DNA of 64,000 bases from Macrostomum lignano. Its lineage: Eukaryota. Positions 1 to 64,000 of this stretch are shown here, in pieces (the stretch's first letter is position 1; every line of letters begins with the position of its first letter). The stretch spans positions 248,001-312,000 of the forward strand of contig NIVC01001059.1 in NCBI GenBank assembly GCA_002269645.1. Reading direction: 5' to 3'. The position numbers and the translations under genes are program-made. The notes below the pieces were generated by a model. That model searched no databases and had not been told where the DNA came from. It saw only the letters and a list, made by a program, of their open reading frames with translations.

Positions 1-730
<730 letters not shown>

Positions 731-1729
731 TTTCCAGGTCGCTTTTTGAAGCCCGGGGAGCCGCTGCCGGCTTTTGTAACGCAAAATGCTCCGCAGAGCT
801 GCGGTGCCAGAGGAGAAAAACCCTGGGAGACCTCCCAGCCGCTAGGGCTTAGGGAGGAGACGCTAGATAGATCACCCGGGTTCCACTTGAATTCCCATTG
901 GCTGTAATTGTGATCCCCTTGCAATTTTTGCCACTTTTGTCGGCTCCTTTTCCCGATAAAACAGTGAAGTATATCTTCTTACCCCTGGGTAGAATTGGGA
1001 TAATTCGTGGGCGGGTTGCAGCGTCTGCGGCTGGTTTAAACGTCGATGGGAAATTTTAGTTGAAAAAGCGCGGCAAGTTGAATTTGCCGCGCTCCGATAT
1101 CACAAGCGGGACAGCTGATTGTTTGCTTATGACTCCCCTGGGTCAAGAGGGCGATTAGTAGGAGCCAATTGGATTAGCTTACCTTAGGCGGTGGGCTACC
1201 AGGCCGAAAACTGCGCGGCAGACGCGGCATTCTTCTAGAAAACAACTGAGAGCAGTTCAGAACGGCTCGATGAAAGCAGCTGGGCCTTATGCGCAGCAGC
1301 TTGTCCCATCGCTTGGGAATAATCAACGACACTGCAGCGATACAGGTTCTATAGTATTTCAGGGTTCGAAAGAAATGCTTTTTACTTGCATGCACGATTG
1401 AGTAAACGGCTGGAGTAATCATCGATGATAGTGACCGACATGTGTATGTTCCGGAAGCTGCATGCTTACGCAGGTGTCACAAAAAATTAACATTTTCATC
1501 ATGTATATAAATAAGCTATACTCGTATACAGTTAAGTGTACATGTACGAAACTCGAGGAGAGCATTAATTTAGGTCTGCATCAAGGACTGCTAATTAAGC
1601 ATAAATTCTGCAGTCCTTGGCTAATATATATGTTACATGTTCATGCAAATATCTACTATACAAATTGTTATAATGTATTGTTATATTATGCAGATATTAT
1701 GAATTAGTTCCATTTCAAGAAGTCTTACT

Positions 1730-3990
1730 TGACTCAGCTGCAGGGGGCACCGTGCGTCCGGAAACAGCGAGGAGGCGTTACCGCCCATTTCGCTAACCCC
1801 TGGCGACCACGGGCAGCTGGTGCTGCGGTGTCGCGCAGGGAGTTCCGGTGGCGCCGGTGTCCGCAGCGCAGTCCCCCTCCGGAGAGTCCAGGAGGTGGAT
1901 TGTCGCTCGCCCGGTAGCCCTTAGGTAGCGGACGAGCTGGCAGAGATTCTCGGGCCTGAAAACGTCGGAGAGGTCCGGGTTTGGGCCGAGGTAGGTGAGC
2001 CTGTCCTGAGTATAGGCGGGGCATTCACAGATAAAGTGCACCGCATTCTCGACACCGGAGAGGCAAAATGGGCATTCCTCACTGCGGATTTTTCCCTTGA
2101 GGTGACGATGCAAAACAGCCATGACCCGAGAGGGCCGCGATGCAGTGGTGTAGGTTTAGCTGCAGGATGTCCACTCCGGGGATTCCACGAGTGGTCCGGG
2201 CAGCTTTCTGCCAGCTCAAGGCGAGTTGTGCAGGAGAGCTGTCACTTCTGCCTCGCCGATAGCTCCAGGCTCCAGGTCCACGGGCTCCTCCCATGGTCGA
2301 GGGCGGGGCCGCCACCTGGGCGGCATTCTCGCTCTCGGCCCGGTTTTCCAGGGGGGGGGGCGCAGTGGTGACACTGGGCTGGGGGTTGCTGCGGTTGTTG
2401 GCCTTGGTGGTGTCCAGCAGCTGCTTCGTGCGCTGAGTCAGACCAGAGCGGATAGTGTTCCGGGCGGGTTTCCGGCCGTTTCCACGTCCGCCTGTTGCTG
2501 CAGCTTTCGCGGCTTTCCCTCTGACAGGTTCCACGTCCTCGGAGGGGTCGTGACGAACGGGAGCTTTTTTCCTGCGCGTTTCCGCCCGGCAGAGCCCCCG
2601 CTTGCCCGCTTACGCTTCTCCGGGGGCGGTGGATGGGTGGCGTCAGACTCAAAGCTAGAGCTGAATCTGCATCAGCCCGACAGAGATGAGGAACATGTCC
2701 GGATAGCGGAGCATCCGGAGCATTAGGCAGAAACCGTCTCCGCCCGGCTTGGAGATGGTCTCGTGAACTACGACGCCATTGGCCGGCAGCTCCGGGTTGG
2801 TAGCCAGTAGCAGGCGACGCAGCTCGTCGGTCTTGGTGATGGAGCTGCGAGCCGAAATCCAGGCACGGTGCCGGTGTGTCCGGGGTCGCTCGTCCTCCCT
2901 GTAGATAAACAGGTTTTCCAGCTCCGTACCCCAGTCGAAGGCTTTAAGCATCTCGAGGACCTGCTGCCCAGATCGACTGGCTGTCGGCGGGCTGGATATG
3001 GAGGGCTTGGTCCTCGACTTTCGTCTTTTGGGCTTGAATAGCGGTACCGCTCAAGGCCATCTTGACCAGGTGGGAGTCCAACCTGCGCCAGATAAGGTCG
3101 AGCTGTTCGGCCGTAAGAGCTGGCGTTTCCTGGCCTTGGATAATCAGGGCCGGCTGCCTCTTGGCCATAGCCGCATAGATGCGCTTCGGCTTGGTGGTTT
3201 GGCCAGCACCCTCCGCTTTGGATCGCTCCACGGCCGTAGGAGCTTCCACACGGGCAGAGGTCACATCACGGGAGCTAGGGGCCACCGCACCCTCCTCGGA
3301 GGCGGCCAGAGCTGGGGCAGCTTTCGTACTCCTCAGTTCTTCCGCTTTGCGCTGGAGAAAGGCTTTGTAGCGAGCAATGCTACGGGCCTTCTTTTTAAAA
3401 GTCTAAGGTCCGCTGTCCTGTTGTCCAGCCACTCCGGTATTGTCCTGAGTGGCGGCAGGGGCTGCCTGAGAGGCATCGGGGGTTCCGGTGTTGCGATTGT
3501 CCGGCTGGGCCGCGGTACCAACCTCGGTTGGTGCTCCAGCAGCCTCGGACGTGTCGGAAGTAAGTGAATACTCATGAGTCGCTGAAAGGCGAATGGGGAC
3601 TAGAGGTGAGAAGCCGCTGGGCCGTAACCCAAAAGCCAACAGCCAGGCCAAGAGATAGCGACCGCGGGGTGGCTTAAGCCCTTACTGGCCCGACCGCTAG
3701 CAACCGAGAAACTCCCCGGCTAAGAGCCCGGCTTGGAGAAACCAGAGGCCGAACCAAAGGACCATCAGCGCGGTGTTACACTGGGCCCTTGAGGGGGACA
3801 AGAGGCTGTCCGCGGAGCCTGCGGACTACCCTGTTAAGGTCAGAAGGTGATACCCATTCCTCAGAGCCGTGGCCAGAGGTACCTGATACGCACAGGTTCA
3901 CTTCCGGGCGGGGCCCGTACCCATGCAAATCGGCCAGCTGGCCACGGAAGGGTTGCCGTCGCGGGAGCCCAGTCAGTCCAGCAGCCCTAG
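1730..3990 (-). mobile_element. Internally deleted non-LTR retrotransposon (R1/LOA-like): frameshifted ORF1, start of the APE domain fused to the C-terminal zinc knuckle of ORF2
   Basis: ORF1-like segments (LRRLLLATNPEL) broken by a frameshift near 2965. The APE start [12 protein letters not shown] is directly followed by [21 protein letters not shown]. No RT motifs. Boundaries approximate. Confidence 0.75.
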
Positions 3991-5389
3991 AGCGAATGAT
4001 TAATAATGTGTACAAGACTTTAAAGTGGTTTTTCAGACTAGCGTAAGATAAAAAACTTGCAAATTTATGTGGAACATGGCTTCGGAAAGCAGACGAGCTA
4101 CGAAAAAAACTCGTTTTCGCTACCTCCGCATTGATTTGAATTCGCAATTTAACCCGGTTAATTAAAAACGCACGTGGGTCAGGCTCCATTAGTCTTTATG
4201 TCGATATAGTGATCGTCCTGTTGTCACAAATAGATTTTTAGGTCAGCCGCTTTCAAACGTGCACTTGTACTTTACTTACTGACTAGGACTAGTAAATACA
4301 CAAAAATGGCTGGTTGGACTTAACTAGTTTAGACTTAGATGAAGTGTAATTAATTGTAATTGATGTTTAGGTAGACTTACCACAGCTTAATGTTAAGCTA
4401 AGCTTGCATTTAATATCTTTTATAGAAAAAATTATTAGCTTAAATAGGCCTACATTGTTACATAAGTCTTGCATTTAGGAACTGTGCTATTTAGTGTTAC
4501 TGACAGAAAAGAACTTAAGTGTAGTCATTGGTGCCAAATTAAATTGAATACCTTTTAGCATTTTTAGTAGCCTAGCCTAGGCTAGACAGAGTATATATAT
4601 TCAGTTTTTTGCTCAGTATAGGCCTATCCCAAGACCCAAGTCTTTTTTTACTTAGTCTTTTTATTGCTCAGTACAATATAGCGTAGCGTAGGCCTAAAAA
4701 GAATTTAGCATTTATCATTATTATAGGCCCTAGCATTTCTATAGGCATTGGGATTAGTCTGGGCATTTAATTGAGTATAAATAATATAGGCCTAATTCAT
4801 AATGGATATGCATGGACCATATAAGGCTACCAAATTGGTAAGTTTTTATGACATTGATTACAATAGGCCCTAAATATATTCTTGGCTATCCTGTAGTTTC
4901 GCATGTTAAATTATTACCCCCACCCCCCACCACCCTTGAATAGAGGGCGAAATAATTCCGTAAAATAATTTAACGTGCAAAACTACAGGATAGCCATATT
5001 CTTATATTGCATATAAAATAAAATATGCTTATTATGCCATGAGATAAAAATGTAACAATTTAAATAAATGAGACAAATGGCAATGGTTCTTGATTATTAA
5101 TATTATTAAGAATAAGATAATAATGGGTCAAAGGTCTGCAACCATTTGATTGTAGGTGCTTTATATTAATAGCTTTTTGATAGGCCTAGAATATTCTAGA
5201 AGGCAGAATGTTCTAGAAAGAATAATGCAGGAATTTGAGTTACTATAGCTATTTAGTATATTTAGATTGGTTGTAGAAATTTCTAAAATAAAATGTTTAT
5301 TGCATGGTCAGAAAGTTTGTAAAGGTTTAGTATAAGATCACTACAATAGAAATAGATCATTCTTTATTATCTTGACATTAGGTATATAT

Positions 5390-5768
5390 TAGAGGTCGGA
5401 CGGGATTGAAATCTTTGGGTGGGATTGGGATTGGAAATAATTTTTTTCTCAGGATCGGGAATTGGATCAGGTCTTTTAGTGTATTGTCCATGTAAAGTTA
5501 AACAAAATTGAGAAAAGATTGTTAAGATCAAGAAGTAAAACACAATAAAATTGTTATTAAGTTTTTTAACCAACAAAGTAAATAATGTAACGAGTATAAG
5601 TTAAAGCAAAATACCTTCAAGTAATCACTAATTCTATAAATTATTAATCAAAAGACCTGTTCCCAAATCTTGAGTTTTTTATGTTCAGGATTCTGGTCCC
5701 GCAGGAATTCAATTTTCCTTGGGATCCCGAGAGTTCAGGATTGGGATCGGGATCCTGTCCGACCTCTA
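5390..5768. mobile_element. hAT-like MITE, 379 bp
   Basis: TIRs TAGAGGTCGGACGGGA / TCCTGTCCGACCTCTA (1 mismatch), 8-bp TSD GTATATAT (5382-5389, 5769-5776). The empty site is visible in the right copy near 25070. Confidence 0.93.
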
Positions 5769-6270
5769 GTATATATAGGTCATAAACATTATTTATAAAG
5801 GAATCAAAATTGTATGTATATTACAGTCTCACATTATATATTTAATCTTTATTCACTTTAGTAACCCTTTGAAACTTTCTCTTTCTGTCTCTTTCTTTCT
5901 TTTTCTAACTTCCTTTCTTTCTTTCATTCTTGTTCTTTTCCTAATATAGATTAATCTACCTTAACTAAAATGAGTTGTTCCATTTTTAGTATATTGGATT
6001 GATACTAGGCCTATGCTTAGGAATAAATTTATGCAATCTAGCTCGTATAGCTTTTGTTAAAAATTGAATAAAATCATTTTTTGCAATTTTGTTATAAAGT
6101 TAGAGCATAATAATATAGAATAAGCTAACATAAACAATGTAAAATAAAGCTTCCAAAATGCATTATACAATCATTATCAATCAATAAAAACATTTAAAGT
6201 AAGACAACACTAAACTCTGTCTTTAAAGGTCTAGCTTTTAGTGTTTTTGTCCTTGCATTCCATTCCCTAA

Positions 6271-6765
6271 TCCCCACAGTGGAATGACATCATCTGCACA
6301 TTCCACTCCATAATTCCCACAGTGAAATGATATTAGCTGTATATTCCACTCTCTAATCCTCAAAGTAGAATGACATCATCTGCACATTCCACTCCCTAAT
6401 CCCACAGTAGAATGACATCAGCTACACATTCCAATCCCTAATCCCACAGTGGAATGACATCAACTGCACATTCCACTCCCTATTCCCACAGTAGAATGAC
6501 ATCATTTGCACATTCCACTCCCTAATGCCACAGTGGACTGACATCATCTGCACATTCCAATCCCTAATCCCACAGTGGAATGACATCAACTGCACAATCC
6601 ACTCCCTAATGCCACAGTTGAATGACGTAATTTACACATTCCACTCCCTAATCCCACAGTGGAATGACATCATCTGCACATTCCACTCCCTAATCCCACA
6701 GTGGAATGACATCAACTGCACATTCCACTCCCTAATCCCACAGTGGAATGACATCATCCGCACAT
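6271..6765 (+). repeat. 39-bp minisatellite, about 12 units, containing the DEPDC1 splice acceptor and exon start
   Basis: Unit ~AATCCCACAG|TGGAATGACATCATCTGCACATTCCACTCCCT; the last unit grades into the DEP exon. Confidence 0.95.
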
Positions 6766-7085
6766 TCCGCACCTCGATGCCAGTCGGGCGGCACCGCAAA
6801 GGAGTCCGCGTGTTCGACAACTGCTTCCAGGGTTCAGACGCGGTGGACTGGCTGCAGCTGCACCTCAGCAAAAATCCCAGCTTCGGCAGCAACGTCGGCC
6901 GCCATCAGGTGGTGCAGCTGCTCGGCAAGTTTCACAAGAGCGGCGTCTTTCACGATGTTCGCGGCGGCGGCGGCAACAGCAAGTATGACACCGAGCCCTT
7001 CGAGGACAGCTCCAGCCGGCTGTACAAGTTTAGCCTCGTGGAAACCACCCTGTCTCCGCTGAGCGCGCGGCAGCCCATCACAGCT

Positions 7086-7616
7086 ATGGGTCTGTTGGTG
7101 GATGGGTGCTGTCTGCTGTACAGCAGTGGGTCTGTTGCTGGATGGGTGCTGTCTGCTGTACAGCAGTGGGTATGTTGCTGGATGGGTGCTGTCTGCTGTA
7201 CAGCCGTGGGTATGTTGCTGGATGGGTGCTGTCTGCTGTACAGCCGTGGGTTTGTTGGTGGATGGGTGCTGTCTGTTGTACAGCCGTGGGTTTGTTGGTG
7301 GATGGGTGCTGTCTGTTGTACAGCAGTGGGTCTGTTGCTGGATGGGTGCTGTCTGCTGTACAGCAGTGGGTATGTTGCTGGATGGGTGCTGTCTGCTGTA
7401 CAGCCGTGGGTATGTTGCTGGATGGGTGCTGTCTGCTGTACAGCTGTGGGTCTGTTGGTGGATGGGTGCTGTCTGCTGTTCAGCTGTGGGTCTGTTGCTG
7501 GATGGGTGCTGTCTGTTGTACAGCTGTGGGTCTGTTGGTGGATGGGTGCTGTCTGCTGTTCAGCTGTGGGTCTGTTGCTGGATGGGTGCTGTCTGCTGTA
7601 CAGCTGTGGGTCTGTT
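7086..7616 (+). repeat. 40-bp minisatellite, about 13 units (DEPDC1 intron)
   Basis: Unit GGGTCTGTTGCTGGATGGGTGCTGTCTGCTGTACAGCAGT. Confidence 0.97.
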
Positions 7617-8972
7617 ACGTAAACGATTTCCTGGAATACAAGCCCCCTCCATGACCCAGACCGGTCTGTCGGCCGCCGCAGCCTCCGTGCCGGGCCTTCC
7701 TGGTCCGTCAGGAAGGCGACCAGCCTCTCGGCTTCATCATCAGCTTCGGGCGGAGCCGCCTGCGCCACCCCTGTGAGGCGGCCACCAGAGCCGCGTGAAC
7801 CGCAGCAGCAGCTGCCACAGGCGCAGCCGGGCTCGGGGGCGCAGCCGGCCAGGAGGAGGAGGACCTGGCCTACATCTGGCTGGACTCGGCCCTCACCCGC
7901 ATGCGCGAGCTGCTGGAGCTTCGCTCAATTGACGCCTTGACCGACGCTCGGCAGCTGCGGGCCGACTTTGTCCGGGACAACCTGACTTCGGCTGGACAGG
8001 CCGGGGACCCGGCCGATTCGCTGCCGGCCTGGGTGAGCAACGCCGTCCGGTGCCTGGCCCGCTGGCCGGACACTGGCATGCCCAGCCTGCCGAGCTACGA
8101 GGGCTTCGAGCTGGAGATATTCGCCGAACTGTGCGAGTTCTTCGAGGGTGAGGGGGGGAGCCGCTGTGCTGGGCCGGTGCTCACTTAGTAGTCAGTTGCC
8201 TAGTAGTAGGTTATAGTAATCACCCAGTGCGCTCTGAGTGATAAGCTCAGCCGGCTCACCCAATCTGCGAATCCTCCGGCTTCACAGGCCGCGACGCGGA
8301 GCCGCTGGTGCCGCCGGACCTGCGCGACCTGTTCATCAACGTGCTGGCTCTGGCTGACAACCTGGCCAGCGAGCGGGCTGCGCACGACGCCGCCGCGCGT
8401 CGGAGACATTGGCGGCGCTTTCGCCGACACCCGATCGGCGCCCCGGCCATGACCAGCAGCTGCGCCGAGATCATGCGCCAGCTGACCGCGCCAGGCGCCT
8501 CCGCCACAGACGATGCCGACTGCAGCGACGCGAATTGGTCGCTGATGAATCAGCCGCGCTGCCGGCTGGCCAGAGTCTGCCACAGCGACTGCGAGTTCGA
8601 CGCTGAGGACGACGGGGAGGACGCCGACGACTTCGCCGCCTGCCGCCGCCGCCACTGGCCCAGACGCTCTCCGCTCCGTCGAAGCGCCACCTCCGAGGCT
8701 GACGGTCTCGGCCGCGAACAGGAGTTGCTGCAGTCCGTCCAAGACCCCGGCAATGCGGCCGATGGCGGTGTTCACCCGCTGGACGGCGACAGCCTGCTGG
8801 CCTCGGGCCTGCAGCTGGCTGCGCTGTTTTTGCCCCCCGGCCGGCGGCGCCGCCTTCACCAACTGCTGCGGGCCATGCACAAACTGGGAGCCAACCCGCG
8901 CCTGCGGCTCGACCCCGTGCTGCCTACGGCTCACGTGGTTCGTTTAAGTCCTAGTGGGTTGGAGGAGCAGGC

Positions 8973-9083
8973 AGAATCCCACCCTGCCATCTCCCCCGAA
9001 TCCCACCCTGCCATCTCCCCGAATCCCACCCTGCCATCTCCCCCGAATCCCACCCTGCCATCTCCCCCAAATCCCATCCTGCC
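8973..9083 (+). repeat. 23-bp C-rich minisatellite, truncated at the duplication breakpoint
   Basis: Unit GAATCCCACCCTGCCATCTCCCC. Confidence 0.95.
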
Positions 9084-11364
9084 GTTTACCATTACCGTTT
9101 GTCTTTAGTTAAACAACTCCATCCAACTTTCCGAGAAAAATTTAAGTCCCAGCATCCCATTACTGTCGTTTTCTGACATTACTCAGTAGTCACAACTTGT
9201 TTCTGTCGAAAAAATAATTTAACGAACGAAAGAGGAAAATCGCCTAATATGCTTTTGCCAAAATTAAAATTTGCTAAAATTGACTGCACCCTTAGGCTCT
9301 TACATAATGAACAAACATGATTAGATGAATAGTTTAAAACTATTGCTACTTGCTTGCTTCAACAAAAAGTGAAAATTTACAATGAAGTGAAGGCGAAAAC
9401 TGAAAAAAAAAGATTTTTAAAAAATGTAACACTAGAGCAACTCTGGAGTGAGAGGTTCATTAGGTAAGCAGAAAAAAGAGAAATACCTAAAAATCAAAAA
9501 GGCACTACTTCAAATTCAATAGGATAATTCTTAAACTTGATGCAAAACCGTCAGTGCGACTTGATTTGACTTCAGAAAGAGTCAAGTCAAGTTACCATCA
9601 ATGATTATAATTGATAGTCTGAATAAAATATATTTGAAAAACGAGAGGAAGAGAAACTTGCAAGTGTATTAGCTTTAATGAAAGCCACAAAAATAAAAAA
9701 ACTTGTATCTTTTTTTATTTACTAATCACAAAAGAATGCACAGTTTTTTCAGCAATGTTCTTCATTATTTTTCTTAATATGGATGATGGCGGTAATGAAT
9801 ACATACCGTCAAGAGACGAATCTGGACTCGACGAAACACGAGCCGAATTTTTCGGCTAAAATAGCAAAAGCACACGGATGCGTACGCAAGCGAAAAGACT
9901 GTTGTATAACACAGCGCTATGGAACACTTTTGTTGATATGGATTTTAACTATGAACTTTTGCGCATGTGATTGAACTATCTACGAGCGTATGGTCATAAT
10001 TCTCGAAGACCCAGACAGTTACTAAAGAGCTGGGCGCACGAGGGAAAATGAAATTAACTAACGAACGAGCGGAGCGAGACAAGGGCTCCTACGATAACGA
10101 ATTATTTCCGCTCCTTTTTATTAACACAAATATACGATTAGACGGAATTCGAACCGTCTTACGAATACACATCAGTCCTTTGCGCAAACGCTCACGCAGC
10201 TGGCTTGTACAACGTCCTGACTTCTCTCTCAACGTCGGAATGTGTACCACCAAAGGTTTAATGCGTCTCATTCTAAAGAGACCTCTCGTGCACCCGTGCA
10301 CTTTTGAGGCAAGGCGCATTGTGGCTCAGAGCTATCTTGAGTTCACCGGCCCTTATCGAAAAACATGAAAGTGCATGATCGACGATCGAGTCTGAAGTTG
10401 AAAAATCTGACTAAAATTTTGTGATAATTTAGTTTTTGCCCAGTCAACTCCAGTTTCAAATTTTGCTCCAGTGATGCCTTCGACCAGAGCGACACATTAT
10501 TCAGGTTCAAAAGATATGCAGAAAATATCAGATCGGGTAATTTTCGGACTGCACTCTGTTTCAGCCAATCAGAATCGGGTTTGTGTGCCTGATTCGCATC
10601 GGGGTAAAATCGGATCAATAAATAATTCATAATGCGCTATAATTTATATCTTTTTTGACTATCTAGTCTAACTTTAGTGAAACTGTGACATTGTGGTGTT
10701 ATGCTAGTGTGTTTCAGTGCATGTGCACTGCGCCGGGTTGTTTGTTTGCGTTTCACGCGTGGCTAGCATGGTGGGGTCTATGCAGTCAGGCCAACCACCC
10801 TTTCTTTAGTCCTAGGGTAAATAAAAATGTCTTATAAAGAGCCCAGATTTATGATCTGGCTCTCTACGTTTTTCTACGCACTTAACTCAATTACACGCCT
10901 TTAGCTTCATTTATTACAGAAACAAAACGAGTTACGTGCTCCCCCACAGATGTACAATTCAAGCAGTTGCGGCTTATAAGAGCGCATAAGCCGGAAACTT
11001 ATAAATGGAGAATAAAAGAGACACAAGCCCATCAACACGAAAACGAGTCCCGATCGACAGCCTGTTTCTCGGATTCAATCTGGTGCATCTGAACTTAAAC
11101 TGTCCACTGGTTTTGGCTCCGCCGGTTGCAACAGGTAAAACGTCAACAACGCCTGATCAAATGACGGATACCCATTAGTAGCACGATTCAGCCGTGCATA
11201 TTGAACGCTACAAGCGTGCTTAATTTTCACTGGAAGGGGCAGCGTCTCTACCATTGATAACGAAATGCAGGCGCATAAATCTCTTGGGTGTGCAGCTTGA
11301 TAGATTTATTTCCAAAATGTTAATGCGAGTACACACAAGTAGTTACCGAATGCGCGGTGAAAGC

Positions 11365-12565
11365 CTATCTAAGAACTAAATAATACCAAACCGCACTCTG
11401 TTCGCGGCTGTTCTGTTCCATTGCTGAATCGTCAGGCTGGGTGGTCCAGGATGAGATCGGCGCACTGCGAGTTCTTGTTCCCGCAGAGCACGGAGAACTC
11501 CACGTTGCTCCAGATGCTGCTGTTGCTGCTGGTGTTTCGCAGGAAGACCCGCCGGCCGTCGGACTGACGGAGCGGACATTGCAGCCGATGGTGCGCAGCG
11601 CAGGCGCTGGCAGGTTCAGCAGGCACTGCACGTCCAGCCGAATCTCGCGGCCCTGCATCTCCTCGCCTGGCCGGCGGGTCAGGCCGCCGCCGTACACATT
11701 CAGTGTGCCGCAGTGCTGGTAGCGCCGGCTCAGGCAGGGGAAAATCAGAGTGACCAGGCCCACAGTTGGATTCTCCAGGTAGCGAAACGAGCCTCGGATG
11801 ATGAACTGGACGCTGGACCGAATGGACTGTTGACCAAAGCTAAACAGCAGCGTTTCCGCCATCTCCACTTGCGGACAGCCGACCCGGAATATTGACGTGT
11901 CTCCTGCGAGATGAGTTGGGAGCAGGAGGCACTGCATAAAAGTCCCGCATAGGTGTGGGGAGCAGGAGGCACTGCATAAAAGTCCCGCATAGGTGTGGGG
12001 AGCAGGAGGCACTGCATAAAAGTCCCGCATAGGTGTGGGGAGCAGTTGTGTTTTTAAGTATTTTTAGAGTATGCAGTTTTTTAAGTATTATGCATTACGG
12101 GACAATGAATAACTTCCAACGTGAAGTCTATCTAGTATCTCAATTATACCCCCTGTGTATGCTAGCCTGCACATAGTACACAATCAGGACTCACCTATGC
12201 TAGCCTGCACATAGTACACAATCAGGACTCACCTATGCTAGCCTGCACATAGTACACAATCAGGACTCACCTATGCTAGCCTGCACATAGTACACAATCA
12301 GGTTGGAGTTGGGCAGCCGCAGCTCCAGCTCCATGTTCTCCACAGCCGGCGTGGTCAGCCGCAGCACCATTCGGGCTTTGAAGTGGGCAACCTGCTTCTC
12401 CGCCACGGTGAATATGGCGATGGACTCGGGCACCAGCTTGGAGCCGTCCTGGCCTCTGGCTTCGCCGTTAGTGGTGCCCATTATGTGGCTCGTCAGGCCA
12501 CTGGACACCACGCTGCCGATCTCTGTGGGCGCCAGCTGCTTGCTGATGGCGTTGGTGGCCCGCAT
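11365..12565 (-). CDS. Unassigned two-exon gene, 277 aa (exons 12565-12271 and 11903-11365)
   Basis: ATG in MRATNAISKQL; donor ATAG|GTGAGT; acceptor CGCAG|GA; phases match (1/1); GC-rich codons. I do not recognise a domain. Confidence 0.55.
11918..12044 (+). repeat. 40-bp minisatellite, about 3 units
   Basis: Unit AGCAGGAGGCACTGCATAAAAGTCCCGCATAGGTGTGGGG. Confidence 0.95.
12158..12302 (-). repeat. 38-bp tandem repeat containing an exon end plus a GTGAGT donor
   Basis: Sense unit CTGATTGTGTACTATGTGCAGGCTAGCATAG|GTGAGTC, three full copies plus one partial. Confidence 0.95.
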
Positions 12566-12917
12566 CCCGATGCCGGAAGTTTGCTTCCGGTTCCTGATTA
12601 AGCCGCAGCTCCAAGACAGAAAAGTGGCTTTGAAAAGCAATCGATGTGTATTTCTGTCTCAGCACCAATGTGCATTTCAGAGTCCACTTTGGTGTACTTA
12701 AAAGTTCAAAGTGCAAACATACGTTTGAGACGTACTCGAGCGGTGATTGTTGTTCTGTGGTCCAAAGTTCTTTGAGCCAAGTAATCAAAGACAACTGTTA
12801 TGCATTGCCAAATTACTGTGGCTATTCACGTATATTTTACTGTGCGATGTAAGAAAACAGAAAGGCACAGAGCGCGCAGGTAGGATTGCTTAAATTAAAG
12901 TTAGTATTGTTGTTATG

Positions 12918-13161
12918 GCATCCAGCCCCCATCTGCATCCAGCCTCATCAGTCTCAAGGACCTCCATCAGTATCCAGCCCCCATCAGCATCCAGCCTCAT
13001 CAGTCTCAAGGACCTCCATCAGTATCCAACCCCCATCTACATCCAGCCTCATCAGTCTCAAGGACCTCCATCAGTATCCAGCCCCCATCTGCATCCAGCC
13101 TCATCAGTCTCAAGGACCTCCATCAGTATCCAGCCCCTATCAGCATCCAGCCTCATCAGTC

Positions 13162-13186
<25 letters not shown>
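12918..13186 (+). repeat. 52-bp minisatellite, about 5 units, overlapping the zinc-finger gene stop
   Basis: Unit CATCCAGCCTCATCAGTCTCAAGGACCTCCATCAGTATCCAGCCCCCATCTG. Confidence 0.93.
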
Positions 13187-20400
<7,214 letters not shown>

Positions 20401-21399
20401 TTTCCAGGTCGCTTTTTGAAGCCCGGGGAGCCGCTGCCGGCTTTTGTAACGCAAAATGCTCCGCAGAGCTGCGGTGCCAGAGGAGAAAAACCCTGGGAGA
20501 CCTCCCAGCCGCTAGGGCTTAGGGAGGAGACGCTAGATAGATCACCCGGGTTCCACTTGAATTCCCATTGGCTGTAATTGTGATCCCCTTGCAATTTTTG
20601 CCACTTTTGTCGGCTCCTTTTCCCGATAAAACAGTGAAGTATATCTTCTTACCCCTGGGTAGAATTGGGATAATTCGTGGGCGGGTTGCAGCGTCTGCGG
20701 CTGGTTTAAACGTCGATGGGAAATTTTAGTTGAAAAAGCGCGGCAAGTTGAATTTGCCGCGCTCCGATATCACAAGCGGGACAGCTGATTGTTTGCTTAT
20801 GACTCCCCTGGGTCAAGAGGGCGATTAGTAGGAGCCAATTGGATTAGCTTACCTTAGGCGGTGGGCTACCAGGCCGAAAACTGCGCGGCAGACGCGGCAT
20901 TCTTCTAGAAAACAACTGAGAGCAGTTCAGAACGGCTCGATGAAAGCAGCTGGGCCTTATGCGCAGCAGCTTGTCCCATCGCTTGGGAATAATCAACGAC
21001 ACTGCAGCGATACAGGTTCTATAGTATTTCAGGGTTCGAAAGAAATGCTTTTTACTTGCATGCACGATTGAGTAAACGGCTGGAGTAATCATCGATGATA
21101 GTGACCGACATGTGTATGTTCCGGAAGCTGCATGCTTACGCAGGTGTCACAAAAAATTAACATTTTCATCATGTATATAAATAAGCTATACTCGTATACA
21201 GTTAAGTGTACATGTACGAAACTCGAGGAGAGCATTAATTTAGGTCTGCATCAAGGACTGCTAATTAAGCATAAATTCTGCAGTCCTTGGCTAATATATA
21301 TGTTACATGTTCATGCAAATATCTACTATACAAATTGTTATAATGTATTGTTATATTATGCAGATATTATGAATTAGTTCCATTTCAAGAAGTCTTACT

Positions 21400-23661
21400 T
21401 GACTCAGCTGCAGGGGGCACCGTGCGTCCGGAAACAGCGAGGAGGCGTTACCGCCCATTTCGCTAACCCCTGGCGACCACGGGCAGCTGGTGCTGCGGTG
21501 TCGCGCAGGGAGTTCCGGTGGCGCCGGTGTCCGCAGCGCAGTCCCCCTCCGGAGAGTCCAGGAGGTGGATTGTCGCTCGCCCGGTAGCCCTTAGGTAGCG
21601 GACGAGCTGGCAGAGATTCTCGGGCCTGAAAACGTCGGAGAGGTCCGGGTTTGGGCCGAGGTAGGTGAGCCTGTCCTGAGTATAGGCGGGGCATTCACAG
21701 ATAAAGTGCACCGCATTCTCGACACCGGAGAGGCAAAATGGGCATTCCTCACTGCGGATTTTTCCCTTGAGGTGACGATGCAAAACAGCCATGACCCGAG
21801 AGGGCCGCGATGCAGTGGTGTAGGTTTAGCTGCAGGATGTCCACTCCGGGGATTCCACGAGTGGTCCGGGCAGCTTCCTGCCAGCTCAAGGCGAGTTGTG
21901 CAGGAGAGCTGTCACTTCTGCCTCGCCGATAGCTCCAGGCTCCAGGTCCACGGGCTCCTCCCATGGTCGAGGGCGGGGCCGCCACCTGGGCGGCATTCTC
22001 GCTCTCGGCCCGGTTTTCCAGGGGGGGGGGCGCAGTGGTGACACTGGGCTGGGGGTTGCTGCGGTTGTTGGCCTTGGTGGTGTCCAGCAGCTGCTTCGTG
22101 CGCTGAGTCAGACCAGAGCGGATAGTGTTCCGGGCGGGTTTCCGGCCGTTTCCACGTCCGCCTGTTGCTGCAGCTTTCGCGGCTTTCCCTCTGACAGGTT
22201 CCACGTCCTCGGAGGGGTCGTGACGAACGGGAGCTTTTTTCCTGCGCGTTTCCGCCCGGCAGAGCCCCCGCTTGCCCGCTTACGCTTCTCCGGGGGCGGT
22301 GGATGGGTGGCGTCAGACTCAAAGCTAGAGCTGAATCTGCATCAGCCCGACAGAGATGAGGAACATGTCCGGATAGCGGAGCATCCGGAGCATTAGGCAG
22401 AAACCGTCTCCGCCCGGCTTGGAGATGGTCTCGTGAACTACGACGCCATTGGCCGGCAGCTCCGGGTTGGTAGCCAGTAGCAGGCGACGCAGCTCGTCGG
22501 TCTTGGTGATGGAGCTGCGAGCCGAAATCCAGGCACGGTGCCGGTGTGTCCGGGGTCGCTCGTCCTCCCTGTAGATAAACAGGTTTTCCAGCTCCGTACC
22601 CCAGTCGAAGGCTTTAAGCATCTCGAGGACCTGCTGCCCAGATCGACTGGCTGTCGGCGGGCTGGATATGGAGGGCTTGGTCCTCGACTTTCGTCTTTTG
22701 GGCTTGAATAGCGGTACCGCTCAAGGCCATCTTGACCAGGTGGGAGTCCAACCTGCGCCAGATAAGGTCGAGCTGTTCGGCCGTAAGAGCTGGCGTTTCC
22801 TGGCCTTGGATAATCAGGGCCGGCTGCCTCTTGGCCATAGCCGCATAGATGCGCTTCGGCTTGGTGGTTTGGCCAGCACCCTCCGCTTTGGATCGCTCCA
22901 CGGCCGTAGGAGCTTCCACACGGGCAGAGGTCACATCACGGGAGCTAGGGGCCACCGCACCCTCCTCGGAGGCGGCCAGAGCTGGGGCAGCTTTCGTACT
23001 CCTCAGTTCTTCCGCTTTGCGCTGGAGAAAGGCTTTGTAGCGAGCAATGCTACGGGCCTTCTTTTTAAAAGTCTAAGGTCCGCTGTCCTGTTGTCCAGCC
23101 ACTCCGGTATTGTCCTGAGTGGCGGCAGGGGCTGCCTGAGAGGCATCGGGGGTTCCGGTGTTGCGATTGTCCGGCTGGGCCGCGGTACCAACCTCGGTTG
23201 GTGCTCCAGCAGCCTCGGACGTGTCGGAAGTAAGTGAATACTCATGAGTCGCTGAAAGGCGAATGGGGACTAGAGGTGAGAAGCCGCTGGGCCGTAACCC
23301 AAAAGCCAACAGCCAGGCCAAGAGATAGCGACCGCGGGGGTGGCTTAAGCCCTTACTGGCCCGACCGCTAGCAACCGAGAAACTCCCCGGCTAAGAGCCC
23401 GGCTTGGAGAAACCAGAGGCCGAACCAAAGGACCATCAGCGCGGTGCTACACTGGGCCCTTGAGGGGGACAAGAGGCTGTCCGCGGAGCCTGCGGACTAC
23501 CCTGTTAAGGTCAGAAGGTGATACCCATTCCTCAGAGCCGTGGCCAGAGGTACCTGATACGCACAGGTTCACTTCCGGGCGGGGCCCGTACCCATGCAAA
23601 TCGGCCAGCTGGCCACGGAAGGGTTGCCGTCGCGGGAGCCCAGTCAGTCCAGCAGCCCTAG
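21400..23661 (-). mobile_element. Second copy of the internally deleted R1/LOA-like element
   Basis: Duplicate of 1730-3990. Confidence 0.75.
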
Positions 23662-25570
23662 AGCGAATGATTAATAATGTGTACAAGACTTTAAAGTGGT
23701 TTTTCAGACTAGCGTAAGATAAAAAACTTGCAAATTTATGTGGAACATGGCTTCGGAAAGCAGACGAGCTACGAAAAAAACTCGTTTTCGCTACCTCCGC
23801 ATTGATTTGAATTCGCAATTTAACCCGGTTAATTAAAAACGCACGTGGGTCAGGCTCCATTAGTCTTTATGTCGATATAGTGATCGTCCTGTTGTCACAA
23901 ATAGATTTTTAGGTCAGCCGCTTTCAAACGTGCACTTGTACTTTACTTACTGACTAGGACTAGTAAATACACAAAAATGGCTGGTTGGACTTAACTAGTT
24001 TAGACTTAGATGAAGTGTAATTAATTGTAATTGATGTTTAGGTAGACTTACCACAGCTTAATGTTAAGCTAAGCTTGCATTTAATATCTTTTATAGAAAA
24101 AATTATTAGCTTAAATAGGCCTATATTGTTACAACTTACATAAGTCTTGCATTTAGGAACTGTGCTATTTAGTGTTACTGACAGAAAAGAACTTAAGTGT
24201 AGTCATTGGTGCCAAATTAAATTGAATACCTTTTAGCATTTTTAGTAGCCTAGCCTAGGCTAGACAGAGTATATATATTCAGTTTTTTGCTCAGTATAGG
24301 CCTATCCCAAGACCCAAGTCTTTTTTTACTTAGTCTTTTTATTGCTCAGTACAATATAGCGTAGCGTAGGCCTAAAAAGAATTTAGCATTTATCATTATT
24401 ATAGGCCCTAGCATTTCTATAGGCATTGGGATTAGTCTGGGCATTTAATTGAGTATAAATAATATAGGCCTAATTCATAATGGATATGCATGGACCATAT
24501 AAGGCTACCAAATTGGTAAGTTTTTATGACATTGATTACAATAAATATATTCTTGGCTATCCTGTAGTTTCGCATGTTAAATTATTACCCCCACCCCCCA
24601 CCACCCTTGAATAGAGGGCGAAATAATTCCGTAAAATAATTTAACGTGCAAAACTACAGGATAGCCATATTCTTATATTGCATATAAAATAAAATATGCT
24701 TATTATGCCATGAGATAAAAATGTAACAATTTAAATAAATGAGACAAATGGCAATGGTTCTTGATTATTAATATTATTAAGAATAAGATAATAATGGGTC
24801 AAAGGTCTGCAACCATTTGATTGTAGGTGCTTTATATTAGGGGCCTAATAGCTTTTTGATAGGCCTAGAATATTCTAGAAGGCAGAATGTTCTAGAAAGA
24901 ATAATGCAGGAATTTGAGTTACTATAGCTATTTAGTATTTTTAGATCGATTGTAGAAATTTCTAAAATGAAATGTTTATTGCATGGTCAGAAAGTTTATA
25001 AAGGTTTAGTATAAGGTCATTATAATAGAAACAGATCATTCTTTATAGTTTATTATCTAGACATTAGGTATATATAGGTCATAAACATTATTTATGAAGG
25101 AACCAAAATTGTATATATATTACAGTCTCACATTATATATTTATTCTTTATTCACTTTAGTAACCCTTTGAAACTTTCTCTTTCTGTCTCTTTCTTTCTT
25201 TTTCTAACTTCCTTTCTTTCTTTCATTCTTGTTCTTTTCCTAATATAGATTAATCTACCTTAACTAAAATGAGTTGTTCCATTTTTAGTATATTGGATTG
25301 ATACTAGGCCTATGCTTAGGAATAAATTTATGCAATCTAGCTCATATTGCTTTTGTTAAAAATTGAATAAAATCATTTTTTGCAATTTTGTTATAAAGTT
25401 AGAGCATAATAATATAGAATAAGCTAACATAAACAATGTAAAATAAAGCTTCCAAAATGCATTATACAATCATTATCAATCAATAAAAACATTTAAAGTA
25501 AGACAACACTAAACTCTGTCTTTAAAGGTCTAGCTTTTAGTGTTTTTGTCCTTGCATTCCATTCCCTAAT

Positions 25571-26064
25571 CCCCACAGTGGAATGACATCATCTGCACAT
25601 TCCACTCCATAATTCCCATAGTGAAATGATATTAGCTGTATATTCCACTCTCTAATCCTCAAAGTAGAATGACATCATCTGCACATTCCACTCCCTAATC
25701 CCACAGTAGAATGACATCAGCTACACATTCCAATCCCTAATCCCACAGTGGAATGACATCAACTGCACATTCCACTCCCTATTCCCACAGTAGAATGACA
25801 TCATTTGCACATTCCACTCCCTAATGCCACAGTGGACTGACATCATCTGCACATTCCAATCCCTAATCCCACAGTGGAATGACATCAACTGCACAATCCA
25901 CTCCCTAATGCCACAGTTGAATGACGTAATTTACACATTCCACTCCCTAATCCCACAGTGGAATGACATCATCTGCACATTCCACTCCCTAATCCCACAG
26001 TGGAATGACATCAACTGCACATTCCACTCCCTAATCCCACAGTGGAATGACATCATCCGCACAT
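25571..26064 (+). repeat. 39-bp acceptor-containing minisatellite (right copy)
   Basis: Same array as 6271-6765. Confidence 0.95.
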
Positions 26065-29000
26065 TCCGCACCTCGATGCCAGTCGGGCGGCACCGCAAAG
26101 GAGTCCGCGTGTTCGACAACTGCTTCCAGGGTTCAGACGCGGTGGACTGGCTGCAGCTGCACCTCAGCAAAAATCCCAGCTTCGGCAGCAACGTCGGCCG
26201 CCATCAGGTGGTGCAGCTGCTCGGCAAGTTTCACAAGAGCGGCGTCTTTCACGATGTTCGCGGCGGCGGCGGCAACAGCAAGTATGACACCGAGCCCTTC
26301 GAGGACAGCTCCAGCCGGCTGTACAAGTTTAGCCTCGTGGAAACCACCCTGTCTCCGCTGAGCGCGCGGCAGCCCATCACAGCTATGGGTCTGTTGGTGG
26401 ATGGGTGCTGTCTGCTGTACAGCAGTGGGTCTGTTGCTGGATGGGTGCTGTCTGCTGTACAGCAGTGGGTATGTTGCTGGATGGGTGCTGTCTGCTGTAC
26501 AGCCGTGGGTATGTTGCTGGATGGGTGCTGTCTGCTGTACAGCCGTGGGTTTGTTGGTGGATGGGTGCTGTCTGTTGTACAGCCGTGGGTTTGTTGGTGG
26601 ATGGGTGCTGTCTGTTGTACAGCAGTGGGTCTGTTGCTGGATGGGTGCTGTCTGCTGTACAGCAGTGGGTATGTTGCTGGATGGGTGCTGTCTGCTGTAC
26701 AGCCGTGGGTATGTTGCTGGATGGGTGCTGTCTGCTGTACAGCTGTGGGTCTGTTGGTGGATGGGTGCTGTCTGCTGTTCAGCTGTGGGTCTGTTGCTGG
26801 ATGGGTGCTGTCTGTTGTACAGCTGTGGGTCTGTTGGTGGATGGGTGCTGTCTGCTGTTCAGCTGTGGGTCTGTTGCTGGATGGGTGCTGTCTGCTGTAC
26901 AGCTGTGGGTCTGTTACGTAAACGATTTCCTGGAATACAAGCCCCCTCCATGACCCAGACCGGTCTGTCGGCCGCCGCAGCCTCCGTGCCGGGCCTTCCT
27001 GGTCCGTCAGGAAGGCGACCAGCCTCTCGGCTTCATCATCAGCTTCGGGCGGAGCCGCCTGCGCCACCCCTGTGAGGCGGCCACCAGAGCCGCGTGAACC
27101 GCAGCAGCAGCTGCCACAGGCGCAGCCGGGCTCGGGGGGCGCAGCCGGCCAGGAGGAGGAGGACCTGGCCTACATCTGGCTGGACTCGGCCCTCACCCGC
27201 ATGCGCGAGCTGCTGGAGCTTCGCTCAATTGACGCCTTGACCGACGCTCGGCAGCTGCGGGCCGACTTTGTCCGGGACAACCTGACTTCGGCTGGACAGG
27301 CCGGGGACCCGGCCGATTCGCTGCCGGCCTGGGTGAGCAACGCCGTCCGGTGCCTGGCCCGCTGGCCGGACACTGGCATGCCCAGCCTGCCGAGCTACGA
27401 GGGCTTCGAGCTGGAGATATTCGCCGAACTGTGCGAGTTCTTCGAGGGTGAGGGGGGGAGCCGCTGTGCTGGGCCGGTGCTCACTTAGTAGTCAGTTGCC
27501 TAGTAGTAGGTTATAGTAATCACCCAGTGCGCTCTGAGTGATAAGCTCAGCCGGCTCACCCAATCTGCGAATCCTCCGGCTTCACAGGCCGCGACGCGGA
27601 GCCGCTGGTGCCGCCGGACCTGCGCGACCTGTTCATCAACGTGCTGGCTCTGGCTGACAACCTGGCCAGCGAGCGGGCTGCGCACGACGCCGCCGCGCGT
27701 CGGAGACATCGGCGGCGCTTTCGCCGACACCCGATCGGCGCCCCGGCCATGACCAGCAGCTGCGCCGAGATCATGCGCCAGCTGACCGCGCCAGGCGCCT
27801 CCGCCACAGACGATGCCGACTGCAGCGACGCGAATTGGTCGCTGATGAATCAGCCGCGCTGCCGGCTGGCCAGAGTCTGCCACAGCGACTGCGAGTTCGA
27901 CGCTGAGGACGACGGGGAGGACGCCGACGACTTCGCCGCCTGCCGCCGCCGCCGCCACTGGCCCAGACGCTCTCCGCTCCGTCGAAGCGCCACCTCCGAG
28001 GCTGACGGTCTCGGCCGCGAACAGGAGTTGCTGCAGTCCGTCCAAGACCCCGGCAATGCGGCCGATGGCGGTGTTCACCCGCTGGACGGCGACAGCCTGC
28101 TGGCCTCGGGCCTGCAGCTGGCTGCGCTGTTTTTGCCCCCCGGCCGGCGGCGCCGCCTTCACCAACTGCTGCGGGCCATGCACAAACTGGGAGCCAACCC
28201 GCGCCTGCGGCTCGACCCCGTGCTGCCTACGGCTCACGTGGTTCGTTTAAGTCCTAGTGGGTTGGAGGAGCAGGCAGAATCCCACCCTGCCATCTCCCCC
28301 GAATCCCACCCTGCCATCTCCCGAATCCCACCCTGCCATCTCCCCGAATCCCACCCTGCCATCTCCCCCAAATCCCATCCTGCAATGTCCCCTAAATCCC
28401 ACCTTGCAATGTCCCCCGAATCCCACCCTGCCATCTCCCCGAATCCCACCCTGCCATCTCCCCCGAATCCCACCCTGCCATCTCCCCCAAATCCCATCCT
28501 GCAATGTCCCCTAAATCCCACCTTGCAATGTCCCCCGAATCCCACCCTGCCATCTCCCCCAAATCCCATCCTGCCATCCCCGAATCCCATCCTGCCATCT
28601 CCCCCAAATCCCATCCTGCCATCTACCCCAAATCCCATTTTGCAACGTCCTCCGAACCCCACCTTGCAATGTCCCCTAATTCCTACTATCCTCCAGGTGC
28701 TGCACTCTCTGGCGTCCTGCGTCCTACGTAGGAAGCCGGAAGTTCGAGAGCCGAGGCATCCGCAATCCGAGCAGCCGGACGTGTTCGCTCTTCAGCTGGT
28801 GTCGTTTATGACTGATCACTACTCCATGATCTTCCGGCCGCCTGCGGATTTGCGCGAATGCATCGAGGCCAGGCTGGCTGCCGTGCGAGAGCTGCAGCTG
28901 GTAAGCGCGTTTTAATGTATATGAGTATGACCACTGCTGTTAGCTATGACCACTGCTGCAAGCTATGACCACTGCTGCAAGCTATGACCACTGCTGCAAG

Positions 29001-29559
29001 CTATGACCACTGCTGCTAGCTATGACCACTGCTGCTAGCTATGACCACTGCTGCTAGCTATGACCACTGCTGCTAGCTATGACCACTGCTGCTAGCTATG
29101 ACCACTGCTGCTAGCTATGACCACTGCTGCTAGCTATGACCACTGCTGCTAGCTATGACCACTGCTGCTAGCTATGACCTAATAACTTTTCAGTCTCGCC
29201 AGAGCAGCGCCGCAACGGCAGCCACCGCCAAAACAGCCGCGCCGTCCCAGTCGGAGCAGACGCAGAAGCAGCAATTCTGCAGCCGCATCCCGGCCGAACA
29301 GTTCTCCCTGTCCGGCCGGCTGGCCTCCGACCAGGCGCTGCTCAACCTGCTGGAGGGCCTCCTGTCCGATGAGAACCTGCCGGCCAGGGAGAAGCGCCGC
29401 AAGCTGCGCCTGTTCAAGGAGTCGCACCCGCACGTGTACGCGGCCCGCTTCCCGGATGCCGAGGTCGAGCGGTCGGTGCTGGACAGCCTGCGGGGACCGC
29501 CGGCCGCGCCGGGCCTGCTGGGCCGCACCATTGCCGCTCTGCGGAACTGGCGGCTGTGA
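26043..29559 (+). CDS. DEPDC1: DEPDC1/DEPDC1B-family protein (DEP + RhoGAP-like); exons 26043-26388, 26959-27447, 27588-28240, 28697-28900, 29194-29559; first exon not located
   Basis: DEP motif WNDIIRTFR..CFQGSDAVDWL..F..VGRHQVVQLLGKF. Family motifs FELEIFAELCEFF..EPL, LQLAALFLPPGRRRRLHQLLRAM, LVSFMTDHY, EKRRKLRLFKESHPHVYAARFP. Exon lengths give consistent phases; the exon-3 acceptor is the least certain. Confidence 0.9.
26385..26915 (+). repeat. 40-bp minisatellite (right copy)
   Basis: Same array as 7086-7616. Confidence 0.97.
28278..28680 (+). repeat. 23-bp C-rich intronic minisatellite
   Basis: GAATCCCACCCTGCCATCTCCCC and variants. Confidence 0.95.
28925..29179 (+). repeat. 19-bp intronic minisatellite, about 13 units
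   Basis: Unit CTATGACCACTGCTGCTAG. Confidence 0.97.
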
Positions 29560-29744
29560 CGGGTGGCGCTGGGGAAGTGGTTGCTATGGCTAAGAGGAGT
29601 TGCTAAGCTCCTCTTGGTGCGCCTTCCTGCGCGGTCTTGAATTTTTTATTAAGAATCGAACTGATCCTATTAGTCTGATCTCTACCAGGTAATCGCCTGA
29701 AATCCCAATCCACTCTGAGTAGTTTTATGGGATTAGAATCCCCT

Positions 29745-30065
29745 CCAGATCGCCTCCTGGGATTCTAATCCCCTCTAGATCACCACCTGGGATTCTAATC
29801 CCCTCTAGATAGTCACCTGGGATTCTAATCCCCTCCAGATCGCCACCTGGGATTCTAATCCCCTCTAGATCACCACCTGGGATTCTAATCCCCTCTAGAT
29901 AGTCACCTGGGATTCTAATCCCCTCCAGATCGCCACCTGGGATTCTAATCCCCTCTAGATCACCACCTGGGATTCTAATCCCCTCTAGATCACCACCTGG
30001 GATTCTAAACCCCTCTAGATTGCCAGCTGGGATTCTAATCCACTCTAGATCGCCACCTGGGATTT
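29745..30065 (+). repeat. 30-bp minisatellite, about 11 units
   Basis: Unit GGGATTCTAATCCCCTCTAGATCACCACCT. Confidence 0.95.
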
Positions 30066-30920
30066 TATATTCATCTGTAATTTTAATTTCTCTAGACTAA
30101 CCACCTGTAGTATGACTGGCATGAAACTCCTGTGACAATCTGCTCTCAGTCGCAGCTCCCCTACTTGTCAAAGTCCGCATGCCCCATTCACCGGTGCAGC
30201 TGCACTTGTACTCAACTTGTAATCACTGCAAAGCTTCGCACCTTGTCAACACAGTTTTTTATTTGTTGCACGCACCTTTGAGTGGCCAATATAAGCAAAG
30301 CACTGACTGCCGAGCATTTCAAGTCAAATTTTATTTATTTAAACCTTTCGGACATTGCATTCGCCTGCCAATTTGTCTTCTTTTAGCCTGTCAAGCAATG
30401 TTCCTTTGTTTCACTTGCAGTTGAAGTTTTTAGCTCAATTATTCTCCGAGCAAGTATTTTTGTATAAAGCCTGCAGCTGTTCAGCCACTTCGTCTTCTGT
30501 TTTGTTAAACTGCAATTACCTGTTTTTCTAACTATAATATACGTTACCTGTCATTATAATCCCGCATTACCGCTTAGCGTATTTCTACTGCTCTCTGTTG
30601 CCATGGAAACCATTGGAATCGTTGCTGGCCTCGATAATTTTGTTTTTTCAAGTTCGCTTTGTTAGGGAAACACAGTGTGTTACTGTTAGTAGCCACATAT
30701 GTAGTAAGCTTGTTATAAACAATATTGCAGATCTCCACTTGAGCTGCATTGTGTGGCAATTAAATTTGTATGCTCTGGGAAGGCCGCCTGGAGAGTCACG
30801 TGACATCCAGCTGTCATAAAAAGACCCAACGAATGCATGGCTCTGAGAGCTCAGTCCAACATTCTCAGCAGTTCCGCAGCCGCGGGCTTCTTGAGACAGT
30901 CCAGAGTCGAACTGGCCTAC

Positions 30921-31367
30921 TCAAAAATTGGATGCAGAAAATCCATGAGGCAGCAGCATGGATGCAGCTGGGGGAGCGGAGGCTGTTGCAGTAATAGCCG
31001 AACTAATAATAATCGATGCGCCATCGCCAACTGCGGGCGGCCCGGCGGTATCGAGCGATCGGCCTGCAGTCGGCGGCTCTCGACGGGTGAACGCAGAAGC
31101 TGCCAGTCGGGCGGGCGGAGGAGGGGCCGCTTGCTGCTTTAACGAGGTCGCTGCCGGTCCGCTGTGTTGCCTGTCAACAAGCCGCAGCTCTTGAGAGGCT
31201 TGCTGGGGAAGGAGGCTGCTCAGAGTAATTGGTTTGCATTGAATTCTGCTCAGCTGCTGTGCATGAAGCAGTTGCAGCCCCGGTGAGCTTTTCTTGTGAC
31301 AGCTGATCGGCTCACTGCAGCAGTGCTCAGCCGCCTGGCCACCTGCTCCGGCTGCCTCGGCTTCGTC
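30921..31367 (-). CDS. Possible terminal exon of an unresolved gene (149 open codons, A/P/S/Q-rich)
   Basis: Acceptor TCTCAG|GAC GAA, then an open frame DEAEAAGAGG...ASNF to TGA. No domain recognised; upstream exons not resolved. Confidence 0.3.
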   Translation of the reverse strand, partial: DEAEAAGAGGQAAEHCCSEPISCHKKSSPGLQLLHAQQLSRIQCKPITLSSLLPQQASQELRLVDRQHSGPAATSLKQQAAPPPPARLAASAFTRREPPTAGRSLDTAGPPAVGDGASIIISSAITATASAPPAASMLLPHGFSASNF

Positions 31368-31432
31368 CTGAGACCAATTAATTCATGCAACTACGCGTCT
31401 GCTGGCGAATAACTGCCTGCTTGAGCTCGAGT

Positions 31433-31965
31433 AACTTGAGAATCTGGCTGAGCACTCACTGAGCGTTGGGAATCTGGCTGAGCTCTCACTGAGCATTGAG
31501 AATCTGGCTGAGCTCTCACTGAGCGTTGGGAATCTAGCTGAGCACTCACTGAGCGTTGGGAATATGGCTGAGCACTCACTGAGCATTGGGAATCTGGCTG
31601 AGCTCTCACTGAGCATTGAGAATCTGGCTGAGCTCTCACTGAGCGTTGGGAATCTAGCTGAGCACTCACTGAGCATTGGGAATATGGCTGAGCACTCACT
31701 GAGCATTGGGAATCTGGCTGAGCTCTCACTGAGCATTGAGAATCTGGCTGAGCACTCGCTGAGCATTGAGAATCTGGCTGAGCACTCACTGAGCATTGGG
31801 AATCTGGCTGAGCTCTCACTGAGCATTCGGAATCTGGCTGAGCACTCACTGAGCATTGGGAATCTGGCTGAGCTCTCACTGAGCATTCGGAATCTGGCTG
31901 AGCACTCACTGAGCATTGAGAATCTGGCTGAGCACTCACTGAGCATTGGGAATCTGGCTGAGCAC
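31433..31965 (+). repeat. 30-bp minisatellite, about 18 units
   Basis: Unit AATCTGGCTGAGCACTCACTGAGCATTGGG. Confidence 0.97.
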
Positions 31966-32446
31966 TTCTACACTTTAATGCCAGACTGAAAGCTTTGTCT
32001 GGTTGACTTCCTGCTGTGGATAATTTCCTGTTCTCCCGAAGATGAAGCTGATTTGGCTGATCCGCTCAAGCGGCTTTTGACGCGGCTTCAGCTTCGAATC
32101 CTGCACTGAGAAAAGTCCTCACGGAGCAGAAGCTTGAGCAGTCGCGCGGCCAATCCCGGACGCTCCTGAGCACCCCTTAGCCAACCGCCGACTTGGCAGC
32201 TCGGGGCATAAAACCGGAGCTCAAGCCGAGTTCCACAGCCGCCTGAGCTCTGTTCGACCCTGCGCTGCTTTTTTGTTTCGTTCCGTTCTCAACAGGTAAG
32301 TTTGAGGCGCTCATCTCGGGGGAAATCCTCGCTCATCTTCTCATCCGCCTCCGCGCAATCTCTTCTTTTTCCCTAAGTCCTAATTCCCACGATTCGGGAG
32401 AATTATCCCTGCAGCCAGCGGCTGCTCAATTTACTCCCGCGGGAGA

Positions 32447-32560
32447 TTGTCCGAGTTCACGACCGTCCGAGTTCACGACTGTCCGAGTTCATACTGTCCG
32501 AGTTCACGACTGTCCGAGTTCATACTGTCCGAGTTCACGACTGTCCGAGTTCATACTGTC
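32447..32560 (+). repeat. 15/16-bp alternating tandem repeat
   Basis: CTGTCCGAGTTCACGA / CTGTCCGAGTTCATA. Confidence 0.9.
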
Positions 32561-33414
32561 TCCCCCCCTTTTAGCGCCCGCCCCCGAATCTGCGCCCAGC
32601 GGACAATTTCACATCAGATAAGTAGGCACCCCTGACTAACCAGATGAAGCCGCATCGGAGTCTGAGTTTGCACTGCCCGGAACCCCATCATCCATCCATC
32701 CGGAAGACGCATGGCGCAGGAATGCAAAATTGCTGGCCGTTAAACAAGATTTTTTAGTTTGCTTTTGCAATAGCTGCTCAGATTGAGGCTGTTGCTGCTC
32801 GGAACAGGAGATCTGGGGTGGACGGGAAGCCTCCCAGATTGCCCAGATTACCCCCCCCCCCCGAACAAGCAGGAAGAAGCGGCGGCGCTCGTATATTTGA
32901 TATCCGGCTGTGCATGCAGTCCGTGGCGGGGCGGCCATTACTGCAGCGACATCCGTGTGCCGCCCCGGCCCGGCTTAGCCTTGCGGGCCCGCGAGGCCGC
33001 AGCGGCGAGAGTGGCCGCCCTGGGGACCGGCGAATTCCCCGCCCGGCAATGCCCGGCCAGTTTCTTTAACATGCGAGCAGCTCGTTTTGCCGTTTCTGTT
33101 TTGCTCCGGGGGGGGGGAATTTATCGATAGTGCAAATCTGCTGCTGCTGCTTGTTGCCATGCGGCCCTCGCTGACTCAGCAGCCCGGCTCTTATCAGCCA
33201 TGGCGATCATTGAATCCGGTTCACCGCGTCCATGGGAAAATTCTCCACCCCTTCCGCTGATTTACTGCCAAGGCCAGCTCTGACACGTGTGAGCAACTCA
33301 TGTGCGAGACTTCCGGTGGAATGCTTGAGCAGCTGAACTCGAAGGCTCGCTGAAGAAATAGGATTGGGAACGGCCTAAACTGAATCCCCACCTTCTGGCA
33401 TATTTACTCCTGGC

Positions 33415-34322
33415 CAGTCCTGACCAGTATCCTGCCATCCCTGTCACCAGTATCCTGCCATCCCTGTCACCAGTATCCTGCCATCCCTGTCACCAGTATC
33501 CTGCCATCCCTGTCACCAGTATCCTGCCATCCCTGTCACCAGTATCCTGCCATCCCTGTCACCAGTATCCTGCCATCCCTGTCACCAGTATCCTGACATT
33601 CCTGTCACCACTATCCTGCCATCCCTGTCACCAGTATCCTGACATTCCTGTCACCAGTATCCTGCCATCCCTGTCACCAGTATCCTGACATTCCTGACAC
33701 CAGTATCCTGACATTCCTGTCACCAGTATCCTGCCATCCCTGTCACCAGTATCCTGACATTCCTGACACCAGTATCCTGACATTCCTGTCACCAGTATCC
33801 TGACATTCCTGTCACCAGTATCCTGACATTCCTGACACCAGTACTCTGAAATTCCTGACACCAGTATCCTGACATTCCTGACACCAGTATCCTGGCATTC
33901 CTGTCACCACTATCCTGACATTCCTGTCACCAGTATCCTGACATTCCTGACACCAGTACCCTGACATTCCTGTCACCAGTATCCTGACATTCCTGTCACC
34001 AGTATCCTGACATTCCTGTCACCAGTATCCTGATATTCCTGACACCAGTACTCTGAAATTCCTGTCACCAGTATCCTGACATTCCTGTCACCAGTATCCT
34101 GATATTCCTGACACCAGTACTCTGAAATTCCTGTCACCAGTATCCTGACATTCCTGTCACCACTATCCTGACATTCCTGTCACCAGTATCCTGACATTCC
34201 TGACACCAGTACCCTGACATTCCTGTCACCAGTATCCTGACATTCCTGACACCAGTATCCTGGCATTCCTGTCACCAGTATCCTGACATTCCTGTCACCA
34301 GTATCCTGATATTCCTGACATC
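33415..34322 (+). repeat. 23-bp minisatellite, about 39 units, ending at the EF-hand gene acceptor
   Basis: Unit CCAGTATCCTGACATTCCTGTCA. Confidence 0.97.
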
Positions 34323-34334
34323 CCGGCAGCCGCC

Positions 34335-34736
34335 ATGAGCCTCCGCGATCTCTTCAACGCCTTCGACACCGACGGCAACGGCACCCTGGACCGCGCCGAG
34401 TTCGGCGCCCTCCTCCGCGCCTTCAGCACCGACCTGGACGAGCCGAGCGTCCTGGCCATCATGGCCGATGTCGACCGCGACCGCAACGGCTGCGTTGACT
34501 TCGCCGAGTTCGAGGCGGTGGCCGCCAAGCACATCGGCGCCGAGCTGCCCGACCTGCGCTACCTCGCCGACTTCCGCGCCCTGGACGCGGACAGGAACGG
34601 CCTGCTGAGCCGGTCGGAGGCGGCCGAGCTGGCCTCGCGCCTCGGCCGCGCGGTGGACCCCAACCGGCTGGCCGCGGCCGACAAGAACGGCGACGGGAAC
34701 CTCAACTACCCGGAGTTCGTGCAGCTGATGCAGTGA
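34335..34736 (+). CDS. Calmodulin-like protein with four EF-hands, 133 aa, single coding exon
   Basis: Loops DTDGNGTLDRAE, DRDRNGCVDFAE, DADRNGLLSRSE, DKNGDGNLNYPE; GCCGCCATG start context. Too divergent to be calmodulin itself. Confidence 0.92.
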   Translation: MSLRDLFNAFDTDGNGTLDRAEFGALLRAFSTDLDEPSVLAIMADVDRDRNGCVDFAEFEAVAAKHIGAELPDLRYLADFRALDADRNGLLSRSEAAELASRLGRAVDPNRLAAADKNGDGNLNYPEFVQLMQ

Positions 34737-34827
34737 CCGCCGGCAGGATGAGCGCCGCAGGGGCATCAGCTTCGGGGCTGCAGCTGCGTCATCAACAATT
34801 AGGGATCTCCGAACTGGAGTGTGGGAG

Positions 34828-35240
34828 CCAATTGGGGTCTGGAATTCAGAGCACAGGTGCTGATTGGGGTCTGGAATTCAGAGCACAGGTGCTGATTGGG
34901 GTCTGGAATTCAGAGCACAGGTGCTGATTGGGGTCTGGAATTCAGAGCACAGGTGCTGATTGGGGTCTGGAATTCAGAGCACAGGTGCTGATTGGGGTCT
35001 GGAATTCAGAGCACAGGTGCTGATTGGGGTCTGGAATTCAGAGCACAGGTGCTGATTGGGGTCTGGAATTCAGAGCACAGGTGCTGATTGGGGTCTGGAA
35101 TTCAGAGCACAGGTGCTGATTGGGTCTGGAATTCAGAGCACAGGTGCTGATTGGGGTCTGGAATTCAGAGCACAGGTGCTGATTGGGGTCTGGAATTCAG
35201 AGCACAGGTGCTGATTGGGGTCTGGAATTCAGAGCACAGG
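34828..35240 (+). repeat. 32-bp minisatellite, about 13 units
   Basis: Unit GATTGGGGTCTGGAATTCAGAGCACAGGTGCT. Confidence 0.97.
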
Positions 35241-35767
35241 TCTGACTGGAATTCTCCTGTGCTCTCCTAAACTTTCAGTGGGGATCAGACTGCAGCACCC
35301 TGCTGAGTACTCTGAAGCCTCATCAAGCTGCCATAAGCAATTTGCATATTTGCTGACACACTTTGCCGCCTGCCTGAAGAGGCGTTTTGTCTGACTTGTC
35401 CCTACTGAAATCTTGCACTGGGGCTCCCATCTGCTTTATTCTGAGTTTGCCTCGCACATTAATTAAGCATCCATACACCGCTCCGACCTGTCAACCACAG
35501 CATCACATGCGCTCCATAATTACAAAATTAACTCTTCACGATGTTTTATTGCAGATCCCATACAGAATCTCCCCCAGTCTCGGTTTGCATTGCTAAATAC
35601 ATGGATGGCTATTCTCTACCAGGAGTTAATAAGTGCACATTGTACTTTTTGTGCCCTACGCAGCAGCAATCCTTAACAATAGCGCTAAGCCCTAAATAAA
35701 AATATTACTGGCAGTTAAACTTCCGTGAGTTCATTTGGAGTTGCACAGTGCATCGCGCGGGGCTGCG

Positions 35768-38491
35768 TCAGCGTTGCGCAGTCTCCGTCTGGCTGGTGGT
35801 CACCCAGCCGCTGCTGCTGGCGCTGCCGCCCGCTGACAGCTGCGACAGAAGCTCCGCCGTGTTGGCTGCCCGGAGCTGCGAATCCGAGGTGGCTGCGTGA
35901 TGAGCGCCACCGCCACTACTGCTCCTGAATGGTCAAGTGCGTGCAACAGTCACTGCTTGACTGAAGTCTTGCTGCATCCCCAGTGAGTTCCTGAAGCCCT
36001 GCTGCATCCCCAGTGAGTTCCTGAAGCCCTGCTGCATCCCCAGTGAGTTCCTGAAGCCCTGCTGCATCCCCAGTGAGTTCCTGAAGCCCTGCTGCATCCC
36101 CAGTGAGTTCCTGAAGCCCTGCTGCATCCCTAGTGAGTTCCTGAAGCCTTGCTGCATCCCCAGGTCTCACCCGGTCCCAGTTGTCCAGTCCGAGGCGCTG
36201 GAGCTCCATGTGGACCAGCTGCACCAATCAGCACTGAAGTGCAAATTTCATGGCACAAATGGCTTCGCTCAGCACAGAGAATTCTTAGGCTTCCAGATTC
36301 CATCTCGCAACTCAGCACTCACCTGTTCTGCACCTGCGCATTGTGGCCACCTCGGGGCCTCCTTCGCCTTTTTCTCCGCCTCCGACGCCGCTTGCGCCTC
36401 CTCCTTGGTCTTCTCTTCTTCCTGCGCGACCTCCTCCCCTTCCTTCGCCTCTTCCTTTTCTTCTTCGGCTTGCCTCCTTCCTTGCTCGCTTCCTTGGCCG
36501 GCTGTTTGGCCCCCTGCGCCGCCAGCTGCCGCTTCAAGATGATCCGCTCGAAGGCGCGGCCCATGTCTATGTGCTCGCTGCACATGGGCCGACCGAACTG
36601 GTCGATGACGAACTCCCAGCTGAGCAGGCAGCCGCAGAGGCTGCACATGAAGCACTCCGGATGGCGCAGCGTCGTGTTGCACCGGTCGGTCAGCTGGATG
36701 GCCTCGCCGACAATCTGGGTGCCGCAGACGGCGCAGGCAGCTGCTTGCGGGTGGTGCGCCGGGCACAGCGGCTGCCGGCGTTCATCGAGAGTGAAGCCGG
36801 GCTCGAATTTCAGGACGGCGCCGCAGGCTGTGACGCTGCAGTACAGGTGGTGAGGGTGGTAGGCCTTGCCGTGCAGCTCGACCTGGGCTTCGGGAGTGAC
36901 GACAGGATAAATTAGGATGCACGAATGTGACGTATTTCTATTTTGCACCTTTGCAGTTTGCTAGGGTGCCACTGGTGTCTTTTTGATGCCATTTTTGCAT
37001 CTTTTTGGGCCATTTCAGTGTCTGTTTGGGTGCCATTTTGATGGCTGTTTGGGTGTCATTTTGATGGCTGTTTGGGTGTCATTTTGATGGCTTTTTGGGT
37101 GCCATTTTGATGGCTGTTTGGGTGTCATTTTGATGGCTGTTTGGGTGTCATTTTGATGGCTGTTTTGGTGTCATTTTGATGGCTGTTTTGGTGTTATTTT
37201 AATGGCTGTTTGGGTGTTATTTTAATGGCTGTTTTGGTGTCATTTTGATGGCTGTTTGGGTGCTATTTTGATGCCTGTTTGGGTGTCATTTTGATGGCTG
37301 TTTGGGTGTCATTTTGATGGCTTTTTGGGTGCCATTTTGATGGCTGTTTGGGTTTCATTTTGATGGCTGTTTGGGTGCCATTTTAGTGCCTCATCGCTAG
37401 GTGGAACCTGGAAGGAAGCTGGGTGCCAGGGTCGGGAACATATACATGTACACGCGCGATGGTGAATTCCATAATCGAGAGTTTTTCAGGGAAGCTCGCT
37501 TAGAGATTTGTTAATAAGCCAGGCAATCTGTGACCAGAGCACTGCCGCACTGTAGCGAGAGTCCGCTGTCAGTTTTGCGTGACCCGCCCGAGCAGGAACT
37601 CCCGGGCCAGGCCATAAAGGCTGAGGGAGACTTGATTAAAATTAATTCATTTGATTGAAGCTTCTATAGCTTCATCAGCCGCGTAGTCCCTGCAGCTTCC
37701 CCGATCACTTCACCAATGAGAAGATTTTGAAAAAATGTTCTGATTGACAAAGCAGCAAGTTGAGGCGAGCTGGATCAGAATGTTTAGGAAGTTCCATTCA
37801 GGTGTGCTTGCAAAGCCTCACATTCTTGAGCTGCCTCATGATTGACGCTTTTAGCTTTAATGCTCAGCGTGCAAATTTTATCGATCGGAGTCTGTGATTG
37901 GGTGGCACATCATCTTCCCACGGATTTCCACTGTGGGCTGAGGAGGCTGCCCCAATCTCCCACATGGGTGCCACTCTGGGCTGAGTCCCAACCCAGGGTA
38001 AAGTCTTTCGATCACGAGCCCTCCCAGCGACTTGCCCAGCTCTTCCCGTTGATGATGGGGCCGCCGCAGTGAGCGCAGATGGTCAGCACGCGGAAGCAGC
38101 GCTGACAGCAGATCCGGTTGCCCAGCCGGAAGGCGCGCAGGCCCAGCATCACCGAGCAGCAGATGCAGCAGCGAAAGCACTCAATGTGGCAGGCCATGAG
38201 GTCCGTGCGGATGAACTGGTCTCCGGAGATCAAGTCCTTGCAGAAGTGGCACCGCGAGCCGCTGTTCAAGGAGCCGAGCCGGGTGGACGCGATATTGACC
38301 CCGGCTGACCCCCACACGACCATCGCTTGCTGTTGCTGTTGCTGCTGCCGTTGTTGTTGCTGTGGCGGCTGCTGCTGCGGGATCTGCGGTGGCGGCAGCT
38401 GCTGTGGGATCTGCGGAGGCGGCAGCTGCTGCTGCATCTGCGGAGGCTGCAACGGTGGCTGCTGCGGCCAGCCCGCCATAGGCGCGGCCAT
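35768..38491 (-). CDS. Three-LIM-domain protein, about 411 aa, P/Q-rich N-terminus and Arg/Lys-rich tail (exons 38491-38036, 36882-36323, 36233-36171, 35924-35768)
   Basis: Three C-x2-C..H-x2-C-x2-C..C-x2-(C/H) domains. Exon lengths 456+560+63+157 = 1236 nt with matching phases 0/2/2. Confidence 0.85.
35965..36162 (+). repeat. 30-bp intronic minisatellite, about 7 units
   Basis: Unit GCTGCATCCCCAGTGAGTTCCTGAAGCCCT. Confidence 0.97.
37030..37385 (+). repeat. 23-bp intronic minisatellite, about 15 units
   Basis: Unit ATTTTGATGGCTGTTTGGGTGTC. Confidence 0.96.
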
Positions 38492-40619
38492 GAGACAGGA
38501 GTGCCAAGTTCAGTCAGCGCAATTCCTCCACAGGCCGTCCCGTGTTGCGACAAGAAAGAAATGACTGATCATGACTGACTGAGCATATGGGGGATCGCAT
38601 CAGACTTGGCTGAATGCATCAAAACCAGAATCATATAGTAGGAGTCACTCGGAGCCATAGACGACTGCAATGAAGTGAAACATGCAAAACTTCGAGCAAA
38701 CAATGGATAAACCAAGGAATTCTAAATCTAGCAACTGGAATAACAACTGAAATAGCGGTGAGGACTTTTTTATACAAGATGAGGCTACTGCGATTGCCAC
38801 AGACATAGGATTTGTTTGCCGCATCAACTTATTTAGATTGCCACTAAGAAGAATCAGCTTCGTTCGCCTTATTTGTCTTAGCCTGTAAGCACTAATATGC
38901 CAGAGTGACTTTGCTGAAGCCAAGTCTCTGCAGAAGTTTTGCGTCCTCTGCATGCCAAATAAATGCGCCGTTTTTGGCTGCAAGTCCGGCAGCGAGTCGG
39001 AAACGCGCACGTTTGTTTACGTGTTTACGTCGCACACTTGCGATCTCTAATCTTGGCCTCATCTTGTATATAGCTGATATTTCAGTTGTCATTCCAGTTG
39101 CTAGATTTAGAATTCCTTAGATAAGTAATCAGTGGTCGAGCGCCATAGAAATGTTGTCACGTGCTGCGACCGCTGATTCTTTGCATTGTTTTGCTGCCTG
39201 ACGTAGTAATGCATAAAAATGCGTATATTGATCGTCAAATTGCTAGACAATGCTTTCAGGAAGTGATTTTCCCGCTGTATTACGCACATTGAGAACTATG
39301 TTTTGTCCCATGCTGCGGGCACTCATTTCCTGGAAAACGATCTACGCGAACAAGTTGAGATTACAGCACCTGAGGTCAGCGGAAAGTGGAAGCATTATAA
39401 TTTCAATTCTCCGCGATCCCCTTGCAGCATCGATTTGAACTCAATTCGCCCCAGAACTGCCGTCAGTTGTGGTCGGACAGTCTGATGATAGAACTTCAGG
39501 CTGCTGCTGTGTCCCCAGCCCGCTGACTCAGGGCAAACAATCAATTCCACTCGGCTGCCCAGCCAGATACGCTAATAAAATTGCTGGGAGCCAAAAACAC
39601 AGCTGGGCGGAGTGACCAGTCAATATCGGATATTTGACTTCCAGTTTAGACAGCCAAATTCCTGACTAAACACAGCAGCCCTGGCCGCGGCTTCCGCTTG
39701 GCAACGGCAAAGCTGCGGCGCTGTTACTCTCAGCGGCCGAATTGTTTGTTATAGTCCAGTCGATAGCCGAAAAAATTGTTGGAGCCGGTGGCCATTGGTT
39801 AATCGATACTCCAGCTTCGTTACGATCGTATACGTTTCTCGTAGAGATTGTTAATCCAGTCCCCTCAGAGTTTTCCACCAGTGGGTGCTTCAACAATGGA
39901 CAATCTCCTATATGGGTTGACTGACGTACATTTTAAATCAATTAGTCGGTTGCTTCACCAGAAATTACAGTATATAATTGATCTGAAGTAAAATCCTCGG
40001 CGAAATTAAAAAACTCGGCTAGTGCCTCATTATTCAGTACGCTTCGGCCGATCCAAATACGAATACCATTTATGTTACGCCCATTAAACCGTAAGCCACA
40101 AATATGAATTATTCTCAATGTACTAGACTATGGGGGATTCCCATCCGGTAGCGGCGCCCAGCAGACCTGGGGCGGCCTTCCAATTCATCCGGGCCGTCGG
40201 CAGGCCGTGTCCCAGAGAGCCCAGCTGCAACGACAGTGTCCACCAGACCATCATCTTGCGCCGGCGGTGACTCCCAGCTGCAGGCGGGCCACGTGATCCA
40301 GACCAAGAGCTACATGTACATGTAACTGCCCCCCAGCCTCTGCAGGATGTCGCTGCTCAACATTCAAGGGCCATTTACGAGTTGACGGGGCCAGGCGCGA
40401 CACGGGAACTGCCTGCTGTGTTGGACCTGCCAACACAAACACTGGTCCGCTCGATCGCGCTACAGCGTGCAGTGCCATCTGACGCACTCTCTGACCGCAT
40501 GACTACTTTTAAGGTTGCACCTGTTTTTACTGCGATTTCTATCGACTGCTGACAAGGGACAAGTGTCAACGGGTTGCCGACACTGGGGAAATTTTCAGGT
40601 TGCTCACAAGACGCTCGTA

Positions 40620-41505
40620 TGTCATTCCCAATGGGTGGCTGATAATAGGTCATTCCCAATGGTTAGCTGATAATAGGTCATTCCCAATAGGTGGCTGATA
40701 ATAGGTCATTCCCAATGGTTAGCTGATAATAGGTCATTCCCAATAGGTGGCTGATAATAGGTTATTCCCGATGGGTGGCTGATAATAGGTTATTCCCGAT
40801 GGGTGGCTGATAATAGGTCATTCCCAATAGGTGGCTGATAATAGGTCATTCCCGATGGGTGGCTGATAATAGGTTATTCCCGATGGGTGGCTGATAATAG
40901 GTCATTCCCGATGGGTGGCTGATAATAGGTCATTCCCGATGGGTGGCTGATAATAGGTCATTCCCGATAGGTGGCTGATAATAGGTCATTCCCAATAGGT
41001 GGCTGATAATAGGTCATTCCCGATGGGTGGCTGATAATAGGTCATTCCCGATGGGTGGCTGATAATAGGTCATTCCCGATGGGTGGCTGATAATAGGTCA
41101 TTCCCAATGGGTGGCTGATAATAGGTCATTCCCGATGGTGGCTGATAATAGGTCATTCCCAATGGGTGGCTGATAATAGGTCATTCCCGATGGTGGCTGA
41201 TAATAGGTCATTCCCAATGGGTGGCTGATAATAGGTCATTCCCGATGGTGGCTGATAATAGGTTATTCCCAATGGTTAGCTGATAATAGGTCATTCCCGA
41301 TGGGTGGCTGATAATAGGTTATTCCCAATGGTTAGCTGATAATAGGACATTCCCAATGGGAGGCTAATACATGTAATAGGTCATTCCCAATAGGTGGCTG
41401 ATAATAGGTCATTCCCGATGGGTGGCTGATAATAGGTTATTCCCAATGGTTAGCTGATAATAGGACATTCCCAATGGGAGGCTAATAATAGGTCATTCCC
41501 AATGA
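40620..41505 (+). repeat. 28-bp minisatellite, about 31 units
   Basis: Unit ATAATAGGTCATTCCCAATGGGTGGCTG. Confidence 0.97.
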
Positions 41506-42404
41506 GAGGCCCAATAACCGGACAATCTCAAGGATATGCCAATCTGGTGGATTCTAAAAAAACAGGTTGCGTTCTGCACTGTGGCAATGGTGAAAACCGA
41601 TTACAATTGTAGATCAGAAGAATCTCAACTCGAATCTCAGAACAGAAGCAGCTTGGCTTGAAGCAGGCAGGTCACTGGAAAAATTTGCAATATTTCAGAA
41701 CCATTTCCAGTTGCTAAGTGGTTGAGATTAATAATTCAGTAACTGACTTAACGATAAGAGAAATATCTGGGTCTGTAGGGAGCAGTAAATTTCATTTCTT
41801 CAGTTCATAAAATCAATTTCCATGCCATTTTAGAGACAATTTCAAATGAAACAGAGTTTTAACCCAGTTTTAAACTTTTAAGGTTGTTTCCATTAAAAAG
41901 GCAAAATGAAAGTGCTAATTTCATTTATTAAAATCGCTAAATAATTAATAATCCCAGTTTTATTTTCACACAAACTCCAATAAAGCAGAGCTGCCGCTCC
42001 GCAAAAAGACAAGCGGGCACAAATAAGAAAAACAAAATTCATCTTTCAGGGCCGTAGGAAAATTATGCCAGCGGACAGTTTGATGGTTTTGGGAAAATAA
42101 TGAGCAGAACAAACAGCAAAATGTCCTAAGCATGCTACTTACTGTTAAGTAGTAAGCGAAAGCCAATACTACTTATCTAATTGGTAGATCTATCAGCCAT
42201 CAGCTCGTAAGAAGGGGGCCGGAATTAACTAAGGGGGCCGGAAAAGCAGATTAACACGCACTCTGGATTCGAATGCAAAGTCACCATCCATGCTGTGCTC
42301 TGCTGCTAATCCGGAGAAACTCCAGCAATTCAAGTTGCGATTGCTACCTGCCCAAGATATCTCTTGTGTAATAAATAAAATGGGGTAGCCGAGGGGAGGG
42401 CAGC

Positions 42405-43997
42405 TCAGTGCTGCCGATTCAGCAGTCGGTCGATAAGCGAGTGCAGAGCCTCACTGGCCGGCACAGCGGGCAGCTGGCTGAGCTGCCAGTGGGCCTCGCG
42501 GCAGTGCAGCTGGGCCAGCATCCGGGTCTGGCCAACGCCGTCGGCGCGGGCCACGCTGTCCAGAGCCAGCTGGAGGTCACCTGGACGGGAGAGCCGGCGG
42601 GCAACGGCGGCCCGCAGTTGCGGACAGGTCTGCATGGCAAACAGCACCGGCCCAGTGAGGACGCCGCGGCGCAGGTCGGCAGCACCAGCAGGCTTGCCCA
42701 GCTGGACGTCAGAGGCCTCAAAATCTAGCAAGTCGTCAACCTGCGGGTCCGAGTAGGGTTGACGGGGAGAGCGACAGGGTCAGCTGGGCCGGGTTTTTTG
42801 AGTTTCGAAAGCAGATTTTGATATTAAAAACGTCTTGAGAAGTTGGCATCAGTCTGGTAGGTGGTAGATACAGCGGAGTCTTCATCTGGACTCGAGAGTG
42901 GTGCATGAATTCATCATCTGGCATCAATATGTGGAATGGAACAGTGAGATGTTGCTGTGCTTCAGCAATATACCGAAATCCCCCGACGGGACTACTCAGC
43001 TATTAGTGGTAAAGAAAGCATTTTCTGAATCTTGGAAATCTCTCAGACGCTCACCAGCTGGAACGCCATGCCGATGCTGCGCCCGAGTTCGAATGCGGCT
43101 GCCGCGGTAGCCGGACTGGAGCCTGGCGCCAGAACTGCGGCGCACTTGGCCGAGTGCGCCAGCAGCGCGGCGGTCTTCCTATAAGTCCTGGCCAGGTAGC
43201 GGCCGAGATCGCCGGTCTCGCCAAGCTGGTCGAGCTCGCCGCGCACCAGGTCGCTGATGGCTGTGGCCATGCCGCGGACAACTAGCGGGTGGCCAGTGCC
43301 GGCCAGCAGCTGGGAGGCCACGCCAATCATGTGATCGCCGGCCAGGACAGCGTCGCGATGGCCGAATCGGCTCTGCACGGAGGCGGCCCCGCGGCGCAGG
43401 TCGGAGCCGTCGATGAGATCGTCGTGGATCAGCGAGGCGGAGTGGATCATCTCTGTTACTATGGCGACGGTGCGCTGCCGCTGGCAGGCCGGCGGACCGG
43501 CATTGCAGACGTGCGACACCAGCAGGACAAGCAGGGGCCTAACCAGCTTCCCGGGCGCGTCCAGATGGTGCCGCATCATTCGGCTGAGTTTATCGGGCGC
43601 CGAATCGGGCGTCAGGTGAGTCCGCATGTCGGCCGCCAGGGTCGCCGTCTCGGCTTGGAGCTCCGCGAGCAGCCGCTCCGACTCTGGCGTAGGCGGCGTT
43701 GAGGATGAAGCGTCTTGGGCGCCGATGGCGGTGGCGCTGATGCGGGCGCGAACCGGCGCGCTAAAGCAGAAGCGGCGAGCGCAAGCGGCGCAGACGCGAA
43801 GCCTGCGTCAGGAAATGGAATTCAAACCGAATGAAAATAAATGCGGTGAAAATTGTACCAAGACTCGAGTGGCCAGGCACTGTCAGTGGGTAAAGCTTGA
43901 CCTCACAATGGGTCGGAATAGCGTATATTTTAGCATCATAAAATATAATATTCAGAGTGCAATAAATCATATTATCGAGAACTCACCGAGAGTACAT
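42405..43997 (-). CDS. PDSS1: Long-chain trans-prenyl diphosphate synthase (decaprenyl-PP synthase subunit 1), 364 aa (coding exons 43997-43987, 43802-43055, 42740-42405)
   Basis: GKLVRP, EMIHSASLIHDDLID (FARM), RRG, KTAALL, GMAFQL|VDDLLD (SARM), GKP..ADL..G..TGPVLFA. Arg-rich N-terminus resembling a mitochondrial presequence. Splice phases consistent. Confidence 0.88.
42849..42917 (-). ncRNA. Box C/D snoRNA, paralogue 1 (last intron of PDSS1)
   Basis: C box ATGATGA, C' ATGAAGA, D box CTGA. The D' guide CATGCACCACT is complementary to the conserved 18S segment (G/A)GUGGUGCAUG. Confidence 0.85.
43883..43939 (-). ncRNA. Box C/D snoRNA, U54/SNORD54-like guide (intron after the start-codon exon)
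   Basis: C-like ATGATGC, D' CCGA, C'-like GTGAGGT, D CTGA. The 13-nt guide AATATACGCTATT is complementary to conserved 18S AAUAGCGUAUAUU. Confidence 0.78.
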
Positions 43998-44148
43998 GTG
44001 GATACTACTGGTGGCTCTCTTGAACACAGGCAGAAAATCGAAGGCCTAATCGCGGTGCTCAGCTGAAGCAGAGAAAAATAAAATATAGTTTTTATAATAG
44101 AGAAAAAGAACAAATTTTCTAAGTAAAAATGTTTGACTGCAAGTTGCA

Positions 44149-44216
44149 TCAGACTGGTAGGTGGTAGATATACCGTCCTCATTATTCAATAGGAGTGGTG
44201 CATGATTTATCATCAC
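44149..44216 (-). ncRNA. Box C/D snoRNA, paralogue 2 (5'UTR intron)
   Basis: C box GTGATGA, C' ATGAGGA, D CTGA; same two guide elements as paralogue 1, diverged spacer. Confidence 0.85.
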
Positions 44217-44416
44217 ATGAATCATAGCACAGGCCTAGGCCTTAGCCTAACAGAAATGATTGGAACTCACATCAAATTGATCTGGCCATAGCCATCCGAG
44301 ACCTGCCTTTTGATGACGACGATGGAGGCTGCAAGACAAATTGTTGTTTAAAGTATTAGCAAACAAATCTAACACAATACTATAATCCAAAAGTCAGATA
44401 TTATACAATAAATAGC

Positions 44417-44484
44417 TCAGTCTGGTAGGTGGTAGATCAAAGGAGTCTTCATGTTAACTCGAGAGTGGTGCATGAATTCATCAT
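44417..44484 (-). ncRNA. Box C/D snoRNA, paralogue 3 (5'UTR intron)
   Basis: C box ATGATGA, C' ATGAAGA, D CTGA; same two guide elements. Confidence 0.85.
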
Positions 44485-44721
44485 TTAGACAAGTAACACG
44501 CAGGGCAATATACAATATTCTTACAAAAAATTAAATAATGATTTTAAGATCATAATACATAGACTCAGAATGTTTGTCGCACTTACTAAACAAGCTGCAT
44601 TATTGCGGCAGAAAGTTGGGACTGCAAAACTGCGAGCAAAAAAACCTGGGCCGCAGCAAAACTGATTCAGCGCCAGTTCACACACAGCACGCAAGAACTC
44701 GCATAGAGCACGGCCTTCGTG

Positions 44722-44728
44722 TTTTATA
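44722..44728 (-). promoter_or_regulatory. Candidate TATA box of the PDSS1/snoRNA host transcript
   Basis: TATAAAA on the minus strand about 140 nt upstream of a GTAAGT donor (44586-44581), with a pyrimidine run about 30 nt downstream. Confidence 0.4.
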
Positions 44729-45031
44729 AGAGTTGGCTGAATAATATGTGGGGTTTGACGGGGCTTGAGTTTGCGGGGTATGGGGGGAGGCCCGCGTGGG
44801 GTGTGCGTACATTGTATGGAAAAAATCGATAACAGTTTAGGCCTTGGGGTGAACGGTGAAGGGGGTACACAGTGAAGGGGGCAATGTCCATATATGGAAA
44901 GAAAGAAGAGCACCATTCCACCAATAGGCAATAAAGACCGACCAACACTATCCTTCCTGGCTTTAGCACACTCATGCAACGCCCCAACCCCAAGCCAGAC
45001 AACTAAAGCTTGGCCTGTCCCGGGTGGCCCC

Positions 45032-46399
45032 CACAGACCATATAGAATATAGATCAGTAAAGTGAAGAAAAAAGTGGGCCATTTTCCCCAATAAGAAACT
45101 GGTCCCTCTCACCCACCCCAGCTCGATCGATATGTGGTACAGGGCGGGCCTCTTTTCCATTGTGCTCCTATTGGACACATGCAATTGAGATACATTTTTT
45201 CTTCTTTTTTACATAAAACGCCATGAAAACCAAATACATAAAAGTAATGAAATTAATTTAAATTACCCCGAAATGTCCTTCAAAGTCCAAGCTTTCAGAT
45301 TGAAAAAAATTGCTGTGCGCAGCAGCTTCTGTCTCCTTCCTGCCTTTCTTAATAAGTGCGACATGTCTTTCGCAATTTTCTTCATGCGAATTCTGATGTT
45401 AAAATGCCCATAACTTTCTTGACTCAATACCTGTGCTACAGCTGCAGCTTGTGTGACTCAATACCTGTGCTAACAGCTGCTGAATGCGAATCCAATTCAG
45501 AGAATAGCGGTTGAAATTCAAAGTGAAATTCAAATTCAAAGTCTCTTGAACAGCGATTGAGCTTGAAAATCAGCTATCAAAGCTGGAGCGGCGAATAATC
45601 GTTTCGGTGTTCAGCAGAATACGTATAGTTAGTTCTTGGAATGCTTGGACGCAGAATCCTGGAAGGCATCGTACACACTTAAGATCCATTTCTGTAAAGA
45701 AGATGGATGCACGGAAGCTGGAAAAAGTTTCTCACGTATTTGTATGCCTTAGGACTATAATAGTGCAACGTGGAAGCAAATCGCCGAACTTCAGGAGGAA
45801 ATTTTTTATCCTCTTGTTTTTAGTTGGCACTAGACAGCTCAACAATGAATTTGATGACAGAACCTGCAGACGGGATGCTGCAGCTTCATCCACAATATTC
45901 TTTGCCTACAGCACTTTCACAATTTCTGTCAGTGACTTTGACCGCGCCCTTAGTCGCTGGTGCTTCTTGTTCAGCTCCCTGAGCACAGCAATAGTTGCCC
46001 AATAGTTGCCACACTTTCTGGCGCTTTTCTCTTTTTTGATACACTATAGAAGCTGGCTGGGGCTTCATGGATAAGAATGCTTTAATTGGTTTTTTGCTGG
46101 ATATTTTTGAAAGGAAATTCTAATTCATATCAAATTCAATTTCAATTCAATTCAATTTCAATTCAATTCAATCAATTCAATTCAAATCTAATTTACATTT
46201 ATTTTGCCTCCCTGGGGTTTTAAACTCTTTATAATAAGTAAATTTTAAGCTTGAAAACTTGCACTTGCCTATTTTTTGTCCCACATATCGATCGAAGTTG
46301 GGGCTTTGTGGAAGGACCATTTTTTGTGTTGCTTTTTTGTCCCACAACGCGCCTGGGCAAGCCCCCGAGATTCGCAGTCTATATTCTATATGGTCTGTG
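45032..46399 (-). mobile_element. Internally deleted P-element/THAP9-like DNA transposon, 1368 bp
   Basis: Perfect 22-bp TIR CACAGACCATATAGAATATAGA and perfect 8-bp TSD GTGGCCCC. Decayed transposase pieces PPEVRRFASTLHYYSPKAYKYVRNFFQLP (~45810-45700) and IRIRMKKIAK..RRQKLLRTAIFF (~45410-45295). Confidence 0.88.
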
Positions 46400-46779
46400 G
46401 TGGCCCCTAGGGAATACAAAATTCCGCTTTGGCAATCCTAGGTTTGAAAAAGTTTTTTTTTCCCAGGACCCCGGGGAAAAAGCTGAAAATTCTCTGTCTC
46501 CCCCACATTTTAAAAGTCCAGGGAATTGGCTCTACCTTTGATGGTGCAATTTTGGGTTACAAAGTCATCTAATTTGATTATAAATGCACACTATATTTTA
46601 CATATGGAGTGTGACAATTGTACAGGCTAGTAACAATAGATATGCTTTTTTACTCATGTATAAGCTCATCAAAATTGGAACATCAAGCACACTTGATTGC
46701 GATGTAAATTGGGGAATGATAGGCTCTTACAGAGCTATGGCCTGACCCGAGGTACTGATACCAGGGTAGAAGGAAGGGG

Positions 46780-46930
46780 ATCAGGCCTCACCCTCCTGAG
46801 GCACCCGCCCTAGATGTAAAATAATTGGTAGCTTGGGTTGTGGGCGGTCCGATGGCAAGGTCAAGGTCCCACTGTTCTAATCTCAACTACAACCAAGGAG
46901 TTTTGAAGGTAGGGACTGCTTAAAGTAGGT
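46780..46930 (+). repeat. Diverged dispersed repeat (second copy at ~49225-49375)
   Basis: Shared blocks AAGGTCCCACTGTT..AATC.CAACT..A.CCAAGGA.TTTTGAA...GGACT.CTTAAAGTAG; family unknown. Confidence 0.55.
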
Positions 46931-47484
46931 AAATACCCTTACGTTACGACCTGCTAACAGCTTCTGTTTTGTATCCCTGCAGGCTGGAGCGCTATAGCCT
47001 TCTACGAGTACTTAGTAGACTGCACTGCTTGCTTAGAAGATTAAGAAACCAAAGTAGGACAACTGGGTTATGATTTTCACTCGACAAGTATCTCAGCTGC
47101 AGATACTATACTACACCTTTTCACATTCAATTTTGATCAAAGTCTAGTTCTAAAAGAACTTAGCGGAAATTCAATTCAGACTGAGGATAATTTTGTCTAT
47201 GGCTAAACCTTACTTTGGTTAGAATGTTTTGAGCTGGGGTTAGACTGGGCCCAAGTCTAAATTGTCTGAATTTAATTTCTGCTAGTTTTTTTAGAACTGG
47301 ACTGCTCTAGAATGAATGATTGAATTATTGAAGTGGAATCAGGATCCAGATGGTCAATCCCAGGATTTAGGCCTAATCCCGGGATCCCAGGATTTTATTC
47401 ACTATCCAGCCCAAAACCCTGGGGTCAAAATCCCCGAAATTTTTTCGGGGTCCTCGGGGAGGGCTCCCCATGGTTGACATCCTA

Positions 47485-47645
47485 GACAGACAGACAGACA
47501 GACAGGAGACAGGATGGCAGACAGACAGGAGACAAGATGGCAGACAGACAAGAGACATGATAGCAGACAAACAGGAGACAGGATGGCAGACAGACAGGAG
47601 ACAGGATGGCAGACAGACAAGCAGTTCAGATAGGCAGACAGACAA
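47485..47645 (+). repeat. Degenerate (CAGA)n repeat
   Basis: Direct reading. Confidence 0.9.
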
Positions 47646-47678
47646 CCTGTCACATCACAATTTGGGTGGCATTGCAGC

Positions 47679-48671
47679 TAGGGGTCACAATCCCGGGATC
47701 CCGGGATTCACAAGGTTAGGATTCAATTCTGGAAAGTTAATGCTGTTTTTATAATGTCTGATATCCTTATAAGAAAAAGTTGAAGTCAAAATTTTGGAAG
47801 TGTGTAAGAGTGGCTAAAAATAAACTAAATTGTGCTACATATACATGTATTTTGTTTTGCATAAGCAGTAAATCAAGAGTAAAAAAGTGAGTTTTGGTCA
47901 TACTAAATTTTGTTTTTCTGAATTTTGATTTTGGAAAATTTCAATTACGATTTTAGAAAGTTAGCAGAGTTTGATTTTGACAGTAGAATGATTTCTAATA
48001 ATCCGAAAGCATGGTAAAATAATTTGACTTTTTTTCTAAAGCGCGTATTTGCAAGTTTCCAACATTTATTTCAATAAGGTCTAATATAATAGCAATTAGC
48101 AAGACAATTAGGTAAAATATAGAACATACATGCATCCATGTCCACTCTCTGCTGCCCACTTTGTAAAATCTTTGATGTTTGAGAGTTCAGTCTTGTTTAA
48201 ATAATTTAACATTGATTTTAAATTTTGAACTCATCGTGCATATTGTGACAACCTTGACAACCTGAATGCCCACTGCCCAGACAGTAGTAGGTTGTGATTG
48301 TGAATGTATATATAGATTCATATTGCTTTGCACAGTGATACATGTACATTACATAATCTAATATATGTTATACATAATATATATTATATATGCATATTAC
48401 AATATTGATATTATAAGTAGTAATATACTACTATAATATTAATTATACTACAAGTATATTAACATCATTGTTATAATGTTATATATTACATTACCAGCCT
48501 AGCATTACTCCTTTAGCTCCTACCATAATTGTAGGTGTTATAAAAATGTTAGTCGCAGCATTTTTATGACACTATAACAATTTTATAACAAGGATGGTAC
48601 TGGAAAATATTGATCTTGGGATTAATCCTGGGATCCCAGGATTGACAGAATATGGGATTTTGTGACCCCTA
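47679..48671. mobile_element. hAT-like non-autonomous element, 993 bp
   Basis: TIR TAGGGGTCACAA / TTGTGACCCCTA; 8-bp TSD ATTGCAGC / AGTGCAGC (1 mismatch); subterminal GGGATCCC motifs like those in the 5390 MITE. Confidence 0.8.
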
Positions 48672-50852
48672 AGTGCAGCATTTTTACTTTGTTTATTTTT
48701 CTCTGCCAGTGAGCTTTGCACTCTATATGATATTGTTACAGTACCAGCAATTACACAATCAAAGCATATATAGCAGGGGCCAGGTAGACTGTACTTTTGT
48801 ACCTTAGGGGCCAGATAGAGAACCTAGCGCATGACTGCAGGTCAGAGGGAAAGAGAGGAAGAGAAGAGAAATAGGAGAAAGGTGACATGAGGGAATAAAG
48901 AGAGGTGGGATGAACTCGAAGATAAGAGAAGAAGGGAGAGGAGAGGACAGGAGATAAGAGAGAGAAGAGAGGAGATAAGAAAGCAGGGAGCTAAGAAAAG
49001 ACAATAACCTTGAGCAGGCCAGATTGCTATTGTGAAGGACTTGTAGGCCAGATACAGAGAGGCTTCATGGGCTAAAGTTTGCCAACCCATGATATACACA
49101 GTCAAACTGCTATATATCTGCAACTTTCTTTTGGTTTTGAACTTTAGATAGATACTCTGTTGTATTCAAATTCTTTACTGGGGACTTGTTACTATGTGAC
49201 ACAATAGGAACACAATAGTATCAGACCTCACCTCCCAAGGGCACCTAACATAGATGGAGAATTAGTAGTTTGGGGTTGTATTGTAGTTGTGGTCTGATTC
49301 CAATAATAAGGTCCCACTGTTTTAATCCCAACTGTAGCCAAGGAATTTTGAAATTAAGGACTACTTAAAGTAGTTCTATTACCCCCACTATGATAGGCAA
49401 CTAAAGGGTGCATTGACAGTGCTAACAATGAGGTTTTTTTGCATAAGGGGACTTTTGATCTGCACAAGGTTGAGACCTAATTTTAGCTGGGTTAGAGATA
49501 GAGAAAGTTTACATTTGAGCTTTGAATCAGCCTTTAACCTTAATGGTTAATTAAGAAATCTATTAGTGAGTTCTGAATAAATATTTTAAGAAGTGTTTTT
49601 CTATATTAATTCATTTTCTAAGTGAAGTGAAGTAGTAATGAAGTGCTATGCATACAATATATACTATTGAAAAGCAGAACATTAGAAGGAGAAGAAATAC
49701 AAAGTAGATCTTGAAATATATAAGGGCTGTGACCTAATCCTAGTAATGCTCAGGACTGGAGAGAACATGCATGCAGTACATATACCAGTAGACCATATAC
49801 TGCTCAGGCCAGGATAACAGAAGAATGCTACTATAATAACAGTAGAACACTACCAGAATAACAATAGAATGCTACCTGTAAGAGTTTAATTAATACTTAG
49901 ATCAATACTCAGAATAATTCTCAGACAAATACTCAGACCTATGCTTAGATAAATACTCAGACAAATATTCAGATATATATGCAGACTGATTCGAAGAAAT
50001 TTTCTAAGACTTATTCTAGGATAATAAATTTATAATAGAATAGTCTTGGTGGCAGCTACCAGCATTAGGAAATTAATAGAGAGAAATAAAGCCCTAGCAC
50101 AACTTTGGTAGCATTTTGTGTGATTTAATTAAAGACAAAGGAAGACCCCTACACCAGTATATGTTTCAGAGATAAAATAGATCTATTATTTTATGAGTAG
50201 AAAAAATATGCATAAAATAAAAAGTTGACAAATAATTCTAACCTTCTGTGAGCAAAACTCAGACATGGAAAAGTTGATAGAAAAAAATTAATGGAATACT
50301 TTATAGTTAATGTGATAGTTGACTAAATAGTTAATAGAAAATGATAAAAAGGTTGACAAAAAGTGTGAAAAATTAAATAAAAAAGTTAATGGCCAAAGTT
50401 ATACTTATAACTTTTAGACCACTGCTAAATCATACGCTAAACTTTTATAGACACTAAAGAGAAGTTTTATTTTTTAAATTTAGGTCTAGCAATTGCTTAG
50501 TGGATATAGTTTATTGAAGGCTATAAGTAAAATAAATAAACCCGACTAAACAAATCTAATATATTTAAAAAAATTTAACAAATGCAAGTCTAAAATTTTG
50601 ATTGTTACCCTTTTGACGATTGCCTTTATGACTGTTGCCCTTTTTATTAATACCCTATATTACATGATCTAAAATGTAGTGCTTGCCATACCTAATGCTA
50701 TACACAAGTAAAAATTGAAAAAAGTTTAGCCTGCTAAAGTTGGCTTGTACTAAGAAAGTCAGGCTCTTACAAAAACTTATCAATACCCAAGATCTGCAAT
50801 AGCAATTTTGCTATGATACATTAGATGATTTGCCAAAAACCTTTTGGCTAAA

Positions 50853-51142
50853 CATACATGCACAACAATCGGCCAAGTCAGCCAATCTGGCTGACCAATT
50901 TGGTGGCCAACCAAGGAAAGTTGCAAAAATGCCCACCTGAATAAATTAGTACTAAGTAGATGACAAGGCATTTTGCCTTAATAAGACAGTCATAATTACT
51001 CTTGCCATTTACCCAAAGTTGCATTAATTTTACTTTAGGGTTTCTTTTACATGTAAGTTGCATTTGTGGCCCAAAACTATGTTGCATTTTTGTTAAAACT
51101 AAGTTGCATGGCTGACTGAATTTTGGAGGTTGCGCATGTATG
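50853..51142 (+). mobile_element. MITE family copy A, 290 bp
   Basis: TIR CATACATGC(G/A)CAA; 8-bp TSD TGGCTAAA. Confidence 0.9.
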
Positions 51143-51452
51143 TGGCTAAAAGTCAATTCACCAAATGTCTTTTTGTCAAAAGTCAATTCACCAAATGCCT
51201 TTTTGTCAAAAGTCAATTTACCAAAAACCTGATTGGGAAACTGATATCTAATAATTCAAATTGCAATATTAGCATTTAGCAATACTGCTCATAAGTTTTT
51301 TTCTGGCATCATAGGATGGTACCTATGGTCATTTGCAGGCGCATGACCAAGATGGCCATAGCTTTAAATGTCTAAATAGATAATAATAAGACTAGGTACA
51401 TATATTTAACTCCTTTCCTTTTTTAGCAATTAGGAAAATAGATGTTATAATA

Positions 51453-51750
51453 CATACATGCGCAACAGTTGGCTGAGTCGGCCGATCTAGCCGACCAATT
51501 TGGCAGCCAATCAAGGAAGTCGCAAAAATGCCCACCCAAAAAATACCAAAGTAGTAGTACTAAGTAGCTGATAAGACATTTTGACTTAATAAGACAGTCA
51601 TAGTTACTCTTGCCATTTATCTAAAGTTGCGTTAATTTTGCTTTAGGGTTTTTTTTACATGTAAGGCACATTTTTGGCCAAAAACTACGTTGCATTTTTG
51701 TTAAAACTAAGTTGCATGGCCAACCGAATTTTGGAGTTTGCGCATGTATA
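51453..51750 (+). mobile_element. MITE family copy B, 298 bp
   Basis: Same TIR; 8-bp TSD TTATAATA. Confidence 0.9.
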
Positions 51751-52384
51751 TTATAATAGAATTGTATTATAATCATTCCCTTTGGACTTAGGCCTAGCTT
51801 TTATTGTAGCCTGACCTGTAGGAGCTTACTTATTTATCTACTATGTGAAGCAAGTAACCTAGCACAAAATAAATACCCTATGACATTCATATATTTATCC
51901 TAATTATTTGCATAGCTAGCATTACCATTAGCAATAGTTCTTAATAAACAGATTGTGATAGATTTGATAGATGTGATGATAGAGAATAAATTGGCACAAA
52001 CACTAAAAAGATTAAATGTTTTATATTATAAGTAGGCCTAATTAGTTTCAAATCTATTTTTGTATTAGTATTTATGAATATAATTGATTAAACAAAAATA
52101 ATTTAATATATTATACAAGCTGTTGAAACCCGCGGATTTTGAACCCGGGGAATTCCAATACCCGGAACTACTTTTGCATGCATTCTGAAATCTAAGGCCA
52201 TACACAAACAAAAACTTGTTAATAGTTAGTAGGATAGAGGCAGACATAAAATGGAGCACATTCATGTAAAATTAGGGTTTGAGACATTGTTGGCTGGGGT
52301 ACTGCGCAGAATGTCAGGCAATGTCTGTCTGACTCTAAAACATATATAGCTAAACTCTGGTCTCTCCCTGACTCTCCCTACGTC

Positions 52385-53790
52385 CCTTGGATCCTTTAAA
52401 ATTTCTATCGTCTCTCTGTTTCCTTTCTTCTTTCATCCCTCGTCTCTCGTCTCTCCTCTCTCTTCTCTCCTCTCTTCTTTCGTATCTTCCCTCATCTCTC
52501 TTCTCTTTCATACATGCGCAACTTCCAAAATTCGGTCAGCCGTGCGACTTAGTTTTAACAAAAATGCGACGTAGTTTTTGGCCAAAAATGCGACTTCCAT
52601 GTAAAAAAACCTTAAAATTAAAAATTAACGCAACTTTGGGTAAACGGCAGGAGTAACTATGACTGTCTTATTAACCAAAAATGCCTCGTCAGCTACTTAG
52701 TACTACTACTTGGTGTTTTTCTTGGGTGGCATTTTTGCGACTTCCTTGGTTGGCTGCCAAATTGGTCGGCCGGATCGGCCGACTCGGCCGACTGTTGCGC
52801 ATGTATGTTCTCTTTCATCTCTTGTCTCTTCTTTTCTCTCTCCTCTCTCTCCTCTCCTCTCTCCTCACTCCCTCTCCTCTCTCCTCTCACCCCCTCTTCT
52901 TTCTTATCTTCCTTCTCCTTTCTATTCTTTTCTCTCTTCTCTTAACTCTCTCCTCTAGTCTCTCATCTCTCCCCTCTTCTCTCGTCTCTTCCCTCACCTC
53001 TTTTCTCTCTCGTCTTTGCTCTCTCATCTTTCCTTTCTCTTCTTTTATCTTTTCTCTCTTATTTCTTCTCATTTCTCTCTGCTCCTCTCTCTCTCTCTCT
53101 CTCTCTCTTATCTCTCCTCCTCTCTCTACTCTCTCCCCTCTCCATTCTCCTATTTCCTCTCCTCTCTCCTCACTCACTTCTCTACTTTTGTCTCTTCTCT
53201 CTCCTCTGTTCTCTCTACTCTCCCATCTTTTATCTGTTCACTCTCGTCTCTGCTCTCTCATCCCCCTCTTTAATCTGGCATCTCTGTCTTATGTTCTCTC
53301 ACCTCTCTCCTCTGTACTCTTTTCTTTCCCCTCTTTTGACTCCTCACTTTCCTTTCTCCTTTCTTCTTTTCTCTTCTCTTCCCTTTTCTATACTCTGTCT
53401 CCCTCTCTTCTCTCACTCCACTCTCTTCTATCCGTTATCTCTCATCTCTCATCTCTCCTTCCACCTCTCATCTCTACAACCTTAGAGATGTAGAGATGTA
53501 TCTTTATCTCTTCTCTCTTCCCTGTACTCTCTCATCTCTTCTTTCACCTGTTTCCTCTTTGCTCTCCTCTCTGCTGTCTCCTCTCTCCTCTCATCTGCAG
53601 CTCTCTGCTCTCTCATCTCTACTCTCTACTCTCGCTTTTCCTCTCTCCCCTCTTCTCTCCCTCTCTCTCATCGTCATCACCCCCTCATCTCTCCTATTAT
53701 CTTTTATCTTTTCTTTTATCCCCTCTTTCGCTTCTCTTCTCTTCGAATCGTCTATTCCTTCTTCTTTCCACTCTCATCTGCCCCTCAGCC
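52385..53790 (+). repeat. Degenerate polypyrimidine (CT-rich) tract, about 1.4 kb, interrupted by MITE copy C
   Basis: Direct reading; a shorter GA-rich tract lies at ~48842-49000. Confidence 0.95.
52509..52807 (-). mobile_element. MITE family copy C, 299 bp, inverted relative to A and B
   Basis: Same TIR; 8-bp TSD TTCTCTTT. Confidence 0.9.
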
Positions 53791-54299
53791 ATGAGCTGGA
53801 TTCTTTATCTGGCCTTTGAGGTAAAAGTCTGCCCATCCCTGCTTGGAAAGCCAGTTTGTGAGACGTAGTACTCTCATGGTTGTTATCATGCTTTGATCAT
53901 GTCATTTTTCTTGCAAATTTGCAGCCCTGAAAGGAATTTGGGTATCTTCAGCTCCACTGCAGTCTGCATCAGTCTAACAACCAAGGAAATACGCATTTCT
54001 TAGAAGGCCATTTAAAATTTACACGGTACCTTTAAACAAAACCTAAAATTTCCATGGTGTGCCTAATTTAGTAGGGTTGTATGTATTTCATTGCATCGCA
54101 TCGCCTTTTCATAAATCTTTCGCTTTTACAAACCATGCTGGTTAGTGGATTCCCTCGATTTGCCAATTGCCAATTGCCATCCACTGTTAAACTGCTGCAG
54201 AGTTTGCCAATACAGAGGGAAGGGCAGTGGTTAGAATTTCTCACTAAACTGTCATGGCTAAACGTAGCCTCTCCACTCTGGGGGTGCAAAGAAGGCTAT

Positions 54300-55030
54300 T
54301 AAAAAGTTATTCCAAAACACTGTACATTTGCTATGTACATTCAGTCCTATTGCCTGACCCTTCGTCTGGCTCTGGGGGAATGAGTGAGTGAGTGGCACAA
54401 ACAACAGAAAAAGCAGACAAACTTCACATGCTTACAGTTTCTTTTTCTGTTGAGTTACAGAGTTGAAACTTTACATTTAGATAGAGAATGAGTCAATGAA
54501 GAATTGTGTCAAGTTTGAAGTCAATCGCTTTACGTGGAGCAAACTTATGGCAGCTGAAAGTTAGTCAATTTTGAAACCCTTTTACACATCTGGGCCCAGA
54601 TCGGGAAAGAGAGGCAGGCGGGCGGAGGTTGGGGTGGTTGCTACGCTGAAAAAAGCAGCCTAACTTTAAAAGTGCACAGCGCCGTTCAGGATTACCTTTG
54701 AAACTCGAAAATTTACATGATTGTTCCAAAATAGTTGAAGATTATCTGTGTCAAATTTGAAGATAATCGGTAAAAGTGGAGCGGCGCTATGGAGGATTTA
54801 GTGAAAAAATCGCGCATTTTGAGCAGTTTTTTGTACTTTTAGGTAGGAAGACTTGAGTCTAGGAAATTAAAAGGTAGCCTAAGACATTCTCCGTAGTGAG
54901 TTTAGGGTGGGTGTAAAGTTTGGTGTAATTTGGTTGAGTGGTTTGGGAGTCCATAGCGATCAAAATTGTCCACACACAGACACACACACACACACAGACA
55001 CACAGAGTTTTGATTTTTATAGTTAGAGAT
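54300..55030 (+). mobile_element. Possible Helitron/Helentron-type non-autonomous element
   Basis: Recurrent TGTGTCAA(G/A)TTTGAAG-like motifs and a (CA/CAGA)n tract followed by TTTTATAGTTAGAGAT. Resemblance only; no ends proven. Confidence 0.35.
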
Positions 55031-57525
55031 TGCTAATTAATGATAGATAGAAAGAGAATAGATATAATAAATATTCAATATTGTAGCCATCTTGGTATAT
55101 GGTCATCTTGGTCTTATACCCTTTTGCATAAGGTTATAAATTTGATTTTTTATTAATTGTCATTGCCAAGAATTTTTTATTGATTATCAATTATAAAACA
55201 CTTGTTCCTATTGGTGAAATTCTTTTAATTTTATAAAAAAATATTTGGAAAATAATTTTTGTGTAACAACTACCACATGCTGTATTGTAGTTAAGCTGAT
55301 ATATATTGAAAGATATTTTTCCTTCCTAAAAAGACATTTTTCATATTAATAAGCAATATACTAATAGTAATACAAAATATTATTATTTTCTCCTTTACTC
55401 AACAAATCAATAATGAATTAAGAGTAGCTTACAATGCAATAAAATGAGTAAACTCCTTGTAATTTGTAGGCCTAGGCTACTGTTCTATAAGCCACAATGT
55501 GCATGTATTTTATATTGTGTTACTATGTTACTATTATGTAATAAGTTTTCAATATTTTACTTTTGAAAAATGGTATCCAGAAAGTAGATAACTAATATAA
55601 CTTAGTTCAAAAACCTTAGTAGTAGTCTCAAAGGAATACAATCCACTTCAGTACTCAGCCATTTTGGTCACAGCCACTTTGGTAACAAAGCAGAGCAACA
55701 CTTTATTTTTATGATATTTAGGTTTAGCAATAATTAGTTTAATAATTTTCATCTCAAATATCTTATTGCCACATATGGCTAAACTTTCTAGTTGAACTGC
55801 ATTATAATTCGTTTAAACTTGCGCATTAACTTTGTGAAAAAAAATTGAAGGCAAAGAAAATTAAGCAACCAGTGAGCTCAAGCATACATAGTCATAGAAA
55901 TTGAAAAATTAAATAATGAATGAAAAAGAAAGTAGATTCTATAATTTTAAGTCAGAGATTCTAATGTAAATGATAGGCCTACACAATATTTGGTCAACTA
56001 CAGGATGTCTCGGGTGCATGTATCTGACTCATCTGAAAATTAAAATAGATCGGCTAAAAATGGTTCACTTTTAAACAAGTTAAACAGATGCAGGTACGCA
56101 TGTGTTTTGTCGTTCTTTTTTTCAAGTTTGTTCGCACATTCTTTCAGAGCATATCAATTAATACATCTTTGTATTAACTCAGATCTATATTATATTATTC
56201 TAACTTGCTGTTGTTACCGAAGTGGACTGTTACCAATAATACAATAATACATCTAGAGGTAGTAGAGGGTTCTAGGCGCCTATAACAAATAATAAATAAT
56301 AAAACTTTAATAAGTTAGGCCTAGTATTCTACTATATCAAGTTATTTGTGAAATCTAACGGGCACCCATACCCAAATCTTCGAAGTCAACTTTGAACACA
56401 AAACGTAAAACCGACCGACCGAACGTACGTCCCGTGAAGTGCAAGCCGGGCCAGATTTTGTATAAAAAACAAAAGTATAACAATTTTTTTACTTTATTTT
56501 GTCTACCAAGTTATTGACACAAAACACTAAATTTTCATAAACTATAATTCTTTAGTGCGCATATTTTTCAACACGATTTGTTTAGTCGCCATGCTTTTCG
56601 TCGTCTTAGTATCAAGGAGGACTTAAGTGCAAGGACTACTTGAGTGGTCATTTTTGCCTAGTATATGATTTTCGACTTTGGTTTCGACTTAAGATCTATA
56701 CTGATTGAGCGACTAAGTGAGGTGAGGTCGTCCCAGATCTCGATGGAAGTAATGGGAATGCTTGTTAAAAATGATGGAAAAGAATTCCTCAACTTTTTTA
56801 AGACGACAATAGAACAAACAGCCAATGCTGACAGTTTGCGAACAAAATTTAAAAAATATATATTTCTCCACAGGAATTAATAATGATTGTACCACAGGTG
56901 ATGCCTGTTTAAACTTTAGTAAAAAATAACGCTAAGCAACAGAGCCAGTGCATGGGAATTATAACCTTATTTAGTAATGTATATTAGGAGTATTTTAAGA
57001 CTTAAGAGACAGCATGTCCTACTTGAACTTAAATAATGACTATGATTTTTGTTTAAAAGAGCAATAATATGAAGCACTTATAAAGTAAAATCAGTTAAAA
57101 TCTTACCTAAAAACACTAGACAGACCAGCATTACTTGATAGACGTACAGCTCCGCAAAAATGCGCACAATAACCGATATTCGGGCGCATAAAACTTGATT
57201 TATCTAAATCTACGTATATCTTCAACCTGCTAGGATGAGAGCAGACAGAGAGCGCGGTAGGGTATAGGGATGGGCAAGAGTATTGAGATTAAAACTTTAT
57301 AATAGATCGTAAAAATTAGAAAAATCGATAAACATAATCGACCGATATCAAAACCATCAGTTATTTATTTTTAATTATACTAAATCCTAGATCCTGAAGA
57401 GCATAAAAAGGGCAAAATGAGCTAAGTTGATCATCCATGCAGCAGAGAAAGCGTGATATTGAATACGTAACTTAAATGTATATAAATAAATATTATTCAG
57501 CCTGGGCCCTGGCTGGGATGGCTGC

Positions 57526-60500
57526 TCAGTCGTGCACCTCCTCGGTTACTGAATCAGCAGATGGCACAGGTAGCTGCTCCAGCTGCTGCACCTTCTGCGG
57601 CTGCTGACGGTCACCGTCACCCGCTTTCTCATCGTCCTGCAGAAAAAGCGAGCGGGAGGGCGCGGCCTCGAGCTCCTCCTGAGTGAGCACCCGCACCGCA
57701 TACTCCCCATCAATATCGGCCAGTCCGTGCACCTCCACCGGCTTGTTGCCCTTCAGCAGCTTGGCCAGGTAGGACGTGATGGGTGGGGTGATCACCTGGC
57801 CTGGCACTAGCACCGGGATGCCGGGTGGGTAGGCCAGCACCTGGTCGCAGCAGACGCGGCCAGTAAGAGCCTCGTTCGGCCTGCGGATAGATAGCGGATG
57901 GGCGGGATAGATACGGATGGTGGGGTAGATATCGGATGGTGGGGTAGATAGCGGATGGGCGGGGTAGATATCGGATGGTGGGGTAGATAGCGGATAGGCG
58001 GGTAGATAGCGGATGGTGGGGTAGATAGTGGATAGGCGGGGTAGATAGCGGATGGGCGGGGTAGATAGCGGATGGGCGGCGGGGTAGATAGCGGATGGGG
58101 GGTAGATAGCGGATTGGTCGGGGTAGATAGCGGATGGCGGGGTTGATAGTGGATAGGCGAGGTAGATAGCGGATGGCGGGGTAGATAGTGAATAGGCAGG
58201 GTAGATAGCGGATGGGCGGGGTAGATAGCGGATGGGCGGCGGGGTAGATAGCGGATGGCGGGGTAGATAGCGGATGGCGGGGTAGATAGCGGATGGCGGG
58301 GTAGATAGTGAATACGCGGGGTAGATAGCGGATGGGCGGGGTAGATAGCGGATGGGCGGGGTAGATATCGGATGGGCGGCGGGGTAGATAGCGGATGGCG
58401 GGGTAGATAGTGGATAGGCAGGGTAGATAGCGGATGGCGGGGTAGATAGTGAATAGGCGGGGTAGATAGCGGATGGGCGGGGTAGATAGCAGATGGGCGG
58501 CGGGGTAGATAGCGGATGGCGGGGTAGATAGTGGATAGGCGGGGTAGATAGCGGATGGCGGGGTTGATAGTGGATAGGCGAGGTAGATAGCGGATGGCGG
58601 GGTTGGAGAGCGGGCGTGTCACTCACCGGCCATCATCGTCCAGCAGATAGAGACACTCGCCCGACTCGTAGAAAGCGCTGCGCGGCAGGCAAGCCAGCCA
58701 GCTGAAGTGCGGCACCTCCGCCATCCGGTAGGACTGCTTCGGCACCCGGCGCCGGTCCTTGGCCAGGCGGAACATGGCGTCGCACAGGCGGGACACCTTG
58801 CTGCGGGTGGTGCCCACGCCCAGCAGCAGCGTCAGCGTGCTGAATGTCGACTTCTCGCCCTGGATGTTGTACTTGTCGAACAGCACCTGGCATTGATGGT
58901 CGGGAAGGTTTTAAAATTCTGTATAGTCAGTGCATTCGACTTTTCTACTTTGATTTCTTAGGCGCGACACAAAATTCTTTTTTTAATTTTACAGTGAGAA
59001 TCCTGTTGTGTTGTGCACTTTTACGGTGCCTGTGTACCTGCCTCCCAGCGGGCTGGGGTCACCCCTCAACTAGTTGTTTACAGTACTTTTTGTTATTCCC
59101 CCCTTTGCGTTGCCGCAGCCAGAGGCTTAAGTCGGTGTGAGTTTTGGCATTTGTTCGCTCGCCCTGCGTGGTGATTGGTCGCGGCCAGCCAGTCGCGTAG
59201 TGATTGGCTGGGCCGGTGGCGGGCGTGGTGCTGACGTCCCCCGGGGGAATGGCTGGGGGTTGGTGGGGTGGTGGAGTTGAGAGCGCGTGGCCCTCCCCCC
59301 TCCGCGGGCGTGTGCTATTTAACATCGCTCGCGGCGGATTGGAGCGGTGCGCGTCTCGACTGTCCCCTCTCTGTGAACTCGATTTTTCGTCAGAGCTATA
59401 TACACCGAAAAAGGCCATCTACCTGAGCCCTGAGCGACAGCCGCCAGCTAAGTAAGTGCGCATTCTGCCTTTTTTCTTTCGGTTGCCTAGGGGGGCAGAG
59501 AGTCCGTGTGTCCGGACACCGACTCAGCTAGTTGGGGTTGATACCAGTACGTCAGAAGGATACCTACCGTACGCCTCTACGCCTCTACGCCAGCCAGTGC
59601 GTCCCGACGCCTCGCTGAAGGCGGCCCGCACCACTGCGTCCCGACGCGTGGGAAGGCTGCGTGGGTGCGTCCTGACGCCCCAGACTGTCAGGGGAAGTGC
59701 TCGCCCTAGCGCCCGCGTGCAGGCTTAGCAAGGACCCGATTGTACTGTACCCTGGTAGGACTACCCTACTGCCGGGCCGGGGGCTGCAGGGATACAACAA
59801 TCCCTTCAAATCCAACAATGAAAAACTCATATTCACTGACATCCCAAAGTGAGGACTAAAACTCGCTCAAATCCCACAAACCTGTTCCATCTCGTCGGCG
59901 CTGTAGCCAGACTTGGAGATGTCCACAGTCAGCTTGGTGGGGTCCAGCCGAACCCCGTCATTGCGCACCTCATCGGGCAGGAGGTCGCCGATGTCCAGTA
60001 CGCGGAAGACGCCGGTGGAGTTGATTTTCTGGCGAAGTTCAGCGCCCAGTTTGAGGGTCCGGTCCAGCAGCTTGTAGCCCTCCATCATTGCCTGCTTCCG
60101 GCCAACGTCCAGGCTGGCGATGAGAGCGTACTGTGGGCTCGTGGAGGCGTACATGTTGAAGTTCTCACGGAAAAGGTGCTCGTCGAACTCCGGGTCGTTG
60201 ACGTGGACCATGCTGGCCTGCGAGAAGGAGGTCAACGTCTTGTGGATGCTCTGCGTTACGTAGTCGGCGCCGCACTCCAGCGCGGTGGGCCGGAAGGCCG
60301 GATGGAAGCGGGCGAAGGCGTACCAGGCCTCGTCAATGATCACCTGCGGGATTTGGTGGCGTTGGGAGCGCGGGTTCCGAAATTGCAAAGTGGCATCCCG
60401 GTTATGAAAGGTTCATGAGATGCTTTGAAACACATTGACTATAACAACGGCACCAAGCCGATTCAAGCGTTTAAAGGCAGCACTAAAGTACTCAGGCGGC

Positions 60501-61518
60501 ATCCGTATAAACAAACCTTGATGCCGGCCTTGTGCGCAGCCTCAACAATGGGCTTCAGGTCGTACAGCATACCATCGTAGGTGCAGCAGGTGAGAATGAG
60601 CGCCTTGGCGTCCGGATTCTCCTTGATAGCCCGGTAGATGGTGGCCTTCGGCACAGGGCCGAAGATGCCGAACTCCCTGCACACGGAGGAGTCCAAGTAG
60701 ATGGGCCGAGCGTCCGACAGGATCACGCCGTGGTGGACGGACTTGTGGCAGTTGCGGTCCAGCAGGAGCTTGTCGCCCGGGGCCAGCAGAGTCTGGAAGA
60801 TGATCTTATTGGTGGTGGAGGTGCCGTTGGTGGCCAGATAGGTCTTGCGGGCGCCGAAGGCCGTGGCGGCCAGGTTCTGGGCGGTGGCGATGACCCCAGT
60901 GGGGTGCAGCAGCGAGTCCAGCATGGGCACGGAGACCGACAGGTCGGCCCTGAGCAGATTCTCCCCCACGAACTCGTAAAAATCGCTGACCCAGGGCGAG
61001 TTCTTGAGCGAGTCGCCGCCAGAGTGACCGGGCGAGTGCCAGGAATCCTTGGCCATCTTCACATAGGCCTGCAGCGCATCGTAGAACGGCGTGGCGGACT
61101 TCTCGGCCAGCTCGGCGGACAGGATGCGGAACCAGCCGTGGTAGTCGGGCTCGTCCCGGTCGAAGTAGCCGTCCACGGCGTGGCTGACCAGCTCCTCCAC
61201 CATGGCGCGCTCGTCATCGCTGAGCACAACATAGAGGGACAGCTCCGGCCGCCAGGAGTTGATGCGGTTGGCCAGGTCCAAGGCCGCCTGGCCGGGGCCG
61301 AGGCCGGCCAGCGACTTGTCAATCACCACCAGCTGCAGGTCGCCGTCCGCCTTCACCGTCTGCATGGCGTGGTCTCCGGTGCGCGCGGACACGAATGCGA
61401 TGCCGAACGGGTTGTCAAGGCGAGCGCTGGCCGAGGCCAGGCCGCTCAGAGCCGGCTCCAGCCAGGCCGCGTCGTTGCTGACGACCAGCGCACGGCTTAC
61501 CGGCTTTAGCGACGGCAT
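57526..61518 (-). CDS. Fold-type I PLP-dependent Orn/Lys/Arg decarboxylase of the bacterial AdiA/CadA/LdcC/SpeF type, 692 aa (exons 61518-60517, 60343-59882, 58886-58627, 57880-57526)
   Basis: Receiver-like wing domain; HSPGHSGG, TNGTS, DRNCHKS, TYDG, DEAWY, QSIHK (PLP Lys), STSPQY, LDPTK, YPPGIP. Three GT-AG introns with consistent phases 0/0/2; total 2079 nt. Confidence 0.93.
57886..58605 (+). repeat. G-rich ~19-23-bp minisatellite filling decarboxylase intron 3
   Basis: Unit ~GGGGTAGATAGCGGATGG(G)C. Confidence 0.96.
59004..59799. mobile_element. Solo LTR, 796 bp, in decarboxylase intron 2
   Basis: TGTTGT...ACAACA ends; 4-bp TSD ATCC (59000-59003 / 59800-59803); GC-rich with ATTGG boxes and a TATATA-like motif; no ORF. 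Confidence 0.72.
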
Positions 61519-61562
61519 GGCCTGCTGCGAGCATGCAGAGATTTGAGTCCGGCTCTGCCACT

Positions 61563-62005
61563 GCAGGGGTCTGGCTTTATTTACTGCTGGGGTCTGGCTT
61601 TATTTACTGCTGGGGTCTGGCTTTATTTACTGCTGGGGTCTGGCTTTATTTACTGCTGGGGTCTGGCTTTATTTACTGCTGGGGTCTGGCTTTATTTACT
61701 GCTGGGGTCTGGCTTTATTTACTGCTGGGGTCTGGCTTTATTTACTGCAGGGGTCTGGCTTTATTTACTGCAGGGGTCTGGCTTTATTTACTGCTGGGGT
61801 CTGGCTTTATTTACTGCTGGGATATGGCTTTATTTACTGCTGGGGTCTGGCTTTATTTACTGCTGGGGTCTGGCTTTATTTACTGCTGGGGTCTGGCATT
61901 ATTTACTGCTGGGGTCTGGCTTTATTTACTGCTGGGGTCTGGCTTTATTTACTGCTGGGGTCTGGCTTTATTTACTGCTGGGGTCTGGCTTTATTACTGC
62001 TGGGA
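61563..62005 (+). repeat. 23-bp minisatellite, about 19 units, upstream of the decarboxylase ATG
   Basis: Unit CTGGGGTCTGGCTTTATTTACTG. Confidence 0.97.
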
Positions 62006-62452
62006 TGGGGCCTGATTCCGCTGGGGTGGGGTCTGATTCTGCTGGGGTGGGGTCTGATTCTGCTGGGGGGGGTCTGATTCTGCTGGGGTGGGGTCTGATT
62101 CTGCTGGGGTGGGGTCTGATTCTGCTGGGGGGGTCTGATTCTGCTGGGGGGGTCTGGTTCTGCTGGGGTGGGGTCTGATTCTGCTGGGGAGGGGTCTGAT
62201 TCTGCTGGAGTGAGGTCTGATTCTGCTGGGGTGGGGTCTGATTCTGCTGGGGAGGGGTCTGATTCTGCTGGGGGGGTCTGATTCTGCTGGGGTGGGGTCT
62301 GATTCTGCTGGGGAGGGGTCTGATTCTGCTGGGGTGGGGTCTGATTCTGCTGGGGAGGGGTCTGATTCTGCTGGGGGGGGTCTGATTCTGCTGGGGAGGG
62401 GTCTGATTCTGCTGGGGGGGGTCTGATTCTGCTGGGGTGGGGTCTGATTCTA
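62006..62452 (+). repeat. 21-bp G-rich minisatellite, about 21 units
   Basis: Unit CTGCTGGGGTGGGGTCTGATT. Confidence 0.97.
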
Positions 62453-63530
62453 CTATCAACTAAGACAGTGAAAATACAGACAACACAAAGACCGCTGAGT
62501 TCCTGATCCAGACTAAAACACTGTCCTTGGTCCAAAGACAAAAGGATGAAATTATCAATAAATTTATTAATAAACAGGAATTAGCAAAATGGTGAATACA
62601 AGGCGGAATACTAGAGCGCGCCGGCTGCCGAAAACAGTATAGGGAAGTCGGCACTGGCAGGCATAAAATATAAGGCGTTTTCTATCCTAAATTGGAATCA
62701 CGTAGAAAAATTTACATCATTTTTCTCCTTACGCATCACCCTACTACTATTAAGTAGGAATAAGTGAAAATAGAAATTAAAAAAAGGCGAAGGCCGCTGC
62801 CAGAGCCGGAAATGTTAATAAATGGAGACAGAGGAAGACGGTGACTCGAGTGCGGAATGAGCTGCTGGGCCCTGCCTCAGTTTACTGATAGGCTTGAATA
62901 CAATAGAAACTAAACTGCTGAAAAAGTGGCTCTCAGTAAAACTCCTAAAGGTTCGTTGAGTTCAGTGCGATTGAAAAAGTTCACTGAAATGAGGCTCTGG
63001 GTGAGACGACACAACAGGACAGGGAGCTGCGCAATGCTGCTAATCGTGTATAGGATAAAGACTGAGTATGCTGAGTACAGTACGCTGAGCACGTGCAGTA
63101 TGCACAGCAAATATACAGTATGCTGAGTAGCTGAGTAGCTCAGGCGGGCCGGGCAGCGCCAGTCTCAATTTTCTGCTTCATTCTCCGAGCCGCTGGTGCT
63201 GCTAAAGCGTTGTGGAGCCAAAGAGGAGCTTGGCCTGCGGGTTGCAATGGGGCGATTTGGGACCCGTCAATAAGATGTAAGCTGGTCAGACTGGCTGCGG
63301 AATTAGTCCATAAATTTGGCCTGCACAAAGCGGTAACTACTACTATAAATACGAGTTTGCTTAGATGCGTGAACTCTGCAGGCTGGCGGCTTGAAATGGT
63401 TAGGCATGTGAGCGATAGGTTGGGGATAGACTTTGCGGCCAGGGAGGCCCTTCTACATGTACATGGAGTAGATAGCAACCAATTTACAGGTGCTGTGAGG
63501 CGCTAGGGTGAGCTAGGATTGACGCCACAG

Positions 63531-63914
63531 CTGCATCCTTGAGGTCCTCCACCTGAGCTCAGACCACGTCCCGACCTGCGGCCGTTCGCAGAACGAGAAA
63601 TCGCGGAAATCGGCGACGAACTTGAGCGGGGCCGGATGCGGAACCGGATGCGGAACCGGATGCGGAACCGGATGCGGAACCAGATTCGTAACTGAATATG
63701 GAACTAGATCCGGAACCAGATACGGATCCGGAACCAGATACGGATACAGATACGGAACCAGATACGGATCCGGAACCAGATACGGATCCGGAACCAGATC
63801 CGGAACCAGATCCGGAACCAGATCCGGAACCAGATGCGGAACCAGATGCGGAACCAACAGCGTCGATTGCCGGCAGTGGCGGCTGCAGTTATCAAAATTC
63901 AGCACCGATTATGA
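63531..63914 (+). CDS. Possible internal coding exon (128 codons) containing a 12-bp repeat
   Basis: Acceptor CCACAG|, donor TATGA|GTAAGT, 384 nt, symmetric phase 2, open frame CILEVLHLSSDHVPTC..(GCGT)n..(RSGT)n. No domain recognised. Confidence 0.35.
63633..63847 (+). repeat. 12-bp tandem repeat with 18-bp variants
   Basis: CGGAACC(A/G)GAT(C/G) and GATACG variants. Confidence 0.93.
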
Positions 63915-64000
63915 GTAAGTAGGATAAGAGAAATTAGAAAGAAGATTCTGGAGCTTGATTTGAGTCGCAATTTTGGTAAGCTACGGCAGAGAAATAAAAA

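What the first reader, a model, noticed from the sequence alone, without database searches (positions are those of the whole stretch)
4445..6013. TA-GGCC-TA scars: a highly over-represented palindrome that is polymorphic between the duplicated copies
Seen: TAGGCCTA at 4445, 4619, 4689, 4787, 5181 and 6006 within ~1.6 kb of AT-rich DNA. My rough expectation at ~26% GC is about 0.01 copy per 2 kb. It recurs at 47368, 51789, 52033, 55467, 55974 and 56316. Variants: TA-GGCCC-TA (4724, 4864), TA-GGGGCC-TA (24839), TA-GGCGCC-TA (56273). Two sites are filled in one copy and empty in the other: 4864 is a plain TA near 24541, and 24839 is a plain TA near 5167. In both, a TA is duplicated around a GG..CC core. 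Established: TA-targeting cut-and-paste transposons leave TA-(terminal bases)-TA footprints. Inference: repeated hit-and-run insertion and excision of an unidentified TA-specific element with GG...CC ends. Alternative: collapsed TAGG...CCTA ends of the hAT-like elements seen here.
Basis: partly seen in the sequence, partly recalled or inferred. Interest (0 to 1): 0.75.

Follow-up and report, generated by a model that had tools for sequence, protein, structure and literature searches.

The report
Transposon excision scars TA-GGCC-TA in flatworm DNA
An 8-letter palindrome, TAGGCCTA, is about 30 times too frequent in the AT-rich DNA of this (probably Macrostomum flatworm) window and behaves like the small scar a TA-targeting cut-and-paste transposon leaves when it jumps out; this is an ordinary mechanism, seen here at unusual density and very recently active, but the transposon itself was not found.

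Summary
TAGGCCTA occurs 18 times in the window against about 1 expected. After one copy of a ~9 kb duplication is removed, 12 independent sites remain against 0.24-0.38 expected in 22.6 kb of AT-rich DNA (P about 1e-14 to 1e-17).

Both filled/empty claims hold. TA-GGCCC-TA at 4864 faces a single TA at 24542-24543. TA-GGGGCC-TA at 24838 faces a single TA at 5167-5168. Once the insert is removed, the flanks match 122/122.

This is the anatomy of a Tc1/mariner-type excision footprint: a duplicated TA target enclosing 2-3 terminal bases from each transposon end. Termini GGC...GCC with 3-nt overhangs would predict GGCC, GGCGCC and GGC/GCC. The first two are clearly present; GGC/GCC is not enriched on its own.

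The sites are young (no excess of one-mismatch copies), clustered (8 of 15 in 1.65 kb), and two arose after the duplication.

Footprints of hAT, PIF/ISL2EU and piggyBac types are excluded by the target duplication. No element with TA|GG...CC|TA ends is in the window, and no further DNA of this genome could be reached. The element's identity and the genome-wide test therefore stay open. The mechanism is known and the responsible family is unidentified, so interest is moderate.

The parts
4445..4452 (.). TAGGCCTA scar, shared with copy 2 at 24116-24123
4568..4584 (.). Compound array TAGCCTAGCCTAGGCTA: three adjacent TA-(GCC/GGC)-TA units, candidate 3-nt footprints. Also in copy 2 at 24246-24262
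   Evidence: The 7-mers alone are not significantly enriched (6 against 3)
4619..4626 (.). TAGGCCTA scar, shared with copy 2 at 24297-24304
4679..4696 (.). Compound array TAGCGTAGCGTAGGCCTA, with the TAGGCCTA at 4689-4696. Also in copy 2 at 24357-24374. The GCG units are not explained by the model
4724..4732 (.). TAGGCCCTA variant scar, shared with copy 2 at 24402-24410
4787..4794 (.). TAGGCCTA scar, shared with copy 2 at 24465-24472
4864..4872 (.). TAGGCCCTA scar present only in copy 1 (filled site)
24542..24543 (.). Single TA: the empty counterpart of the 4864 scar
   Evidence: (122/122 match)
5167..5168 (.). Single TA: the empty counterpart of the 24838 scar
   Evidence: (122/122 match)
24838..24847 (.). 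TAGGGGCCTA scar present only in copy 2 (filled site)
5181..5188 (.). TAGGCCTA scar, shared with copy 2 at 24860-24867
6006..6013 (.). TAGGCCTA scar, shared with copy 2 at 25305-25312
44230..44249 (.). CAGGCCTAGGCCTTAGCCTA: a compound array that looks partly decayed
47368..47375 (.). TAGGCCTA scar inside GGGATCCC-rich repeat DNA
51789..51796 (.). TAGGCCTA scar
52033..52040 (.). TAGGCCTA scar
55467..55479 (.). TAGGCCTAGGCTA: a 4-nt scar and a 3-nt scar sharing one TA
55974..55981 (.). TAGGCCTA scar
56273..56282 (.). TAGGCGCCTA: the product expected if both 3-nt overhangs (GGC and GCC) are kept in full
56316..56323 (.). TAGGCCTA scar

Best explanation
The TA-GGCC-TA words are excision footprints of a TA-targeting cut-and-paste DNA transposon. 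It behaves like IS630/Tc1/mariner, and its termini begin GG, most simply 5'-GGC...GCC-3'.

Inferred steps, following the established Sleeping Beauty/mariner chemistry:
1. The element integrates at a TA and duplicates it.
2. On excision the transposase cuts the non-transferred strand 2-3 nt inside each end. Each donor flank then keeps TA plus a short G/C 3' overhang.
3. End joining seals the gap. Pairing of the self-complementary terminal GC of two GGC overhangs gives TA-GGCC-TA, the dominant product. Keeping both overhangs gives TA-GGCGCC-TA. Full overlap with a central mismatch gives TA-GGC-TA or TA-GCC-TA. Trimming or fill-in errors give GGCCC and GGGGCC.
4. Each scar adds a new TA, so repeated hits build adjacent compound scars.

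Shown directly: the enrichment, the TA duplication, the single TA at both empty sites, the youth of the sites, their clustering, and activity after the duplication. Inferred: the element, its termini, the stagger of the cuts, and local hopping or a hot spot as the cause of the cluster upstream of the DEP-domain gene.
For: Enrichment:
- 18 against 0.99 expected.
- 12 non-redundant sites against 0.24-0.38 expected, P 1e-14 to 5e-17, and the top TA...TA word that is not a microsatellite.
- All 8 GGCC in the 2.5 kb AT-rich block 4001-6500 lie in TA-GGCC(C)-TA.

Filled and empty sites:
- Both filled/empty pairs are TA-core-TA against a single TA, with 122/122 identical flanks.
- The flanks of the 16 sites are unrelated, so this is not a repeat-family consensus. 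The reconstructed targets share nothing but TA in AT-rich DNA.

Core composition and arrays:
- All extra core bases are G or C (C, GG, CG), as expected if they come from the element's ends.
- GGCGCC at 56273 equals GGC plus GCC.
- Compound arrays share TAs at 4568, 44230 and 55467.

Age and clustering:
- Exact copies (18) outnumber all one-mismatch variants (13). Exact plus one-mismatch together are 31 against about 29 expected, so there is no halo of decayed copies and the sites are young.
- In 4400-5250 the two duplicate copies differ by one substitution, one 7-bp indel and two scars.
- 8 of 15 sites fall in 1.65 kb (binomial P 3e-6).

Mechanism and context:
- The literature describes 3-nt 3' overhangs on donor flanks, end-joining footprints and a TA duplication for Sleeping Beauty and mariner (PMC7827188).
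- Tc1/mariner termini vary widely, and potentially intact TA-duplicating copies exist in Macrostomum lignano (PMC10379824 Table S1).
- The host is an animal, most likely a macrostomid flatworm.
Against: No element with TA|GG...CC|TA inverted termini occurs in the 64 kb. The best terminal-repeat match among TAGG/CCTA pairs within 8 kb is 12/16, and the three such pairs look like chance.

The only Tc1/mariner family that the searched literature reports for M. lignano ends CTGGG.

The predicted 3-nt scars TAGGCTA/TAGCCTA are not significantly enriched on their own (6 against about 3, P about 0.08).

The GCG units at 4679-4688 and the cores GGCCC and GGGGCC need extra end-processing assumptions.

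The extreme clustering within 1.6 kb is tighter than the local hopping I recall for known Tc1/mariner elements.

The absence of decayed copies would also fit a motif kept by selection.

The genome-wide count could not be made.
Confidence: 0.68

Rival explanations
1. TAGGCCTA is a functional palindromic site, for example the binding site of a dimeric DNA-binding protein, kept by selection in regulatory DNA upstream of the DEP-domain gene and elsewhere.
For: The motif is a perfect palindrome. Exact copies are not accompanied by an excess of one-mismatch copies. The main cluster lies 0.8-2.3 kb upstream of the first DEP-domain coding exon.
Against: Selection does not explain how sites arise as 7-8 bp insertions that duplicate a TA. 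It does not explain cores of variable length (GGCC, GGCCC, GGGGCC, GGCGCC). It does not explain compound arrays sharing TAs. Two sites differ between nearly identical duplicates, which does not look like constraint.
Confidence: 0.07
2. The scars are templated insertions made during polymerase-theta-type end joining. Breaks at TA microhomologies copy GGCCTA from a nearby existing TAGGCCTA, so one founder motif multiplies locally without any transposon passing through each site.
For: The clustering is tight, 8 of 15 sites in 1.65 kb. Inserts are bounded by 2-bp TA microhomology. That such repair copies nearby sequence rests on my own knowledge of work in Caenorhabditis elegans and was not tested here.
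Against: Six further sites are scattered over 47-56 kb, far from any template. The two new inserts are GGCCC and GGGGCC. GGGGCC matches no neighbouring copy; GGCCC does match the copy 140 bp upstream at 4724. A recurrent source of breaks exactly at TA would still be needed, and a TA-specific transposase is the obvious one.
Confidence: 0.07
3. The words are collapsed TAGG...CCTA ends of the hAT-like elements in the window, left by internal deletion or imprecise excision.
For: A hAT-like MITE sits in the cluster at 5390-5768, begins TAG and ends CTA, and inserted after the duplication, so hAT activity is recent.
Against: Its ends are TAGAGG...CCTCTA, not TAGG...CCTA, and it has an 8-bp duplication GTATATAT. 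No scar is flanked by an 8-bp duplication. Both empty sites are a bare TA. From established knowledge, hAT excision removes the whole element and alters the duplicated flanks.
Confidence: 0.02
4. The excess arises by chance, from local composition, or from an assembly artefact.
For: Twelve of the 18 copies lie in the duplicated segment (six sites present in both copies), which inflates the raw count.
Against: After removing one duplicate copy and modelling only AT-rich DNA, the count is still 12 against about 0.3. The motif matches no sequencing adapter I know of. The sites are embedded in unique, unrelated flanks.
Confidence: 0.02

Closest known systems
Canonical excision footprints of Sleeping Beauty and mariner (Mos1, Hsmar1)
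   Same: A duplicated TA encloses a few bases derived from the transposon's termini. These come from 3-nt 3' overhangs left on the donor flanks and are sealed by end joining, and several footprint variants arise per family (PMC7827188).
   Different: The core here is G/C only (GGCC dominant), which implies termini GG(C)...(G)CC that I could not match to any described family. The dominant product is a perfect 8-bp palindrome. The element is absent from the window. The density, 8 scars in 1.65 kb, is unusual.
Tc1 footprints in Caenorhabditis elegans (TA-CA-TG-TA type; from my own knowledge, not retrieved here)
   Same: The layout is two plus two terminal bases between duplicated TAs, which is the shape TA-GG-CC-TA would have with a 2-nt stagger.
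   Different: The terminal bases differ. TACATGTA is itself mildly enriched in this window (5 against 0.44) and could mark a second, Tc1-like family.
DD37E/Mosquito Tc1/mariner element of Macrostomum lignano (PMC10379824)
   Same: It has a TA duplication. It has 35 copies, 6 of them intact, in what is probably the host genus. This shows that TA-duplicating elements with potentially intact copies exist there.
   Different: Its termini are CTGGG...CCCAG, which would leave CTG/CAG-type scars, not GGCC.
ISL2EU and other PHIS (PIF/Harbinger-related) transposons
   Same: Their inverted repeats usually begin with GG or GGG, and they insert in AT-rich targets (PMC4482050).
   Different: Their duplications are AT (target A|AT|T), TWA, ANT, CWG or TNA. 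Here the duplicated dinucleotide is unambiguously TA.

Membership tests
Tc1/mariner-type (IS630-Tc1-mariner) excision footprint | Scar flanked on both sides by the duplicated TA target | tested here: met
   All 16 non-redundant sites are TA-core-TA. Twelve of 15 AGGCCT in AT-rich DNA carry the T...A flanks.
Tc1/mariner-type (IS630-Tc1-mariner) excision footprint | Unoccupied allele or paralogue shows a single TA | tested here: met
   Two of two informative pairs: 4864 against 24542-24543, and 24838 against 5167-5168, with 122/122 flanks.
Tc1/mariner-type (IS630-Tc1-mariner) excision footprint | Core bases equal the terminal 2-3 nt of an identified element's inverted repeats | not testable with these tools
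   No such element is in the window. No other DNA of this genome could be reached.
Tc1/mariner-type (IS630-Tc1-mariner) excision footprint | Element family with inverted repeats and a DDE/D transposase present in the genome | tested here: inconclusive
   None is visible in the 64 kb window: no TA-flanked GG... inverted termini, and none of the 10 longest ORFs scanned against Pfam is a transposase; the remaining ORFs were not scanned. The literature shows another TA-duplicating family in M. lignano, but with CTGGG ends.
hAT excision footprint | Remnant of an 8-bp target duplication around the scar, with element bases fully removed | tested here: not met
   No 8-bp direct repeats flank the scars. 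The empty sites differ only by TA plus core. The resident hAT MITE has the duplication GTATATAT and ends TAGAGG...CCTCTA.
PIF/Harbinger, ISL2EU (PHIS) footprint | Target duplication TWA (PIF) or AT within AATT (ISL2EU) | tested here: not met
   The only rotations of the inserted bases consistent with the empty sites duplicate TA. Family definitions are from PMC4482050.
piggyBac-type excision | TTAA target and precise excision without a scar | tested here: not met
   Site 4864 has no TTAA in its empty form (ACAATAAATAT), and a scar is present.
Conserved palindromic protein-binding motif | Positional conservation across species, or occupancy by a protein | not testable with these tools
   No orthologous sequence or binding data were available. 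The mode of origin by insertion argues against this as the primary explanation.

The most novel reading that the evidence does not exclude
The scars mark an undescribed TA-specific DNA transposon family with GGC...GCC termini that is active now in the germline of a Macrostomum flatworm. It hops so often and so locally that, in this 1.6 kb promoter-proximal stretch, scar formation is as frequent as point substitution or more so. It keeps creating new copies of one 8-bp palindrome.

A more exotic version is not excluded: the cutting is done by a transposase-derived host nuclease, and no mobile element passes through each site.
Probability: 0.4. Interest if true: 0.55.

Novelty: new member of a known kind. 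Interest (0 to 1): 0.4.

Why it matters
If the reading is right, the window records a DNA transposon that was active very recently. Two new scars arose between duplicates that otherwise differ by about 0.07%, in a genus used as a regeneration and stem-cell model. An endogenous, highly active TA-specific element would be a mutator to watch for in laboratory lines and a possible basis for a native gene-transfer tool.

The case also shows that excision scars can be a locally dominant mutation class, and that they can seed many copies of a perfect palindrome from which regulatory sites could later evolve.

Finally, the scars allow the termini of an unseen element to be inferred. That gives a precise search key, TA|GGC...GCC|TA, for finding it in the full genome.

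Tried and rejected
1. Search for the element in the window. I compared the 16-24 nt after every TAGG with the reverse complement before every CCTA within 8 kb, and compared all such ends with each other. Only three 12/16 pairs that look like chance, plus tandem-repeat matches, came out. A general inverted-repeat scan found a hAT MITE, a 114-bp MITE (4883-4996) and a 1.4 kb element (45018-46413) whose repeats start TCCC. None has TA|GG ends.

2. Paralogous empty sites for the other scars. None exists in the window beyond the two already known.

3. Reaching more DNA of the same genome.
- The closest named protein (M. lignano, P0005) has no contig on record.
- Contigs carrying related reverse transcriptases are short element bodies without the motif.
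- A metagenome scan for the hAT MITE terminus found nothing.
- The window's own decarboxylase protein is not in the protein collection: the best match is 83% identical.

4. Literature. There was no relevant hit for TAGGCCTA with transposon or footprint terms, or for AGGCCT with Macrostomum. The only retrievable M. lignano Tc1/mariner termini are CTGGG.

5. Ideas rejected on the sequence:
- a telomere-repeat junction (TTAGG|CCTAA), because the flanks are not T...A consistently;
- palindromic additions from hairpin opening of a flank, because the empty sites contain only TA and not TAGG;
- hAT, PIF, ISL2EU and piggyBac origins, because of the target duplication.

6. Extended target consensus. 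None is seen beyond TA.

7. No RNA family matches the window at gathering score.

Full report
**What the window is.** The 64 kb alternate between GC-rich segments (50-63% GC) and AT-rich segments (32-40% GC). They are packed with minisatellites of 19-52 bp period and (GATA)n arrays.

The window encodes:
- a DEP-domain exon, a non-LTR reverse transcriptase fragment and a C2H2 zinc finger;
- two bacterial-like genes interrupted by introns.

The only named eukaryotic relatives of the decarboxylase (83% identity) and of the reverse transcriptase (85, 72 and 60%) are proteins of the flatworm Macrostomum lignano. The window is therefore animal DNA, most likely from a Macrostomum species.

**The observation.** TAGGCCTA occurs 18 times, against 0.99 expected from dinucleotide-preserving shuffles (largest 4).

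Twelve of the 18 belong to two copies of a ~9 kb duplication, 1-9080 against 19591-28383. That leaves 12 independent exact sites. In the 22.6 kb of non-redundant AT-rich DNA (37% GC) the expectation is 0.24-0.38 under Markov models of order 1-3, even with the motif instances masked from the background. This gives Poisson P between 1e-14 and 5e-17.

Among all TA-N3-6-TA words, TAGGCCTA is the most over-represented apart from the GATA microsatellite. The signal belongs to the full 8-mer:
- 12 of 15 AGGCCT hexamers carry the T...A flanks;
- all eight GGCC in the block 4001-6500 sit inside TA-GGCC(C)-TA.

The flanks of the sites are unrelated to each other. The word is therefore not part of a dispersed repeat consensus.

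**Filled and empty sites.** The two duplicate copies are almost identical. About 24 substitutions separate them over 9 kb, and 18 of these are concentrated in a patch at 5260-5850 around a hAT MITE insertion.

Within 4400-5250 the copies differ by one substitution, one 7-bp indel and two motif insertions.
- Copy 1 has ACAA-TAGGCCC-TAAATAT where copy 2 has ACAA-TAAATAT (TA at 24542-24543).
- Copy 2 has TATAT-TAGGGGCC-TAATAG where copy 1 has TATAT-TAATAG (TA at 5167-5168).

Queries in which the motif is replaced by a single TA match the other copy at 122 of 122 positions. The only rotations of the inserted bases that fit the empty sites are those that duplicate TA. This rules out AT, TWA, TTAA and 8-bp duplications.

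**Further properties.**
- *Age.* Exact copies (18) outnumber all one-mismatch variants (13). Exact plus one-mismatch together are 31 against about 29 expected, so there is no halo of decayed copies. The sites are either young or constrained. With 12 of at most 15 copies still intact, they are younger than roughly 3% neutral divergence (inference).
- *Clustering.* Eight of the 15 non-redundant sites that lie outside the removed duplicate copy fall in 1.65 kb, 4400-6050 (binomial P 3e-6). This stretch is 0.8-2.3 kb upstream of the DEP-domain coding exon.
- *Target.* The reconstructed targets show no consensus beyond TA in AT-rich DNA.
- *Compound arrays.* Several arrays share TAs: TAGCCTAGCCTAGGCTA (4568), TAGGCCTAGGCTA (55467), CAGGCCTAGGCCTTAGCCTA (44230) and TAGCGTAGCGTAGGCCTA (4679). 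The 7-mers TAGCCTA/TAGGCTA are not significantly enriched by themselves (6 against about 3). Only their arrangement is suggestive.

**Mechanism.** For Sleeping Beauty and mariner, the transposase nicks the non-transferred strand three nucleotides inside the element. The flanking donor DNA keeps 3-nt 3' overhangs, end joining then leaves a footprint, and integration duplicates a TA (PMC7827188).

Applied here, an element with termini 5'-GGC...GCC-3' would leave two GGC overhangs. The predicted products are:

| Joining route | Product | Seen here |
|---|---|---|
| Pairing of the self-complementary terminal GC, with 1-nt fill-in on each strand | TA-GGCC-TA | 12 sites, the dominant form |
| Both overhangs kept in full | TA-GGCGCC-TA | 56273 |
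| Full overlap with a central G:G mismatch | TA-GGC-TA or TA-GCC-TA | the units of the compound arrays |
| One-base trimming or addition | GGCCC, GGGGCC | 4724, 4864, 24838 |

A 2-nt stagger with GG...CC ends and occasional added bases fits almost as well. However, all five extra bases are G or C, which favours an origin from the element. This whole paragraph is inference from anatomy plus established chemistry. The element has not been seen.

Because cut-and-paste movement leaves a scar at each departure without raising copy number, scars can outnumber resident copies. That makes the element's absence from 64 kb unsurprising. The tight cluster is best explained by very local re-insertion of one or a few copies, or by a preferred open-chromatin target. 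This is the weakest part of the account.

**Alternatives.**
The MITE at 5390-5768 ends TAGAGG...CCTCTA and has the 8-bp duplication GTATATAT at 5382-5389 and 5769-5776. The scars have neither feature.
- *PHIS elements.* They often start with GG, but they duplicate AT, TWA, ANT, CWG or TNA (PMC4482050).
- *piggyBac.* It needs TTAA and excises precisely.
- *A selected binding site.* This would explain the lack of decayed copies. It would not explain the origin by insertion, the variable cores or the compound arrays.
- *Templated repair copying a neighbouring motif.* This would explain the clustering. It would not explain the six scattered sites or the variant cores, and it still needs a TA-specific source of breaks.
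- *Chance and duplication inflation.* These are excluded by the non-redundant statistics.

**What stayed open.** No element with TA|GG...CC|TA ends is in the window. The only M. lignano Tc1/mariner termini I could retrieve are CTGGG, with TA duplication and 35 copies of which 6 are intact (PMC10379824 Table S1). That family shows the genus hosts TA-duplicating elements with potentially intact copies, but it is not this one.

Attempts to fetch more DNA of the genome failed.

**Verdict.** The kind of feature is well known: excision footprints of a TA-specific cut-and-paste transposon. The family, the palindromic dominant product, the density and the recency are what is new. I rate the interest as moderate.

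Noticed in passing
window 57652-61275 (minus strand) and 42411-43642 (minus strand): There are two bacterial-like genes with spliceosomal-type interruptions. The first is an Orn/Lys/Arg decarboxylase in at least 4 exons. It is 65% identical to Burkholderiales proteins and 82-85% to a Macrostomum lignano protein, and one intron is filled by a 20-bp minisatellite. The second is a polyprenyl synthetase in 2 exons, whose best hits are 44% identical and come from unnamed metagenome sequences; the named ones further down the list are bacterial. Both are candidates for horizontal gene transfer into the flatworm lineage. They sit on the same contig as animal repeats, so they are not contamination.
   Followed up: partly
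window 1-9080 and 19591-28383: A ~9 kb segment is present twice, 19.6 kb apart. Outside one patch the copies diverge by only about 0.07%. They also differ by (GATA)n length (79 against 99 units) and a few small indels. This is a very young segmental duplication, ongoing gene conversion, or an assembly join of haplotypes or homeologues.
   Followed up: partly
window 5390-5768 (duplication 5382-5389 and 5769-5776): A 379-bp hAT-like MITE has inverted repeats TAGAGGTCGGAC(G/A)GGAT and the 8-bp target duplication GTATATAT. It is present only in copy 1 of the duplication; copy 2 has the intact empty site. hAT activity is therefore recent too. It is the only copy of the family in the window.
   Followed up: yes
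window 5260-5353 and 5768-5845, against 24939-25144: About 14 of the 24 substitutions between the duplicates are packed into the ~100 bp on each side of the MITE insertion; another four fall inside the MITE span, where the alignment is unreliable. That is roughly 6-10% divergence against about 0.07% elsewhere. It suggests a gene-conversion tract from a diverged third copy, or error-prone repair linked to the insertion.
   Followed up: no
window 1539, 37443, 40311, 40317, 41368, 47842, 48339, 51048, 51656, 63454: TACATGTA is also enriched (5 against 0.44 expected in AT-rich non-redundant DNA, P about 9e-5). This is the form expected for footprints of a Tc1-like element with CA...TG ends. Some copies are tandem, and 51048 and 51656 share similar flanks and may belong to one repeat family, so the signal is weaker than for TAGGCCTA.
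   Followed up: partly
window 4883-4996 (copy 2: 24554-24667) and 45018-46413: Two more elements with inverted repeats are present. One is a 114-bp MITE with 33-nt arms (TGGCTATCCTGTAG...) flanked by TATTCT. The other is a ~1.4 kb element with 36-nt arms starting TCCC, one arm of which contains TAGGGGCC. Neither has TA|GG termini.
   Followed up: partly
window 6256-6768, 7080-7616, 17278-18237, 33423-34317, 40621-41504, 57888-58603, 61560-62451 and others: The density of minisatellite arrays is exceptional: periods of 19-52 bp and up to 48 copies. Several lie inside open reading frames or introns of genes, including the ORF that holds the DEP-domain exon.
   Followed up: no
window 15037-15912: A fragment of a non-LTR retrotransposon reverse transcriptase (RVT_1) is present. 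Its closest named relatives are M. lignano proteins. Many 50-77% identical relatives sit on short ENA/JGI metagenome contigs, which suggests flatworm DNA in environmental data sets.
   Followed up: partly
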